From: Candidatus Culexmicrobium cathedralense
GTDB lineage: Archaea > Thermoproteota > Methanomethylicia > Culexarchaeales > Culexmicrobiaceae
DNA length: 64,000 nucleotides
Assembly: GCA_025061115.1 (NCBI GenBank)
Contig: JANZKC010000002.1
Span: 448,001-512,000 of the forward strand
Reading direction: 5' to 3'
The notes below the pieces were generated by a model. That model was not told where the DNA came from. It worked only from the letters and a program-made list of their open reading frames with translations, and ran no database searches. Made by a program: the position numbers and the translations under genes. Positions 1-64,000 of this stretch are shown piece after piece (within the stretch, counting starts at the first letter, position 1; every line of letters begins with the position of its first letter).

Positions 1-1
1 T

Positions 2-1042
2 AAAGCAGGAGCGCTGAACTACGCGCTCCAAAGGAGCAATGGAAAATACGTGGTAATCTTCGATGCAGATGCAGTTCCAGAGCCGAACTACCTGAAAAAG
101 GCAATTCAATTCCTAGAAGCCAATAGTGAAATAGACGGCTTAGCGGCCCGCTGGATTCCGCTAAACATGAGCTCAACACCCATATCTGAAGCTCAAGCAG
201 TATCCCTAGACTTCCTAACGTCAATTTTCTACGAAGGCCGCTCAAGAATTGAAGGCCCAATAATAGCGCCTGGATGCGGCTGCATCTTCAGGAAAAAAGC
301 CGTATTAAAGGTTGGAGGGTGGAATGAAGACTGCCTAGCCGAAGACGTAGAACTATCAGTGAAACTCCTACTAAGCGGAGGAAAAATAGCATATTTAAGC
401 AGCGCCAATGTGAAAGTTGAAAACCCAGAAACCTATGGAGCATTCAAAAAGCAGCAGGCAAGATGGATCTACGGGTCAACCCAAGTTCTAGTGAAGTACT
501 TCACCAAGATAATTAAGTCCAACATTCCACTACTCTGGAAGCTCGACTTAATACTTTACCTACTGCAATACCACGTGCTCCTAGCCAACTTCGCCTTCGC
601 AAGCCTAGCCTTAGCATCAATACTCGCTCAAACAGACCTACTACTACCAAGCATTTACTTCTCGCCAATCCTAATGGCACTGCTCGCAATTCAAGCCTAC
701 GCATATTACGATACGGCCAGAAAGCTCGGCTTTAACACAATTAAAAGCATCACAGTCATGGGAAGATGCACAGCCATAGCAGCAGCCCTAGCGCCATTAG
801 TGCTTTTGCAAAACGCCAAAATCCTAACAGGATTTAGAGAGAGGTGGTACACAACGCCCAAGGGGCCACTTGCAAAGGCAGTTAAAGGATTAAATCTAGC
901 AGAGCCACTTCTAGGAATAGCCGGCACGCTTGCAGGCCTACTACTACTAAAAATGGGATTCACCGCCTCAGCCATGTGCCTATTCACGCTAAGCCTACCA
1001 TTCATCTACGTCAGCTGGAAAGCCGGTCGAGGAGTGTGGTGA
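2..1042 (+). CDS. Family 2 glycosyltransferase (cellulose synthase-like), 5' end outside the window
   Basis: The frame is open from nt 2 (KAGALN). It has DAD, ED and QxxRW motifs and C-terminal TM helices. Confidence 0.9.
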   Translation, partial: KAGALNYALQRSNGKYVVIFDADAVPEPNYLKKAIQFLEANSEIDGLAARWIPLNMSSTPISEAQAVSLDFLTSIFYEGRSRIEGPIIAPGCGCIFRKKAVLKVGGWNEDCLAEDVELSVKLLLSGGKIAYLSSANVKVENPETYGAFKKQQARWIYGSTQVLVKYFTKIIKSNIPLLWKLDLILYLLQYHVLLANFAFASLALASILAQTDLLLPSIYFSPILMALLAIQAYAYYDTARKLGFNTIKSITVMGRCTAIAAALAPLVLLQNAKILTGFRERWYTTPKGPLAKAVKGLNLAEPLLGIAGTLAGLLLLKMGFTASAMCLFTLSLPFIYVSWKAGRGVW

Positions 1043-1080
1043 TAAGGCCATCATCAACCGCGAAATCAGCATAAAGCCAA

Positions 1081-1503
1081 CTACAGCAGGGAAACAACAG
1101 TCACCTTAAGTTGCTTTATCCCCCTAATCTTAGCAAGCTCTCTCATCAATTCCTTAATGCGCCTTGAATCACCCCTTAAAGCCACAATTTCAAGGCAGTT
1201 CTCCTCATCAAGATGAATATGCATTGTTGAGCTAATCACATCCGTAAAGTGGTGCTGCACATGGGTCAACTCATCCTCCAAACCCCTAACAGTGTGGTCG
1301 AAAAGCAGTACAACAGCACCTACACTTTCACCTGAAACTTCCTGCATCCACTTGTAATCGCTAATTAAATTGCGCATGGCAACTTGAATAGCCTTAGACC
1401 TGTCCCTAAACCCCATCTGCCTAATAACATCATCAAACTCCCTCAACAGCTCCCTAGGCACTGAAACCCCGAACCTAGTAACGCGGCTCATCAAATTCAC
1501 CAT
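1081..1503 (-). CDS. nikR: Nickel-responsive regulator NikR
   Basis: N-terminal RHH (RFGVSVP...RSKAI) and C-terminal ACT-like domain with QH, HxH and C ligands. Confidence 0.92.
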   Translation of the reverse strand: MVNLMSRVTRFGVSVPRELLREFDDVIRQMGFRDRSKAIQVAMRNLISDYKWMQEVSGESVGAVVLLFDHTVRGLEDELTHVQHHFTDVISSTMHIHLDEENCLEIVALRGDSRRIKELMRELAKIRGIKQLKVTVVSLL

Positions 1504-1605
1504 CCAGTTAATATTAATAATGAACCCTTAATTAACGATTAGCCGACATAAAGTATCACGAAAAAGTATTTAAGTAACACAAATACACCAAGCAAGGGGT
1601 TTAAA

Positions 1606-1959
1606 GTGCCCGAACAGCTAGTTGGAGAAATTAGGAAGCTCGAGAAAAGATTAAGCGACTACATAGCAGTGGGAGAAGAAGCCCTCACAACCCTTAGAGA
1701 ACTACGAAAGACCATCGAAGAGCTGCACAAGCTCAACGAGTTAATTGACAAGAGCAAGGCATCTAATTGCAATGCTAAACAAATACTTGAACTGAAATCC
1801 GAAATCATTAAAAGGATAGCCGCAGCATTCGAAGAACTACATAGAGTCGACCACACTAAAGGCCACTTCATCGAAAACATGATTTCGCTAATCGCCGAAA
1901 TGGAGAAGCATGTGAAAAATGCGATCACAGAACTTATTTCGACACATATAAAGGACTGA
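1606..1959 (+). CDS. Hypothetical coiled-coil protein
   Basis: 117-aa ORF with host-like codon use, divergent from nikR. Confidence 0.6.
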   Translation: MPEQLVGEIRKLEKRLSDYIAVGEEALTTLRELRKTIEELHKLNELIDKSKASNCNAKQILELKSEIIKRIAAAFEELHRVDHTKGHFIENMISLIAEMEKHVKNAITELISTHIKD

Positions 1960-2020
1960 TCCATCCAAAATGAAATTCTTATTAGGCAAATGGGCATGAG
2001 CAGATAAGCGTGATGCAATA

Positions 2021-3391
2021 ATGAAACCCAATGCCATCGAAGAGCTCCGCAAAATTTTCGGTTCAAGGCTGCTGACAGAGGAGGACGTGCTAAAACCCTA
2101 CATGGAAGACGAGTCATATCTAAAAGCAAGGCCAAGTGCAGTAGTAATCCCAGAAAAAGTCGAGGAAATAGAGCAACTCGTCAAAATAGCCATTAAATAT
2201 GGAATTCCACTAACTGCAAGGGGCTCAGGAACATCGCTGAGCGGAGGAGCGGTTCCAGTAGAGGGAGGAGTAGTCGTAGATTTTAGGAGAATGAGCAAAA
2301 TTCTGGAAATAAGTCCAGATGACATGCAGGTTCTAGTTGAACCTGGAGTAATATACGACGAACTCAACGCGCAGCTTGCCAAATACAACCTATTCCTACC
2401 TCCAAACCCATCAACCGGAGACCAGTGCACCATAGGAGGAATGGTCGCTGAAAACGCAGCAGGACCGAGAAGCTTCAAGTACGGCACAACCAGAAACTGG
2501 GTTTTAGGCTTAGAAGTTGTAACATCAGCCCTCGGTAGAATTTGGGTGGGATCTAGAACCAAGAAGTGGGTGTCAGGCTACGACCTAGTTAGGCTATTCG
2601 TAGGAAGCGAGGGAACCTTAGGATTAATAACCAAAGTCCTACTGCGATTAGCTCCAAAACCCGAAAGGCGAATGGGAATAATCGCCCCATTCAACAGCAT
2701 CGAAGAGGCAGGAAAAGCCATAGTTACACTAGCAAGAAGCGGAATTGACATATCAGCACTAGAAATAATTGACGCCACAACAATGAGCGCGGTTAACAAG
2801 GTCCACAACGTAGGATTCCCGGAAGCAGAAGCAGCAATCCTAATCGAAGTCGAAGGCTCCAGCGAAGAAGACATCCAATTGAAACTCGAGAAATTAGCGT
2901 CACTACTAGATAAGTTCGAGGTTAAAGAGCCAGGTCCACTGGTATTCTTCAATGCAGATGAAATGTGGAGCAAAAGAAAGCTAGCCGGAGAATCGCTGGA
3001 AAAACTCTATGGAGGAAGAGTGGACGAAGACGTGATAGTCCCAATATCAAAGCTCCCAGAGCTGATACGCGAGATCAAGGAGATAGCCAAGCGAAACAAC
3101 ATCCAAATAGCAGTTTTCGGCCACGCGGGAGACGGCCACCTACACCCATGCATCCTAATAGATAAAAGCAGAGCCTACACACCCGAAATTGAAGGCATAA
3201 AAAAGGAAATATTTAAGGCAGCAGTAAAGCTTGGAGGAGCACTAAGCGGAGAACATGGAATTGGACTTGCCAAAAAAGCATATCTACCACTGGAATTCGA
3301 GGAGAAAACGCTTCAAGCATTCAGAAAAATCAAGATGGCATTAGACCCATACAACATAATGAATCCAGGCAAAAAGATAATCAGCAATTAA
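2021..3391 (+). CDS. FAD-linked oxidase, GlcD/D-lactate dehydrogenase family
   Basis: RGSGTSLSGG, GSEGTLG, GHAGDGHLH, GEHGIG and DPxxIMNPGK motifs. Confidence 0.92.
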   Translation: MKPNAIEELRKIFGSRLLTEEDVLKPYMEDESYLKARPSAVVIPEKVEEIEQLVKIAIKYGIPLTARGSGTSLSGGAVPVEGGVVVDFRRMSKILEISPDDMQVLVEPGVIYDELNAQLAKYNLFLPPNPSTGDQCTIGGMVAENAAGPRSFKYGTTRNWVLGLEVVTSALGRIWVGSRTKKWVSGYDLVRLFVGSEGTLGLITKVLLRLAPKPERRMGIIAPFNSIEEAGKAIVTLARSGIDISALEIIDATTMSAVNKVHNVGFPEAEAAILIEVEGSSEEDIQLKLEKLASLLDKFEVKEPGPLVFFNADEMWSKRKLAGESLEKLYGGRVDEDVIVPISKLPELIREIKEIAKRNNIQIAVFGHAGDGHLHPCILIDKSRAYTPEIEGIKKEIFKAAVKLGGALSGEHGIGLAKKAYLPLEFEEKTLQAFRKIKMALDPYNIMNPGKKIISN

Positions 3392-3595
3392 GCATCAAGG
3401 CTGCAACCCAAATCCCATAAAGCACACAGAAAGCCGCCAACAACAATAATTCAAGCACTACCCCGCATCTAGGAATAAAACGGTGCAATTGGTGGGCCGA
3501 AATAGCTTTAAATCCTCGTTTAAACCCTCGTGTTCGAGCAGGTTTAACGCAGGAATTGTAGCAGTTTAGGATATCGATTAGTAGCGCATTCTAGA

Positions 3596-4224
3596 TCACT
3601 CGTGTATGGATGTATTGACGATTGCATACAGGCATGTTTCCTTAAGGGGACATTCTCCACATCTGGGCACACTCCCACATATACCGTATCTTCTCCTGCT
3701 GCAGAATGACCAGATGAAGGTATCTACGATGCCCGGAGCGTTGCCTAAATCGATTCCGAATATCGTATAATTTTTCAAGTAGTCGGAACAGAATCGGGTT
3801 AATGCATTTTGGAGAGATGCTTTCTGTAGGGGGTCGTTCCTGCCCTTTATGCTACACACATGATAGATTCCGGTCCTGATTATGAACCTCATCTCATATC
3901 TATCCATCGGGATCCTGTCCCAGTACCCGCAACTTCTAAGGTAATCGTCTCTCTCCTTCTCGCCCAGTACTTTAGTTCTCCCCTGTATCGCTAGGTTATA
4001 TAAATCCTTTCGGCTCCCCATTCCTCTCTAACGACTCTTCTTACCTCGTTCTCAATGCTGTTTATTCTTTCCCTTAATGCAGAAACCTTGTGAAGAATAT
4101 CACCGTACCTGTTCTTAATCCTTTCCAATAGTTCATATGCAGATTGATAATCCTCAGCCCATATTACTATTACAGTTTTTCGTAGATCTTTAATGAGGGA
4201 CAACAACTTTTCTGATACTTCCAT
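3596..4224 (-). pseudogene. Split HhH-GPD/endonuclease III-like glycosylase with a C-terminal Fe-S cluster motif
   Basis: Two overlapping ORFs (3991-4224 and 3596-4021). LGEK and IPMDRYEMRFIIRTG resemble HhH-GPD motifs, and CGSVPRCGECPLKETC resembles the Fe-S loop. Confidence 0.5.
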
Positions 4225-4614
4225 CTCCCTACACCTCCAACAAAGTTGCGAATAGCTTGTAGGCCATATTCTTGAAGTCCCTCATAGCCAGAGATATGAT
4301 CGCTAGAGGAGGCGAGGCACCATAACGGCTTAAGAGCCTCGATGCGTTTTCAACGATCCGATGGCTCCTGTCAGGACGGGAAACGCACCTCTACACGGTA
4401 TGAGAAGGCAGTCATAGCCCTGCCCAGCTAGGTCGATTAGGGCCTTCGCGGCTTCAAAACAGCCTGATGAGAAGCTCATCAGATCCTTGGCTTGTATGCT
4501 CATATTCCTGAGCCCGTGAAAGATGAAACCGGCTCAAATTATTAACTTTAGCATAGGGCGGAAGGCTCTGGGTAGCGTTCCGGTAGTGCCGATAAGTATT
4601 TAATTATTACCGCT

Positions 4615-5256
4615 ATGGTAATAATTGAGATGGCATACTACGATTTGTGGGCTGTGTTGTGGAGCTGGAAGAGGGAGTTCACGGTAGCCGAGTTCAGGTC
4701 CGTATTTCCCAGCCCCAGCCCGAATAAGGTCTTACACGACATGGCCAAGAAAGGGTTGTTGGAGAAGGTGGGCTGGGGCAGGTACAGGGTAAATTCTCCA
4801 AGAGAGTATTTGGAGATGAGGTTCAACGTTAGAGACGCGTACGAGTTGGTCAGAGAGGCTGCGATGGACTACGCGTTCACGGGTCCTGACGCCGTCTTCT
4901 TCTGGACCAAGGGCGGATATAACGTGGACCGCTTCTTCGCCTTCTACCCGATCCACTTGAAGGTCAAGAAAGACGAATTAGTAAAATGGGAGAGGTTCTT
5001 TGAGTCCAAGGGTAGGAGGTTTCACGTGAACGGTGAGCCTATCAGGAGGACCTTGTTCGGAACCTTCTACGTCTTATACCCCGAAGATGAGTTTAGAGCT
5101 GATGAGGTTGATGGCTTCAAGGTCATACCGTTAGATGAGGCCATCGAGTTCTGCAGGAGAAACATATACTCCTATGAGCCGGCCTTGGAGATGTTGGACG
5201 AGATGTACGGCTTGGGGTTAGGCGCCAAGTATAGGGAGGCAAAAACAAATCTCTAG
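4615..5256 (+). CDS. AbiEi-like antitoxin/transcriptional regulator (N-terminal wHTH)
   Basis: LHDMAKKGLLEKVGWGRY is wHTH-like; the gene lies directly upstream of a nucleotidyltransferase. Confidence 0.6.
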   Translation: MVIIEMAYYDLWAVLWSWKREFTVAEFRSVFPSPSPNKVLHDMAKKGLLEKVGWGRYRVNSPREYLEMRFNVRDAYELVREAAMDYAFTGPDAVFFWTKGGYNVDRFFAFYPIHLKVKKDELVKWERFFESKGRRFHVNGEPIRRTLFGTFYVLYPEDEFRADEVDGFKVIPLDEAIEFCRRNIYSYEPALEMLDEMYGLGLGAKYREAKTNL

Positions 5257-5265
5257 TGGTAGGTT

Positions 5266-5967
5266 ATGGCCGCGCTCTTTGTAGAGAGGGAGAACGAGGT
5301 CCTCAAAACAATCAGAGCCTTCGCTGACGCAGGTCTCGATTTCGTCGTGGTAGGTGGTTATGCCGTCAGCGGCCTCGGAAGACATAGGTTCTCAGTCGAC
5401 CTCGACGTGGTAGTCGACGAGAAGGATCTAGACGCCTTCACGAAGATCCTCGAGGAGAGGGCGTTCGAGCGGTGTGCCGAAAGGGCTGGCTTCGACCAGG
5501 CCTACGGGGGCAGGTTCGTGAGCTACGTCAAGAGGATAGATGGTCTACCAGTGACGGCGGATCTCCTGGTCGGAAGCTTGGTTTGCAGGGCCACGGGAGC
5601 TTCATGGAGCTACGACTATATAAAGAGGCATTCGATAGTGGCGGAGGTGTCAGGCATAGAGCTATCGGTTAGATGCAGGGTACCTGAGAGGGAACTTCTC
5701 ATAGCCCTAAAAATACACTCGGGGAGGAGGGCGGACCTGAGAGACGTAGTCGTGCTGATGGAAGGAGCTGATGTCGATGAGATAGTTAGGCATCTGAAGA
5801 GGGGGAATTTAGAGAAGCTCAAAACCCAGATAGACAGCATGGTTGAGATGCTAAGGGACCCAAGGCTCGTGGATTCGCTTAAAGGAGTGTTTTACATCCA
5901 TAAGGACGTGACAGATGAGATCGGAAGAACGCTTAGAGTCTTGGAAAGGATCCGAAAAGCGATCTAG
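5266..5967 (+). CDS. AbiEii-like nucleotidyltransferase toxin
   Basis: VVGGYAV...RFSVDLD (Pol-beta NTase core) and LKIHSGRRADLRD. Confidence 0.75.
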   Translation: MAALFVERENEVLKTIRAFADAGLDFVVVGGYAVSGLGRHRFSVDLDVVVDEKDLDAFTKILEERAFERCAERAGFDQAYGGRFVSYVKRIDGLPVTADLLVGSLVCRATGASWSYDYIKRHSIVAEVSGIELSVRCRVPERELLIALKIHSGRRADLRDVVVLMEGADVDEIVRHLKRGNLEKLKTQIDSMVEMLRDPRLVDSLKGVFYIHKDVTDEIGRTLRVLERIRKAI

Positions 5968-6189
5968 GCGTATTCGACTATCTTCTCGATATCCCTAACC
6001 ATGAACGAGCTACCTGTCCTTTCCTTGACTAATGCGGTCCTGAAGCCCTCTAAGCACATCATCAGTCACCTTTCAATATAAAATGGCACGCTATTATATC
6101 TAAATCCCATGTCATCTTCAAGGCTAGAAAGGCGAAAATTTATTTTACGGCGAGCGTTCCTTAATTCATATGGTCCTCCAGCAAACGCG

Positions 6190-7512
6190 CTATAAGCAAC
6201 CGAGAGAAGTTAGATCTAAATCTTCACTAGAGCTGAGTTGACACTCTCCCCGCTTTAGCGGGGAGATTCTTGCTTCTAAGGTTTTCATCGGTCTTGTGTT
6301 CATTGCCCTTCTAGGCTCCCACTTCATCCCATTCCACCTTAGAAGCAAGGGCTGTGCCACCAGCCCGTTATCCCTATCCCTCCAAGAGGGACTCGGGATT
6401 ATAGCTCCATATATTTTAGCTATGTTCAGGACACCTACAACGTCTGCATTAATCGTCTTTTCACATTTAGGGCAGATAAACAAACCTCTACGCTTTCTGG
6501 TACCTTCTGAACCACAGAATGGGCATATACTCGAAGTTTTATATTCACTAACTTCTATCACTTCTATCCCGTATTCCTCAGCCTTCTCTTTTAATCTTTG
6601 AATTATCCATTTGAAACTCCAGAAGTTGTGTATCATGGAGTTTGCCTTGACATTTTTATGATTATTACTTCTTATTCCCTTAAGGTTCCCTACTACTATC
6701 TTTGAAATTCCCATTTGTTGTGCGTATTCTACTATCGTCTTAATCATAGCGTTGATTGCATGTCTAAATCTCTTTTTTCTAATCCTATAGAGTTTTTTAA
6801 GCCTTCTTGAAGTTCTAACTCTATTAATCTTAGCTAGTCTGCTCTGCTCCCTAGCTATTTTCTTTGTCCAGTACCACCAGTCCGCTAAGATTACTCTTCC
6901 TGAGAAAACTATGGACTGTCTCATTTCCTCATGCCAGATAGTGGCTAGATTCACCACTCCTAAGTCGATGTAGAGGGGCTTATTGCCCCCTCTAACGGGA
7001 GGCTTCTCGACCTTAACCGCCATAAAGCCCCTCCACACCCCATCCACTTCATCGTAGATTATTTCAAGCCTTCCTTGTCTACCTTGCCACTTGAGTTTCC
7101 CCCAATACCTTAGTTTAAGACCCTTAGGGAGGTACAGGTATTTATCATCAATCCTGTAGCAGTTGTTTCTAATGATTATCCTAAGCTCCCTCCTGCCTTT
7201 CCTCTTCCAGTATCTAGGCATGGTCACCTTCTTAATATAAGGTGGAAGCTTGCCTAATTTCTCAAGCCTCTTAAGCTTTAGGAAGCTTCTCCAAGCCTCG
7301 TTGTTCTTTCTTATCACTTGTTGTGCTGTTGCTGAGCCTGTTAATGGAGCATACTTCTTATATAGATGCTTAGGATACCACTCGAACTTCTTGTAGTGGA
7401 TATATGCTTGCCTGCGCTCGAAGTTAAGCTCGTTCCACAGTCTAGCACAATTATCAGCTAGCTCCCAAAGGGCTGGGCTATCCTTGACTATGAATGTGTT
7501 TGTCCTTTCCAT
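6190..7512 (-). CDS. tnpB: RNA-guided endonuclease TnpB
   Basis: RuvC-I YIDLG, zinc finger CPFC...CPKC, RuvC-III NAD; overlaps tnpA. Confidence 0.93.
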   Translation of the reverse strand: MERTNTFIVKDSPALWELADNCARLWNELNFERRQAYIHYKKFEWYPKHLYKKYAPLTGSATAQQVIRKNNEAWRSFLKLKRLEKLGKLPPYIKKVTMPRYWKRKGRRELRIIIRNNCYRIDDKYLYLPKGLKLRYWGKLKWQGRQGRLEIIYDEVDGVWRGFMAVKVEKPPVRGGNKPLYIDLGVVNLATIWHEEMRQSIVFSGRVILADWWYWTKKIAREQSRLAKINRVRTSRRLKKLYRIRKKRFRHAINAMIKTIVEYAQQMGISKIVVGNLKGIRSNNHKNVKANSMIHNFWSFKWIIQRLKEKAEEYGIEVIEVSEYKTSSICPFCGSEGTRKRRGLFICPKCEKTINADVVGVLNIAKIYGAIIPSPSWRDRDNGLVAQPLLLRWNGMKWEPRRAMNTRPMKTLEARISPLKRGECQLSSSEDLDLTSLGCL

Positions 7513-7986
7513 TTCTTCTCACCTTGCTCTTCTATATACCTCTGGATGGTTTCAGACGATACGTATCCAGCTGTTGAGACGAAGTAGCTCCTAGTCCATA
7601 ATGATGGAAGCTTTAAAAGCTCGGGGAATTCGCTTCTAAGTACTCTGGATGTTCTCCCTTTAATCCTCCGCAGAACTATATGTGGAGACCAGTATGGCTG
7701 GACTGATATGAATAAATGAACATGGTCTGGTTTAATCTCTAGAGCTAGAATTTCCCAGCCGTACTCTTTAGCTATCTCCCTGATAAGTTGCTCCAGCCTC
7801 CTCTTAATAGCTCCAACTAATACTGGCTTTCTCCTCTTTGGAATCCACACGAAATGATAGTTACAGAGATATACTGCATGTCTAGTTCGTCGATAGCTCA
7901 TCAATATCTACAATAAGCTGTTGATTGTTTAAACCTATCGACGCCATTCCCCCCGCTAAAGCAGGGGGCTTTCTGGCGTCATTTTT
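6238..7986 (-). mobile_element. IS200/IS605-family element (IS608-like, tnpA plus tnpB)
   Basis: Minus-strand left end TTAC|AAAAATGACGCCAGAAAG followed by a hairpin; right end GAAT-CTCCCCGCTAAAGCGGGGAG-AGTG-TCAA. Confidence 0.9.
7488..7904 (-). CDS. tnpA: Y1 (HUH) transposase TnpA
   Basis: YHFVWIPKRR, DHVHLF, LWTRSYF and YIEEQ motifs. Confidence 0.95.
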   Translation of the reverse strand: MMSYRRTRHAVYLCNYHFVWIPKRRKPVLVGAIKRRLEQLIREIAKEYGWEILALEIKPDHVHLFISVQPYWSPHIVLRRIKGRTSRVLRSEFPELLKLPSLWTRSYFVSTAGYVSSETIQRYIEEQGEKKWKGQTHS

Positions 7987-8122
7987 GTAAATTATACGAT
8001 ATCGGAAGAGAGGCGGAGAGCCACGATTACGGTTGAAACTACCGATCCCGTGAATCCATCACCCCTGATAATGCTCTGCACGTTTACGGGTGGCATGGCA
8101 GGATACGCGTTAGGATCCATTT

Positions 8123-8875
8123 TTGATGGTTGCAGAAGAGACCTCTGGGCTTTCATCGGGGCGACGGTCGGCTTGGCAGTCTCCGCTTGGTGTTACTGCT
8201 CTTCTAACTAAAGAGACAGCCTTTAGTCTTTTAAACAAGGATATCGAAACAGAGGAGTTCAGGATGGTGGATTATCCGTTAATGCATAGCCACAGCAAAT
8301 ACTTACAGGCTTATCGGACAATAAGGAAGCTGGCTGAGCTGCTACGTGAGCTCAATGAGAGGGTGCCGACGCTTCTAGTCGGTCTCTGCGGCGAGCTTCT
8401 AGTCAAGTCTAAGCTGGCAGAAAGCGGGATGCGCTTTCTTTCAAAGAGTGGACAGGCCGGATTCGACATAGAGTTAAAGGACAGCGGTAAGAGAATCGAG
8501 GTTAGGTCTTCCCTGCTGAAGAACGAGGGCATCTACCCTAAGGACATAATGTTCTACGGGTGGAGGATAAAAGATAGGGATAGTGAAGTGAAATACGACT
8601 ACTTGGTTTGCGTGGCATTTGATGAGGAATTAACAAATCCGAGGTTCTACATCTTCACCAGAGACGAGGCCTTGCAGGCTGGAGATGTGAGTATCCCGAG
8701 GTTTAAGAAGGTTCAGAAGAAGCTCCACCTTTTTAGAAGCGTTGAAGAGATGGAAAGGGCAATTAAAGAAAGGCCGAAATACGTCACGGAATGGGAAAGG
8801 TACGTGAACCTTAACAGCGGTAAATACGAAGATCGCTGGGAGATCCTTAAAGATGAGCACAGTTCAAATTTTTAA
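8123..8875 (+). CDS. Putative PD-(D/E)xK restriction-like nuclease (true start probably ATG at 8263)
   Basis: GLCGELLV...GFDI...IEVRSS pattern. Confidence 0.55.
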   Translation: MMVAEETSGLSSGRRSAWQSPLGVTALLTKETAFSLLNKDIETEEFRMVDYPLMHSHSKYLQAYRTIRKLAELLRELNERVPTLLVGLCGELLVKSKLAESGMRFLSKSGQAGFDIELKDSGKRIEVRSSLLKNEGIYPKDIMFYGWRIKDRDSEVKYDYLVCVAFDEELTNPRFYIFTRDEALQAGDVSIPRFKKVQKKLHLFRSVEEMERAIKERPKYVTEWERYVNLNSGKYEDRWEILKDEHSSNF

Positions 8876-9079
8876 CTTCATCACAACGTGAAAGCTATCT
8901 GCCACATAAAATGACACATCGGTTTTCCACCGAAGAATTTAGAGTCTAGCGGAACTTCTCTCCTTCACAAGCTACTTGCTATATCATCGAAACCCTCCCT
9001 TCATGAGCGTCTCCAAATGTGATGATCTGAAGGAGGTCGTTAGGAAGCTTGTCTCGGAGCGCATCAAAGCCAGACCCAA

Positions 9080-9231
9080 GAGGATCACGCCCTTCCTCCA
9101 GAGCCTGCAGAGGGCGCCCTCCACGGATTTGATGCTCAACCCCGTCTCCTACACCAATTCCCCCGGGATCGGGGCTTACCGTCGCTCAGAACAGACAGTA
9201 TCGCACGCTCCGTCTGGCCGTGATCGGGCAA
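9080..9231 (-). pseudogene. Remnant of a wHTH gene homologous to the gene at ~63.0 kb
   Basis: Manual translation AILSVLSDGKPRS/ELV*ETGLSIKSVEGALCRLWRKGVIL contains a frameshift and a stop. Confidence 0.7.
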
Positions 9232-9383
9232 CTCTAAACCCCATAGTAAAAGTTGAAGCCTAATATAAAGACGAGGGTTCAAACCTCGATGGAAAATCTC
9301 AGACGCCGTAAAATTCGACCAGGAATTGTAGCGGCTTAATAGCCGAAAAGAGCCCGATTTCGGCTTAATTCAAGGTTTTAGAA

Positions 9384-9460
9384 TGGTGGACCGGGCGGGA
9401 TTTGAACCCGCGACCCCCCGCGTGCGAGGCGGGTGCTCTTCCAGTCTGAGCTACCGGCCC
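9384..9460 (-). tRNA. tRNA-Ala(CGC)
   Basis: Cloverleaf GGGCCGG...CCGGTCC-A-CCA, anticodon loop CT-CGC-AC, G3:U70 Ala identity pair. Confidence 0.97.
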
Positions 9461-9571
9461 AAAAATCAAATCACCAAAACAACTTATAGGCTTTTCCAAG
9501 CTTCAACCACCAAGTTAAATTAAGTTTTCCTAATTAAGTGAGCGTTAAAGCTTTAATTTATAATGTGAAAT

Positions 9572-10357
9572 TTGAAAGTGGCAAGTTTGACGGTGATCAA
9601 AATGCCCATTGAGAGAGTTAAAACTGGAATACCTGGAATGGACGAAATACTCCACGGAGGAATACCTAGAAGAAATGTCGTTCTTCTTTCAGGAGGGCCG
9701 GGAACCGGCAAGTCAATCTTCGGCCAGCAATTCCTATACAGCGGATTAATAAATGGAGAGCCGGGAGTGCTAGTAGCCCTCGAAGAGCATCCAGTTCAAG
9801 TCAGAATAAACATGGCTCAGTTCGGCTGGGACATCAGGAAATACGAGGAGGCAGGGCTAGCAGCCATAGTAGATGCCTTCACTGGAGGAATAGGAGAAGC
9901 AGCCAAAAGAGAGAAATACGTTGTCCCAGCGCCAGACGACTTTGCATCCCTAGTGGACGTAATAAGGAGGGCAATTAAAGACGTCAAAGCTGAGAGGGCA
10001 GTAATAGATTCAGTGACAACCTTGTATATAACAAAGCCAGCAATAGCAAGATCAGTCGTAATGCAACTCAAAAAAGTCCTATCAGGACTAGGATGCACAT
10101 CAATCCTAGTCTCCCAAGTAAGCGTAACCGAAAGAGGCTTCGGAGGGCCAGGAGTAGAGCACGCTGCAGACGGAATAATAAGATTAGACCTAGACGAAAT
10201 AAGAGGAAAACTATTCAGAAGCCTAATAGTCTGGAAAATGAGAGGGACATCCCACAGCATGAGCAGACACCCATTCGACATAACCAGCAGAGGACTAGTA
10301 GTATATCCACATAAAACCTTAAGCATAAGTAGAAGAATAATTGAAGCGGAGGCATAA
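9572..10357 (+). CDS. KaiC-domain RecA-superfamily ATPase
   Basis: TGIPGMD, Walker [13 protein letters not shown] and KMRGT motifs. Confidence 0.92.
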
Positions 10358-10847
10358 AATGAGCATCCAAATCAACCTAAATCCAATAGGAAGAGAAGAA
10401 ATCCACAGACTCGAAGCAGCACTACTAATAGGAACACTACTACGGCCAGAAGTACTCCAGCTCCTAAAAGACCCAGCAGAGCGACTAACATGGGTAGACT
10501 CACTAGCAGTAGCAGCAGGAGCAATAGCAAGAGAAAGAGCAAAAATGACCATACCAAGAATAGCCGAAGAACTAGGAAGAACAGAAGCAACAATAAGAAA
10601 CCACCTAGCAGGAAAAACCAAGGCAGGCCAACTAGTAAGACAAACACTACAGAAATTCATTAAAGAAGGAGTAAAACTGGAAATAGCAATACCAACAATA
10701 ACACTAGAAGAAATAGATGAAATGAAGAAAGAACTCGAACAACTCAAATCAAAACTAGCAGAAGAAGAAAAAACAAGAATTGAACTAGAAAACAAACTCA
10801 AAAACATAAAAGAAGAACTAAAAAAGATACTCGAAAAACTGACCTAA
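10341..10847 (+). CDS. KaiC-associated HTH regulator with coiled-coil tail (start probably 10359)
   Basis: [15 protein letters not shown] and [16 protein letters not shown]; typical neighbour of archaeal KaiC genes. Confidence 0.8.
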
Positions 10848-10901
10848 CACCCACATTTTATAAGCGAAACATTAAATTTCAACCAGCAAAAACACTAATC
10901 T

Positions 10902-10978
10902 GGGCGGGTCGTCTAGCTGGCTAGGATGCCGCCCTGACGCGGCGGTGGTCGTGGGTTCGAATCCCACCCCGCCCACCA
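10902..10978 (+). tRNA. tRNA-Val(GAC)
   Basis: Cloverleaf, anticodon arm CCGCC-CT-GAC-GC-GGCGG, encoded CCA. Confidence 0.97.
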
Positions 10979-11104
10979 CTACCATCAATTTGATGGTGTT
11001 CTGATGGTGTGAATTAATGGTACCTAGTGGACTCTGCTACTGGTTCTGCAGTTTGCATATCACCTTTTTATATGAAATTCTGCATTTAGATAGTTGGTGA
11101 ATTA

Positions 11105-12466
11105 GTGGATCCAAGTAAGGTAAATTTGAAGTCTATTGGTGATGAGGTTAGGTATAGGATTTTTGATTATGTGAGGAGTAAGGGTGTTACTAGCCGTGAT
11201 TTAGGTATCAATCCAACTATTATCAATAGAATTAAAAATAGGCGTATACGTGTTTCAGATCGTACACTTGCTAAATTATTGAGATTTTTGACTTTAGAAG
11301 AATTTGCTGAGCTCATTAGTGGTAGAATTCCAAGTCAATTAATTGAGCCTAGAGATTTGAGTGAAGCCTTAGTTAAGCTTGAATCATCAATAAATCAACT
11401 CAAAATACTGTTAGATAAGTATCCACAACTATCATCAATAGCATACCAGAAATTTAATGAAATAATTAGCCACTTAAAACACTATTCAATAACCGTGACT
11501 AATGAACATATTGAAAAGTTCAAGAAAATATTGCGTGATAAAGCACCAAAAACAGCTAGTGACCGCATGAGATACCTACTAAGAGCACTAAGAGACTTAA
11601 ACTACGAGCTCTCCACTGACAAGCTTCAAGAATATATTATTGATTTGAAAGAGCAAAGCATTTATGTAGCTGAGCACACAGCAAAAGCCCTAAAACTATT
11701 CATAAAGCACGTAATTAAAGATAGAAACCTATACGAATCATTTAAAACACCAAGAGTAACCGAAGAGGCTGATAAGGAAATTCCAACTCCAAATGAAGTA
11801 AGAGCTGTAGCTAAAGCAATAAATTGGTCACCAGCAAAAGCCTACTACTGCCTCCTAGCAGAATCAGGATTAAGACCAGGAGAACTATTCAAATTAATAA
11901 TAAGTGAAATAAATATTGAAGAGAGAACAATAAAGCCAAAAAGAGTAACTGAAACTAAAAGAGCATATATAGCATTCTTCTCAAAACAACTCCAAAAATA
12001 CCTAAAACAAGTCTACCTACCCTACCGAGAAGAATTCATTAGCAAATACGCCAAGAACATGAAATACTTAATTGATGCTAAAGCTGAAGAATGGAAATAA
12101 CTTCTATTCCCATTTAAAGAATCAACCATAAGAGCAGCAATATACGACGCAATGGAAAAAACATTAGGTAGGAGATTCAAACTATACGACTTAAGAGCAT
12201 TTTTTGCAACCTACATGAGCATCAAAAAAGTACCAGGCCAAATAATCGATATAATACAGGGAAGAGTACCACCCAAACAATTCAAAATCCTAGTAAGACA
12301 CTACCTAGCAATCACAACTGAAGAACTAAGAAAAATATATGACGAAGCAAACCTAACAACACTAGAAAAACAATTAAAAGATAATGAAATACACCAGCTT
12401 AGAAGGCTTGAAATATATACTAATGTTTCAGTATCTGATGGAAAACTGAAACATCACAGCATATAA
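11105..12466 (+). pseudogene. Tyrosine integrase with an internal TAA stop (12098-12100)
   Basis: The two ORFs share one frame (EWK*LLFPF). Motifs SGLRPGE, YDLR, QGR and RHY; HTH-like N-terminus. Confidence 0.9.
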
Positions 12467-12654
12467 GATCATCAAATTTGATTATTATTAGGGTGGAATG
12501 AAACAATATCAAGCATAAGAGCATTTTTATTTTCATTGACAAGCCACTAAGCAATGAAGTGGCTAAATGAGTTTATTTAGATAGTAATACTTTGAATACT
12601 TTTTGATTTAACTTCCTTTAATTTTAAATTTTCAGTTGCAATAACTTTAGGTAG

Positions 12655-14022
12655 GTGTTGAGTATTAGTGGCGCAAATGTGAGGGTTATGCAAAAATATT
12701 CTAAGATAGCTCGATATTGGGGAAGGAAAATATATGAAGCTACTAAAGTAATTTTCCTAAACATTACTGGAAATATTGAAGGTAAAGTGATTTTAGATCC
12801 ATTTGGTGGTGCTGGTTGCATAGTTCTTGAAGCTTTAAGGTATGGCGCTAGAACAATCTACATCGACATAAATCCTTATGCTTACTTAATAGCTCGTGTA
12901 ATGTTAGATTGGTTTGATTATGAAAAGTTACGTTTAAAAGCTGAAAAAGTACTTTCACGCAAAAAAATAATTTATCAAGGGCTTGATGGCTCAACGAAAT
13001 ATATTGGTGCAGATGAACTATACACCATTGAAGTTCAAGGAGTTAAAAAGAGAGTTAAGTATTATGAGTGGATTGATGATGAATGTTGTGCAGTAACGTT
13101 CGATGGTGAGAAAATAAGGACTTCCGACTTCACTGAAGGAGAACCTTACTATCAACCACCAAAATATAAATTGTGGTATCCATGGGGAGAGCCTTTCGAT
13201 AAGAAAAGAAACTACGATTGGCTACACGAATTCTTCACAAATCGAAACTTAATAATACTCACAAATATTTGGCATGATATACGACCACCTAAAACAATTT
13301 CCGGAAAAGATACTCGTGAACATCGAGCCATGACTCTTATCTTTTTGTCAATACTTTACATGGCAAGCAAAATGGCAAGGCGCGGGGCTGGATCATGGGG
13401 AGTAAATAGCTATTGGGTGCCACGAATACATGTAGAGTACAATCCCTATGATCTTTTACGAAGAAAATTGAAGAGAATCTTAAAGATGTCGCCCCCCCTA
13501 CAATATCAAGCAAAAACATCTGGAAGCATACATAGTATTCCTAGAGTAATCAGAGGGAAATTGCATGCTGCAATACTTCATGGTGACTGCACGAAAATTC
13601 TAAAGCATATCTCCCCAAATAGTATAGATTACGTAGTAACAGACCCCCCGCATGCAGATGAAGTACAATATTTAGAGTTGAGCTTTTTCATGAATGCTTG
13701 GCTTAGATCCAATCCATACTCATGGGCAATTGATGAGGTAATTGTCAATAGAAGAAAACACAAAGATTTCAATACATACATAAGAATGCTCACCTCGGCT
13801 TATAAGTTAATTCATAATGTGCTTAAGCCGCGGGGAAAAATGATACTAATTTACCACGAAGAAAGTGAACAGAAATTAAAAGAAATGATAAAGGCCGCAG
13901 AAAAAGCAGGTTTTTCCTTAGAAAAGAAATTAAGTGGTGAAATGAAGTATCAGCGTAACATTGGTGATAGAAATACATTAAGGGGAAAAATTTACTGGAT
14001 ATTAGTTTATTCGAAAAACTGA
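12655..14022 (+). CDS. DNA amino-methyltransferase (m6A or m4C); start possibly ATG at 12688
   Basis: RYWGRK, motif I ILDPFGGAG, DINP and motif IV TDPPH. Confidence 0.85.
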   Translation: MLSISGANVRVMQKYSKIARYWGRKIYEATKVIFLNITGNIEGKVILDPFGGAGCIVLEALRYGARTIYIDINPYAYLIARVMLDWFDYEKLRLKAEKVLSRKKIIYQGLDGSTKYIGADELYTIEVQGVKKRVKYYEWIDDECCAVTFDGEKIRTSDFTEGEPYYQPPKYKLWYPWGEPFDKKRNYDWLHEFFTNRNLIILTNIWHDIRPPKTISGKDTREHRAMTLIFLSILYMASKMARRGAGSWGVNSYWVPRIHVEYNPYDLLRRKLKRILKMSPPLQYQAKTSGSIHSIPRVIRGKLHAAILHGDCTKILKHISPNSIDYVVTDPPHADEVQYLELSFFMNAWLRSNPYSWAIDEVIVNRRKHKDFNTYIRMLTSAYKLIHNVLKPRGKMILIYHEESEQKLKEMIKAAEKAGFSLEKKLSGEMKYQRNIGDRNTLRGKIYWILVYSKN

Positions 14023-14056
14023 AATTTTTCACCAAATATTTTTACTTGGTGTAAGT

Positions 14057-15682
14057 TTGGCACATGAACATAGTAAGTATACTAAACGTATAGAACATGC
14101 TTTAATTAAGTATGTCCGTAGATTAGATTCAGAAGTTAATTTGGCATTAAACAGTTATTTTAATCTTATTGAAAAAGCAGTGCATCAAATTGAAGACTAT
14201 AGATTGAAAGTATCTCCTGAAACACCACACATATTGCTTCCACTATCCCTACTTGGAACTTATCGATTCAATGTAGAGAAGCTATACTTTGATGTAAAGT
14301 TTAATAATCCATTTAGAGATGACGTACGTATTTTATTTTCAAGTAAAATAATGATACCAGCAATTTCACTAAACTTACCATCATTCGTAACTGTCCATCG
14401 TTGGACTAGAAAACGCCAATGTGAAGACTTGGAATCAGCAGTTGATGAAGATAGGATGCTTATTATAGAGAGAGGTAGCTATTCCATTTTAAACTTCTAT
14501 TACTTTGATTCCATGACATGCTCAGAAATTTATGACGCAGATTACCTTAACATGATACTTAAAGATATGCTAATATTTCTAGCATTACTACCAGTACCTA
14601 GCCTGAATGATAAGTGTCAAGCTTTCTGCAGATCTCTTCCATTCTTAAGCATGTATGGATCTGACATAAGCGGTGTTGAAGCACTAGGCATTACGCGCTG
14701 CTTGCTTAAATTAGATCGTAAAAGCTTGGAATCAGCATATTTCAGACGCGCATCCATTCGAAGCTTATTATGGGGGAGGCTACCATTCTATAAGGTGAGA
14801 GCTTTTATAGTATCAAATAATCCAATAGAAGATAAGATTAATGTTTTAAGTAATGAAGTAATCTACATTCCAGAGCTGTACTTCATGAAGCTTCTAGAGT
14901 ATTGTAATGCTAGTGCTCTGCTAGTGGACTCAATTGTAATATCTCTCTTCATAATTAAGAAAGGCTTAAGAGAATATGCGGAAAAATTGATGCTCTTCAA
15001 TATTCTAGCTATGCCTATCAACATCTTTCCAGTAAATGATAGTGCCGTCATGTTTGCAATTCTAAATTACGCTACTACTAGCACTTGTTCTAACCAGATT
15101 ATAAATATGACAGCTGAAAGAAAGGATTCTTTAGAACATGAGTTTGACATTAACATCACGATTCGGGAGGGCGATTTATTATCTAAAATGCACTTCATAC
15201 TCAGAGCTATGAAGTTAAAGCAATTGAAATTAAGCTTATCCAAAATAACCATTAAAATTTCGCGAAGTAGTTCAAAACTATCCAATCTGTTAGGTTATGC
15301 GTATACGTATTTGCTTCCCTTCATAAATGAACGCTCACTTATAAGTCATGAACAAAAGAGTGCAATATCATCTCGCTGCTATCCTCCCTGCACTATACTA
15401 CCGTTGATTTCCTTTGCTTTAGCAAAGAAGTTTAATTTCAAAACATATAAAGAGCTAGCAAAACAAATAGTACAAATTCTGAGCAAACGTATTAAGAAAA
15501 ATGACGCTGAAATTCTAACTACACTTAGTGATGAATTTAGGAGAAGGGGTATTAATGTTAAATATAGTGAGATAATTGCCTTAGTGAGAAACATAATATT
15601 AGCATGGCAACTACATATTATTAGGGCAAAATATCTTAAATTGATGTTAAAACATCAATTATATGGAGGATCGTTTCATTGA
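14057..15682 (+). CDS. Unknown 541-aa protein in the putative defence operon
   Basis: Long intact ORF in AT-rich DNA; its stop overlaps the helicase start (TTGA). Confidence 0.8.
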   Translation: MAHEHSKYTKRIEHALIKYVRRLDSEVNLALNSYFNLIEKAVHQIEDYRLKVSPETPHILLPLSLLGTYRFNVEKLYFDVKFNNPFRDDVRILFSSKIMIPAISLNLPSFVTVHRWTRKRQCEDLESAVDEDRMLIIERGSYSILNFYYFDSMTCSEIYDADYLNMILKDMLIFLALLPVPSLNDKCQAFCRSLPFLSMYGSDISGVEALGITRCLLKLDRKSLESAYFRRASIRSLLWGRLPFYKVRAFIVSNNPIEDKINVLSNEVIYIPELYFMKLLEYCNASALLVDSIVISLFIIKKGLREYAEKLMLFNILAMPINIFPVNDSAVMFAILNYATTSTCSNQIINMTAERKDSLEHEFDINITIREGDLLSKMHFILRAMKLKQLKLSLSKITIKISRSSSKLSNLLGYAYTYLLPFINERSLISHEQKSAISSRCYPPCTILPLISFALAKKFNFKTYKELAKQIVQILSKRIKKNDAEILTTLSDEFRRRGINVKYSEIIALVRNIILAWQLHIIRAKYLKLMLKHQLYGGSFH

Positions 15683-18600
15683 GTAATGTTCAAGTACCTA
15701 GTATTGATGACTTAATGATTGGCGCTTACCAAGAGCTTTTCTTGAAGGAGTTAGAAAATGTAAGAGCAACACATCAAGTACTAGTGCATCATAGTGTTCC
15801 TGAAGTACTTCAGATATTGCATTCATACATATCTCAATTTAAAGAGAAGCCTATCCACCTCAATGCTAATCAACTACTAATGGAGCTTGCTAAGAGAAAG
15901 CTTATACTAATTTATCCCGATGGTAGAGTGAGAACCAGAAATTTGGAACTCATTATTAGAGCAATTTACTCACGAGCATATCCAAGTGCATTATCAACAT
16001 TAGAGTATGTGATCTTAAAACCTCGTGAATCACCACTACCATCATTTGAAGAGCGCGAGGGAAATGAACTACGCAACATAGTATACATGTACTTTAGGAC
16101 TTTCCTAGATGAACAATTGGCAACCAACTTGTCAGAAGCCTTTACTAACGCATTTGTTAAAAGCATTGCAAATAAAAGCTCCCTAGAGGAAGGTTCACTA
16201 TCTGAATACCAATATATTAACTTGAAAACCCTCCTTAATTACGCTTCTAACAAAGCACCTTCTATATCGCTTTTAGCAGCTCCCACAGGTACGGGTAAAA
16301 CTTGGATTTTCGTGCTCTATGCCATAGCCAGAATTCTAGAAGCAAAAAGTAAGGGCGAATTTAGTGGAGTAAAAGTTATTATTTTATATCCGAGAAAAGC
16401 TTTAGCACGTGATCAATCTGAACGAATTTTGAAGTTACTCCACTTTCTTAATGAAGAATTAAAGCTAAGAGGGCTTCAAACATACGCTATTAGTTTAGGT
16501 ATTTGGGATCGAGACTCACTGCAAAATTGGAGGAAAATTGCAGAAATAAGAATGAAAGCTAAAGGGAGAAATGTTGAATTTAGAGGCATTAAATGCCCTA
16601 TTTGTAGCGCAAAGTTAATTTATGATGAGCAAAGGGAAGTTATTGCCTGCCCATCTTGTGGACTTACCTTTAACTTTATAGGGGACATTAGAGAGTGGAT
16701 AAACAAAAAACAACCAGACATACTCATCACAAACTTTTGGGCTTTAAACTACAGGCTCATTAGCAGACATTACAAGCAACTACTAGGAAATCGAGTTCGC
16801 TGCATAATTATAGATGAAGCTCACGTACTAAAGGATTTAGAAGGAGCCTTCACAGCATACCTCCTTTGCAGACTTCTGTTACGATTAGCAATGCAGTACA
16901 AGGGAGTATCTACTATTCCATCAGCACCATTAAAGCTCGATCCTAATGCAGAATATAATGCTCTTGACTGGATACGCGACTACATTAGAGATAAAAGCTT
17001 AACCATTATCCTATCATCAGCGACAATTTCCACTGCACAAACAGTGAGTGAAAGGAATAAAGATGCCATAAAATTTACTAGCAACCTTGTTTATCCCAAA
17101 CTCTTTGAACTATTCGAAAGTTTATGTAAAGGTATGGGGTTAGAGCCCGTAATTTATCACGATTATAATGACATTTACGAGAAACTTTATAGTGCGAGAC
17201 ATCCATTAGGAAAGGTGAGGAGAAAAATAGATGTTGTAATCATATTAGCTCCACATCCATCAAGAGGTTTAGAAACAATCGCTCAATCCACAACTCTGTG
17301 TTCTCTATTTTGGTGTAAAGAGTTCAATCAGAAATTCTTACTATTTACTGATAATAAAGAGGCAATTGAACGTCTATATCACTTTATAAATGACATTATT
17401 ATTGGTGAACGTGGAGAAATATATGATCACCTATTTCTTACAGATAAGAATCCAGGTGCTCGAAGAAGTCTCCTTATACATAAGTCATGGAAAAATTATG
17501 GAGAAAAGCTACTAAGCAATGGCGATATGCTAATTAGGGCATTGGAAGACCCGCTTTACTGGATAATCTTTTCCTACCCATCATACTTTAATAAAATCAT
17601 AACTAAACTTAGAGATATCAATAAAGCGTTATCTCAAATGAACTATAAACAGAGTGATCACTTTAATGACCTCCTAAACATTGCTAAGGCTAGTTGTGAT
17701 GATATTTTTTGGAATAGAGCTTCGCGCTTAAGCATTCATCATGCCGATCTGGATAGGAGTGAGAGACAAAGTATAGAGGAGAGATTGAAGGGAGCTGATT
17801 TAATTGGAGTTCTATGTACATCAACACTAGAACTTGGTATCGATATAGATCACATATCAACTATAATTCAATACAAACCACCTAGAACTGCGGAGAACTT
17901 TATTCAAAGGCTTGGAAGAGCTGGAAGAAAACCTACAACAATGTACATCGCCACCGGCTTCCTACTTCTAAGCAATTTTGAAACTCTATATCTCAATGAG
18001 AGGTACTCAGAAAATGCATTATTCAATGTCAGACCCAAACCCTTACCACTAAATAATCACCGTGTACGTGCTAACGCCATCTTCTATACGATAATTGACA
18101 TGTTAGCGTATCTAGATTATCAGACTTATTATAGTAGCAAAGCAAGAGATGCTAACAGAACTGCAAATAGAACACATAATATCTACCGAGCACTCCTAAC
18201 ATATGAAAAGCCCATAATTTCAATAATTGCAAGTTTGTTTGGTCTACATTCAAGTATAGTGAAAGATGAGTATCAAACACTTACAGATCATATATGGGTA
18301 CTTTACAGAAACTTAAGTAACATAACTATGGGTCCAATTTCAATTAAAAACATTATATATAACACAATGGAAACAGTACAATTAACGAGAGATAATTTAA
18401 ACAAAATACTTTCAAGCATGGGTGAAAATCCAAACCTCTTTAGGGATTCAGAGGAGTATCAGAGGATAATAAGTAAAATGTTTAAATATTTACGATTTCT
18501 TAATGAGCTATATAACGGGCTTCACAAATTAGATCTCTACTGCATATCCAACCCCGAATATTTAATAAGGAAAAGAAATGATATACGCAAGAACCTTAAC

Positions 18601-18804
18601 AATTACTTAGTCAAGTTAGATGATCTAGTAATTTTCCTAAATAACTTGAGTAAAATGATTTCTGATGCTATACTCTTCTCAAAGATCAGAAAAGTAACAG
18701 ATGACTTAAAGCAGATAGAGAGTGGTGTTAAAGAATTAATTAAATTCGTGCAGACTGGTATAGATTTACTCTTCACTTTAAACTTAAGGCGTATATTACG
18801 GTGA
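15679..18804 (+). CDS. SF2 DEAH helicase with zinc ribbon (MrfA/DpdJ/DrmA-like)
   Basis: APTGTGKT, YPRKALARDQ, CPIC...CPSC, DEAH, SAT, TSTLELGID and QRLGRAGR motifs. Confidence 0.92.
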   Translation: MSNVQVPSIDDLMIGAYQELFLKELENVRATHQVLVHHSVPEVLQILHSYISQFKEKPIHLNANQLLMELAKRKLILIYPDGRVRTRNLELIIRAIYSRAYPSALSTLEYVILKPRESPLPSFEEREGNELRNIVYMYFRTFLDEQLATNLSEAFTNAFVKSIANKSSLEEGSLSEYQYINLKTLLNYASNKAPSISLLAAPTGTGKTWIFVLYAIARILEAKSKGEFSGVKVIILYPRKALARDQSERILKLLHFLNEELKLRGLQTYAISLGIWDRDSLQNWRKIAEIRMKAKGRNVEFRGIKCPICSAKLIYDEQREVIACPSCGLTFNFIGDIREWINKKQPDILITNFWALNYRLISRHYKQLLGNRVRCIIIDEAHVLKDLEGAFTAYLLCRLLLRLAMQYKGVSTIPSAPLKLDPNAEYNALDWIRDYIRDKSLTIILSSATISTAQTVSERNKDAIKFTSNLVYPKLFELFESLCKGMGLEPVIYHDYNDIYEKLYSARHPLGKVRRKIDVVIILAPHPSRGLETIAQSTTLCSLFWCKEFNQKFLLFTDNKEAIERLYHFINDIIIGERGEIYDHLFLTDKNPGARRSLLIHKSWKNYGEKLLSNGDMLIRALEDPLYWIIFSYPSYFNKIITKLRDINKALSQMNYKQSDHFNDLLNIAKASCDDIFWNRASRLSIHHADLDRSERQSIEERLKGADLIGVLCTSTLELGIDIDHISTIIQYKPPRTAENFIQRLGRAGRKPTTMYIATGFLLLSNFETLYLNERYSENALFNVRPKPLPLNNHRVRANAIFYTIIDMLAYLDYQTYYSSKARDANRTANRTHNIYRALLTYEKPIISIIASLFGLHSSIVKDEYQTLTDHIWVLYRNLSNITMGPISIKNIIYNTMETVQLTRDNLNKILSSMGENPNLFRDSEEYQRIISKMFKYLRFLNELYNGLHKLDLYCISNPEYLIRKRNDIRKNLNNYLVKLDDLVIFLNNLSKMISDAILFSKIRKVTDDLKQIESGVKELIKFVQTGIDLLFTLNLRRILR

Positions 18805-21311
18805 TAGTTATGAATAGAAGAAGTATTAGTCTCATTCATTTGCTTAGAGAAGGTGTGTCATTTAGAAGATTGTCGGATCCACTTCACATGGGAAAGAGTA
18901 CAGTTCAAGATTGCAAACTTATTATACGATACTCTCATGACCCTGATGGATTGAAAGAGAGCACTAAGTGGCCTATAACGGATGTCTTGTATACTTACTT
19001 GAGACCTTTAAATATTCGCCGACTTACAACTCCCCAAGGAAAGCAGTGGTGCATAATACTTCCTCCTTCACGTAGTCTTTACAGAGTTGAGTACTTTGAT
19101 CATACACGTAGAATAGTTAGAGTTAAACGAGTTCGACATTCAAGTATCAGGCTTAACTTATTAAATTATGTACCATATAAGTGCTATGACGATTCATGGT
19201 TTAACTATCAAACAAGTTCAGGAGTTTGGCGTGCATGTGCTCCTGAATTTATAACTTATATAACATTTGACATGCTACCCGATGCTAATAAGCCTCTATT
19301 ATACTTATGCTGTAGACGGCGCGGTCATAATCTTGAAGTTCTAAATCTCATATACATTTCAAGGCCTACCAAAAGTGTTGAAAGCATACCTGTCACATAC
19401 ACTTATGACTGTAAGTTTGTATGGATAGGAGCATCTAAAAGTGATCTGAAAAGCATGGGCTTCACAGAGCCACCAACAAATTATACAATCGAAGAAGTTT
19501 ACAGTAGAGGTTCGAGAGCAATTTACTTTGAAAGAAGGTATTCTTATGATGATTTGCTTGACAATTCAAGTGTTACTAGAGCTTTGAGATCATATGCTAT
19601 AGTTAAAGTTTATATAGAGCCAGTAAGGGAATTAGGGTATCCACCTGTACTTATCTTGCACATGGATAATGCAGGCTTATATGTGCGTAGAGTTCCTAAG
19701 ATATGCTTTAAAAAAGTTCTTTTAGGCTCCCGTTTAAGAGCAATGATTACAATGCTATCATCAGCACCTATATTCATTAATATGCACACATATCCTCAAA
19801 GAGCTACAATGGGCGGAGGATTAGGTGTAAGAATTATTAATAGCGAAGGATTTGAAATTCTCTTCGAAAAGAGGGCATTTAGAAAACTAATTGAGGGTAT
19901 TGTACTAAGCGATATTAAGTTGTTGAAGACGCTTCTACTAAAATATGTTTTAATAAAATACTGTTATGATAGAAGGGAAGACTATTATGATTTCTTAGCA
20001 ATATCAGACTTAATCCTCACATTAATTCAAGGCGATCCAGAGAATAAGTTAAGGAATTATAGTAAAGCATTATATGCCATAGATGTAGATGAAGTTATAG
20101 CTAATTTGAGGAGAGCACCTGAAGATTATGATCGATTCATAAATTACGTTGTTGAGGTAGCCCTCAACTCATTAGCTCATATTCTTCTAAAAGTAATTAC
20201 AGCGCACACACTTAATACTCAACTGAAAAATTTCACTTTATATGTTGATACTCAGTACAAGGCAAGAATCAATGGAGAGGAAGATGAGTATTACGCTATA
20301 CTGGTCTTGGAAAATTCACATGAAGGCCTAGGCTTTATAGAGCAACTAAGTGCACTACTATCACAAGATACTCAGATAAACATAGTTAAATACATCATAA
20401 AACCCGCTCTTCAAATGTTAATAGATGATAAAACTGGTAAAGACTTCTGCTCCATGCACTATGAAGCTTATAGAAGGAAGGACAAGAGCTTAGTTGATGC
20501 ACTATGCGGCAGAAATCCAGACTTGAATCAACTAAGAGATTACGTGAGAAACCTTGTAAATGAATGGAGAAAGCACTTAAAAATAGATTTTCCATCAGAT
20601 TTCATACGACCCCTACTCCAACACTACCTAAAAATTGTCAATCCATCTCTACGCAGAAAACTTAACACAGATGCATTCCTCCGTGGATCAATACCTCAAG
20701 TCTATAATGTTGAAGTACCATTCTGTTGGGATGGTTGTGAGCAATGCATTAGATTGAGAGACGCTTACTTGTTGACACCAATAGAGCAAATATTCAACTT
20801 ATCCAAAAAACTACTAGTACGTATAATAAATGTACTCTACGATCTACTTGATCCAAGCAAGAAAGCACTCCATAGAACTGGAAGTGGCTTAGGTCAAGAA
20901 GTTTTAAAGCTCTTAAGCTCGGCAAGTACTGAAATAAGGATAATGTGTCCATGGATATCACCTGACATAGCTCAATACTTAATTGATATTGCGCAAAATA
21001 AGGGATTAAAAATAAGAATTATAACACATCCCCCAAGCAGAAATGAACCTCTTCCCCACATAAACGCAGTAAGCATACTCGAAAAGGCAGCTAAACAGTT
21101 AAATATAATTAAAATAGCATACAATGAAAAAATTCATGCAAAAACAATAATTATAGATGATACGTTATTAATAACTGGCTCAATGAACTTAACAAAACGT
21201 GGAACAGAAATAAACATAGAAAGCATAACCATATTCAAATGCAAATCCACAATATACACAAGCATTGTAGATTACGAATTACAGTGGTGGGTTTCATTAA
21301 ATAAAACCTAA
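18801..21311 (+). CDS. DUF1998-like Zn-binding domain fused to a PLD (HKD) nuclease
   Basis: LNSLAHILL...LENSHEGLG...CWDGCEQC, then HAKTIIID-x6-GSMN at the C-terminus. Confidence 0.8.
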   Translation: MIVMNRRSISLIHLLREGVSFRRLSDPLHMGKSTVQDCKLIIRYSHDPDGLKESTKWPITDVLYTYLRPLNIRRLTTPQGKQWCIILPPSRSLYRVEYFDHTRRIVRVKRVRHSSIRLNLLNYVPYKCYDDSWFNYQTSSGVWRACAPEFITYITFDMLPDANKPLLYLCCRRRGHNLEVLNLIYISRPTKSVESIPVTYTYDCKFVWIGASKSDLKSMGFTEPPTNYTIEEVYSRGSRAIYFERRYSYDDLLDNSSVTRALRSYAIVKVYIEPVRELGYPPVLILHMDNAGLYVRRVPKICFKKVLLGSRLRAMITMLSSAPIFINMHTYPQRATMGGGLGVRIINSEGFEILFEKRAFRKLIEGIVLSDIKLLKTLLLKYVLIKYCYDRREDYYDFLAISDLILTLIQGDPENKLRNYSKALYAIDVDEVIANLRRAPEDYDRFINYVVEVALNSLAHILLKVITAHTLNTQLKNFTLYVDTQYKARINGEEDEYYAILVLENSHEGLGFIEQLSALLSQDTQINIVKYIIKPALQMLIDDKTGKDFCSMHYEAYRRKDKSLVDALCGRNPDLNQLRDYVRNLVNEWRKHLKIDFPSDFIRPLLQHYLKIVNPSLRRKLNTDAFLRGSIPQVYNVEVPFCWDGCEQCIRLRDAYLLTPIEQIFNLSKKLLVRIINVLYDLLDPSKKALHRTGSGLGQEVLKLLSSASTEIRIMCPWISPDIAQYLIDIAQNKGLKIRIITHPPSRNEPLPHINAVSILEKAAKQLNIIKIAYNEKIHAKTIIIDDTLLITGSMNLTKRGTEINIESITIFKCKSTIYTSIVDYELQWWVSLNKT

Positions 21312-21436
21312 AACCTCCAAATAAACTCCGGACAAAATCCATGATAAAATCGTCAACCAGTTTAATCACCGCTATATATTTGTTCATAGCTCAATTTCTT
21401 AGAAAAATACTTTGTCTATAGGTTAGGTGAAATAGT

Positions 21437-22751
21437 ATGAGCAAAAATAAAAGTAGAAATGAGTATAAACTAATCTACTTCGTACCACTAATCATAGTAT
21501 TAATAGGTGTCGTAGCATTTTTTATCGTTAATGAAATTCTTAAACCAAAAATAATTGGTGAAGTTGTTGAAGAATTATCATTAACTGAAATTATTCCTAC
21601 TAGTCATGAAGAAGCAATAAAAATTATGCCTAAACTATTCAAGTAAAATTGGGAAAATACTAGTAACCTACTTTGAAGATCAAATACAAACTGGCCCAAT
21701 AATTGACAATGGATATCTAATATTCAAGGAACCAATACCAGTTTACATGAATAGTGGATGGTTAACGATTAAAGTAAAAATACTGGAAGCAGAACCAGAG
21801 GACTACACGTTGATGTGGGTATTTGACAAAAACTATACGATAACATTTGAATGGAGCAAATATTATGTTGGGGCTATACTATTTGAGGGATTAGTAGATA
21901 GGGTTCGTGTAGCTGAATGTTTTAGCATAATAGCACCAAATTTTACATATAGCATTAAATGTCTAGTTCTACCAAAAAGATATCAGCCACCAAGTTTTCC
22001 AGCATTTGGGAAAACCTACACGATAACAATTCCAGCTTGGATTGAATTCAAAGTACACGCTAATACTATTGATGAAATTCTCGAGAACTTACCAGCAATT
22101 CTACGTGATTTAGCTGATGAAGTTGATCAAGGATTTAGTCCACATCAAGCTTTAGAGAGATTATTTGAAAACGCCACTTACGGTAAATTCACGGACAAAT
22201 TCATAGCACTCCTAGTTAAGCGTGCAAGAGTATTTGGCTCACTAAGAGACTCCCTAACTGGAATAGAGCACCTACTACCAGTTCAAGCGAGACTAGCTTT
22301 ATGGCTAATTATTCTGGGGGAGGAATTGGGTGCAACTTCAAGTGTATATCATGAATTAGCAGATGCAATGCACGAATATTATTTGTCATTGAAAAGCTTC
22401 AAGCGTAGCTGCCAAGGATTTAGGTGGATGGCAATTGGACTAGTAGCCCTAACAATAGGTTTAGTAATAACGTTATTCTCAACACTAATTTCAAGAATAA
22501 GCATTATCAGTGAACTAGCATTTAAAGCTGAAGGAATAATTTCATTACCATTCAATATTGCCGGCCTAACACAATTACCAACAATTAAGGATTGGATTTA
22601 CGCATCAGTAGCATTGAATTCAATTGTTCTAGCATTAACAGCAGGTAAAACGCTTGACTGGAGGTTGGGTGGAGCATTTAGGGATGTAGCACTAGTGTCA
22701 ACAATAATACTGTTAGCTCTAATATTCGGCTTAATCTTTAGATTACTATGA
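21437..22751 (+). pseudogene. Frameshifted membrane-anchored gene ending in a TadC/T2SS-F-like domain
   Basis: The frame of 21747-22751 stays open back to the A-run at ~21620 inside the upstream ORF. The C-terminal half has LPAILRDLADEVDQG...ELG and three TM helices. Confidence 0.55.
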
Positions 22752-23109
22752 TTTATGCATTAAATCTTCAATAGTGCTATTGATTTTTGAGATTATTGCT
22801 TCATAAATTTCATCATCACTAGCATTCAAATTGTATGTTGCAAGAAGTTCATCATCACCGAAAATAGAAACTTTACCATTAACAATAACCACAAAAATAC
22901 TCCTCAAATATTCTTCACCCCAAGCTCTATTTGTGAATTTGTGCGTGTGTAAATACTATAGTATCTGAGTCGGTATGTTCATTAGATATTATGAATTTAA
23001 TGATTCACGAACCATGTTAATGTTCATGGTAAGCGAATATATTATAGCATGCTATTCATGAATTCAAGCAACTTAAATACTCTAATGCAGTCTATAAGGG
23101 AATTCATTA

Positions 23110-23538
23110 ATGACTGTTGGAGATAAAAAGATTATTACTAAGAGTGATAAAGTAGCACTACAAGTATTAATTCCTAAAGAGTTGTATGATGAACTCATAA
23201 GAATAGCAATTGAAGAGTATGGTTCAGTGAAGGGTGCAGTTTCAAATTTAGTTGAAAGAGCAATTAGGATATATCTTGGACCTAAAATGCACACACAAAT
23301 ACGCACAAATCCACCCAATAAAATACGCCAAATATACGACAAAGTAATTGAAAGAGTTAAGGAATTGTTAGGTATTGATTTTAAACCATATCATGTTCCA
23401 ACTAAGCTATTTGAGCAGGCAATAGCAATGGAGCGTGGAAGTGATCCAAGAACAATTAGTAAGTGGATTAGCACGTTCAAGAGATTTAAACTAATAAAAT
23501 TCGTAGATCAATACGGGAAAGTATTAGAGCTTCTCTAA
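23110..23538 (+). CDS. RHH plus wHTH DNA-binding protein
   Basis: LQVLIPKELYDEL...VSNLVERAIRIYL (RHH) and SDPRTISKWI (HTH). Confidence 0.7.
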   Translation: MTVGDKKIITKSDKVALQVLIPKELYDELIRIAIEEYGSVKGAVSNLVERAIRIYLGPKMHTQIRTNPPNKIRQIYDKVIERVKELLGIDFKPYHVPTKLFEQAIAMERGSDPRTISKWISTFKRFKLIKFVDQYGKVLELL

Positions 23539-24114
23539 CTAGAGTTTGGGAATATTTCCAAATTTGATAATCTATTAGTTATTTCTTTAGAAACAATCGT
23601 GCAAACCTTTTACTTATTAGTTTAACTCCAAATTTACATGCAACATTAATGAAAGGATTTTGAATTAGATTACACATTGAAGTCTCTTACTTCGTTTAAA
23701 ATCTCTACAAGCCTCCTCCATTGCAATTCTGGCGAGCTCCTATGTGTATGTTGAGTATAATCCATCTTCAACATAGTCATAAATATTCTCGTTGATATGA
23801 TCATGATATCCACATGTTTTATAATCTCTCACACGGCGCTCTAAATAGCTTAGGTGTAATTTGTTTTCATAATCATTGGAATCGTTCCCCACGATGTTGT
23901 CTTTATTTATTTTAACTACATTTCTGTTCGGATAAGAACTTGGACTTAAGTAAGCGGGTTGGTTTTTAACCATTAATTAACACTGTATAGCCCTTATGGT
24001 CAGGAAGATTTTTAATGAGGTACTTTTAAGTTCTAAGACTGTCATCTCATGCAATTAACTTCAGATTTCGCAACTAGCTTTCTAATTTTAATTTAATGAT
24101 TATTTTGTTGAATT

Positions 24115-24612
24115 TTATTTTTGCTTTAGTTGTTTAATCTTGTAGATGTTTAATATTTTGATAGTTAGTAGGTAGAATGGTATGCTTATTATAATTGTTA
24201 TAATTAGTATTTTAATTATTATTTGCGGCTCTCTAATTGCTGCAGTTGCAAGAAAGCCTAACAATATCGTGGGTATGAATCCTCCACTTGATGATAGCAT
24301 TAGGAGTAGCATTTGAATCCAAAATGGAATTCTGTAATTTAAATATATGATGCAGGCAATCATTATTGAAAGCGTAGATATTATGGTTAAAATTAATAGG
24401 ATTATTAGTGATTTAATTGATTTATGAAACTTCATTTTATAAGCTAGGTAAGCATTAATTAAACCGATTATAGATAATGGATTAAATATTGGTGGTACCA
24501 TGAAAAATGACATGATAAAGCTATTTACAATAGCAAGTATAAAAAGTATGTTAACTAGCAGTGGGTTAGGTTTAAGCATTACTATCACTTCACGGCTTTT
24601 TCTTGCCCTCAA
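24115..24612 (-). CDS. Hypothetical multi-pass membrane protein
   Basis: Several hydrophobic segments; adjacent to the upstream ORF. Confidence 0.55.
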   Translation of the reverse strand: MRARKSREVIVMLKPNPLLVNILFILAIVNSFIMSFFMVPPIFNPLSIIGLINAYLAYKMKFHKSIKSLIILLILTIISTLSIMIACIIYLNYRIPFWIQMLLLMLSSSGGFIPTILLGFLATAAIREPQIIIKILIITIIISIPFYLLTIKILNIYKIKQLKQK

Positions 24613-25093
24613 CTATGATGAAGATTTTCCAATTACCTGTTAATAGTTTACTAGATTTTAATTTTAACAAATCACCCCGTCTTAATTCAACATAGTTATC
24701 ATCGCTTTTAATTATTTGATTAACTACATCACCTTGAATCGAATGAATTGCTTCACATAATTGAAAGACGAAACCTATATTGGATTCATTTACAGCTATC
24801 ACTGTAATTTTGTCAATAAGTAATGTATGGTTTTCTTGTACCAGCATCCTTAGTACAAGCTTTCTATATTCTCGATGGGTCATTAGCTCCATTACTTTAG
24901 ATACATCAATTATATCACGGTCACTATGAAGCATTAGATTGCAAGAATCCTTCCAATTGCTTCCCGTCCAAACTTGAACATGCAATCCCGCAGTTGATGT
25001 TAATGAAGGATCAACTTCATAGAATACTCTCAAATATGAAAAATATGCTTCTGAATACCCCATGTGCTCCTCTACAACATCTTCAACTTGCAT
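24590..25093 (-). CDS. Hypothetical protein
   Basis: 167-aa ORF in AT-rich DNA. Confidence 0.5.
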   Translation of the reverse strand: MQVEDVVEEHMGYSEAYFSYLRVFYEVDPSLTSTAGLHVQVWTGSNWKDSCNLMLHSDRDIIDVSKVMELMTHREYRKLVLRMLVQENHTLLIDKITVIAVNESNIGFVFQLCEAIHSIQGDVVNQIIKSDDNYVELRRGDLLKLKSSKLLTGNWKIFIIVEGKKKP

Positions 25094-25283
25094 TAATTTG
25101 CATTTCCATATAATTAAAATAAATATATATTCTCTTGCTCTTGTGCAGCAAATACAGCATCTCTTAAAGCATTATAAATCATTCCGATTGATCTATCTAA
25201 TATTGATGTTTAGATGATTGATGAGCTAAACTATTGAATAGTTTCACTGATTTGAGTGTGGAAAGTTGCATATTTGCTTTAAG

Positions 25284-25790
25284 CTAATCAGCTGAGCTTT
25301 CGAGTAATTTTGTAAAAAGTGTTATGTAATACACTGTTCCTAGTGCGCCCATTAGCATACAAACCGTCATTATGTGTATTGCTAAGCTTGGATTATATAG
25401 TGGATTAATCTTTAGTGGGTAGAGCGGCTTTATGTCACTGTATAATGGTGAGTCCAGCAATACGTGGAGCAGTGTGCCTGAAATTCCTGCCAAACTAAAC
25501 GACTTTAGGCTTAAGGGTTTTTCGGGTATGAGCAGTAGTGCTTTCCATAATGAATTTAAGAGTTTATCTAACGCGAACATGATATAGCCTAAAGCTAAGC
25601 CCAATAATATTGCCGCGATAAGCGTATGCATATATCCGTGAAGCGGATACCTCAGTCTTAGAACAAGAATTAGAAATGGTTCAATGTCAATGATTACGTT
25701 AGCTATTATGAATGTCGGTGCATGCATGCGCTTCTTAAATGCCAATCCTAAAGCCAATCCAGGACCTAAATGGAGAGGAGTGAATGGCAC
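25284..25790 (-). CDS. Membrane metal-dependent hydrolase-like protein (DUF4184/YdjM-like)
   Basis: MPFTPLH, ID, HGYMHT and HVLLD motifs with TM segments. Confidence 0.75.
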   Translation of the reverse strand: MPFTPLHLGPGLALGLAFKKRMHAPTFIIANVIIDIEPFLILVLRLRYPLHGYMHTLIAAILLGLALGYIMFALDKLLNSLWKALLLIPEKPLSLKSFSLAGISGTLLHVLLDSPLYSDIKPLYPLKINPLYNPSLAIHIMTVCMLMGALGTVYYITLFTKLLESSAD

Positions 25791-25939
25791 TTTGATCCCA
25801 GAATTTAATATAAAATTTAATTAACTTAAAGATTTAATAGCAACTACTTCAACTTTACCTCACATGACATTCATTATGTTTAGCAAAATGATAATAAATT
25901 TATTCTTAATATCATCATTAATTTTTAATTGGGATCTAA

Positions 25940-26326
25940 ATGGCTAAAGATAGTAGCAAGACAATGGCCGTTCGCTTGGGTGATAAGAAATATTATGTTT
26001 GTAGTATTGAGGAGGCGCTGAAGAAAAAGTCTGGAACTAGAGTCTGCGTTAAAGGTAGAGTGAAAGGTAAAGTTATCATTGAAGTTAGGCGGGCGGGATG
26101 GCCATTTTCTTGGGGTTCAAGGCATATTGAAAAAGATCATTATCACGTGACGAAGTTTTACTTGGAGAACCTTCAGGTGATTTATGAGGGAATCGCATTA
26201 TTGAAGGATAAAGACGAAGTTAAGGTTTATGGGAAAGTTGAAACCGAAGCGGATCTTGGAAGAGTTTATCGAGTACTGTATGCAGATAGAATAGAGTTGG
26301 ATGACGTAATATATTCCGTAGGCTAA
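25940..26326 (+). CDS. Hypothetical OB-fold-like protein
   Basis: Beta-rich pattern (VCVKGRV...DEVKVYGKV). Confidence 0.55.
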   Translation: MAKDSSKTMAVRLGDKKYYVCSIEEALKKKSGTRVCVKGRVKGKVIIEVRRAGWPFSWGSRHIEKDHYHVTKFYLENLQVIYEGIALLKDKDEVKVYGKVETEADLGRVYRVLYADRIELDDVIYSVG

Positions 26327-26679
26327 CATCCCACTACCCCACCATAAAAAGGAACGTTGAACGTACCGTCATAGCTATGAAGTAAGGACTATAAGTTAAC
26401 TTGCTTTAAAGAACTCTGCTTCAATTCTAACTCTATAACCTTACTTCTTCAACACTGAAACTGCAAGAGCATTATTTGCTATTATCTTGAAATCAGGTTT
26501 AACCTTGCCATATCTCTTAAACTTGAATGCTAGTTATTGCCGAAATACTTTTCAAATCCTTAATTTCAACAATATTTAACAGATAAAATTTGACCATTCA
26601 TACTATGAAATTAAAATTAATGAAATTGAATAGTAAAGATAATTAATAAAATTACTTCTAAATTATTTGAGGTTTAAAA

Positions 26680-28440
26680 ATGATGTGTAAGCACGACCTG
26701 GAAAAGCTGGTTAAAGTTCCAATAGTATTAGGGTTCAGCGCAACTCCAAAAGGCGATGCAATAGCATTTTCATGGAATAAAACTGGAATCTACCAATTGT
26801 ACTTAATAGATGGAAGAGGCATTAGGCAGCTAACCAACAGGGCAGGCTCATGCATTCACCCAGCAATATCCAGGAACGGTGGGTTAGTAGCATATCACTA
26901 CGATGAAATTGGAAGCGAAAATTACTTCATAAATATCCTCAACCTGAAAACCGGCGAGGATTACACGCTCGTTGAAGGCGGGAAGTACTGTAATAGATTT
27001 GCGGAAATATCTCCTGACGGGAAGTGGATTGCCTACACATCTAATAGGGAAGGCGTGTTTCACGTCTATAAAACGAATATTGAAACTGGGGAGACAGTTA
27101 AGCTAACCGACTCGAAACGCCATGACTTTCAACTTTCATGGTCGCCAGATGGAAGGAAAATTGCAGTTTCCAGATTTACGCCAAATGCAACCATCGAGCA
27201 TGAATTAATCCTAGTTGACTCCGAAACTGGTGAAGAAGAAAGTTTGGGTAGGTTTTCAACCAGCTTCACTAAGCCCGATTGGAGAGCTGATGGCAAAGCA
27301 ATACTCTTTCAAAGCGAGGATTCAGGCTACTACAATGTAATTGAAATCGACGTCCAGACCAAGAAGTATAGAGCCATCGACCCAGCGGAGAGGGAGCAAC
27401 ACGATCCGAAATATTCAATTGAAGGGGAAAAGGTTATCTTCACCGAGATAGGTGACATAGGAAACTACATCGTAATTAAGGACTTGAGAAGCGGAGAGAG
27501 AAGAATTTTAAAAGTGGGTTCAGGAGTCCACCACGCAATAGCTCCAGTTGAAAAGGGAATTGTAGCAATATATTCAAGTGGAAGAAGAACACCGGATCTG
27601 TGGCTCATATCTTGGGATGAAAAAGCCAAGCAGCTAACCAACGGCATGCCGGAGGACATCAATGTAAGCGAGCTCGTAGAGCCAAAGGCAGTTAAGTACA
27701 AGTCCCTAAACGGCCTCGAAGTGCCGGCGCTCCTATACGAGCCAGCGGGAGAGAGAATTGCAGGTTTAGTTCACGTTCACGGAGGGCCGACAGCCCAAGT
27801 ACTAAACACTTGGAGCCCAATAATCCAATTCATAGTTGGATGCGGCTTCGTGGTCATAGCACCCAACTTCAGAGGCAGCACAGGCTATGGCAGGAAATTC
27901 AGAGAGCTAAATCGAATGGACTGGGGCGGAGGAGACCTAAAGGACGTAGTAGCAGCTGCAAGATACCTAAAGGAGAAGTATGGAATCGAGAAGGTTGCAG
28001 TCATGGGCGGAAGCTACGGAGGCTACATGACCTTCCTAGCAATGACCAAGTACCCAGACGAGTGGTATGCGGGAGTAAGCATAGTTGGAATAGTCAACTT
28101 GAAAACGCTCTATAAAGGAACTAGAGGAGACCTAAAAACGTACCTCGAATACTTCATGGGAAAGCCGGATGAAAATCTAGAGCTATATGAGGAGAGGAGC
28201 CCAATAAACTACGCTCATCAAATCAAGGCGCCAATACTGATCATCCAAGGAGCCCACGACCCAAGAGTGCCTCTTGAAGAGGCATTCCAAATGGCAGAGA
28301 AGCTGAGGGAGGTCAAGGTTAAGTACAAATTGGTAGTGTACGGCGATGAAGGCCATGGGCTACTAAAAATGTCAAATAGGCTTGAAGCCATCAAAATGAG
28401 TGCAGAATTCCTTCTAAAAGAGGCGAAGGCATCAAAATAA
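26680..28440 (+). CDS. S9 family peptidase (acylaminoacyl peptidase-like)
   Basis: Beta-propeller repeats, HGGP, GGSYGG, DPRV and EGH motifs. Confidence 0.93.
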   Translation: MMCKHDLEKLVKVPIVLGFSATPKGDAIAFSWNKTGIYQLYLIDGRGIRQLTNRAGSCIHPAISRNGGLVAYHYDEIGSENYFINILNLKTGEDYTLVEGGKYCNRFAEISPDGKWIAYTSNREGVFHVYKTNIETGETVKLTDSKRHDFQLSWSPDGRKIAVSRFTPNATIEHELILVDSETGEEESLGRFSTSFTKPDWRADGKAILFQSEDSGYYNVIEIDVQTKKYRAIDPAEREQHDPKYSIEGEKVIFTEIGDIGNYIVIKDLRSGERRILKVGSGVHHAIAPVEKGIVAIYSSGRRTPDLWLISWDEKAKQLTNGMPEDINVSELVEPKAVKYKSLNGLEVPALLYEPAGERIAGLVHVHGGPTAQVLNTWSPIIQFIVGCGFVVIAPNFRGSTGYGRKFRELNRMDWGGGDLKDVVAAARYLKEKYGIEKVAVMGGSYGGYMTFLAMTKYPDEWYAGVSIVGIVNLKTLYKGTRGDLKTYLEYFMGKPDENLELYEERSPINYAHQIKAPILIIQGAHDPRVPLEEAFQMAEKLREVKVKYKLVVYGDEGHGLLKMSNRLEAIKMSAEFLLKEAKASK

Positions 28441-28449
28441 ATGGCGGAA

Positions 28450-28713
28450 AAACATCCAGCGCAGAGAAAGCGCTTCCCATATGACGGCAACTCCAAGAAT
28501 CCATGGCCACTGATATTAATGCATATCACTTTTCTTTACAAATGACGAGTTGGATGCCACAGTACACCTCGTCCCTTTCCCCTCAAAATTGATTGCCCTA
28601 TCTCTATCGCAGCCCTTATGACGTAGCTCGATTCGGCCCTCAGCTTCAATGAGAGGACTTGAAGCGTTAACAGCGCTCTCATCGGCTGGATAAGCCGCTA
28701 CACCTATCAAGCC
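28450..28713 (-). pseudogene. Degenerate C-terminal fragment of a TrpB2-like tryptophan synthase beta gene
   Basis: Across frames: GLIGVAAY...EAEG / AESSYVIRAAIE / * / RKVICINISGHGFLELPSY. Confidence 0.55.
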
Positions 28714-28715
28714 CC

Positions 28716-29195
28716 TCACAAATTCAGCATTACTAAGTATAGCGCTATTGCAGCTGTTCCAATCGACCCAATAGGCGACTGCGTTTCTACGTAAACTGCT
28801 CTTCCTAAACTCAGCTCTCTAGAGCTTAATCCAGGTTCCAATCCTCCAAATACGAGCAGCATTAACTGGCCCATTAAGGCCTTTTCAGCTACTTCCTTTG
28901 GATTGAAAGGCTCCCTGCCATATGGCTTCGGCGCAAAAAGCAAGATCTCATCCGGCTTTAACAGGTCGATTACATCTTGAATGTCAGGCACGAAAATAAG
29001 CTTCTTGCCCATGCGCATAGCAATTTTCTGAGCTTCCGGAACTCCAGTTTGAGCTGCTGTTCCAACCGCCTTCGAAATGACTAGGGTGCTTATCCCCAAG
29101 CCATAGCAGATCTTGGCCATCTCAATTACACGCTGAACGGAGTGAACATTGTGGAGAGCAACTATGATGTTTCTAGCAGCGTCCAAGCACCTCAA
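28716..29195 (-). CDS. DUF2122-like ('RecB-family nuclease', SPOUT-like) protein
   Basis: LHNVHSVQRVIEMAK, AAQTGVPEAQK and FGGLEPGLS motifs. Confidence 0.7.
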   Translation of the reverse strand: MRCLDAARNIIVALHNVHSVQRVIEMAKICYGLGISTLVISKAVGTAAQTGVPEAQKIAMRMGKKLIFVPDIQDVIDLLKPDEILLFAPKPYGREPFNPKEVAEKALMGQLMLLVFGGLEPGLSSRELSLGRAVYVETQSPIGSIGTAAIALYLVMLNL

Positions 29196-29198
29196 CCC

Positions 29199-30188
29199 CT
29201 AGCCACAGCTCTCTAAGTACTTCTTAACACTTAATGCTATTGCTTTAGCGAGAGGTACGGGAACAGCTTCTCCAACCTGGTCGAATTGCACCTCCCTTCC
29301 ACCATGAAAAACGTGATCGTCTGGAAAGCCCATCAACCTAGCTTGCTCTCTTACTGTTAAAAGGCGATTCTCGAATGGATGTATGAAACGCGATCTCCCC
29401 AGCACTGTGGGCGCTAGCCTATATGGGCGAAGTCTAACCCAATTAGTGTAGAAGCGGCCACTTGCACCGCTGAAGTGAACTAGAGCATCACCCCATTTTA
29501 ATCTTGAGACTTTCTTAAGCTTCGCCGGCGAAAGAGGAACTGGATCGTGATTTGGAATATCATGCACCCCATATGGGTCTGGAAGATCACCAATAGCTTT
29601 CATAACTGGAATTCTAACTTTGACCTTAACTGGGCGTAGCTTGATGTTCGATATGAAGACTCTAACTCTCCTTGAAGGAGTGCCGTAATCTTCAGCTCTC
29701 AATATGTTGAAGTAAATTTTAGGGTAACCCACTCGCGCAAACTCCTTCCTAAGCGCGTACTTCAATTCACCATCAAGTATTTGGGGCACATTCTCCATGA
29801 CAAAGACCTTCGGCTTGAGATCTCCAACAAACCTTATGAAATGCAAAACTAACCTTCCAATAGGATCACCGTATAGCCTGTCAAGCGGATCCTTCCTCCT
29901 CCTAATGTTAACAGCTGTAAAGGGTTCGCAAGGCGGGCCCCCAATCACCACGTCGGGTGGAGAACCTATGAGGGATAGAAGATCTTTGGAGTGAATTCTC
30001 TTTATGTCCTCTACGATCAGCTCAGCTTCAGAGAAGTTCTCCGAATAAGTAATTGCAACTGGCTTGAAATTCTCAATAGCAGCTACGATTTGAAATCCAG
30101 CTTCCTTAAATCCCCTAGAAAAGCCTCCAGCACCAGCGAATAAGTCGACTACCGTCCATGAAGCCATGACACATCCTCTAGTTAACAA
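29199..30188 (-). CDS. DNA (cytosine-5)-methyltransferase
   Basis: DLFAGAGG, GGPPC, ENV and REQARLMGFPD motifs. Confidence 0.93.
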   Translation of the reverse strand: MLTRGCVMASWTVVDLFAGAGGFSRGFKEAGFQIVAAIENFKPVAITYSENFSEAELIVEDIKRIHSKDLLSLIGSPPDVVIGGPPCEPFTAVNIRRRKDPLDRLYGDPIGRLVLHFIRFVGDLKPKVFVMENVPQILDGELKYALRKEFARVGYPKIYFNILRAEDYGTPSRRVRVFISNIKLRPVKVKVRIPVMKAIGDLPDPYGVHDIPNHDPVPLSPAKLKKVSRLKWGDALVHFSGASGRFYTNWVRLRPYRLAPTVLGRSRFIHPFENRLLTVREQARLMGFPDDHVFHGGREVQFDQVGEAVPVPLAKAIALSVKKYLESCG

Positions 30189-30303
30189 TTTTTCAACTAG
30201 AAGTTAAAGTTTCACACTAAACGCTTAAGCCATACCTTTCGCCTGAGATTGGAATCCAAAATCTAGAAAGTTTTATTTTATTGTCAAGTGACATTTAGAG
30301 TGA

Positions 30304-30403
30304 GCCGGGGTAGCCTAGCCTGGTTAGGGCGTCGGCTTGCTATAGAGCAATGCAAAAAGCCGATGGCCGTAAGGCCGCGCGGGTTCGAATCCCGCCCCCG
30401 GCG
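30304..30403 (+). tRNA. tRNA-Ser(GCT) with a 15-nt intron at 37/38 (30343-30357)
   Basis: TCGGC-TT-GCT-A[intron]A-GCCGA, long variable arm, no encoded CCA. Confidence 0.93.
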
Positions 30404-30469
30404 TAAAACTTCTCAACACCTTAAATGCATAAACACAACGCTTAAACCTCACTTCTCCAAGATGAAAAT

Positions 30470-30806
30470 GGGGCGGCGGCTAGGCGGGGGGCTCGGCCTC
30501 CCCTTGCAGGGGAAAACCCCTGCACCGCAAAGGGTCGAGATGGCGGGCCGAAAGCCGGCGTCAGGCGCCTTGAACAGCCGCACGCCCCAGTGACTCGGCG
30601 ATGAAGCTTCGTCCCATGGGGTCGCCGGCGGGTGATAGGCTCTCCGGAGGGAGGGCCGAATCACCCCTTACCGGGCGAATCGGGTTAGGCCAGGAATGGA
30701 GCGGCCCTAAGCCCGGACGGCGGCGTTCATGGGGGTGCGGGGCTTAGACCGGCACTGGGTGACGGGCGGCTGGGAGGGGCGTCGAGCGTCGGCGCGCCGC
30801 CGCCCC
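30470..30806 (+). ncRNA. Archaeal SRP (7S) RNA
   Basis: Terminal helix GGGGCGGCGGC/GCCGCCGCCCC; helix-8-like TAGGCCA-GGAA-TGGAGCGGCC; GC-rich, ~337 nt. Confidence 0.9.
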
Positions 30807-30842
30807 GTTAACTACAATGGCTCAAGCGGAAAGTTCCACACT

Positions 30843-31784
30843 TTATGGCAGAAGGCCAATCTGCTCCAAGAGCTCGCAAGCTCTACAAACATCCTTAGTT
30901 GTAGGCTCACCGCAGTACTTGCAGTGATTGAGCTTAACGGGCTCAATCGACTTCGAAAGCACCTCAACAATCTTCTCAAAGGAGGACACTATCGAGTACT
31001 TAATTCCAGGATGCCTACTCTCCAGCTCGTTGAGGAATCTCCGAAATTCATCTCTGAAGGAGGTTCTAGCGTAGGGGCAATCAACCGAGTACAACTCCAC
31101 TCCAGCCAGATAGGCGTAAAGCGCGATTTCAGCTTCAGGTATGAGCCTCATCGGCTTAATTCTCGGTATGAAGCCAGGCTGCCTCATGGACTCCAAAGCC
31201 ACAACTCTCACAAGCCTATTAATGTCGCCGCGAACTATATTCATCAAAATCGTTTGAGACTCATCGTCGAGATTATGCGCCGTGGCAATCTTAGTTACTC
31301 CAAGCTCCTTACCCTTAACGTTCAAAATCTTCCTCCTCAAAACTCCGCAATAAGTGCAGGCATGATGCGGGGACCCCCTCCTCTCAGCCTCCTTAACTAT
31401 CTCAGGGAGGGAGTAGCCGTAAAAATCCTTGAACGAGCAAACCTCATGGCGAAGCCCAAGCAGTTCAGCATTCCTCCTCGCAATTTTCAATCCAATCTCC
31501 CTATAGCCAGGAACGCCCTCATCAATCGTAAAGGCAATTAAGTCTGCTTCAGGGAAATCCCTCTCAATCTTAGCCAAGATCCTCATCATGACAACGCTGT
31601 CCTTCCCACCTGAAACAGCCAGCAAAGTATAGTCATTGCGCTCCAAAAGAGAGTACTTGCCAATGGTCCACCTCACCTTATCCTCAATGGACTTCATGAA
31701 GCAGCTCTTACAAAGCGCAACGCCGGAAAATCTCCGCAGGAAAATTGCCGGCTGGCCGCAGCGACTACACCTCACCCTAAACAC
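30843..31784 (-). CDS. tRNA 2-thiolation protein, TtuA/Ncs6 family
   Basis: SGGKDS, CTYCGVLRR, AHNLDD and terminal CxxC zinc fingers. Confidence 0.9.
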   Translation of the reverse strand: MFRVRCSRCGQPAIFLRRFSGVALCKSCFMKSIEDKVRWTIGKYSLLERNDYTLLAVSGGKDSVVMMRILAKIERDFPEADLIAFTIDEGVPGYREIGLKIARRNAELLGLRHEVCSFKDFYGYSLPEIVKEAERRGSPHHACTYCGVLRRKILNVKGKELGVTKIATAHNLDDESQTILMNIVRGDINRLVRVVALESMRQPGFIPRIKPMRLIPEAEIALYAYLAGVELYSVDCPYARTSFRDEFRRFLNELESRHPGIKYSIVSSFEKIVEVLSKSIEPVKLNHCKYCGEPTTKDVCRACELLEQIGLLP

Positions 31785-31787
31785 CCA

Positions 31788-33032
31788 CTATGGAAAACTA
31801 AATCCGCCCACATTGAAGGATTGAACCATATTCAGGCAGAGAAGCAGCACCGAGGCAACCCTAACAACGTTGAGCAAAGCCTCACTTAAAGGCATCTCCC
31901 TATTAAGGAGGAAAACCTTCCTCCTCATAAGAGCTGGCGCCTGAAGCAAAGCCTCAAAAAACCCATTCCCATCCAGGAAGGGTATGGGAAGCATGTTTAT
32001 CAGCGCGGCACTAATCGACAAAACCTCAAACCAAGATAGGAAGTTATAGAGGTGCCATGGAAACATGTAAGTTAACGCCGAAGCCCAAGCCTTAGGTGGG
32101 AAGTAGTCGAATGTCCTAACCCCAAGAAAAGCCCTCGAAGAGTTAAGCGGGTGAAAAGAGCTTTTAACTACAACGTCACCCCTCAAGAGAGATAAAATCA
32201 AAGTGCTATTGGCGGGAGCCCCACTCATAAACTGGTGAAAGCTAAGAACGTCATGTATTCTAACCCCATTAATCGCCAAAATCACATCTCCAACTTGAAG
32301 GCCGGCCTTCTCAGCCGGCGTGCCGCTCAACACGTCCAGAACAACAACGCCTTGAGAGGGCTGAAAGGCGGGGCTAATGACCAAGGCGAAGTTGGCTATC
32401 ATGAGAACAGCCAAAATTCCGAAGAGCAAGTTCACCGTCGACCCAGCTGAAAGAAGCCTCATTCTCGAAAGCCTCTCAGCCCTAGCCACACTCTCATCAT
32501 CAAGCTCAGCGAAGCCACCTACAACGAGAATAAAGAATATGACTCCAATGCTCTTCAACTTAACACCCTCAACAACGGCAGCAATGCCATGAGCCAGCTC
32601 ATGAAGGCAAAAAACGATCACAGCGGAGATTACGAAGTAAGGCAAAGCATTAACGCTGATGGTAACCCCAGGAATCAAGGGCACCACAGGGCTTATTCCC
32701 CCACCGGTAAGCGAGGTAGCAAAGTTTGAAGCAAGAAACTTTAGAGTGAACATAAGCTCACCAACAGCTAAAAAGCAGCCAACAGTAAAGAACACCCTCC
32801 AAAAGGCAGCAAGCCTAGAAGCTAGCTTACCAATAAACTCATTAAATCTCTTAGTCCTCCACATAAGCATCAAATATGGCTTGATCTCCACTCCAAACCT
32901 ATCCAATCTAAAAATCCTATGCAGAACGGCAATTACAAGCCAAAAGACGCTCAAGGCAATGAGCAGCATTAGAGCACTATTCAGCGCCAAACCCTCCAAC
33001 GTAAAAGGCATACCGCAAGTAACCTTTAACAA
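31788..33032 (-). CDS. Site-2 protease (M50) with PDZ domain
   Basis: HELAH, NMLPIPFLDG and PAEKAGLQVGD motifs. Confidence 0.92.
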   Translation of the reverse strand: MLKVTCGMPFTLEGLALNSALMLLIALSVFWLVIAVLHRIFRLDRFGVEIKPYLMLMWRTKRFNEFIGKLASRLAAFWRVFFTVGCFLAVGELMFTLKFLASNFATSLTGGGISPVVPLIPGVTISVNALPYFVISAVIVFCLHELAHGIAAVVEGVKLKSIGVIFFILVVGGFAELDDESVARAERLSRMRLLSAGSTVNLLFGILAVLMIANFALVISPAFQPSQGVVVLDVLSGTPAEKAGLQVGDVILAINGVRIHDVLSFHQFMSGAPANSTLILSLLRGDVVVKSSFHPLNSSRAFLGVRTFDYFPPKAWASALTYMFPWHLYNFLSWFEVLSISAALINMLPIPFLDGNGFFEALLQAPALMRRKVFLLNREMPLSEALLNVVRVASVLLLCLNMVQSFNVGGFSFP

Positions 33033-33062
33033 TTACGCTTAGATAAGTGTCTCGGGGTTAAA

Positions 33063-33767
33063 ATGAAAATTAAGCCAGTGAGAGCTGGCGATGCGAGGGA
33101 AGTCAAGTACAGCGAAGAACAGTGGAAACTCCTAAAAAAGTTCAGAGGAAAAGCCGCTTCAATCATGCAAATCCTAAGCGAAAATCAAATCTACACAATA
33201 ATTCATGGAAGCGTAGCTAGGGGAGACGTAACCCCAAAAAGCGACGTAGACATAGTAATTCCATACCCAACACCATCATACAAGGTCGAAATAGCCCTGG
33301 AAAGAGCTGGAATACAAGTTCAAACCAAGCAGATAGTTCAAGCGACGCCGAGCCACGCAGCAAAGGCCCACATATACATAGACGAAAAAACCACCATAAC
33401 ATTTCCGCTGGTAGAGCTGAGAAAGCTTGAAAGGGAATTCTACAAGTTCGGCGGAGAACTCAACTTAAATCAGCTGAAAAGAGGGGAAAGAGCAGCCGGA
33501 GTAAACAAGAGGCTCATGCTAATCATACCAACAGATGAAGGGCACATCGAAGTCCCAGTAATTGGAAGAGAAGCAGAAGTAGCTAGAAAGCTGGGAGTCT
33601 CCATAGACATAGTTAATGAAAGAGTAAGAGTATTAACTAGAAGAGACGAAATTGGAAGGACTGGAGTATACCTCAAATACACGTTAAGCCCAGACGAAAC
33701 ATTTGAAGAAGCTCTCAAAAAGCTGGCTGACAGAGACCCAGCAATCAGAAAGAGAATTAGGCTTTAA
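33063..33767 (+). CDS. Archaeal nucleotidyltransferase-domain protein
   Basis: GSVARGDV...SDVD. Confidence 0.8.
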   Translation: MKIKPVRAGDAREVKYSEEQWKLLKKFRGKAASIMQILSENQIYTIIHGSVARGDVTPKSDVDIVIPYPTPSYKVEIALERAGIQVQTKQIVQATPSHAAKAHIYIDEKTTITFPLVELRKLEREFYKFGGELNLNQLKRGERAAGVNKRLMLIIPTDEGHIEVPVIGREAEVARKLGVSIDIVNERVRVLTRRDEIGRTGVYLKYTLSPDETFEEALKKLADRDPAIRKRIRL

Positions 33768-33803
33768 ATATAAACCTACCCAGCAAATTGAGGGCAAACA
33801 AGA

Positions 33804-34073
33804 TTGCTTGAAGCATCACTAATGGCAGCCCAGAGCCTAGAGGACAAGTTCAGAGAGATAATACTCAGGTGGATCGAATCGATTCAAAGAAACATCCTAT
33901 GGCTCCTCTCCATAATTAGGGATGCATCGCTAGTGATAGCTAGAGCATCATACTCTGTGATGCTAATAATGGGAGTAATCCTATGGGCAGCAGGTATTCA
34001 AAGGTACATGGCCAGGCGCCTAATAGTGGGAGGAGCAATCATAGCTCTAGTCACCGAAATCCTACTAGGATGA
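33804..34073 (+). CDS. Small membrane protein
   Basis: Two TM segments in a co-oriented run. Confidence 0.6.
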   Translation: MLEASLMAAQSLEDKFREIILRWIESIQRNILWLLSIIRDASLVIARASYSVMLIMGVILWAAGIQRYMARRLIVGGAIIALVTEILLG

Positions 34074-34112
34074 GAAACGCTTTTAAATTACAGAAAGAAT
34101 CAGAGCAAAGCC

Positions 34113-35213
34113 GTGAGCAGAAAAATCGAGGAAACTATTGGGAAATCGCTGGTCGTAGGAGAGCTCCCCGAGGGATGCAGAATGTGCATGAGGGGAGCAA
34201 AGCTAGTTCTCTTCATAACCGGCCTATGCAATGCAACTTGCTTCTACTGCCCACTTGATGAAAGCAGGAAAAACAGGGACGTGATGTACGCAAATGAGGT
34301 GAAAGCAACCAACCTGGACGACGTCATTAAAGAGGCAGAATCAATGAGAGCTGAAGGCACGGGAATTACAGGCGGAGATCCACTAATAGTTCTGCATAGG
34401 ACCCTAGGCGCCATCAAAACGCTGAAAAAGCACTTCAGCGAAAAACACCACATCCACCTGTACACCAACGCCATGAAATTGACGCTTGAAAAAGCAAAAA
34501 TGCTGAAAAAGGCTGGGCTGGATGAACTAAGAATACACCCAACGAGAAGCGAGGACTGGAGAAAGGTTCTGATAGCAAAGAAGGCAGGCCTAGTCACTGG
34601 AGTAGAGATACCGGCAATACCTGGAAAAGCGAAAGAAGTCAAGAGGAAAATGAGGATCCTCGAAGCGCTTAAAGTGGACTTCATAAACATAAATGAGCTC
34701 GAATTCACCGCATCAAACTCCCTAAGCCTAAAGCTGCGGGGATTCAAGCTAAAGCAGGGAAGCCTGGCAGCAGTTGAAGGAAGCGAAGAGGAAGCTCTCA
34801 ATATACTTGAGTGGGCAGCCAAAAACACGCGCCTGAACGTCCACTACTGCCCGAGCAGGCTTAAGGATCAAGTGCAACTGAAAAATAGACTCAGAAGGAG
34901 AGCTGCGCAAGTAGCTTTAAAGCACGAGGAAATAACAGATGAAGGCTTGCTAGTTAAGGGAGTAATAGAGGTTGAAGGCGACTTAAGCAGCATTAGAAAC
35001 GAAATCATAAAGAAGCTGAAAATTCCAAGCGATCTCATAGTCGTAAATGAGGGGAGAAGGAGAATAGAAACAACAGCTGAAATCGCAATTGACATCGCAT
35101 CAGCAAAGCTACTCAGCAAAGCCAGCATATTCATAGTGGAGGAATATCCCACAGCTGATAGGCTAGAGGTCACTCGAATACCCGTTGGAAGAGCCCTCGG
35201 CAAGCCTAATTAA
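34113..35213 (+). CDS. Radical SAM protein
   Basis: CNATCFYC and TGGDP motifs. Confidence 0.9.
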   Translation: MSRKIEETIGKSLVVGELPEGCRMCMRGAKLVLFITGLCNATCFYCPLDESRKNRDVMYANEVKATNLDDVIKEAESMRAEGTGITGGDPLIVLHRTLGAIKTLKKHFSEKHHIHLYTNAMKLTLEKAKMLKKAGLDELRIHPTRSEDWRKVLIAKKAGLVTGVEIPAIPGKAKEVKRKMRILEALKVDFININELEFTASNSLSLKLRGFKLKQGSLAAVEGSEEEALNILEWAAKNTRLNVHYCPSRLKDQVQLKNRLRRRAAQVALKHEEITDEGLLVKGVIEVEGDLSSIRNEIIKKLKIPSDLIVVNEGRRRIETTAEIAIDIASAKLLSKASIFIVEEYPTADRLEVTRIPVGRALGKPN

Positions 35214-35903
35214 AGCGCTTCTAAAAACCCCCATAAGCGTGTGAGCCTCCCTCCCAGATATAAAAGCCCTCCCAATAACATGGCGGAAAATCAAATTCGC
35301 AATTCTCCGCTTATGCTCAGGGTAATTCAAGGCTTTAAGGAGCGCGTCAAAGTACTTCAATAGCATCTCCTTCTCAACCCTCGAAGCCTCCCTAAACCTC
35401 CAGCCGCCAATCTCACCTTTATGGGAGAAGAGCTCATAAAGAATTACTGCAACCGCATGGGAAACGTTCAGCACAGGGTAGGATTCACTGGCAGGAATTG
35501 AAACCACCAAGTCGCAGCGAGCAAGCTCCTCATTCTTGAGGCCAATGCTCTCCCTGCCAAAGAAGATTCCCACCCTACCCTCAACCTCCCAAATCGATTC
35601 AGCAAGCATCCTGGGAGTGATAGGAACCCTCAAAACGTTGTAGTCGCCGCCAACCCTACTAGTAGTTCCAACAGCAAAGTCGAAAAGGGAAATTGCATCA
35701 TCAAAGGAGTCAACAACGAGAGAGCGCTCCAAAACCTCAACTGCATGAGAAGCGAAAATCCTAGCATCACCATTCAACTCGACCTTGGGATTAACGACTA
35801 CAAGCTTCCTAAACCCGAAATTCATCATAGCTCTCGCAGTGAAACCCACATTGCCAGCGTACTCAGGCTCAACCAAAACCACATAGATTTCAGGCAACCT
35901 CAA
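35163..35903 (-). CDS. trmJ: tRNA C32/U32 2'-O-methyltransferase, TrmJ family
   Basis: GNVGFTARAMMNFG, FGRESIGL and LNVSHAV motifs. Confidence 0.88.
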   Translation of the reverse strand: MRLPEIYVVLVEPEYAGNVGFTARAMMNFGFRKLVVVNPKVELNGDARIFASHAVEVLERSLVVDSFDDAISLFDFAVGTTSRVGGDYNVLRVPITPRMLAESIWEVEGRVGIFFGRESIGLKNEELARCDLVVSIPASESYPVLNVSHAVAVILYELFSHKGEIGGWRFREASRVEKEMLLKYFDALLKALNYPEHKRRIANLIFRHVIGRAFISGREAHTLMGVFRSALIRLAEGSSNGYSSDL

Positions 35904-36520
35904 ACCACCCTCACAGCCTTAACAAGGTAGAGAGATTCATAAAAGAAGCGCCTACAAGAAACAACTTCAACCTCAAACCCCAACTCCCTCAGCTTCCTAA
36001 TGGTCAAACTGCAATTGGAAAGAGAGGACTGAACAAGTAGCAACAGCCCGCCGGGCTTAACAACCCGATGAAAGGTTGATAAAAAGGCGTCGATAACCCT
36101 CCTACCACCCCTACCTCCACTCCACGCAATCCTAAGCCTATCAGGAACGAGCAGATCATGCTCATCCTCAGGCAGGTACGGAGGATTAAAGACCACCAAG
36201 TCGAAAATCGGCTTAAACCTAAAAGGAGCAAGCAGATCCCCCGCAACAACTTGAACTTTATGCTTAAGCCCACTTCGGTGGGCATTAATTGCAGTGTTTT
36301 TAGTAGCACTCGGATTAACATCCACCGCAACAACTAGCTTGGACTTCTCAGCCAGGAATAATGTTAAAATGCCGCATCCGCAGCCTACATCCAAGCTCAA
36401 GCCAATAGTTGAAGGGACAATCCTCTCAATTGCCTCTGCGAGCATGAAGCTGTCGTCCGAAGGATCATATACGTCGTCGAAAACCACGTAACCTCTACCT
36501 CGAAACTTAGCCACCTTCAA
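35900..36520 (-). CDS. HemK2/PrmC-like methyltransferase
   Basis: YDPSDDS, DVGCGCG and FNPPY motifs. Confidence 0.87.
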   Translation of the reverse strand: MKVAKFRGRGYVVFDDVYDPSDDSFMLAEAIERIVPSTIGLSLDVGCGCGILTLFLAEKSKLVVAVDVNPSATKNTAINAHRSGLKHKVQVVAGDLLAPFRFKPIFDLVVFNPPYLPEDEHDLLVPDRLRIAWSGGRGGRRVIDAFLSTFHRVVKPGGLLLLVQSSLSNCSLTIRKLRELGFEVEVVSCRRFFYESLYLVKAVRVV

Positions 36521-37388
36521 CGCCCTTCAGCCCCCTATAAAGCGCCTCAGCAACCTCAATGAACTGTTGAGGAGCCAATTCCCTCACTCTAACCTCCAAG
36601 TAAGGTACCAGCTCTAAAACTACCCTGCTCTCATTAGCACTCAAACCCCGAATTCTAGTTAAATAGTGCATTAAAGGGCTCTTCAACTTCCTATTTCTCT
36701 GGGAGAAAAGCCATCTAAGCAAGTCAAGCAAAAGCTCCTCAACCTCACTTAGAGGAGGACGCCTCCTCGGCGTCAACTTGACAACGGCAACATCAATTTC
36801 AGGAGGAGGATAAAAGCAGTTTCTTGAGGCATAGCGTAGAAGATCAACATCAGCGAACAGGCTCACCGCAACAGTCAGCCGCCCATACTGATGAGAACCG
36901 GGCTTCGCCACAAGCCGCTCCGCAAACTCCCTCTGATAGGTTAGCACCGCAAGCTTGAAGGTCGGCTTCTCAATCAACTTGAAGGTTAGTGGAGATGAAA
37001 TGCTGAATGGAAGATTTGAAACAACCTTATCTACCTCCGGGAATTCCAGGGTAAGCGCATCAGCATGAATCAACTCAACGTTATCGTAGCTTTTAAGGCG
37101 CCACTCAAGCACTTCAATTAGGCGAGAATCAACTTCAACTGCATACACCTTCCCAGCAACATCAGCCAGCGCCTCGGTTAAAGTGCCTATGCCAGCTCCA
37201 ATTTCAAGAACAACATCGCAGCTAGAAAGCGACGAAAATGAAATCAAATCATCTATGAGGCTGGGGCACACAACGAAGTTCTGGCCGAGCTTCCTCCTAG
37301 GCTTTATTCCGAAGGACCGAAGTATCCGCTTAGTTTCAGCGAACAAGCTCCCCATGCTTCTAGCCATAATCCCCATGCAGCCTACCAC
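36507..37388 (-). CDS. rsmA: 16S rRNA dimethyladenosine transferase
   Basis: LGQNF, EIGAGIG and SNLPF motifs. Confidence 0.93.
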   Translation of the reverse strand: MVGCMGIMARSMGSLFAETKRILRSFGIKPRRKLGQNFVVCPSLIDDLISFSSLSSCDVVLEIGAGIGTLTEALADVAGKVYAVEVDSRLIEVLEWRLKSYDNVELIHADALTLEFPEVDKVVSNLPFSISSPLTFKLIEKPTFKLAVLTYQREFAERLVAKPGSHQYGRLTVAVSLFADVDLLRYASRNCFYPPPEIDVAVVKLTPRRRPPLSEVEELLLDLLRWLFSQRNRKLKSPLMHYLTRIRGLSANESRVVLELVPYLEVRVRELAPQQFIEVAEALYRGLKGVEGG

Positions 37389-37966
37389 TACTTAACGAAA
37401 AGCTTATACTTGTCATCGCCGCTTAGCTCCATAATTATCCTCTTAATTATCAGCTTCTTGGGATCAGGTATTTTGGCTCTCTTCTTAATGTCCTCAAAGC
37501 TCTCAAATGGCTTGCGCTTACGCTCATCCAGAATTATCCACAACAGCTTTCGTCCAATGCCTGGGAGAAGCTGAAGGGCGTGAAGCCTAGTGGTTATTGC
37601 ACCTGCATTATTGAAGAACTCAACAAAGCGCTTCTCCTGCTTAGAAACTATAACTTCAAGGACGCCCGGAAGCTCATCCCTAGCTGAAATCGTCAAGTTA
37701 TCGTAAGATATCCTCCTCCTAACCCGAGCAATCTTATCCCTCTCACCCTTGCCAATGAAAACTCGCTCTCCAGGATAAAGGTAAACTCCAGGCTTAGGAA
37801 CCACCTCGAGCAAGGTAAAATAGGACTCCCCGATAACCTGCGCTATGGGCTCCCTCCTAAATAGCGGCGTGGACTCGAGGGGATGACCATGAGGCAGAAA
37901 GTCGAGAACATAGGCATGCTCCTCATAGTAACCTCTATCCCTAGAAAAGAAGGGAACATCCCTCAC
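37388..37966 (-). CDS. DUF655 nucleic-acid-binding protein
   Basis: FTLLE and RLHALQLLPGIG; lies in the L21e-rpo4-DUF655-rsmA cluster. Confidence 0.88.
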   Translation of the reverse strand: MRDVPFFSRDRGYYEEHAYVLDFLPHGHPLESTPLFRREPIAQVIGESYFTLLEVVPKPGVYLYPGERVFIGKGERDKIARVRRRISYDNLTISARDELPGVLEVIVSKQEKRFVEFFNNAGAITTRLHALQLLPGIGRKLLWIILDERKRKPFESFEDIKKRAKIPDPKKLIIKRIIMELSGDDKYKLFVK

Positions 37967-37987
37967 AATTTAACCTCCAAATAAAAA

Positions 37988-38329
37988 TTATTCAGCATAC
38001 TCTCTAATTACATTAAGCATCTTGCCAAGCTCAGATGTGAGAAAGATTCTGCCCTCAATAACCAAAAGCGTGCGAAGCTCCTCAATCGTTTTAGGAAGGA
38101 TGTTAGCTATCTGAACTGCAGTGAACCTTGATAGCTTAAACTCCTCCATCAACCTATCAATAAGCGCCTCAGCCTTCTCCCTGGGAAGCTTAGCCAGCTT
38201 AGAGGCATAATCAAGCGTTACGCGCTGCATTGGAGATAGCTCCGCGCGCTCCCTCAGCTTTTCAAGAAACTCCTTAACAGTTGAAATAGTTGCCTCTTCA
38301 CGCTTCAAAACCTTCTTAGGCACAAGCAA
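37988..38329 (-). CDS. rpo4: RNA polymerase subunit Rpo4 (F)
   Basis: AVQIANILPKTIEELR and gene order. Confidence 0.9.
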   Translation of the reverse strand: MLVPKKVLKREEATISTVKEFLEKLRERAELSPMQRVTLDYASKLAKLPREKAEALIDRLMEEFKLSRFTAVQIANILPKTIEELRTLLVIEGRIFLTSELGKMLNVIREYAE

Positions 38330-38334
38330 ACCTC

Positions 38335-38646
38335 CTACTTAGCCTTAGCTGTTAGGGGGCGCATATGCTCAGGCCTAACTATCAAAGTCTTCTTCTTCCT
38401 ACCCAAGTAAACTTCAACTACGTACGCCCTACCCCTCCTTTCGAGGACAACCCCCACCTTCCCATGATACCTCCTATGCGGCATCCCCTTGTGGACGCTG
38501 GGGTCAATTATTATTGCAACCTTCTCTCCAACTTTGTAGGGGTACATTACTCTGCTAAGTGGGAAAAGCCCCCTCTCCCTAGGCTTCTTCTTCAACAGCT
38601 TCCTCGTCCTACTCCTATAACCATGGGAATGCTTAACCACTTTCAC
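38335..38646 (-). CDS. rpl21e: 50S ribosomal protein L21e
   Basis: GYRSRTRKLL and KGMPHRRYHGK. Confidence 0.96.
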   Translation of the reverse strand: MKVVKHSHGYRSRTRKLLKKKPRERGLFPLSRVMYPYKVGEKVAIIIDPSVHKGMPHRRYHGKVGVVLERRGRAYVVEVYLGRKKKTLIVRPEHMRPLTAKAK

Positions 38647-38727
38647 CCACCCAAGTCGAGCTCAACTTATCCTAAAGCTTCACTGCTAGAGGTTTTTGCA
38701 AAGTCAAACTAATAAATACTTCCACAT

Positions 38728-40059
38728 CTACACAACTTCAGAAACGTAAATTACATCAAGCTCCACGCACTTAGCTGGGTGGCCGAGCACCTCTGAGACG
38801 CTTGGCCTCGTCCTCCCCTCATCCCCACTGATAAGCTCCTTCACGTAAAGTCCTCCCTGACACTTAATCGTTAACTCCAGCAATCTGGGGTTGATCAGCT
38901 TAGCCTTCAACTCATAAACTCGCTTAACCCTCACCTTATCAACTCTCCTGTGAAGCACTCTCAATGGAGTTCTCTGCCTAATCTCCCTATTCGAGAAGAA
39001 TTCCTCCAACTTCCTCAACTCCTCCTCACCCACTTCACCTTCAACCTCAACAAGCGCCCTGTAAATCTTCACCGTCATTGGCGATAGAGCCTTCATTCTC
39101 TTAACTTCAAGCCTGCTAGAAAACCGCAGGTCGAAAACCTCTATTTTACCTTCAGCGCGCCTATTGATCTCTTCCTCCAGAGCCCTCAAGTCTACGAAAC
39201 GCCTCTTAGGCTCTTTAACCTCGACGACGAAGGGCCTCCCGCTTCCAAGCATTCTTGCATCCACGTCCTCTCGGCCGGCACCATGAAAAACCACCAATGA
39301 CCCCCCAGTAAATTCGAGAACTGGACCTGCCACCAGCTCTTCAACCGAAGTTGGGTACTTCTTCCCAGTATAATTACAGTTCTCACACCCCCTACCCCCA
39401 CAGCTACTGCAGATCCAAGTGCACTGAGGCATTCCGCGAACCAGCTTCCTATACTTGCCGTAAATGAAGAGGGGGCTTGGCTTAACTTCAATACTGCCGC
39501 TATTCAAATCCACAATCACTACAATGTCTGGAGAAGTAAAGTCGACGTTCTTCCCAGTGATTTTTTGAACAAGCTTACCGAGCTCCCTATTAAACTCCGA
39601 CTTGAAGGATTCACCTAAGTTCAAGTTAAACTCGGAGCGAAGCAAATCCTCCCTCTCAGCTATTTCGCCTGGAATTCTCGAACCTACGAGGAATGTTGAG
39701 AACTCATAGTTCGAAAGGAGCTGTACAACCTCATTCGCAATTTCATCCAATTTTTCAAAAACTCCGCCGCAAATGTAGCACGTCTTTGGGGGAGGAGGGG
39801 AGAAGCCCAACTTCTCGAGAATACGGGAAGCAAGCTCAAACCTGCCATTCTCAGCTAAAACCCTCAGCATGGCCACGCCTCTATCATTCAATTCATCTCT
39901 AATCGTCTTATGAGCATTCATGGCTATGGCGAGCTTAATGGAAAAACCCCTAACCGCATTACTTAAACCCCTAACCAAAAGGGCGAACTGCCTACCGAGA
40001 CAGTTGTCGCATAAGCAGTACTTCTCAAGTATTTGCACGCTGATGTCAATCACGCTCAA
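38728..40059 (-). CDS. pus10: tRNA pseudouridine 54/55 synthase Pus10
   Basis: CDNCLGR, GREDVDARMLGSGRPF and GLYVKEL motifs. Confidence 0.95.
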   Translation of the reverse strand: MSVIDISVQILEKYCLCDNCLGRQFALLVRGLSNAVRGFSIKLAIAMNAHKTIRDELNDRGVAMLRVLAENGRFELASRILEKLGFSPPPPKTCYICGGVFEKLDEIANEVVQLLSNYEFSTFLVGSRIPGEIAEREDLLRSEFNLNLGESFKSEFNRELGKLVQKITGKNVDFTSPDIVVIVDLNSGSIEVKPSPLFIYGKYRKLVRGMPQCTWICSSCGGRGCENCNYTGKKYPTSVEELVAGPVLEFTGGSLVVFHGAGREDVDARMLGSGRPFVVEVKEPKRRFVDLRALEEEINRRAEGKIEVFDLRFSSRLEVKRMKALSPMTVKIYRALVEVEGEVGEEELRKLEEFFSNREIRQRTPLRVLHRRVDKVRVKRVYELKAKLINPRLLELTIKCQGGLYVKELISGDEGRTRPSVSEVLGHPAKCVELDVIYVSEVV

Positions 40060-40065
40060 CCACTT

Positions 40066-40644
40066 TCACCTCTTTCGCAAAATAGTGCGGTCAAAGTAGT
40101 TGTGAAGCAAAATAATTAAGCTTGGCGGCGCCTTATATGAGACACTTATCCTAACGGGAAGAGCATCAAACCTTGATAGCAGTTGCAAATCCTCATTGGG
40201 GAGGTCGGGATATCCAATTACCAATTTGAAGTCGCGGGGGCATGATAGGGACTTCAAATCAACACCTTTAGAGTCGGCGTAAAATACCCTCACTCCACCC
40301 TTCAAAAAATCAGCAAGCCCCCCTATACCTGCAAAGACGCCTGGAAAGCACTCCCTAGCTTGAGGAGAGCTGCGCCCACTTGAAATTACAATAACCTTTC
40401 TGACAATGCCATAAGTCGACTGCTCATCTGGGCGCAGATGCCTTAACCTTCGAGGCTCAAACCTCAGGAAAAGCCCATCGCTGAAGAGCAGAACCAGCCT
40501 CGTATCAAGCCTCAATCCATGTGAAATAAGCAGCGAAGCTGATATTGTTCGGGATATTAGTGGAAAGTACCTCCTTAGCCCATCCCCCGGCGAGAAGCCG
40601 AATTTAACTATGATCTCCCTTATGTCAGGACCCCCAAATACCAC
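40066..40644 (-). CDS. Divergent TrmY-like SPOUT methyltransferase
   Basis: SLLISHGLR and LRPDEQS; adjacent to pus10. Confidence 0.65.
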   Translation of the reverse strand: MVFGGPDIREIIVKFGFSPGDGLRRYFPLISRTISASLLISHGLRLDTRLVLLFSDGLFLRFEPRRLRHLRPDEQSTYGIVRKVIVISSGRSSPQARECFPGVFAGIGGLADFLKGGVRVFYADSKGVDLKSLSCPRDFKLVIGYPDLPNEDLQLLSRFDALPVRISVSYKAPPSLIILLHNYFDRTILRKR

Positions 40645-41962
40645 CCTTGAAATGCTTAAAATACTTGGCTTTCCTCTTAAAACGCTTAAGCATCTTCCTC
40701 ATAGCCCTATACTGATTTAAAAGATCCCTAACATCCCTAACAGTCGTCCCGGAACCTATAGCTATCCTCCTCATTCTGGATCTGTCAATAACCTGCGGAT
40801 TAGTAAGCTCCTCCTCAGTCATGGACTGCATTATTGCAATGAACTTCTTCAACTTGTCCTCCGTAACCTCTTCAAAGCCCTCTGGAAGGGAAAAGCTCAA
40901 CCCAGGAATAAGCTTAAGCAACTTCCCAAGAGGCCCCATCTTTCTTAAGGACTGAAGCTGGTATAAGAGGTCCTTCAAAGTGAACTTGCCCGAGAGGAAA
41001 CGCTCAGCAACCTCCCTACTTGGAGCCGCCTCTGCAGCCTTCACCTTCTCAACCAAGGCTTCCAGGTCACCCATACCCAAAAGGCGGCTGACAAACTTCG
41101 GTGGAGAGAAAACCTCCACTTCACCTATCTTCTCGCCAACACCAACGAACTTGATGGGCGCGCCAGTTGCCGCAACAGCAGATAGAGCGCCTCCACCCCT
41201 AGCCGAGCCATCCAGCTTGGTTACGAATATCGAGCCAATCTTCGTAGCTTCATGAAAAGCCTTCGCTTGAATCATGGCTTGCTGCCCTATGGTCCCATCA
41301 ATCACGAGCATTATCTCATCAGGCTTAATTGCAGCTGCAATGCGCCGCATCTCATCAATTAAGCCCTTCTCCTCCTTATGCCTGCCAGCAGTGTCGACGA
41401 TAATTACGTCATACTTCTCAGCCTTGAACTTGCCTACACCCCTCAAGGCTAACTCAATGGCGCTGCCCGCCTCCCCCCCATAAACTGGAACTCCAATCAT
41501 CTCACCTAGCTGCTTAAGCTGAGCATAAGCTCCAGGCCTAAAGTTGTCGGCGCAAACAAGCGCTACCTTCAGCCCCCTCTTCTTATAGAAAAGCGCAAGC
41601 TTAGCTGCAGACGTCGTCTTACCTGAACCTTGAATTCCAACCATCATTATGACGTATGGCTTCTTGGAAGTTGGAAGAACTCTGGGGGTTTCATCGCCCC
41701 CCAATAAGTTAACGAGCTCCTCATAAACCACCTTCAAGAGGAGCTCCCTACGAGTAATTCCCGGAGGAAGCTTCTCCTTAAAAACTCGATCCTCAATTCT
41801 CCTCGACAAGTCAAATACCAGCTTCACATTAACATCAGCTTGAAGCAGAGCTCGCTGAATATCCCTAATGAGCTCCCTAACAACCTTCTCGTCAACCAGA
41901 GGAGCCCTAATAACCTTCCTAATTGCAGCTCCAATGGCGGAGCCCAAACTCTCAAGAACCAC
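40625..41962 (-). CDS. srp54: Signal recognition particle protein SRP54
   Basis: [19 protein letters not shown] and an M domain. Confidence 0.96.
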
Positions 41963-43385
41963 AGCTCATCTCCTCCAACCTCTCCTTCAGCATCCTTAAT
42001 ATCAACTGCGGCTCAACCCTACTACTCAAGGCCTCCTTAACCTTGCCCACCAGAAAGAATATTGCCTTCTCATTCCCCGACTTGTAGTCTTTAACAGCCT
42101 TAGGGTACTTCTCCAAGGCAAGCTCAATGGCTTCGCCAAGAGCTCTTAAATCAACCTTGCGCCTAAGATCATACCTTTCAACTATCACTTCAGGATCAAG
42201 CCTCTCATCAAACATCAAACCTATAACCTTCTTAGCCGCAGGGACAGTTATCTCCCCAGATTCAACCAATCGAATTAGCTTCACAAGCTGCTGTGGAGAT
42301 ATTGGAATTTCAGATGCAGGCAGATCGCGGTAATTAAGCTCCCTCTTCACCTCATACCTAACCCACTTTGCGGCAACGTCAACTGGAACGTGCTTAGCCA
42401 CCTCCTCAAAGAAGTTGGCAAGCTCATACTCGCTGGTCAGCACGTAGGCGTCATCGAAACTCAAGCCATACTCCCTGATGAAGCGCATCAATCTAACATA
42501 TGGGGATTCCGGCAGAGAAGACTTAACCTCATCATAAAGGCGCTGCGTAACGACGAAGGGATATAGGTCGGGGTCGGGAATGTACCTGTAATCCTCAACG
42601 GTCTCCTTAACCCTCATTGGAATCGTAATCATGCTATCCTCATCAAAATGCCTAGTTTCACGCTTCACAGACAATCCCTTAGCCATCAAGCTCCTCTGCC
42701 TAGAAATTTCGAATAAAAGCGCCTTGAAAACCCCCTTAACCGAATTTATGTTCTTAATCTCAACTCTAGCTCCACCCTTAATGGACACGTTGGTGTCGAA
42801 GCGCGTGCCCTCAACCCTTACGCAGTTGAGGTACTTCAATATTCGCAGAAGCGAATCCGCAAAAGCCCTAGCCTCCTCCGGGCTCCGCATGTCGGGGTGC
42901 GTAACTATCTCTATCAGCGGAACTCCGCAGCGATTATAATCAACCCTACCGGACTCCGGATCCCACCTACCAGCATCCTCCTCCACATGAACCTCCCTAA
43001 TTCGAACTTCACGAGTCTCAGAGCCCAACCTAAACTTCACACAGCCATTAACACCTATGGGCTGACTAATAATCTGATACCCCTTAGGCAGGTCGGGGTA
43101 GGGGTAATGCTTCCTAAGCCAATAAATGTGCTCACCAACCCTAACTTCGCAGTTCAACATCATGGAAACGGCAAGCGCAGCTCTAATGGCATAGGCATTT
43201 GGAGGCATGGGCTTAGCTCCAGGCTGCCCAGTGCAAATTGGACATACATTAGTGTTTGGAGGAACATTCAAGTAGTCCGTAGGGCAACTGCAGAAAAGCT
43301 TCTCCCTACAATTCACTTGAACGTGAACCTCAAATCCAATCAGAGGCTCTAGCTCAGCGAAAGACATTACTGCACTACCTCGCAC
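41952..43385 (-). CDS. gatB: Asp/Glu-tRNA amidotransferase subunit B
   Basis: IGFEVH, YPDLPKGYQI, EEDAG and DYRYIPDPDL motifs. Confidence 0.95.
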   Translation of the reverse strand: MRGSAVMSFAELEPLIGFEVHVQVNCREKLFCSCPTDYLNVPPNTNVCPICTGQPGAKPMPPNAYAIRAALAVSMMLNCEVRVGEHIYWLRKHYPYPDLPKGYQIISQPIGVNGCVKFRLGSETREVRIREVHVEEDAGRWDPESGRVDYNRCGVPLIEIVTHPDMRSPEEARAFADSLLRILKYLNCVRVEGTRFDTNVSIKGGARVEIKNINSVKGVFKALLFEISRQRSLMAKGLSVKRETRHFDEDSMITIPMRVKETVEDYRYIPDPDLYPFVVTQRLYDEVKSSLPESPYVRLMRFIREYGLSFDDAYVLTSEYELANFFEEVAKHVPVDVAAKWVRYEVKRELNYRDLPASEIPISPQQLVKLIRLVESGEITVPAAKKVIGLMFDERLDPEVIVERYDLRRKVDLRALGEAIELALEKYPKAVKDYKSGNEKAIFFLVGKVKEALSSRVEPQLILRMLKERLEEMSCGS

Positions 43386-43432
43386 TTATACTAGAATACC
43401 CCATACTTAAAGTTAAATGTGGAAGTGAAATT

Positions 43433-44119
43433 ATGAAGTTCGCAGCACTATACAGCGGCGGAAAGGACTCCACCTACGCCATCTACTACGCATTAAGCCA
43501 AGCATGGGAAATCACGCACCTCATAACGCTAATTCCAGAAAGCGAGGAATCGGCAATGTGGCACTATCCAGCCATCAAGTGGACTGAACTTCAAGCAAAA
43601 GCCATGGGAATCAGCCAACTGAAAGTAAGGGTGAAATCAAGAAGCGAGCTTCAAGAGCTCCGCGAAGCGCTCAAAAAGCTAAAGGCAAAAGAGGGAATTG
43701 AAGGGCTGCTCTCAGGAGTAATAGCTTCGGACTACCAGAAAAGGAGGCTAGACTCAATATGCGAAAAAATAGGATTAAAGTTAATAGCCCCCCTATGGCA
43801 GAAAGACCCAATTGCAATTTTAAAAGAAGTAGTGAACTCCAACTTCAAAGTGATAGTCGTGGGAGTAGCAGCATACGGCTTCACAAGGGATTGGCTTGGA
43901 TCAACGATAAACAGCAAAAGAGTAGAGGAACTCAAGATTTTAAGTGAGAAGTATGGAATCCACCCATGCGGCGAAGGAGGAGAATTCGAAACCTTCGTCT
44001 GCGACGCGCCGTTCTTTAAAGAGAAAATCGAAATAGCGGACTACGAAATCAAGTGGCACAGGTACTCTGGAGAGTACATCATCAAGAAAGCAACTGCAAC
44101 GCCGAAGAAGCCGGCCTAA
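43433..44119 (+). CDS. Diphthine--ammonia ligase (Dph6 family)
   Basis: SGGKDS and GEGGEFET motifs. Confidence 0.88.
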   Translation: MKFAALYSGGKDSTYAIYYALSQAWEITHLITLIPESEESAMWHYPAIKWTELQAKAMGISQLKVRVKSRSELQELREALKKLKAKEGIEGLLSGVIASDYQKRRLDSICEKIGLKLIAPLWQKDPIAILKEVVNSNFKVIVVGVAAYGFTRDWLGSTINSKRVEELKILSEKYGIHPCGEGGEFETFVCDAPFFKEKIEIADYEIKWHRYSGEYIIKKATATPKKPA

Positions 44120-45426
44120 CCAAAAAGCTCCTCAACCACAGACGAAACTTTCTCGTAAACCTCCCGCTCATCAATTCGAGTGAAGCGGCCGCCGTGTAAA
44201 ATAAGCTCACCATCAACCACGACATCTTCAACATTAAATCCACTTGTAGAATACACTAGATGAGAAATAACGGTGCTAGGCGAATGTATGGGCATCAAGT
44301 TAGGCGACCTAGCATTTATCAGAACCAAATCCGCAGGAGCACCCTCAACCACTCTACCCCACGCTCCACTTAGGTTGAGGGCACTAGCACCTCCAATAGT
44401 AGCGAAATCCAAAGCTAGCTGAGCAGGAAGGGCAGTTGGATCCCACCTATGGTGCTTGTGAATCAAAGCGCAGATCTTCATCACTTCAAACATGTCCAAG
44501 CAGTTATTGCTTGCAGGGCCATCGGTGCCAAGGCCAACCGTAACTCCGAACCTAAGCAGTTCAGGTATGGGAGCCACCCCTCCAGCAGCCAACTTCATGT
44601 TTGAAGTTGGGCAGTGAGCCACCTTCACTCCATGCTCACCCAAAAGCTTAACCTCATTCTTCGTGAGCCAAATGCAGTGGGCAGCCAAAACCCTAGGCGA
44701 TAAGAAGCCAATTTTAGATAGAAACTCGACCTCCCTCATACCATACTTATCCTCGAAGTCAACCTGCTCCCTCCTAGACTCAGCAACATGAATGTGAACC
44801 AGAACTTCCTCCCGCTCAGCTATTTCACTGCACTTCAACAGCAATTCCGGAGAGCAGGTATATGGAGCATGGGTGCCAATTGCACCGACAATTCGAGGCG
44901 AAAAATCCTTAATGGCTGAGAGGAAATCCTCAACCTCATGGACAGCCTTATCCCTAAGTGAAACATCAAAGTTGTCCAGCACGCCTATGGAGATCACCGC
45001 CTTCAATCCAACCTCGCTTGCCGCCCTAGCAATATCGATAGGGTGCCAGTACATATCCACAAAAAGCGTGGTGCCAGTTCTAGCCATCTCCATGCAGGAG
45101 AGGAGAGCCCCCAAGTAGCAGTGCTCTCCAGTCAACCTACTCTCAACAGGCCAAATTTTCTCCCTAAGCCACTCCATCAAGGGCAAGTCATCCGCATATC
45201 CGCGGAGAAGGGACATTGGAGAGTGAGTGTGCAGGTTTATGAGGCCTGGAATGCAGATCTTACCGCGCCCATCAATCACGAATTCAGCTTCAACCGGAAT
45301 TCTGCTGGAAATCTCACTTACAATTCCATCCTCAACATATATCGACACGTTCTTTGCAATCAACCTATCCTCACTTTGCGTCACTAGCCAGCTGCAATTC
45401 TCAATTAAAATGCTCCCTCTAGCCAA
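44116..45426 (-). CDS. Amidohydrolase, MTA/SAH deaminase family
   Basis: HTH, HVAE, HCPTSNMKL and GTDG motifs. Confidence 0.88.
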   Translation of the reverse strand: MARGSILIENCSWLVTQSEDRLIAKNVSIYVEDGIVSEISSRIPVEAEFVIDGRGKICIPGLINLHTHSPMSLLRGYADDLPLMEWLREKIWPVESRLTGEHCYLGALLSCMEMARTGTTLFVDMYWHPIDIARAASEVGLKAVISIGVLDNFDVSLRDKAVHEVEDFLSAIKDFSPRIVGAIGTHAPYTCSPELLLKCSEIAEREEVLVHIHVAESRREQVDFEDKYGMREVEFLSKIGFLSPRVLAAHCIWLTKNEVKLLGEHGVKVAHCPTSNMKLAAGGVAPIPELLRFGVTVGLGTDGPASNNCLDMFEVMKICALIHKHHRWDPTALPAQLALDFATIGGASALNLSGAWGRVVEGAPADLVLINARSPNLMPIHSPSTVISHLVYSTSGFNVEDVVVDGELILHGGRFTRIDEREVYEKVSSVVEELFG

Positions 45427-46813
45427 CCCACTTCACCAAGCTGCTCACAGCCTGCATTAAATTGAAAACCCTAATTTCATGCAGGTGGGGAGCTTGAACT
45501 TGAAGGCCGACTGGAACCCCGTCAACCACTCCAATCGGAACGGTGCCAGCGCATATTCCAGCTAAATTAGCTGGAATGGTGAAGACGTCCAAGGAGTACT
45601 CCTCCAGTGGGGAAAGCTCCTCCCCAAGCTTAGGTGGAAATGTAGGCATCGTCGGGCCGACGATCACATCGCACTTCTCGAAAGCCCTCAGAAACTCTCG
45701 CTTAACGATGGTCCTAACTTGAAGCGCTTTCTCGTAAAATCGACCCCTATACTCCCTCCTCGTAACGTAGCTGCCACGGACAATTCTCCTCAAAACTTCG
45801 TCCAAGCATACATCTTCAATCTTAAAGCCATACCGCCTGCCATCAAACCTCCTAGTAGCACTGTAAAACTCGGCGCTTACAATTATGTAGTAGGCTGAAA
45901 GGGCCTTCTCTATGCTAGGCAAGCTCACCTCAACAACTTCAACGTCGAAGGACCTCTCAAGCAAGTTCAAGACCTCAATGACCTTCGAATATATCCTAGG
46001 ATTGCAGAGCTCCTCATACTGCTTAGCCAAGCCAATGCGGAAGCCATCGATATCGCCATCAACATTGCTTGAAAAGCCGTTGAGAAGCACATTCAGCGTG
46101 GTAACCTCACCTGGATTATATCCAGCTATAACCTCCAATAGGAGGGCGGCTCCATAAGGATCTGGAGCTAGGGGGCCTATTTGATCTAGAGACATGGCCA
46201 AGTCGATCAGTCCCTGACGTGGAACCAACCCGTAAGTAGGCTTGAGGCCAACCACCCCGCACCAGCACGCCGGCGCCCTAATGCTTCCTCCAGTGTCGCT
46301 GCCCAAAGCCAAGTCGCAAAGCTCGGCGGCAACAGCAACGGCGGAGCCGCTGCTTGAGCCCCCAGGCACTCTACCTTCAGCTCGAGGATTCAGAGTAGGC
46401 CCATAAAAGCTTCTACAACCAGTAGTGCCGCAGGCGAACTCGTCCATGTTAGTTATTCCGATAATTACTCCCTGCTCCCTCTTAATCCGCCTTATAACCT
46501 CAGCATCATATGGAGCCACATAATTCGACAGCGTTTTAGATGCGCAGCTGATCGTGAATCCCTTAACGTTTATGTTCGCCTTTACAGCTACGCACAATCC
46601 CGAAAGCTTCCCCACCTTACCGGCGCGAATCTGCCTATCTACGCTCCTAGCCTGCCTAATCGACTTCTCGTGGCGGACATCTATGAAGGCGTTCAGCTTA
46701 GGATTGAGCTCCCTCAAGCGCTCAAGGAAAAGCTCAACATTCTCAACTGCTGACAATTCGCCGCTTCTAATAGCCTCAAGTTTTCTCCAAGTTGTGCTTC
46801 CACGGTAAGCCAT
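45419..46813 (-). CDS. gatA: Asp/Glu-tRNA amidotransferase subunit A
   Basis: GGSSSGS and GSDTGGSIR amidase signature. Confidence 0.92.
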   Translation of the reverse strand: MAYRGSTTWRKLEAIRSGELSAVENVELFLERLRELNPKLNAFIDVRHEKSIRQARSVDRQIRAGKVGKLSGLCVAVKANINVKGFTISCASKTLSNYVAPYDAEVIRRIKREQGVIIGITNMDEFACGTTGCRSFYGPTLNPRAEGRVPGGSSSGSAVAVAAELCDLALGSDTGGSIRAPACWCGVVGLKPTYGLVPRQGLIDLAMSLDQIGPLAPDPYGAALLLEVIAGYNPGEVTTLNVLLNGFSSNVDGDIDGFRIGLAKQYEELCNPRIYSKVIEVLNLLERSFDVEVVEVSLPSIEKALSAYYIIVSAEFYSATRRFDGRRYGFKIEDVCLDEVLRRIVRGSYVTRREYRGRFYEKALQVRTIVKREFLRAFEKCDVIVGPTMPTFPPKLGEELSPLEEYSLDVFTIPANLAGICAGTVPIGVVDGVPVGLQVQAPHLHEIRVFNLMQAVSSLVKWVG

Positions 46814-46817
46814 AAGC

Positions 46818-47084
46818 CTATCCAGCCCTAGACCACGAAGCGGATTCCGTCAATATATGCCCTTTACCATCAACTCGAGGAGCATTTGATAGGAAAAGTC
46901 GCCTAAACAGCCTCCTCCTACGCGGCGTGCCCTCCCTCCTAACCATGTTGGGGAAGGCAGAGTCGTAGTAGGTTTCCTCGCACCTTGGAAGGCCGCTTAA
47001 ATCCCTGACAAAGTGCTGTAATAGTTCCTCAGCTTCATCCTCAATTTGCTTCAACTTATCGTCTCTCGCCATGGCCATCTTCAC
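46818..47084 (-). CDS. gatC: Probable amidotransferase subunit C
   Basis: Small ORF immediately upstream of gatA; FLSNAP motif. Confidence 0.7.
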   Translation of the reverse strand: MKMAMARDDKLKQIEDEAEELLQHFVRDLSGLPRCEETYYDSAFPNMVRREGTPRRRRLFRRLFLSNAPRVDGKGHILTESASWSRAG

Positions 47085-47473
47085 TTGACCCGCATTATCT
47101 TCTTCCTACCCATGATCTCCCAGTACTCAACCTCCACGCCTGGAGTAAGCTTTGATCTCAAACTTTCATCCTCAGGCGGCGCCACCTCAAAGGTCTCGTA
47201 GGTGCCAAGGTCCATTATCTGAATTCCATGGGGAGTTACCGAAATGACCTGACCAGTTCTCTTGTCAATTATTGGAATCTCAACCTGCGCGCTGGCAGGG
47301 CCGACGAAGGTCCTCTTAACTCCATCGAAAATCCCAAGAGCAACAATTCTAACCTTAGCCGACCCATGCTTCCCAGGCTTGGACTTCTCACTGCTCACAA
47401 CTCGGCAGGGCTCACCATTCAAAATTATGAATGAGCCGGGCTTAATGCTTCCAGCTTCTGCAGGCCTCTTCAA
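47081..47473 (-). CDS. eif5a: Translation factor aIF5A
   Basis: KPGKHGSAK hypusine motif. Confidence 0.96.
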   Translation of the reverse strand: MKRPAEAGSIKPGSFIILNGEPCRVVSSEKSKPGKHGSAKVRIVALGIFDGVKRTFVGPASAQVEIPIIDKRTGQVISVTPHGIQIMDLGTYETFEVAPPEDESLRSKLTPGVEVEYWEIMGRKKIMRVK

Positions 47474-47565
47474 TTTTCCACCTCAACATCACTAAACTTA
47501 AAATAGTCTTAAAAGTATTTAGCTGTCAGTAGCTGTCAAGGCGGCGAAGCAGAAGAAGGGAGAAC

Positions 47566-48402
47566 ATGAAAATTAGGAGGGTTGGAATAGCGTCAAGGCT
47601 AGACCAGCTGGAGGCAATGTCCATAGCGGAAAGGGCAGCCAACCTGCTGCAAGATAGGGAAGTAGAGGTTATTTTGGAAAGGCAGCTGGCTGAAAAATTG
47701 GAGTGGGCTGGAAAGGCCTCAAGCCTCATCGACATCGATGCAGACGCACTAATAATCGTCGGAGGAGACGGAACAGTGCTAAGAACCTCAAGAATAATCA
47801 GCGAGAACATACCCATGCTAGTTGTGAACGCTGGAACAGTCGGATTCCTATCAGAGGTGAATCCCAACGAGCTTGAAAGTGCAATTGCAAGATTGGCAAG
47901 CGGAAACTTCCAAATTGAAGAATGCACAAGAATTAAGGCGCAAATCGATGGAATTGAAGTTGGAGATGCACTAAACGAGGTTTCAATAGTCACCAAAACA
48001 CCAGTAAAAGTGCTGAACTTAACTGCACTAAAGAAAGGGGAAGTTATCTTCTCAGGTAGAATGGATGGACTCATAATAGCAACAAGGACAGGCTCAACTG
48101 CATACGCACTATCAGCTGGAGGGCCAATAATAGACCCCGAACTGGACGCATTCGTCCTAGTCCCCCTATGCCCACTAAAAATCTACCAAAAACCCGTAGT
48201 CCTACCCTCCTCACCAAAACTTGAGGTCTTCATCGAGGAAAATGGGTCGGACGCCCTAGTAATTGCCGATGGACAGATCCACGCTGAAGCACCCGCAGGG
48301 TCAAGGGTAACTCTGGAGAAAAGCTCCAAGAAGAGCTTGTTCATAAGACTGGGAAGAAGCTTTTACGAAAGGCTAAGGGAGAGATTGGTTAGAGATGTCT
48401 GA
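47566..48402 (+). CDS. nadK: NAD kinase
   Basis: GGDGT, NE and TGSTAYALSAGGP motifs. Confidence 0.94.
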   Translation: MKIRRVGIASRLDQLEAMSIAERAANLLQDREVEVILERQLAEKLEWAGKASSLIDIDADALIIVGGDGTVLRTSRIISENIPMLVVNAGTVGFLSEVNPNELESAIARLASGNFQIEECTRIKAQIDGIEVGDALNEVSIVTKTPVKVLNLTALKKGEVIFSGRMDGLIIATRTGSTAYALSAGGPIIDPELDAFVLVPLCPLKIYQKPVVLPSSPKLEVFIEENGSDALVIADGQIHAEAPAGSRVTLEKSSKKSLFIRLGRSFYERLRERLVRDV

Positions 48403-48913
48403 AAGCCAAGGAAGCCCAATGGTTGTCATCCTAGACTCCTCAGCAATCATAAACGGCTATGACCCAGCATCCTCAATCAGCGAGCACCTAATAAGCCAAT
48501 CAGCTGCAAGTGAAATCAAGGACGCCAAATCCAAGCGCATCATGGAAACAGCCCTCATAGTTGGAAAGCTAAAGGTCGTCGAGCCAAGCAGGAAAGCCGT
48601 AGAAAAGGTTAAGGAAGTTGCATCAAAAACGGGGGACAAGGGATTCCTATCAAAGGCAGACATAGACACCATAGCATTAGCAGTTGAGGTTAAGGAGAGA
48701 GGCCTAAACCCCATAATAATGACAGACGACTTCACGATCCAAAACGTAGCAGCTCACATGGACATAAAGTGCCTGCCAATAGCAACTGGGGGCATAAGGG
48801 AAAAGCATAGGTGGATGAAGTACTGCCCAGCCTGCGGAGCAACCTACACGGGCCAAGAAGTTGAAAAATGCAGGATATGCGGAACCCCCCTTAAAAGGAA
48901 GTCTAGGGCTTAA
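48395..48913 (+). CDS. nob1: Nob1 rRNA-processing endonuclease (PIN plus Zn ribbon)
   Basis: LDSSA, LSKAD, TDDFTIQN and CPAC...CRIC motifs. Confidence 0.9.
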   Translation: MSESQGSPMVVILDSSAIINGYDPASSISEHLISQSAASEIKDAKSKRIMETALIVGKLKVVEPSRKAVEKVKEVASKTGDKGFLSKADIDTIALAVEVKERGLNPIIMTDDFTIQNVAAHMDIKCLPIATGGIREKHRWMKYCPACGATYTGQEVEKCRICGTPLKRKSRA

Positions 48914-50096
48914 TGAACCTAGCTATGAAGTAGCCGGGTGCATCATGAACGTCAGGGTAAAACCTCTGCACCAACGAGAACTTAGAAATCAAGGGAAGGC
49001 CAGGGCATCCAAGGTAAACTGGCTGATCATCAAGCTCAAGTGGATAATTTTCGAGAACATAATTGACGATCATCTCATTCTCCTCAGCAGTTAAAGTGCA
49101 AGTAGAGTAAACAATCACTCCTCCCGGCTTGACCAATTCAACTGCAGGCTCAAAGAACTGCCGCTGATAATTGAAGCATGAAATGACATCTCGACGAGAC
49201 CTCCTCTCAAAAAGCTTTGGGCGAACGCCTAAAGCCGAGCATGGCGGGTCGATTAGAACTCTATCAGCCCTCAAATTCGGGTAATCCTTATGAATATACC
49301 TTGAATCCCCGACGATTGCAGTGACATTCTTAACTCCAAGCCTACGCATATTTTCAACAAGCTTACTCAACCGAGATTTAGAACTGTCAAACGCGAATAT
49401 CCTCCCGGAATTCCCCATCAATTGAGCGATGTGCGAGGTTTTCCCTCCAGGAGCAGCACACATGTCAACCACAACTTCCCCAGGACATGGACTCAAAACC
49501 AAGCTCGTGAGCATTGCGGGAATGCTCTGCTCATAAATTAAGCCGCCAGAGTAAGCTTCAAGCTCCCGCAGAGAAACGCTCCTATAAAGGGATCTTGTGA
49601 TTTTCACCGCCAACCCAAACGACTTCTCTTCCATTTCAACGCCACTCATAACTGCAATTCCAACTGCAACCGGATGCCCAAGCTCATCAACAACCAGCAC
49701 CTCATCTCCACGATCAACTCCAGCTGCAGACAATACTCCCGGAGCATAGAGCTGCGCACCCTGCATAACGCTTTCAGCAGCATACTTATCTGCAACTACA
49801 ACCTTCTCAGCAGCCGGAATTTCAAATGGACCTTCCACCTCAACTAGGAGGGCCTCCTCAATTTTAGGGTGCTGACGAACTGAAAGCCCCTCATCCTCCA
49901 GAATGCTCATCAACCTCTCGGGATCAACCTTAAGCGTATTAACCCTAAAGCTATACCACTTGGAGGGGCGCCTCAAGCTATCCAAAATGCTACTCAACCT
50001 AGCAGAGTTAAAGTACTGAAGTAGAAGCTCGGCAATCTCAACCGAGTAGCCACACTTTAGAGCTGACCCACCTGAAAGGCTTGAAGAGCATGTCAT
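48903..50096 (-). CDS. RsmB/NOP2 (NSUN6-like) RNA m5C methyltransferase with PUA domain
   Basis: DMCAAPGGKT, DPPCS and YSTCT motifs. Confidence 0.9.
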   Translation of the reverse strand: MTCSSSLSGGSALKCGYSVEIAELLLQYFNSARLSSILDSLRRPSKWYSFRVNTLKVDPERLMSILEDEGLSVRQHPKIEEALLVEVEGPFEIPAAEKVVVADKYAAESVMQGAQLYAPGVLSAAGVDRGDEVLVVDELGHPVAVGIAVMSGVEMEEKSFGLAVKITRSLYRSVSLRELEAYSGGLIYEQSIPAMLTSLVLSPCPGEVVVDMCAAPGGKTSHIAQLMGNSGRIFAFDSSKSRLSKLVENMRRLGVKNVTAIVGDSRYIHKDYPNLRADRVLIDPPCSALGVRPKLFERRSRRDVISCFNYQRQFFEPAVELVKPGGVIVYSTCTLTAEENEMIVNYVLENYPLELDDQPVYLGCPGLPLISKFSLVQRFYPDVHDAPGYFIARFIKP

Positions 50097-50120
50097 CAGC
50101 CGTAAAAAGAGGCACTACAT

Positions 50121-51557
50121 TTAAAGTTCTTTTGGAAGCCTAGCCACAACCTCTCCACTTGAATTTAGAACTTCAATGACGACTGGGACGTTCATGCAGT
50201 GAACGGAGCACGATAGACATGGGTCGTAGTCCCTAATTAAGGTTGAAACCTCTGCGAGAAGCCTCTCCTCAGAAGACCCCTTCAAAATCTTTGAAGCAAC
50301 AACCTTTACGTCCCTACCGATCACAGGAATGTTCTGCACCGTCGCCACGATCATGTTTGCCCTCGTTATAATCCCCTCATCATCAGCGAAGTAGTGGTGA
50401 ATGAGCGTCCCCCTGGGGGCCTCAACCACTCCAACGCCCTCATGAAACTCAACTCTAACTCTCCTAGCAGGCCCTTCAGCTCTCTCAAGCGAAGAATCGC
50501 TCAAAAGCGAATTTAACCTTTCAAAGCAGTAGGCAAGCTCAACCAGCCTAGCTAAATTGTAGTGGCGAGTCGAATTCACTGGCCTTGAAGAGCTCAAATT
50601 AAACTTCTCCCGCAAATCCTCAGCCCAGTCCGAATTCAACTTCCCAGCAATATTTAGCCTAGCAAGAGGGCCGACGCGGTAAATTCCATCAGGATATCCA
50701 AGCTTCTTCAGGAAGGGGGCCTTAGCATAACTCCATGAAACAACGCGCTCATTAATGTGCTCCAAATACTCCTCTGGCCGAAATTCATCGACAAGATCTC
50801 CACGTTCAGAAATGGCTCTAATTTTAGGTGCATCATACAGGGCAAAGTCCTCATCGGAGTAGAGAGATAGGAAATTCGAAGGCTCAGAAACACCTCCAAC
50901 AGCAGACTTGACTGCAGCTTCCTCGACTAGAGATAAGGTTTCAGAGAAAATTTTCATCGCCTCATTGCATGCTTCCAAAAGCTTCAATCGCTCATCACCC
51001 TCAATTGGCTTGGCGAAGCCTCCTGGAACCGCTGCCGTTGGATGAACAGACGACCCACCTAAAGCTTCAAGCACTCTTTGAGCAAAGCGCCTAATTGCAA
51101 GCGCATTCCTAATAAGCCTTGGATACCTCTTAGCAAGCTCAGGAAGCCCTCTCCTCCAAACAGGAAGGTCGGAGAGCAGCAGGTCAGGAGCATAAAGAAG
51201 GAAGAAGTGAAGTGCATGGCTATGAACAATGCCTGCCAAGTGAAGCGCTAATCTGAGCTTTTCAGCCCAAGGAGAAACCTCCAAGCCCAATATGGAGTCT
51301 ACAGCTTTAACCGAAGCTAAGTGATGAGAAGTGGAGCACAGCCCGCATATCCTCGTAACGATAATTGGAGCCTCCTCAACAGGCCTATTCCTCAGAAAAG
51401 CTTCAAAGCCCCTGAACTCCATGACGTGGAAGTAGGCTGACTCAACCTCCCCATCATCGCCTAGCACTATCGTAACTTTAGCATGACCCTCAATTCTAGT
51501 TATAGGGTAGAACGAAATGGACCTACCCACGCCTAGCACCCCTAACCTTACGGCCAA
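50121..51557 (-). CDS. mvhA: [NiFe] hydrogenase large subunit, MvhA-type
   Basis: TRIEGH, RICGLC, EAPRG and DPCLSCSVH plus a C-terminal extension. Confidence 0.9.
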   Translation of the reverse strand: MAVRLGVLGVGRSISFYPITRIEGHAKVTIVLGDDGEVESAYFHVMEFRGFEAFLRNRPVEEAPIIVTRICGLCSTSHHLASVKAVDSILGLEVSPWAEKLRLALHLAGIVHSHALHFFLLYAPDLLLSDLPVWRRGLPELAKRYPRLIRNALAIRRFAQRVLEALGGSSVHPTAAVPGGFAKPIEGDERLKLLEACNEAMKIFSETLSLVEEAAVKSAVGGVSEPSNFLSLYSDEDFALYDAPKIRAISERGDLVDEFRPEEYLEHINERVVSWSYAKAPFLKKLGYPDGIYRVGPLARLNIAGKLNSDWAEDLREKFNLSSSRPVNSTRHYNLARLVELAYCFERLNSLLSDSSLERAEGPARRVRVEFHEGVGVVEAPRGTLIHHYFADDEGIITRANMIVATVQNIPVIGRDVKVVASKILKGSSEERLLAEVSTLIRDYDPCLSCSVHCMNVPVVIEVLNSSGEVVARLPKEL

Positions 51558-52437
51558 ATATGGATGCTGGAAGCGTAAATCGATAAAGCACTCCAGCTAG
51601 GTCGGACAGCCTCATCAAGTCCTCCAACGCCACCTCTTCAAGTGAAGTGGCTGATGCTATTGCGCTAATCATCTTGGCAGCTTGATCCTCAACTCCCTCC
51701 AAAACCCCCATACAGCCCCTACATGGATAACCAGCTTTAATGCACCTAGCTCCGCAGCCACCTCGAGTTGCAGGTCCAAGACATATGAAGCCCTGCTCCA
51801 ATAGGCACTTGCTTAGATCAACCTCGTCGTAAACCCACCTCCTAATGCCCTTAATTACCTTCTCGCCCCCACTATTCAGCGGACACTCATCGCAAACGCT
51901 CTTAGCTGGCAATTCAAATTCTTCGCCTGAAATTAAAGCTTCAAAAAACTTCGATATGAGCTTCATTGGCGGAGGGCAGCCTGGAAGCGCATAGTCAACC
52001 TTAACAACTCTGCTCAAAGGCTTGATGAAGTCAGTTAAAGCGGGAACTTCAACGCGTGGAGGCTCGCCCTCAGGGTTGATTGTGCCCAACTGCTCTAAGT
52101 AGGAGGTCTTGAGGAGCTCCATGGAATTGAGGAGATTTGCAAGCCCAGGAATTCCGCCGAAGCATGCGCATGAGCCAAAAGCCACCAAAATCGAGCATTT
52201 CCCCCTCCACCTCTTAACCTTCTCCAAGTCCTCCTCAGTCCTAATAGCTCCAGTTAGAATTGCCACGTCAACCCTCTCAGGTGGAGGAGCGTCCATTAAG
52301 ATGGGGGCGTAAACCAGCTCGACATCGCGGAGCACTGAGAGTAGAGAGTCTCCAAGATCTAAAATTGCGTTTTCACATCCAGCGCATGCAGTTAAGTGCT
52401 CTATGGCTAATGTCAAATTACTCCTCAACCAAAACAC
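51523..52437 (-). CDS. mvhG: [NiFe] hydrogenase small subunit, MvhG-type
   Basis: CAGC, GSCA, PGCPP and CLGPATRGGCGARC motifs. Confidence 0.9.
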   Translation of the reverse strand: MFWLRSNLTLAIEHLTACAGCENAILDLGDSLLSVLRDVELVYAPILMDAPPPERVDVAILTGAIRTEEDLEKVKRWRGKCSILVAFGSCACFGGIPGLANLLNSMELLKTSYLEQLGTINPEGEPPRVEVPALTDFIKPLSRVVKVDYALPGCPPPMKLISKFFEALISGEEFELPAKSVCDECPLNSGGEKVIKGIRRWVYDEVDLSKCLLEQGFICLGPATRGGCGARCIKAGYPCRGCMGVLEGVEDQAAKMISAIASATSLEEVALEDLMRLSDLAGVLYRFTLPASIFGRKVRGARRG

Positions 52438-52894
52438 CCCTTAGAGGGCTTGGACCCAACTCTGCAATTCTCCTAACAAATTCCTCCACTATTCTAGCGA
52501 ACCTCTCACCTTCACCAGCTGAAGCCCAGTCAATTCTAATTCTATCAGGCTCCAGCCCCAAATCCTTGAGGAGGAGTTTAAGCATTGCCACTTTACGCTC
52601 AGCCCTATAATTGCCAGTTAAGTAGTGGCAGTCCCCCGGATGGCAGCCGACAATCAAAACTCCATCAGCGCCGCCCTTAAAAGCCTTCAAAACGTGAGCT
52701 GGATCGATCCTTCCAGTGCACATTACCCGCACAATCCTAATGTTAGCAGGATACCTCAACCTCATGGTTCCAGCTAAGTCAGCAGCCGCATATCCGCACC
52801 AATTACATAGAAAGCCAATGATCCTCGGCTTAAAGCGCTTCCTTAAATCAAGCCTTCCCAACGAGCTTGCTTCCAAAAGCCCAGCCCTCCTCAA
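52418..52894 (-). CDS. mvhD: MvhD [2Fe-2S] subunit
   Basis: FLCNWCGY, VMCTGR and GCHPGDCHY motifs. Confidence 0.93.
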   Translation of the reverse strand: MRRAGLLEASSLGRLDLRKRFKPRIIGFLCNWCGYAAADLAGTMRLRYPANIRIVRVMCTGRIDPAHVLKAFKGGADGVLIVGCHPGDCHYLTGNYRAERKVAMLKLLLKDLGLEPDRIRIDWASAGEGERFARIVEEFVRRIAELGPSPLRGVLVEE

Positions 52895-53408
52895 CTGCCT
52901 TCAAATTAAGCTCCTCAGTGCCCCTAGGAACGCTATCCAAAATGGACTTCTTTAGGGCATCCAAACTCACAATTCCAGTTATAGCTGAAAAAGCTCCGAG
53001 CATAACTATGTTGGCCACAATTCTCCTTCCAAGCTGCTCCGCAATTCTAGTTGCAGGAACCCTATACAACTTAACCTCCCCAGGCACGTCAATCGGCTCA
53101 ACGAGATCCTCATCAACAATTATAACTCCACCACTCTTCACTCCGCCCTTATAGTAGTTGTAGGCATCCTGAGACAAAGCTATTAGAACATCCGGCGAGC
53201 TAGCGCATGGATAATCTATTTCCTCAGTAGATATGATGACGTCAGACCTGCACCTGCTTCCCCTAGCCTCAGGGCCATACGATTCAACTTGAACTGCGCA
53301 CTTCCCATCGAAAAGGCAAGCGGCCTTGCCGAGAACGTAGCCAGCTAATATTATTCCCTGACCACCAAGACCCGAAATCCTAACCTCCCACCTCAACACC
53401 ATCACCAA
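52848..53408 (-). CDS. korC: 2-oxoacid:ferredoxin oxidoreductase gamma subunit
   Basis: GLGGQG, YGPEARG and NIVMLG motifs. Confidence 0.88.
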   Translation of the reverse strand: MVMVLRWEVRISGLGGQGIILAGYVLGKAACLFDGKCAVQVESYGPEARGSRCRSDVIISTEEIDYPCASSPDVLIALSQDAYNYYKGGVKSGGVIIVDEDLVEPIDVPGEVKLYRVPATRIAEQLGRRIVANIVMLGAFSAITGIVSLDALKKSILDSVPRGTEELNLKAVEEGWAFGSKLVGKA

Positions 53409-53415
53409 TTCACGC

Positions 53416-54270
53416 TTAAACCAAGCACCTAATATCCCGCCCAGACCTCTCCCTAATTAAGCGGTAAAGCTCGCTTATGAATTCAGGGCGCTCAACGTCC
53501 ACGAACTCCCCAACAACTATTTTCCCTCCAACCTCAATTTCAACCTTAGCTGGATCAATGAAGTTCCTGATTACGGAGTTCTTCTTGAGATAATTGATGA
53601 CCTTCAGCGGGCCCCCAAGCTTATTATACCGAGCGTAGAGCGTAATGCAGGGGGCAATAACCTCAATGAAAGCGAAGCCTCGCTTAAGCAGCCCCTTCTC
53701 AATAGACTTGGAAAGCTGAACTGGATGAGCAACAGTCCACCTAGCAACATAAGTTGCTCCAGCTGCAGCAGCCAAGTAAACGAGATTAAATGGATGCTCA
53801 ATATTTCCATAGGGAGTCGTCGTAGTTATGGATTTAAATGGAGTTGTAGGGCCAAGCTGGCCTCCGGTCATGCCATAATTGAAGTTGTTAATGCAAATCA
53901 CGAGCAAATCAACATTTCTCCTAGCAGCATGAATGAAGTGATTGCCTCCAATCGCAAATAAATCCCCATCACCACTAAAAACAACGACATGCATATTCGG
54001 CCTCGCAACCTTAACGCCCATAGCCAGCGGAATCGCTCTACCATGAGTCGTGTGGAACGAGTCGAAGTGAACGTAGCCAGCAGCTCTACCACTACATCCA
54101 ATGCCAGAAATAAATGCAATTTCATTGGGATTTACGTTAAGCTCCTTAACAGCCCTCAGAAAGCAGCCGAGAGCAATGCCAATGCCGCAGCCGGGGCACC
54201 ATATGTGGGGAAGCCTATCAGACCTCAACAGATCGCCAAGAGGATGAACATTCCCAGCCTCACTCAACAT
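53416..54270 (-). CDS. korB: 2-oxoacid:ferredoxin oxidoreductase beta subunit
   Basis: WCPGCG, GDGD and YGMTGGQ motifs. Confidence 0.9.
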   Translation of the reverse strand: MLSEAGNVHPLGDLLRSDRLPHIWCPGCGIGIALGCFLRAVKELNVNPNEIAFISGIGCSGRAAGYVHFDSFHTTHGRAIPLAMGVKVARPNMHVVVFSGDGDLFAIGGNHFIHAARRNVDLLVICINNFNYGMTGGQLGPTTPFKSITTTTPYGNIEHPFNLVYLAAAAGATYVARWTVAHPVQLSKSIEKGLLKRGFAFIEVIAPCITLYARYNKLGGPLKVINYLKKNSVIRNFIDPAKVEIEVGGKIVVGEFVDVERPEFISELYRLIRERSGRDIRCLV

Positions 54271-55439
54271 TTAACATACGCCTCCTCTATTACAGCTAAA
54301 AGCTCCTCCGGAGTGTGAGGGTTACCGCCAATCTTATGGACGAAGTTCACAGGCTTACCGCCGGAACACCTCTCAACTTCGCCGACAAGCTGGCCATAAT
54401 TCATCTCAGCAACCACGAAAGAGCTAATTCGCCTCGAAAGCTCTCTAAAGTAATTATATGGGAAAGGCCACACGGTAATTAGCCTCACTAGGCCGACCTT
54501 CAACCCCTTAGACCTAGCAATTCTAACAGCTCTAATTGCAGACCTAGCAGGAGTCCCATAGGCAACAACAACAACCTTAGCATCCGAAATGAAGTGCTCA
54601 TCCATCCTCACTATCCTATCAGCATTAACCCTAATCTTATCGCACAGCCTCCTAACAAGCTGCTCCTGAACCTTAGGATCGGTAGATCTTGGATAGCCTT
54701 TAAAGTTGTGAGTCAAGCCAGTTACATGAATCCTGTAGCCTTCACCAAAACAAGCCATTGGAGGGACAAGGTCATCATCAGGCTTAAATGGCTCGAACTC
54801 CTCCGGAGGAACTTCAGGCTTCTTCCTATTAACAATCTTAACTTCACTTGGAAGCTTAATCACCACTTTCTCCCGCATGTGACCGAGAATTTCATCCGAA
54901 AGAAGAATTACGGGAACCCTAAACTGCTCAGCCAAGTTGAAAGCTTCAATAGTCAAGTCGAACATTTCCTGCACAGAATAAGGAGCCAAAGCAATAACCT
55001 CATAATCCCCATGGCTCCCCCACCTAGCCTGCATCACATCACCTTGACCAGCCCTCGTTGGCTGACCCGTACTAGGCCCTCCCCTCATAACGTTAACAAT
55101 GACTATTGGAGCTTCAGTCATGGCAGCCAAACCAATATTCTCCTGCATCAAGCTAAAGCCAGGCCCACTAGTAGCAGTCATCGCCTTCACACCAGCATAC
55201 GAGGCGCCAATTATCAGCGCTATGGAGGCAAGCTCATCCTCCATTTGAATGAAAACGCCTCCAACTTCAGGAAGCCTCCTAGCCATGCGCTCCGCAATTT
55301 CAGTTGAAGGCGTTATTGGATATCCAGCAAAAAGCTTACAGCCAGCTACAATTGCCCCCTCAGCGCACGCCTCATCTCCCTGCATGAAGAAAGCGCCCTT
55401 CAGATACCTTGAAAACACCCCGCTCACACTACCACCCAA
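54264..55439 (-). CDS. korA: 2-oxoacid:ferredoxin oxidoreductase alpha subunit
   Basis: YPITP, EDE, TSGPG and RGGPSTG motifs. Confidence 0.9.
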   Translation of the reverse strand: MGGSVSGVFSRYLKGAFFMQGDEACAEGAIVAGCKLFAGYPITPSTEIAERMARRLPEVGGVFIQMEDELASIALIIGASYAGVKAMTATSGPGFSLMQENIGLAAMTEAPIVIVNVMRGGPSTGQPTRAGQGDVMQARWGSHGDYEVIALAPYSVQEMFDLTIEAFNLAEQFRVPVILLSDEILGHMREKVVIKLPSEVKIVNRKKPEVPPEEFEPFKPDDDLVPPMACFGEGYRIHVTGLTHNFKGYPRSTDPKVQEQLVRRLCDKIRVNADRIVRMDEHFISDAKVVVVAYGTPARSAIRAVRIARSKGLKVGLVRLITVWPFPYNYFRELSRRISSFVVAEMNYGQLVGEVERCSGGKPVNFVHKIGGNPHTPEELLAVIEEAYVKC

Positions 55440-55744
55440 ATAACTTGGAAAATCCCACCACCAATGTAATTAAACTATAGAAATGTATAAAGTTTGTCTC
55501 TTTACGAAAACAATTCATAAAACTAAAACTACTTAAAAAGCAACGCGCATAATAAGCTAAAAACTGTAAGCCAGCGTTTACAAAGTTAAAAAAGTAAAGC
55601 ATAAAACGGAAGATAGCCAACTCACAAAAATACCAAGCAAATGGAGGCACTACACCCCACGCAAACAGGCGATTAATTGCGCCTTACGAGGCTTCATAGC
55701 GAACATTCATAATAACTTCCAGGCGCAGACTCTTCTCATTTGTA

Positions 55745-55844
55745 TGGTGCGGGGGGTGGGATTCGAACCCACGCAGGCCTACGCCACAGCCGCTCTGAAA
55801 ACTTCCTCAGGGCTGCGCCTTTGACCTGACTCGGCCACCCCCGC
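55745..55844 (-). tRNA. tRNA-Leu(GAG) with a 12-nt intron at 37/38
   Basis: CAGCC-CT-GAG-G[AAGTTTTCAGAG]C-GGCTG, variable arm, encoded CCA. Confidence 0.92.
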
Positions 55845-55883
55845 CGTACAAAAGGTTGCAGAATTACAACATTAGCTTTTCGG

Positions 55884-56156
55884 CTAGTAGTCGTATAAAC
55901 TTCCCTTGCGCTCCAGAAGCACTCCTTGAGCCTTCCTATACTTAACCGTCTTAATTCGAATTTTAACTACTTCGCCAATTTTAGCTCCAGGAATGAAAAC
56001 CGCCGTGTCTTTCACTCTGGCTATTCCATCTCCATTTGCAGCGCAATCCTCGACCACAACTATGTAGGTGTCTCCAACTCTCAGCCGCTTAAAGCCATAT
56101 TGCCGAGAAGTTCTATCGCGCTTCTTAGAGCGCCTTTTCGGTGCACGTCTAGGCAT
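55884..56156 (-). CDS. TRAM-domain RNA-binding protein
   Basis: GDGIARV...FIPGAKIGE. Confidence 0.85.
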   Translation of the reverse strand: MPRRAPKRRSKKRDRTSRQYGFKRLRVGDTYIVVVEDCAANGDGIARVKDTAVFIPGAKIGEVVKIRIKTVKYRKAQGVLLERKGSLYDY

Positions 56157-56223
56157 TCACGTCCTCCTAACTTGCGATAATTGGTCCCTATAAGTTTGTA
56201 GGTAATTATAAGTGTTGCGCAAT

Positions 56224-56970
56224 CTACTTTCTCCTTCTCCGAGCTCCCTTCTTCCTGCCTGTTTTCCTTGGCGCTATGTGGCCAACCTTCTGCCCTGGAG
56301 GAGCTGTGCGTGGAACAGGCGTGCTTCCCGTCGGGTGTTGACCTCCTCCATGCGGATGGCTTGCAGCAACCATTGCTTTGCCCCTCACAACTGGCCACTT
56401 CCAAGCTTTCACCTTAACTCTATAGTACTTAGTTCCAGCTTTAACGAATGGCTTTTCAGTTCTACCTCCGCCGGCGACAACCCCTATGGTTGCTCTGCAC
56501 TTGGGGTTCAGCGACTTAAGCTTGCCTGAGGGGAGGCGGATGATCGTTCTATCTGGAGCTTGAGCAATTACAGTGGCGTACGAGCCTGAGGACCTCGCAA
56601 ACTTGCCTCCATCTCCAGGCCTAGCCTCTACATTGCATATTTGAGTGCCCTCAGGAATCTTTCCAATTGGAATTATGTTGCCAACCTCAAGAGGAGCATT
56701 AACCCCCTTAGCAATTATCTGCCCCACTGCGAGCCCCTCGGGAGCCAGTATCAGCTGCTTCGTTCCATCCTCAAACTTCACTAGGGCAACCGGAGCACCC
56801 CTACCGGGGTCGTGAAGTAGAGCTTCAACCCTACCCGTGACTACAGATTCCATCTCCTCACTGCTTGGAGGCAAGTACTTGACATCTCCAACTCTCTTCC
56901 ACGAAGGAGAGCGGAAAACTGAGCCTCCACGCCCCTTTCTCTGAACAAGCAATCTCTTCCCCATAAACAA
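56224..56970 (-). CDS. rpl2: 50S ribosomal protein L2
   Basis: HDPGRGAP, GKFARS and HPHGGG motifs. Confidence 0.97.
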   Translation of the reverse strand: MFMGKRLLVQRKGRGGSVFRSPSWKRVGDVKYLPPSSEEMESVVTGRVEALLHDPGRGAPVALVKFEDGTKQLILAPEGLAVGQIIAKGVNAPLEVGNIIPIGKIPEGTQICNVEARPGDGGKFARSSGSYATVIAQAPDRTIIRLPSGKLKSLNPKCRATIGVVAGGGRTEKPFVKAGTKYYRVKVKAWKWPVVRGKAMVAASHPHGGGQHPTGSTPVPRTAPPGQKVGHIAPRKTGRKKGARRRRK

Positions 56971-56974
56971 CCAC

Positions 56975-57256
56975 CTACAATATACCTAGCTTAGTAGCTA
57001 CATCCGAAGCCCTATGTTCAGGAGCCAGCTTCACGTAAGCCTTCTTCTCTCCCCTAGGAGTAATCAGCGTATTAACCTTCACGACTTTAACGTTGAAGAG
57101 CTGCTCCACCGCCCACTTAATCATCTGCTTATTAGCTCTAATGTCAACTATGAAGGTCAACTTGTTTTCCCGCTCAATCCTCTCTATTGCGGCCTCCGAA
57201 ATCACGGGCCTAACTATTATGCTCCAAGGATCTATTTTCAAAGACGACACCTTCAA
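56975..57256 (-). CDS. rpl23: 50S ribosomal protein L23
   Basis: KVNTLI...KKAYVKL. Confidence 0.96.
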
Positions 57257-57311
57257 TCACTAACCTCAGTAAAGCTGCCATATAGGATGGAGTAGGCGCT
57301 CATAAACTTTT

Positions 57312-58145
57312 CTAGGAACTTCCAAACCGCTCCTTAAGCCGCTCAACCGCAGACTCCGTCCAAATAGTCAATCTGCCCGGGTGGCCTCCTGGAGCCAAGT
57401 GCATTACACTTAAATTGTCAACGTTCACAACGTCAACTCCCGGAAAGTTCCTTGCAGCCCTGAATATGCCATTATCCTCAGCAATGACGATTAGGGGCCC
57501 CTTCCTCCTCTTATACTTCCTACCCCTAAACTTCCCCTTCCCAGCCCTAATCTTCTTACCTCGCTTCGCCCTCTCAATGTCATCCCAAACCCCTAGACGC
57601 TTAAACACCTCCCTAACTTCAGCAGCCCTGCTCAGCTGCTCCAATTCGCTCGTCACAATGAGAGGTATTTGCGGAACCTTCACTATCACGTGCCCTCGAG
57701 ACGAAACTAACTTCGGATCAGCAGTAGCTGCAATAGCCGACATTATGGCAAGCCGCCTCTCCTTCTTATTAATCCTCTCCCAAACAACTTCCTCAGCTCT
57801 CGGAGGATGAGTTCTTCTGCCTCCCACGGTCATTGGAGCTAAAGCTGCTTGATTAGCCTTAGGATACCTGCTACCCTTAACTCTAGGAACCCTCGCCACG
57901 CCGAAGCCCACACCCCAGCTCTCAGCAGTAGTTCGCTTTCCAGCCAAGGGATCTCTGCCTTGAGGCTGAACTCTAGCTGTTAATGCAGATATGAAAGCCC
58001 TCCTGATCAAGTCTATCCTTAAAGGCACGCTGAAGACGCTTGGAAGCTCCACCTCCTTCACCGGCTCGCCCTTCAAGCTGAAGACCTTCACTTGAAGAGG
58101 CTTAACCGACAGCTTAGAAAGGTACTTCTCCATCACGTCATTCAC
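57312..58145 (-). CDS. rpl4: 50S ribosomal protein L4
   Basis: [15 protein letters not shown] and [10 protein letters not shown] motifs. Confidence 0.96.
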
Positions 58146-58150
58146 CCCAG

Positions 58151-59146
58151 CTAAACGTGAATATAAACTACCCTCGGCCTCGTCTTTGGCGCATTTTCCG
58201 GAGGTCTAATGGGGTATCGAAGCTTAATCAGCCTCTTAGTAGGCCCTGGAACTGAGCCTTCCAACACAACGTACTGCCCCCTAATCAATCCGTAGTGCAT
58301 GAAGCCGCCCTTAGGAGTTATCTCATCACCGCTCTCACCAATCTTCAAAATCCTCTTATTGTACTCTGTCCTCTGATGGAATCCCAGCTGCCCAGCTCTA
58401 GGAATGGTCCACATTACACCTGGATGAGCCGGCCCTATGGAGCCTATCCTCCTATGCCCCTTCCTATGCTTATGCCACCTAGGAAGAATTTTAACTCCAA
58501 AACGCTTAATCACGCCCTGAAATCCCTTCCCCTTAGTCACGGAAATAACATCTACGTACTGACCCTCGGAGAAAACATCCTTTATCGACACTTCACTGCC
58601 CAGAAGCTTCTTAGCATACTCAAACTGCTCTTCAGTGGAGCCGCCGCCAATTTTAACCTCAAATACTTCAGGCTTCTTCTTCCTAATCCCAGCCTTCTGA
58701 GGCTGGCAGGCCACAATTAATCGAAACTCTGAAACCTCATTAAGCTTGGACTCAATCCTCCTCAGCGCTGAATCCACATTAAACTTCTCGGGAACGGTGA
58801 ACACGCGCTCCAAAGGCTTAGGCGGAACTTCAACCCAAGCTTCAGAGAGAGCTTTAAGGCCATCATAAGTGCGCTTATACGCCCTTACAGCGCAAACATA
58901 GAGAGGTGGAGTTTCAACTATGCTGACAGGCTTAATGACCTCCCTACCATATAGGGGAGCTTTAGGCCAGTCCTCAACCACCACAGCGTGGGTCATGCCG
59001 ACCTTGTAGCCTGCGAAGGCCAGTAGGCGAGGCCCCTCCTCAACTTCAGGCCAAGACCTAATCCTAGCTACTATGCTTGCAGCTCTAACCCTCGGCCTAA
59101 AGCCGAGCGAGCCTCTTCTAGGAGCATTAGTCCGCCTATGACCCAT
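58151..59146 (-). CDS. rpl3: 50S ribosomal protein L3
   Basis: [14 protein letters not shown] and KGKGFQG motifs. Confidence 0.97.
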
Positions 59147-59216
59147 ATTCTACTCCTCTCCACTCATATGCAGTAGCTGGAAAAGTAACGCAGAATCATG
59201 CATATATACTTTACAC

Positions 59217-60092
59217 TTAACCCGAGCGGCAAAGGCTTGGAAGCACATTAAGAATCGACAGCGTCGCGATCACAGCCTCCTCAGTCCTCACAGTCTCGGT
59301 CCCCTGCAGTGGAATGGTGTTCAAAATGAAGTCCGAAACCTCCTCCAACCTAAATCCCTCCCGCCTAGCAATGCTGAAAAGCCCCTCATGAGGAGAGCCG
59401 AAAAGCACTAAAACGCTACTTGAAATTGAAAGCCTCTCAGCCAGCTTCTCAGCCACCCTGTGAATATGCGACCCATACTTCGAAGTTGCAATGATCAAGT
59501 CAGCATCCAAATCCGAAATAGTTCTCCTAAGCCCCTTACCAGTGAATTCAACCTCAAAACCCCAGTAAACTCCAACCTCCTCCCTAGAAGCAAGCTTAAC
59601 ACTAACGCCGCCCCTACGCTTAACAACCCTCACCGTAATTCTCGACCCAACAGGCAATGTCCTCGACAGCGGAAAAAGCTTGTCCAGCCCAATATCAACG
59701 AGGGAGCCCCGCCTCCCAGACTTAACCACAATTCCCTCCCTAAAGGAGCTCCTCCCCATCTTCTCCACATCGCGCTCAACGGCATGATGAGGAGCTCTAA
59801 GCGGAGGTAGAAGTCCAGCATATTTCAAAAGAGGAGACAGCTTGAACAGCCTTTTCCGAAGATACTGAGGAGCATCTAGAAAGCGGAGGACTTGACACAA
59901 AAACTCTCCCTCACTCTCAACGCCATGCCTATCCAAGTAAATAACTATCCTGTCAACCCTGAATACGGCGGCAGCCCTACCAATAACTCCAGCCCTAACG
60001 GTCTTATCCCTCAAGTGCGGGAGATCCGAAGTGTAGCTAGCTGGAATTGCTATTGAGAAATGCGGTTTCCTTTTAGGGGGAGGCCACGTCAA
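59217..60092 (-). CDS. SPOUT RNA methyltransferase (DUF171 family)
   Basis: PQYLRK, GLLPPL and QGTETVRTEEA motifs. Confidence 0.88.
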   Translation of the reverse strand: MTWPPPKRKPHFSIAIPASYTSDLPHLRDKTVRAGVIGRAAAVFRVDRIVIYLDRHGVESEGEFLCQVLRFLDAPQYLRKRLFKLSPLLKYAGLLPPLRAPHHAVERDVEKMGRSSFREGIVVKSGRRGSLVDIGLDKLFPLSRTLPVGSRITVRVVKRRGGVSVKLASREEVGVYWGFEVEFTGKGLRRTISDLDADLIIATSKYGSHIHRVAEKLAERLSISSSVLVLFGSPHEGLFSIARREGFRLEEVSDFILNTIPLQGTETVRTEEAVIATLSILNVLPSLCRSG

Positions 60093-60160
60093 AACGCAAC
60101 ACCGACTAAATTGGGTAGCACTACGAAATATAAATTAAGGCGGAGATTCAAGGTTTCACC

Positions 60161-60216
60161 GCCGATGATTGATTTGCCGAGTGCTGAAGCGTGATGACCC
60201 AATCATGCACTGAGGC
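60161..60216 (+). ncRNA. Box C/D guide sRNA
   Basis: C-like cGATGA, D' CTGA (60184), C' GTGATGA (60191), D CTGA (60210) and terminal stem GCC/GGC. Confidence 0.82.
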
Positions 60217-60220
60217 GAAA

Positions 60221-61678
60221 CTAGCCCTTAGTCACGCCTAATGGAACCAGCCTAGCAACTAGAGTTGCAATGCCAAGCTTATGTGAAACCTGCGCGACCA
60301 TGTCTATGTTCTTGTAGGCCTCAGGAGCCTCCTCACATATTACCCGCATACTAGCCGCTCTAACCAAAATACCCCTATCCTCAAGCTTCCTCCTAACATC
60401 CCTAGCATAGAACTGCCTCTTGGCAGCAGCCCTGCTCAGCATTCTGCCCGCGCCATGAGCAGTTGACCCAAAGCTAATTTCCATAGCCTTAGGCTGCCCC
60501 AAGAGCACGTACGAGGCAGTCCCCATGGAACCTGGAATCAGAACAGGCTGCCCAACATCCCTATACTTAGCTGGAACATCCGGATGGCCTCTTGGGAAAG
60601 CCCTAGTAGCACCTTTACGGTGAACGAAAACCCTGCGCCTCTCACCATTAACCCTATGCTCTTCAAGCTTAGCTATGTTGTGAGCAACGTCGTAAACAAG
60701 CTTTAAGCCAAGGGATTCAGCTGATGATTTAAATACCCTCTCGAAAGCCTCCCTAGTCCAGTGCATGATGCACTGCCTATTAGCCCAAGCGAAGTTGCAT
60801 GCAGCAGACATAGCTGCAAAGTAGTCTTCAGCCTCCCTACTATTAGCAGGAGCGCAGGCAAGCTCCCTATCCGGAAGCTTAATCCCATACTTGTGAACAG
60901 CCCTCTCCATAACCCTAAGGTAGTCGGAGCAAACTTGATGCCCAAAACCCCTCGAGCCAGTGTGAATCATTATGGTGACCTGCCCCTCATGGGTTATTCC
61001 AAGGCGCTTGGCAACTTCAGGATTGTATATTTTATCTACATACTGGATCTCAAGGAAGTGATTGCCGCTTCCAAGCGTGCCAAGCTGATTAGATCCCCTG
61101 GACTTAGCTCTACTGGAAATTTTGTCCGGATCAGCCGCCTCCATTCTACCCCTCTCCTCACAGAACTCAGCGTCTTCAGGCCACCCATAGCCATGCTCTA
61201 TAGCCCACTGAACACCGGAAACAAGAACCTCATCGAGCTGGGATGTTGAAAGCCTAATCTTACCAGTTGAACCTACTCCTGACGGTATAAGTCTAAACAG
61301 CGTGTCTAAAAGCTCGGGAAGAACCTTGACTACATCCGCCCTATCCAAGTCCGTTCTAATGAGCCTAACACCGCAGTTGATGTCATAGCCAACTCCTCCA
61401 GGGCTAATCACTCCCTCCTCAGCGTCTAGAGCAGCAACACCGCCAATTGGAAAGCCATAGCCTTGATGGCCATCAGGAAGAACTATAGCATACTTATATA
61501 TTCCAGGTAGATGAGCAATGTTGACGCACTGCTCCAAAGTTAAGTCCTGCTGCATCTTTTGAAGAAGATACTCATTAGCGTAAACCCTTCCGGGAACCCT
61601 CATTCCAGGCTTAGTTCCCTTCGGTATCTCCCAAACGTATGCGTCGATTTTCCTTAAAGAAATTCTCGGCATAAACAA
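60221..61678 (-). CDS. rtcB: tRNA-splicing ligase RtcB
   Basis: PDGHQGYG, DINCG, GNHF, HRKGA and HGAGR motifs. Confidence 0.96.
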   Translation of the reverse strand: MFMPRISLRKIDAYVWEIPKGTKPGMRVPGRVYANEYLLQKMQQDLTLEQCVNIAHLPGIYKYAIVLPDGHQGYGFPIGGVAALDAEEGVISPGGVGYDINCGVRLIRTDLDRADVVKVLPELLDTLFRLIPSGVGSTGKIRLSTSQLDEVLVSGVQWAIEHGYGWPEDAEFCEERGRMEAADPDKISSRAKSRGSNQLGTLGSGNHFLEIQYVDKIYNPEVAKRLGITHEGQVTIMIHTGSRGFGHQVCSDYLRVMERAVHKYGIKLPDRELACAPANSREAEDYFAAMSAACNFAWANRQCIMHWTREAFERVFKSSAESLGLKLVYDVAHNIAKLEEHRVNGERRRVFVHRKGATRAFPRGHPDVPAKYRDVGQPVLIPGSMGTASYVLLGQPKAMEISFGSTAHGAGRMLSRAAAKRQFYARDVRRKLEDRGILVRAASMRVICEEAPEAYKNIDMVAQVSHKLGIATLVARLVPLGVTKG

Positions 61679-61726
61679 CCCCCCAATACAAGTTGACTGA
61701 GGGGCAAAAAGCTTTTTGGTAGTGGC

Positions 61727-62200
61727 GTGATAAAAATTGCGATGAGAGTTAAACTAACGAGAATATTAAGCCCCGAAGAGCTTCTTAAGATGGAGAAGAA
61801 CTTAGAGGCAAAGTACGGAGTGGCATTTAGAGAGCTGGTCAACCAGTACTTAAGAGGAGGAAAGCGAAATTCCATATACTCCAAGTGGGCGAAGCTCCAC
61901 TACGCCTACATGGCCTACGAGGAGGAAGGAGAGCTCAACTTCACATTCGACGAATACGTGCACGCACCAATAAGCAAGCTAATGAAGATATTCACCGAAA
62001 AGAAAATTAGAATTTTAATGGAAATAGCTAGAGGCGTTGAATCCATAAGCGACCTCGCGAGGAAAGTCGGAAGGGACGTAACCAACGTCTATAGGGACCT
62101 CAAAATCCTCGAAAAGCACAAAATAGTAAAGCTCGAGAAAGCCGGTAAGCGCGTAATTCCAAGGATTGCAGTGGAGAAATTAACCATCGAGTTCACCTAG
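61727..62200 (+). CDS. wHTH DNA-binding protein
   Basis: SISDLARKVGRDVTNVYRDLKIL. Confidence 0.75.
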   Translation: MIKIAMRVKLTRILSPEELLKMEKNLEAKYGVAFRELVNQYLRGGKRNSIYSKWAKLHYAYMAYEEEGELNFTFDEYVHAPISKLMKIFTEKKIRILMEIARGVESISDLARKVGRDVTNVYRDLKILEKHKIVKLEKAGKRVIPRIAVEKLTIEFT

Positions 62201-62203
62201 CAC

Positions 62204-62638
62204 CTAAAGGTCGAGAACAAATTTGACGACGCATTCACCAGGCCTATCAACTATCTCCATGAGAGAGTAGGTAACCGCCTTAACACCAGTCCTCCTCTCA
62301 TGCCTTGAAGGATCGAACTTCTCGCCGAAAACCTCAGCTTCAAGAACATACTTTCCATTCACCAACTCAATTCGCTTAACATTAAACTTGGAGAAAACAA
62401 GCAAATCAACTTCAAACATGAAGAGAAGCTCCTCAAGCCACATATATAGGAGGGACTCCAAATCCTCACCTTCAACTTTAACGTCGCGCTTCACCCTAGG
62501 ATTAACTTTGGACGTGTCAGTCATGACTTCAAACATGGCCTTAGCGGCATTCCCAAAAGCCTCCCTCAAATCCCTTCCATAAGCAGCAATATAGGCGTCA
62601 GCCATGTGATCGAGAAACTCGAACTCCCTGCCAGCCAT
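62204..62638 (-). CDS. Archease
   Basis: DHMAD, VKAVTY and terminal DL motifs. Confidence 0.93.
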   Translation of the reverse strand: MAGREFEFLDHMADAYIAAYGRDLREAFGNAAKAMFEVMTDTSKVNPRVKRDVKVEGEDLESLLYMWLEELLFMFEVDLLVFSKFNVKRIELVNGKYVLEAEVFGEKFDPSRHERRTGVKAVTYSLMEIVDRPGECVVKFVLDL

Positions 62639-62734
62639 GATTCATCACCAATCACTAGCGAGTGCGAGATTAAATCTCTAACGCCAAGCTAACTGCGAAG
62701 CAATTATATAACTGAGCATCTTAAGAGCTTATGA

Positions 62735-62846
62735 GCCGGGGTGGCCGAGCGGACTAAATGAGCATCACAGCTCAGGTAAAGGCGCAGGCCTTGAGAGCCT
62801 GTGCCCCATGCGGGGCGCGTGGGTTCGAATCCCACCCCCGGCGCCA
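62735..62846 (+). tRNA. tRNA-Ser(TGA) with a ~23-nt non-canonical D-arm intron (~62758-62780)
   Basis: CAGGC-CT-TGA-GA-GCCTG, long variable arm, CCA; extra TGAGC/GCTCA hairpin inside the D arm. Confidence 0.9.
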
Positions 62847-64000
62847 TATTCCAAGCTAAAGATAAGCCGCCTTCTTGCTCTTTTCGGCTAAAAGGCCGCT
62901 AAAATCGGACTTGAATATTGCGCGGCATCTTTATTTCGCATCCCGGTTCGAACCCTCAAACTCATTATACCGGCGTGCCATTTCTTTTTCGGGGCTGCGC
63001 TTTGGGCTCCGATACAAGAAGCAAGGTCCTCAGCCTCCTAAGCGACTGCAGACCTAGAAGCTTTAGCGAGATAGTTAGGGAGACCGGGCTCGGCAGGAAG
63101 GCCGTTGAGAGGGTGCTCTACAGGCTGTGGAAGGAAAGATTCTGAGGAGCGAGCGCCAGTTCATGGAGGCCCAGCGGATCTTCAAGGGCAGGGGAGAAGT
63201 CACGCGAAACCTAAGAAAAAACTATCTCTACGTCCTTAAGCCGGAGGGGAGAGATTCCGTGAAGATAGACGGCGTGCACTTCGTCAGGTATAAGGAGAGG
63301 GAGACCCCGAGGCTGAGCTATGAGTTCCTAAAGAGTAACTGTGGCAGAGCGTTCTTCTCAAAGGAGATAGCCGAAGCGGTCAAGGACAGGGAAATCAAGC
63401 CGCCGGACGTGATGACGAGCGTCAGAAGGCTTGGGAGGAAGGGACTGGTCTACGTGAGGGGCTACAGGTCGGGCAGCAGGAAGACACCCTTCAAGGAGGG
63501 CTTCCTGATAACTTGGATAGACCCCTCTAAACCGAGGGAGCTGGCGATGGAAGAGGCTGTGGAAAGAACCGAGTGCACGCTGATGGAGAAGGTTGCGTCT
63601 AGCCTGCTCATGCAGAGAATAAGGATGGTACGCGACCTAGCCTTGCTGGTGCTGGAGCGAGATCTTCCATCAGGCTTGTCCGATCAGCCACATACTTTCC
63701 CATCTACTTCTTCTTCGGAATAATAATCTTCCCCTTCGTAGAAGAATGCTATGGCGATTTATCTCTAGGTCTCAGAGTACCAGGCTTAGAAGTGATAACC
63801 CCCAAAGTTTTTAGAGGTTTCCTATACGTAATTACCCTATTACCAATAATGGCATCAATAAAGGAAAATGGAAACATCAGCCATAGCCCTATTCTCAATG
63901 CTATTCATACCCGGAGCCTTTCTCCCTCTAATATTAAGGGCTACCCCCTACAAATAGTCCCATTCCACCTACTAGCGGACTCATAGTTTACGGTTTTATC
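62847..64000. mobile_element. Start of an integrated element at tRNA-Ser(TGA), probably continuing past the window
   Basis: Terminal sequence and first gene are homologous to those next to tRNA-Ala. Confidence 0.65.
63002..63723 (+). pseudogene. Frameshifted wHTH-domain gene
   Basis: KVLSLLSDCRPRSFSEIVRETGLGRKAVERVLYRLWK joins EGKILRSE... through a frameshift at ~63133. Confidence 0.65.

What the first reader, a model, noticed from the sequence alone, without database searches (positions are those of the whole stretch)
12655..21311. Candidate undescribed archaeal defence system: methyltransferase, 541-aa unknown, SF2 helicase, DUF1998-like/PLD fusion
Seen: four co-oriented intact ORFs follow the integrase in a tRNA-Val island. 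The last three are coupled by 4-nt overlaps (TTGA at 15679, GTGA at 18801). All helicase motifs, the HxKx4Dx6GSxN nuclease motif and MTase motifs I and IV are present, while the neighbouring integrase and membrane gene are broken. Known: helicase plus DUF1998 plus PLD forms the core of DISARM (DrmABC, with DrmD/DrmMI or DrmE/DrmMII) and of Dpd (DpdJ/DpdK). Inference: the layout matches neither. There is no SNF2 DrmD, no C5 MTase within the operon and no dpdA. DUF1998 is fused to PLD, and an amino-MTase is the likely self marker. This suggests a compact methylation-guided anti-virus system.
Basis: partly seen in the sequence, partly recalled or inferred. Interest (0 to 1): 0.88.

Follow-up and report, generated by a model that had tools for sequence, protein, structure and literature searches.

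The report
Compact archaeal DISARM/Dpd-like defence operon
A hydrothermal-vent archaeon carries, on a decayed mobile island, a rare four-gene cluster (DNA methylase, orphan protein, split helicase, zinc-domain/nuclease fusion) that looks like a stripped-down relative of the known DISARM and Dpd antiviral systems rather than a wholly new kind of system.

Summary
Four intact, co-oriented, tightly packed ORFs lie at 12655-21311, in a low-GC island beside tRNA-Val and behind an integrase with one in-frame stop.

The proteins are:
- an amino-methyltransferase (motif I, then DPPH);
- a 541-aa orphan, U541;
- a YprA-type SF2 helicase whose best family match is DpdJ, far under the cut-off;
- an 836-aa protein whose middle is DUF1998/MZB-like, shown by profile homology to a relative that passes Pfam MZB, and whose end is a Nuc/Zucchini-like single-HKD PLD nuclease.

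No DISARM, Dpd, Druantia or Pbe model reaches its cut-off.

The four-gene order recurs in 2 of 3 informative related contigs. The wider unit is three genes: methylase, helicase and MZB-PLD fusion. It appears in 7 of the 8 Thermoproteota genomes I examined, in several gene orders, and once with helicase, MZB and PLD in one 1593-aa ORF. U541 is confined to the window's small clade.

My reading: a methylation-guided helicase-nuclease defence module of the DISARM/Dpd clade, a new variant of a known kind. Nothing functional was tested. [quoted passage not shown] Interest is moderate.

The parts
10902..10978 (+). tRNA-Val (GAC). Left edge of the low-GC island and likely integration target.
   Evidence: ARAGORN. 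An assembly unitig of run X1 breaks at 10959-10969, inside the tRNA 3' end. No second copy of the 3' end lies in the island.
10979..25112 (.). Low-GC island of about 14 kb that carries the operon. The right edge is approximate.
   Evidence: GC is 0.342, against 0.456 and 0.483 in the flanks. One X1 contig spans 10959-25112 at depth 71.5, while the flanking contigs have depths of 86-94. This is a weak hint, because X1 may be the source sample.
11105..12466 (+). Tyrosine integrase pseudogene with a single in-frame stop after codon 331.
   Evidence: Translation. Pfam Phage_integrase and Phage_integr_3 match the two halves. PHROG integrase phrog_5127 scores 3.5e-21.
12655..14022 (+). MT: a 455-aa N6-adenine/N4-cytosine-type DNA methyltransferase. 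Motif I (DPFGGAG, 48-54) comes before motif IV (DPPH, 330-333), with a variable middle region between them.
   Evidence: Pfam N6_N4_Mtase 4.5e-09. The best PADLOC match is PglXI at 2.6e-25, over part of the protein. In the family alignment DPFGGxG and DPP[HYFM] are conserved and the stretch between them varies in length.
14057..15682 (+). U541: a 541-aa orphan protein, the clade-specific fourth component.
   Evidence: No hit in Pfam, PADLOC, NCBIfam or PHROGs. A profile search of 1.84 billion representatives found only 7 proteins, all of the same family. The AF2 model has pLDDT 61 and pTM 0.69. It gave weak OB-fold matches for residues 170-352 (Z 5-6) and four-helix-bundle matches for 442-519 (Z 7.9). 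U541 sits upstream of the helicase in 4 of 4 loci with enough flank.
15679..18804 (+). HEL: a 1041-aa YprA-type SF2 helicase core with Walker A, DEAH, SAT and motif VI. It has an N-terminal extension and a long helical C-terminal region.
   Evidence: Pfam DEAD, Helicase_C and ResIII. The best models are DpdJ: NCBIfam 130.7 bits (cut-off 800) and PADLOC 2e-39. PDB sequence matches are Lhr, a 2108-aa DEAD/DEAH helicase (9tu7) and YprA/MrfA.
16594..16659 (+). CxxC...CxxC zinc ribbon inserted in RecA1 of HEL (residues 306-327).
   Evidence: Pfam Zn_Ribbon_TF at 305-329. Regex match. C306 and C324 are invariant across 7 helicases of the wider family.
18801..21311 (+). MZB-PLD: an 836-aa protein (833 aa if it starts at ATG 18810). 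It has a beta-rich N-terminal part, a DUF1998/MZB-like zinc region and a C-terminal PLD nuclease.
   Evidence: ORF. The family has 7 clusters in 5.8 billion proteins. hhalign to the L019 fusion gives 99.9%, E 3e-32, over 353-825.
20136..20870 (+). DUF1998/MZB-like region (about residues 446-690). It holds SLAH..L, ENSHEGLGF and the Cys cluster CWDGCEQC (642-649), split by an insertion.
   Evidence: Pfam MZB does not hit this protein directly. The assignment is transitive: the L019 homologue scores 27.4 bits against a cut-off of 24.2, and the motifs align. Seven of the 50 listed wider-family proteins carry precomputed PF09369.
20904..21311 (+). Single-HKD PLD nuclease domain of the Nuc/Zucchini type (motif at 779-796).
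   Evidence: Pfam PLDc_2 2.4e-18. Best models are DpdK and DrmC. Structure matches are Nuc (Z 14.1), NucT (14.0), Zucchini (13.9) and the SauUSI PLD (12.7). Foldseek agrees.

Best explanation
The locus encodes a compact, restriction-modification-like antiviral module. It belongs to the DISARM/Dpd branch of the YprA-helicase defence systems and is carried as cargo on a decayed integrative element at tRNA-Val.

**Proposed working (inferred unless marked otherwise).**
- The amino-methyltransferase marks host DNA at a motif read by its variable middle region.
- The helicase and the N-terminal two thirds of the 836-aa protein together rebuild a YprA-type translocase, as DrmA and DrmB do. That part of the 836-aa protein is beta-rich and contains the DUF1998/MZB-like zinc region. 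Both genes occur as one ORF in a relative; this is shown.
- The complex loads on unmethylated incoming or replicating DNA and translocates using ATP.
- The covalently attached single-HKD Nuc-like domain can form an active site only as a dimer. This follows from established knowledge of Nuc, BfiI and Zucchini (recalled). It would therefore cut when two complexes meet.
- U541 is an accessory subunit of this clade only. It may be an OB-fold DNA binder or a gate on the helicase. It occupies the position, directly upstream of the helicase gene, that I recall DrmE taking in class 2 DISARM.

**Shown here:** the genes, domains and motifs, the conserved linkage, the gene fusions, the defence-island context and the failure of all known system models.

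**Inferred:** complex formation, self-marking by methylation, DNA cleavage and protection.
For: **Genes and motifs.** All four ORFs are intact in AT-rich DNA, and every catalytic motif is present.

**Helicase.** Its best models are DpdJ, then DrmA and DruE, all YprA-family. MrfA/YprA is among the PDB matches. A conserved zinc ribbon sits in RecA1. Bell et al. describe one zinc module there for Dpd (PMC12458937 section 7).

**The split is real and meaningful.** In G006 the helicase, MZB and PLD form one 1593-aa ORF. Bell et al. state that DISARM is the branch where the helicase and OB-CON-DUF1998 are consistently separate genes (section 8).

**MZB homology.** hhalign gives 99.9% to a relative that passes Pfam MZB. 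The nearest Atlas structural neighbours are mostly MZB-bearing clusters and include a 'DrmB family' cluster. These are leads only (TM below 0.5).

**PLD domain.** It resembles Nuc, NucT, Zucchini and the SauUSI PLD, with Z 12.7-14.1.

**Linkage.**
- The order MT-U541-HEL-PLD recurs in L011 and L017. L012 has U541-HEL-PLD.
- I examined 8 of the 13 Thermoproteota genomes (of 401 searched) that matched the MZB-region profile at E <= 0.001. Seven of these 8 have helicase plus MZB-PLD with a homologous methyltransferase within 5 kb, in four different arrangements.

**Context.**
- L012 neighbours: helicase+NOV_C, HEPN_Swt1, KAP NTPase.
- L019 neighbours: EcoRII-C, a methyltransferase and Mrr_cat.
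- L036 neighbour: a Schlafen-type helicase.
- The window copy lies in a low-GC tRNA island with an integrase.

**U541.** It co-occurs 4 of 4 with the close clade and is read in frame with the helicase in L011.

**Mechanistic precedent.** DrmAB ATPase is stimulated by unmethylated DNA and reduced by methylated DNA (PMC9142583, passages seen).
Against: - No functional, expression or methylome data exist. No RNA run holds the locus.
- Pfam MZB does not hit the window protein itself. No DrmB model hits any family member.
- The AF2 model of the 836-aa protein is poor (pLDDT 48), so an OB-CON canopy is not shown.
- In L012 the closest system lacks an adjacent cognate methyltransferase. It has only a 34%-identical one 3.5 kb away. 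Methylase linkage is therefore not obligatory.
- G276 has a related helicase next to a 683-aa ORF that matched the MZB-region profile but has no PLD. No methyltransferase homologue was found in its 20-kb stretch.
- In published DISARM work DrmC was non-essential, and targeting did not need methylation sites (PMC9142583 introduction). A simple restriction-modification logic may therefore be too neat.
- The island's integrase is dead, so the cargo could be drifting.
- The U541 fold matches are in the range that unrelated models also reach (notes).
Confidence: 0.6

Rival explanations
1. The methyltransferase does more than mark self. As with PglX in BREX or ARMADA, it would be part of the interference machinery, for example target recognition. 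The module would then work more like BREX/ARMADA than like classical restriction.
For: The best PADLOC match of the methyltransferase is a PglX model (2.6e-25, residues 189-420). ARMADA and class 1 DISARM pair YprA helicases with PglX-like methylases (PMC12458937 section 5). The methylase stays linked in 7 of the 8 genomes examined even though gene order changes.
Against: The protein is 455 aa, far shorter than the 919-position PglX model, and it matches only part of that model. There is no BrxHII-like second helicase. L012 keeps U541-HEL-PLD without the cognate methylase next to it.
Confidence: 0.15
2. The helicase-nuclease is a modification-dependent (Type IV-like) enzyme, like SauUSI. The neighbouring methyltransferase would then belong to a separate function.
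For: SauUSI joins a PLD nuclease to an SF2 helicase, and its PLD domain is a structural match (Z 12.7). L012 lacks the adjacent cognate methylase.
Against: A homologous methyltransferase lies within 5 kb in 7 of the 8 genomes examined, in four different arrangements. That pattern is hard to explain for unrelated functions. No modified-base reader domain (SRA, YTH, Mrr-N or similar) was found in any of the four proteins.
Confidence: 0.08
3. The genes are decaying or idle cargo of a dead integrative element and have no present function in this host.
For: The integrase has an in-frame stop. The downstream T2SSF-like region may be frameshifted. No RNA data are available.
Against: Four ORFs of 455-1041 codons stay open in DNA where about 7.5% of random codons would be stops, and all catalytic motifs are intact. 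Homologues at 47-69% identity keep full length. Near-identical contigs over parts of the operon, each listed with no differing letters, are present in a second run, X2, which holds 0.80 of the sampled words.
Confidence: 0.1
4. It is a DNA-repair module of the MrfA/MrfB (YprA/YprB) kind rather than a defence system.
For: YprA/MrfA is among the helicase's PDB matches. The YprA family has a repair branch (PMC12458937 section 5).
Against: The best models are those of the defence branch: DpdJ, DrmA and DruE. The module is linked to a DNA methyltransferase and a PLD nuclease rather than a MrfB-type exonuclease. It sits on a mobile island and in defence islands. Its distribution is patchy: 13 of 401 genomes matched.
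Confidence: 0.05

Closest known systems
DISARM (DrmA, DrmB, DrmC plus DrmMI/DrmD or DrmMII/DrmE)
   Same: Both have a YprA-family helicase with its DUF1998 part encoded in a separate downstream gene, a PLD nuclease, a DNA methyltransferase in the cluster, one extra protein of unknown role, and a defence-island or mobile-island location (PMC12458937 sections 7-8; PMC9142583 introduction).
   Different: - The DUF1998 part and the PLD are one polypeptide.
- There is no SNF2 DrmD.
- There is no hit to DrmB models; DrmE models were not checked separately, and U541 hit no PADLOC model at all.
- DrmA and DrmC models score far under their cut-offs.
- The methyltransferase is a 455-aa amino-methyltransferase, not a long PglX-like DrmMI or a C5 DrmMII.
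- The helicase scores better on DpdJ than on DrmA.
- Whether a Cas11-like four-helix bundle precedes the PLD, as described for DrmC, was not tested.
Dpd restriction module (DpdJ helicase, DpdK PLD nuclease)
   Same: The best-scoring models for both the helicase (DpdJ) and the nuclease (DpdK) are from Dpd. One zinc module sits in RecA1, as Bell et al. describe for Dpd. The PLD has no detected N-terminal bundle.
   Different: - Scores are far below the cut-offs (130.7 vs 800; 52.9 vs 100).
- The helicase is split, and its DUF1998 part keeps the Cys cluster that canonical Dpd has lost (PMC12458937 section 7).
- The PLD is fused.
- No dpdA/B/C or 7-deazaguanine genes were found in the island ORFs scanned. 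Self-marking, if any, is by methylation.
BRIGADE (haloarchaeal Dpd-like systems; Bell et al. 2025)
   Same: Both are archaeal systems with a YprA-type helicase plus a PLD. The best plasmid tblastn matches of the helicase are haloarchaeal DEAD/DEAH helicases. One such locus has two helicases of about 1830 aa followed by a PLD protein.
   Different: The matches cover at most 27% of the helicase at about 28-33% identity. BRIGADE has two very large unsplit helicases and a deazaguanine cluster. It was reported only in halophiles (PMC12458937 section 5).
SauUSI-type ATP-dependent restriction enzymes (PLD nuclease plus SF2 helicase)
   Same: A single-HKD PLD nuclease is physically coupled to an SF2 motor. 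The PLD domains match in structure (Z 12.7).
   Different: The helicase family differs and the domain order differs. SauUSI has no DUF1998 and is modification-dependent with no partner methyltransferase (recalled, not tested here).

Membership tests
DISARM | DrmA-type helicase recognised by the curated DrmA models | tested here: not met
   NCBIfam DISARM_DrmAL scores 22.9 bits (cut-off 999) and DrmAS 17.7 (cut-off 950). PADLOC DrmA gives 6.1e-16, partial stretches only.
DISARM | DUF1998 (DrmB) encoded separately from, and next to, the helicase | tested here: inconclusive
   The split architecture is present and the MZB homology is transitive. However, no DrmB model hits this protein or four wider-family relatives, and Pfam MZB does not hit it directly.
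DISARM | DrmC PLD nuclease as a separate gene | tested here: not met
   A PLD domain is present but fused to the DUF1998-like protein. NCBIfam DrmC_I scores 26.8 bits against a cut-off of 133.
DISARM | Class-defining partners: SNF2 DrmD with DrmMI, or DrmE with C5 DrmMII | tested here: not met
   No SNF2 or C5 methyltransferase domain appears in the operon or in the island ORFs scanned. U541 hits no PADLOC model. The methyltransferase is of the N6/N4 type.
Dpd | DpdJ and DpdK equivalogs | tested here: not met
   DpdJ scores 130.7 bits against a cut-off of 800. DpdK scores 52.9 against 100.
Dpd | DpdA/B/C and 7-deazaguanine synthesis genes in the cluster | tested here: not met
   No TGT, QueC, QueD or QueE-type Pfam hit appears in the ORFs of 80 aa or more between 11105 and 26326 that I scanned. 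I did not search the rest of the genome for them.
YprA-like helicase family (defence branch) | SF2 core plus a DUF1998 four-Cys zinc domain (OB-CON-DUF1998 canopy) | tested here: inconclusive
   The SF2 motifs are met, and YprA and Lhr are PDB matches. DUF1998 is supported by profile homology and a Cys cluster. OB and CON could not be shown because the model has pLDDT 48. No tree with reference sequences was built.
ARMADA | YprA helicase with a C-terminal Vsr nuclease, plus a BrxHII-like helicase and a PglX-like methyltransferase | tested here: not met
   There is no second helicase and no Vsr domain. The methyltransferase gives only a partial PglX match.
Druantia / Pbe | DruE-type giant helicase with partners, or the PbeA-D set | tested here: not met
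   DruE models match only the RecA2 stretch. PbeA scores 2.2e-4 on the HKD stretch only.

The most novel reading that the evidence does not exclude
The three-gene core (amino-methyltransferase, YprA helicase, DUF1998-PLD fusion) is a distinct, self-sufficient class of ATP-dependent restriction-modification enzyme that is widespread in Thermoproteota. It would be the minimal form of the DISARM/Dpd lineage, and in one genome the motor and nuclease are a single 1593-aa chain. In this clade the motor would be gated by a new kind of sensor subunit, U541, an orphan with no detectable relatives in 1.84 billion representative proteins. U541 would decide when the tethered nuclease fires.
Probability: 0.3. 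Interest if true: 0.65.

Novelty: new variant of a known kind. Interest (0 to 1): 0.5.

Why it matters
DISARM and Dpd are still poorly understood mechanistically. It is unclear how the helicase recruits a nuclease, why DrmC is dispensable, and what DrmD and DrmE do.

Here the nuclease is covalently tied to the DUF1998 'canopy', and in a relative to the whole helicase. The only other conserved partner is a small amino-methyltransferase. Such a natural minimal version would be a simpler object for biochemistry and structure work, and it comes from thermophiles, which often give stable proteins.

It also extends experimentally untested YprA-type defence into hydrothermal-vent Thermoproteota. It adds one true orphan protein family (U541) whose role could be tested directly.

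The gain is incremental. The lineage and its logic are known, and uncharacterized classes have already been signalled in print.

Tried and rejected

**att site.** No direct repeat of the tRNA-Val 3' end was found. The only other match is the 3' end of tRNA-Leu at 55745. The sequence at the right unitig break shows no obvious repeat.

**U541.**
- Pfam, PADLOC, NCBIfam and PHROGs gave nothing.
- Foldseek against the PDB gave nothing at E <= 0.001.
- The ESM Atlas feature search scored at most 0.83, which is noise level.
- hhalign against the unknown ORFs next to the helicase in L019 (473 aa, upstream on the opposite strand) and L036 (418 aa, directly upstream on the same strand) gave probabilities of 0.1% and 0.6%.
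- VIA-align matches to OB folds and four-helix bundles are in the range that unrelated models also reach. I use them only as a lead.

**Complex prediction.** The helicase (residues 1-450) with U541 returned 'no answer' (score 0.00). It counts neither for nor against binding.

**The 836-aa protein.** The AF2 model was poor (pLDDT 48). Fold searches with it found only the PLD domain, so the N-terminal 690 residues remain untested by structure. tblastn of residues 1-690 against plasmids found no match.

**Other collections.** Viral contigs held no relative.

**Expression.** No RNA holder was listed. All runs laid were DNA contigs. The small-share runs X4-X7 are not used for any claim about habitat.

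**Not done.**
- I did not build a helicase tree with reference DrmA, DpdJ or DruE sequences, because I had no tool-supplied labelled references. Placement rests on model scores.
- Five weaker genome matches (G266, G279, G296, G366, G379; E 1.6e-4 to 8.9e-4) were not examined.
- The supplements of Bell et al. (Tables S1 and S2) are closed. They may already list these archaeal helicases.

**Literature.** Four searches found no paper that describes a DUF1998-PLD fusion operon with an amino-methyltransferase in Thermoproteota. This covers only the held library.

Full report
**1. Is it there?**

Yes. One search lists four + strand ORFs: 12655-14022 (455 aa), 14057-15682 (541 aa), 15679-18804 (1041 aa) and 18801-21311 (836 aa). 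The junction bases are TTGA at 15679 and GTGA at 18801. The database copy of the last protein starts at the in-frame ATG at 18810 (833 aa), so that junction may be a 5-nt gap.

With the local base composition about 7.5% of random codons are stops. Frames of 455-1041 codons would be open by chance with probability 4e-16 to 6e-36.

- Methyltransferase: DPFGGAG (48-54) and DPPH (330-333).
- Helicase: GTGKT, DEAH, SAT and QRLGRAGR.
- PLD: HxKx4Dx6GSxN at 779-796.

tRNA-Val(GAC) lies at 10902-10978. The integrase frame has a single in-frame stop. GC falls from 0.46-0.48 in the flanks to 0.34 between about 10979 and 25112.

In the DNA run that may be the source of the assembly, one contig spans 10959-25112 at depth 71.5. 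The flanking contigs have depths of 86-94. This is a weak hint at the island's ends, and possibly at island-free cells. No att repeat was found.

**2. What are the four proteins?**

*MT (methyltransferase).* It carries Pfam N6_N4_Mtase. Its strongest PADLOC match is a partial one to a PglX model. Motif I precedes motif IV. In an alignment of eight family members, DPFGGxG and DPP[H/Y/F/M] are conserved, while the stretch between them varies greatly in length. That is the expected behaviour of a target-recognition region.

*HEL (helicase).* It is an SF2 helicase whose best curated models are DpdJ, followed by DrmA and DruE. All match over parts only and lie far below their cut-offs. YprA/MrfA and Lhr are among its PDB sequence matches. 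A CxxC...CxxC zinc ribbon sits inside RecA1 and is conserved across the wider family.

*The 836-aa protein.* It ends in a single-HKD PLD domain that resembles Nuc, NucT, Zucchini and the PLD of SauUSI (Z 12.7-14.1; Foldseek). Its middle does not hit Pfam MZB/DUF1998 directly. However, the family profile aligns with 99.9% probability (E 3e-32, residues 353-825) to a 784-aa relative from genome G007. That relative does pass Pfam MZB, with 27.4 bits against a cut-off of 24.2. The SLAH..L, EN(S/A)xxGLG and PxCWDGCxxC motifs line up. The N-terminal 350 residues are predicted beta-rich, but the model is poor (pLDDT 48).

*U541.* It matches nothing in four family libraries. A profile of eight members, run against 1.84 billion representative proteins, found seven proteins, all of the same family. 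Its model (pLDDT 61, pTM 0.69) gives only middling matches: OB folds (RPA, Stn1, Teb1) for residues 170-352 and four-helix bundles for 442-519.

**3. Is it a system?**

The close family of the 836-aa protein has seven clusters among 5.8 billion proteins, at 47-69% identity. U541 also has seven.

Among related contigs with enough upstream flank:
- L011 and L017 show MT-U541-HEL-PLD.
- L012 shows U541-HEL-PLD. Its only methylase relative is 34% identical and lies 3.5 kb downstream.

That is 2 of 3 for the full order, and 3 of 3 (4 of 4 with the window) for U541-HEL-PLD. The other four metagenome contigs (L014, L015, L016, L018) are too short to judge.

A profile of the MZB region found matches in 13 of 401 Thermoproteota genomes. 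I examined the eight best matches:
- Seven carry a helicase plus an MZB-PLD fusion with a homologous methyltransferase within 5 kb: G000, G212, G007, G249, G369, G006 and G224.
- Across these seven the gene order varies: MT-(U541)-HEL-PLD, HEL-PLD-MT, and HEL-PLD with a convergent MT.
- In G006 the helicase, MZB and PLD form one 1593-aa ORF followed by a methyltransferase.
- The eighth, G276, has a related helicase next to a 683-aa ORF that matched the MZB-region profile but has no PLD, and no methylase homologue was found in its 20-kb stretch.

None of the distant variants has a U541 homologue. G249 and G369 have a different unknown ORF in the same position.

The wider fusion family has at least 50 clusters (the list stopped at 50). 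They are named only 'hypothetical' or 'phospholipase D family protein', mostly from archaeal metagenomes.

Neighbours are typical defence genes:
- HEPN_Swt1, KAP NTPase and helicase+NOV_C.
- EcoRII-C and Mrr.
- A Schlafen-type helicase.

In L011 the U541 frame runs into the helicase frame without a stop. The apparent frameshift in that helicase is a run of N, that is, a scaffold gap.

**4. How it most likely works.**

The single-ORF form in G006 shows that the helicase and the MZB-PLD protein are two halves of one machine. [quoted passage not shown]

I therefore read HEL plus the 836-aa protein as a split YprA translocase with its nuclease covalently attached. The methyltransferase would be the self-marker. 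This parallels DISARM, whose DrmAB ATPase is stimulated by unmethylated DNA and less so by methylated DNA (PMC9142583, passages).

A single HKD motif forms an active site only in a dimer. This is established for Nuc, BfiI and Zucchini (recalled, not tested here). Cleavage should therefore need two complexes.

U541 is most simply an accessory subunit, a DNA binder or a gate. The evidence for physical contact is only co-occurrence, tight spacing and one in-frame read-through.

All of this mechanism is inference. No expression data exist.

**5. Comparison with known systems.**

No curated model of DISARM, Dpd, Druantia, Pbe or ARMADA components is met (see the membership table).

*By architecture* the system is DISARM-like: the helicase is split from its DUF1998 part, and there is a PLD, a methylase and one unknown gene. 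Bell et al. say DISARM is the only branch where this split is consistent (section 8).

*By similarity* it leans towards Dpd:
- DpdJ and DpdK are the best models.
- One zinc module lies in RecA1.
- No bundle was detected ahead of the PLD.

Unlike canonical Dpd, it keeps the Cys cluster. [quoted passage not shown] It also has no 7-deazaguanine genes nearby.

The helicase's best plasmid matches are haloarchaeal helicases. One sits in a locus with two helicases plus a PLD, which resembles BRIGADE.

[quoted passage not shown] This locus is best filed as one of those.

What I saw of each paper:
- PMC12458937: abstract, sections 5, 7 and 8, and passages.
- PMC9142583, PMC11090510 and PMC11529989: passages only.
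- All others: search listings only.
- Ofir et al. 2018 and Thiaville et al. 2016 were not read. What I say of them comes from the passages above or from recall.

**6. Verdict.**

New here:
- The DUF1998-PLD fusion, with a fully fused form in one genome.
- The small amino-methyltransferase as the only constant partner.
- The recurrence of this three-gene core across Thermoproteota.
- The orphan U541 in one clade.

These make it a new variant of a known kind. Interest is 0.5, and confidence in the defence reading is 0.6.

Noticed in passing
L038 (G006:C4) 9210-13991, minus strand: A single 1593-aa ORF holds the helicase core, the MZB-like region and the PLD domain. A 578-aa methyltransferase-like ORF (7477-9213) and an unknown 465-aa ORF follow it. 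This is a fully fused version of the two-gene motor-nuclease.
   Followed up: partly
L011 3665-5959: The U541 homologue runs in frame, with no stop, into the N-terminus of the helicase. A run of N (scaffold gap) follows near 5945-5955. It could be a natural fusion or an assembly error.
   Followed up: partly
L036 14311-15567 (-) and L037 14371-15657 (-): Unknown 418-aa and 428-aa ORFs with no Pfam hit sit directly upstream of the helicase, overlapping its start. This is the position U541 takes in the window. They are not detectably related to U541 (the L036 ORF was compared by hhalign, probability 0.6%; the L037 ORF was not compared).
   Followed up: partly
G000:C4:149538-151619 (L042 1099-3726): A second helicase in the same genome (875 aa, DEAD plus Helicase_C) scores higher on the DpdJ model (189 bits, positions 65-694) than the window's helicase. 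It is flanked by ORFs of 333 aa and more than 456 aa that have no Pfam hit.
   Followed up: partly
L012 1-5122 and 12663-17290: Defence-island neighbours of the close homologue: helicase with NOV_C, an MBL-fold protein, HEPN_Swt1, a KAP/AAA NTPase, two unknown ORFs and an N6/N4 methyltransferase.
   Followed up: no
L047 (NZ_CP045489.1 76524-89480): A haloarchaeal plasmid locus has two adjacent DEAD/DEAH helicases of about 1830 aa, followed by a 655-aa PLD protein, next to csa3. It looks like the BRIGADE layout described by Bell et al. In the record the genes are annotated only generically.
   Followed up: no
window 21437-22751: A small ORF with a hydrophobic N-terminus and the 334-aa weak T2SSF-like ORF lie in different frames. 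I did not test it.
   Followed up: no
L040 (G276:C1) 4355-10176: A 1257-aa helicase related to HEL is followed by a 683-aa ORF that matches the MZB-region profile (E 2e-6) but has no PLD domain. No methyltransferase homologue was found in the 20-kb stretch. It is a DrmA/DrmB-like pair without a nuclease or methylase.
   Followed up: partly
window 55745-55844: tRNA-Leu(GAG) is called at 100 nt. Its 3' end differs by 2 of 25 bases from the 3' end of tRNA-Val. It was the only other match when I searched for an att repeat.
   Followed up: no
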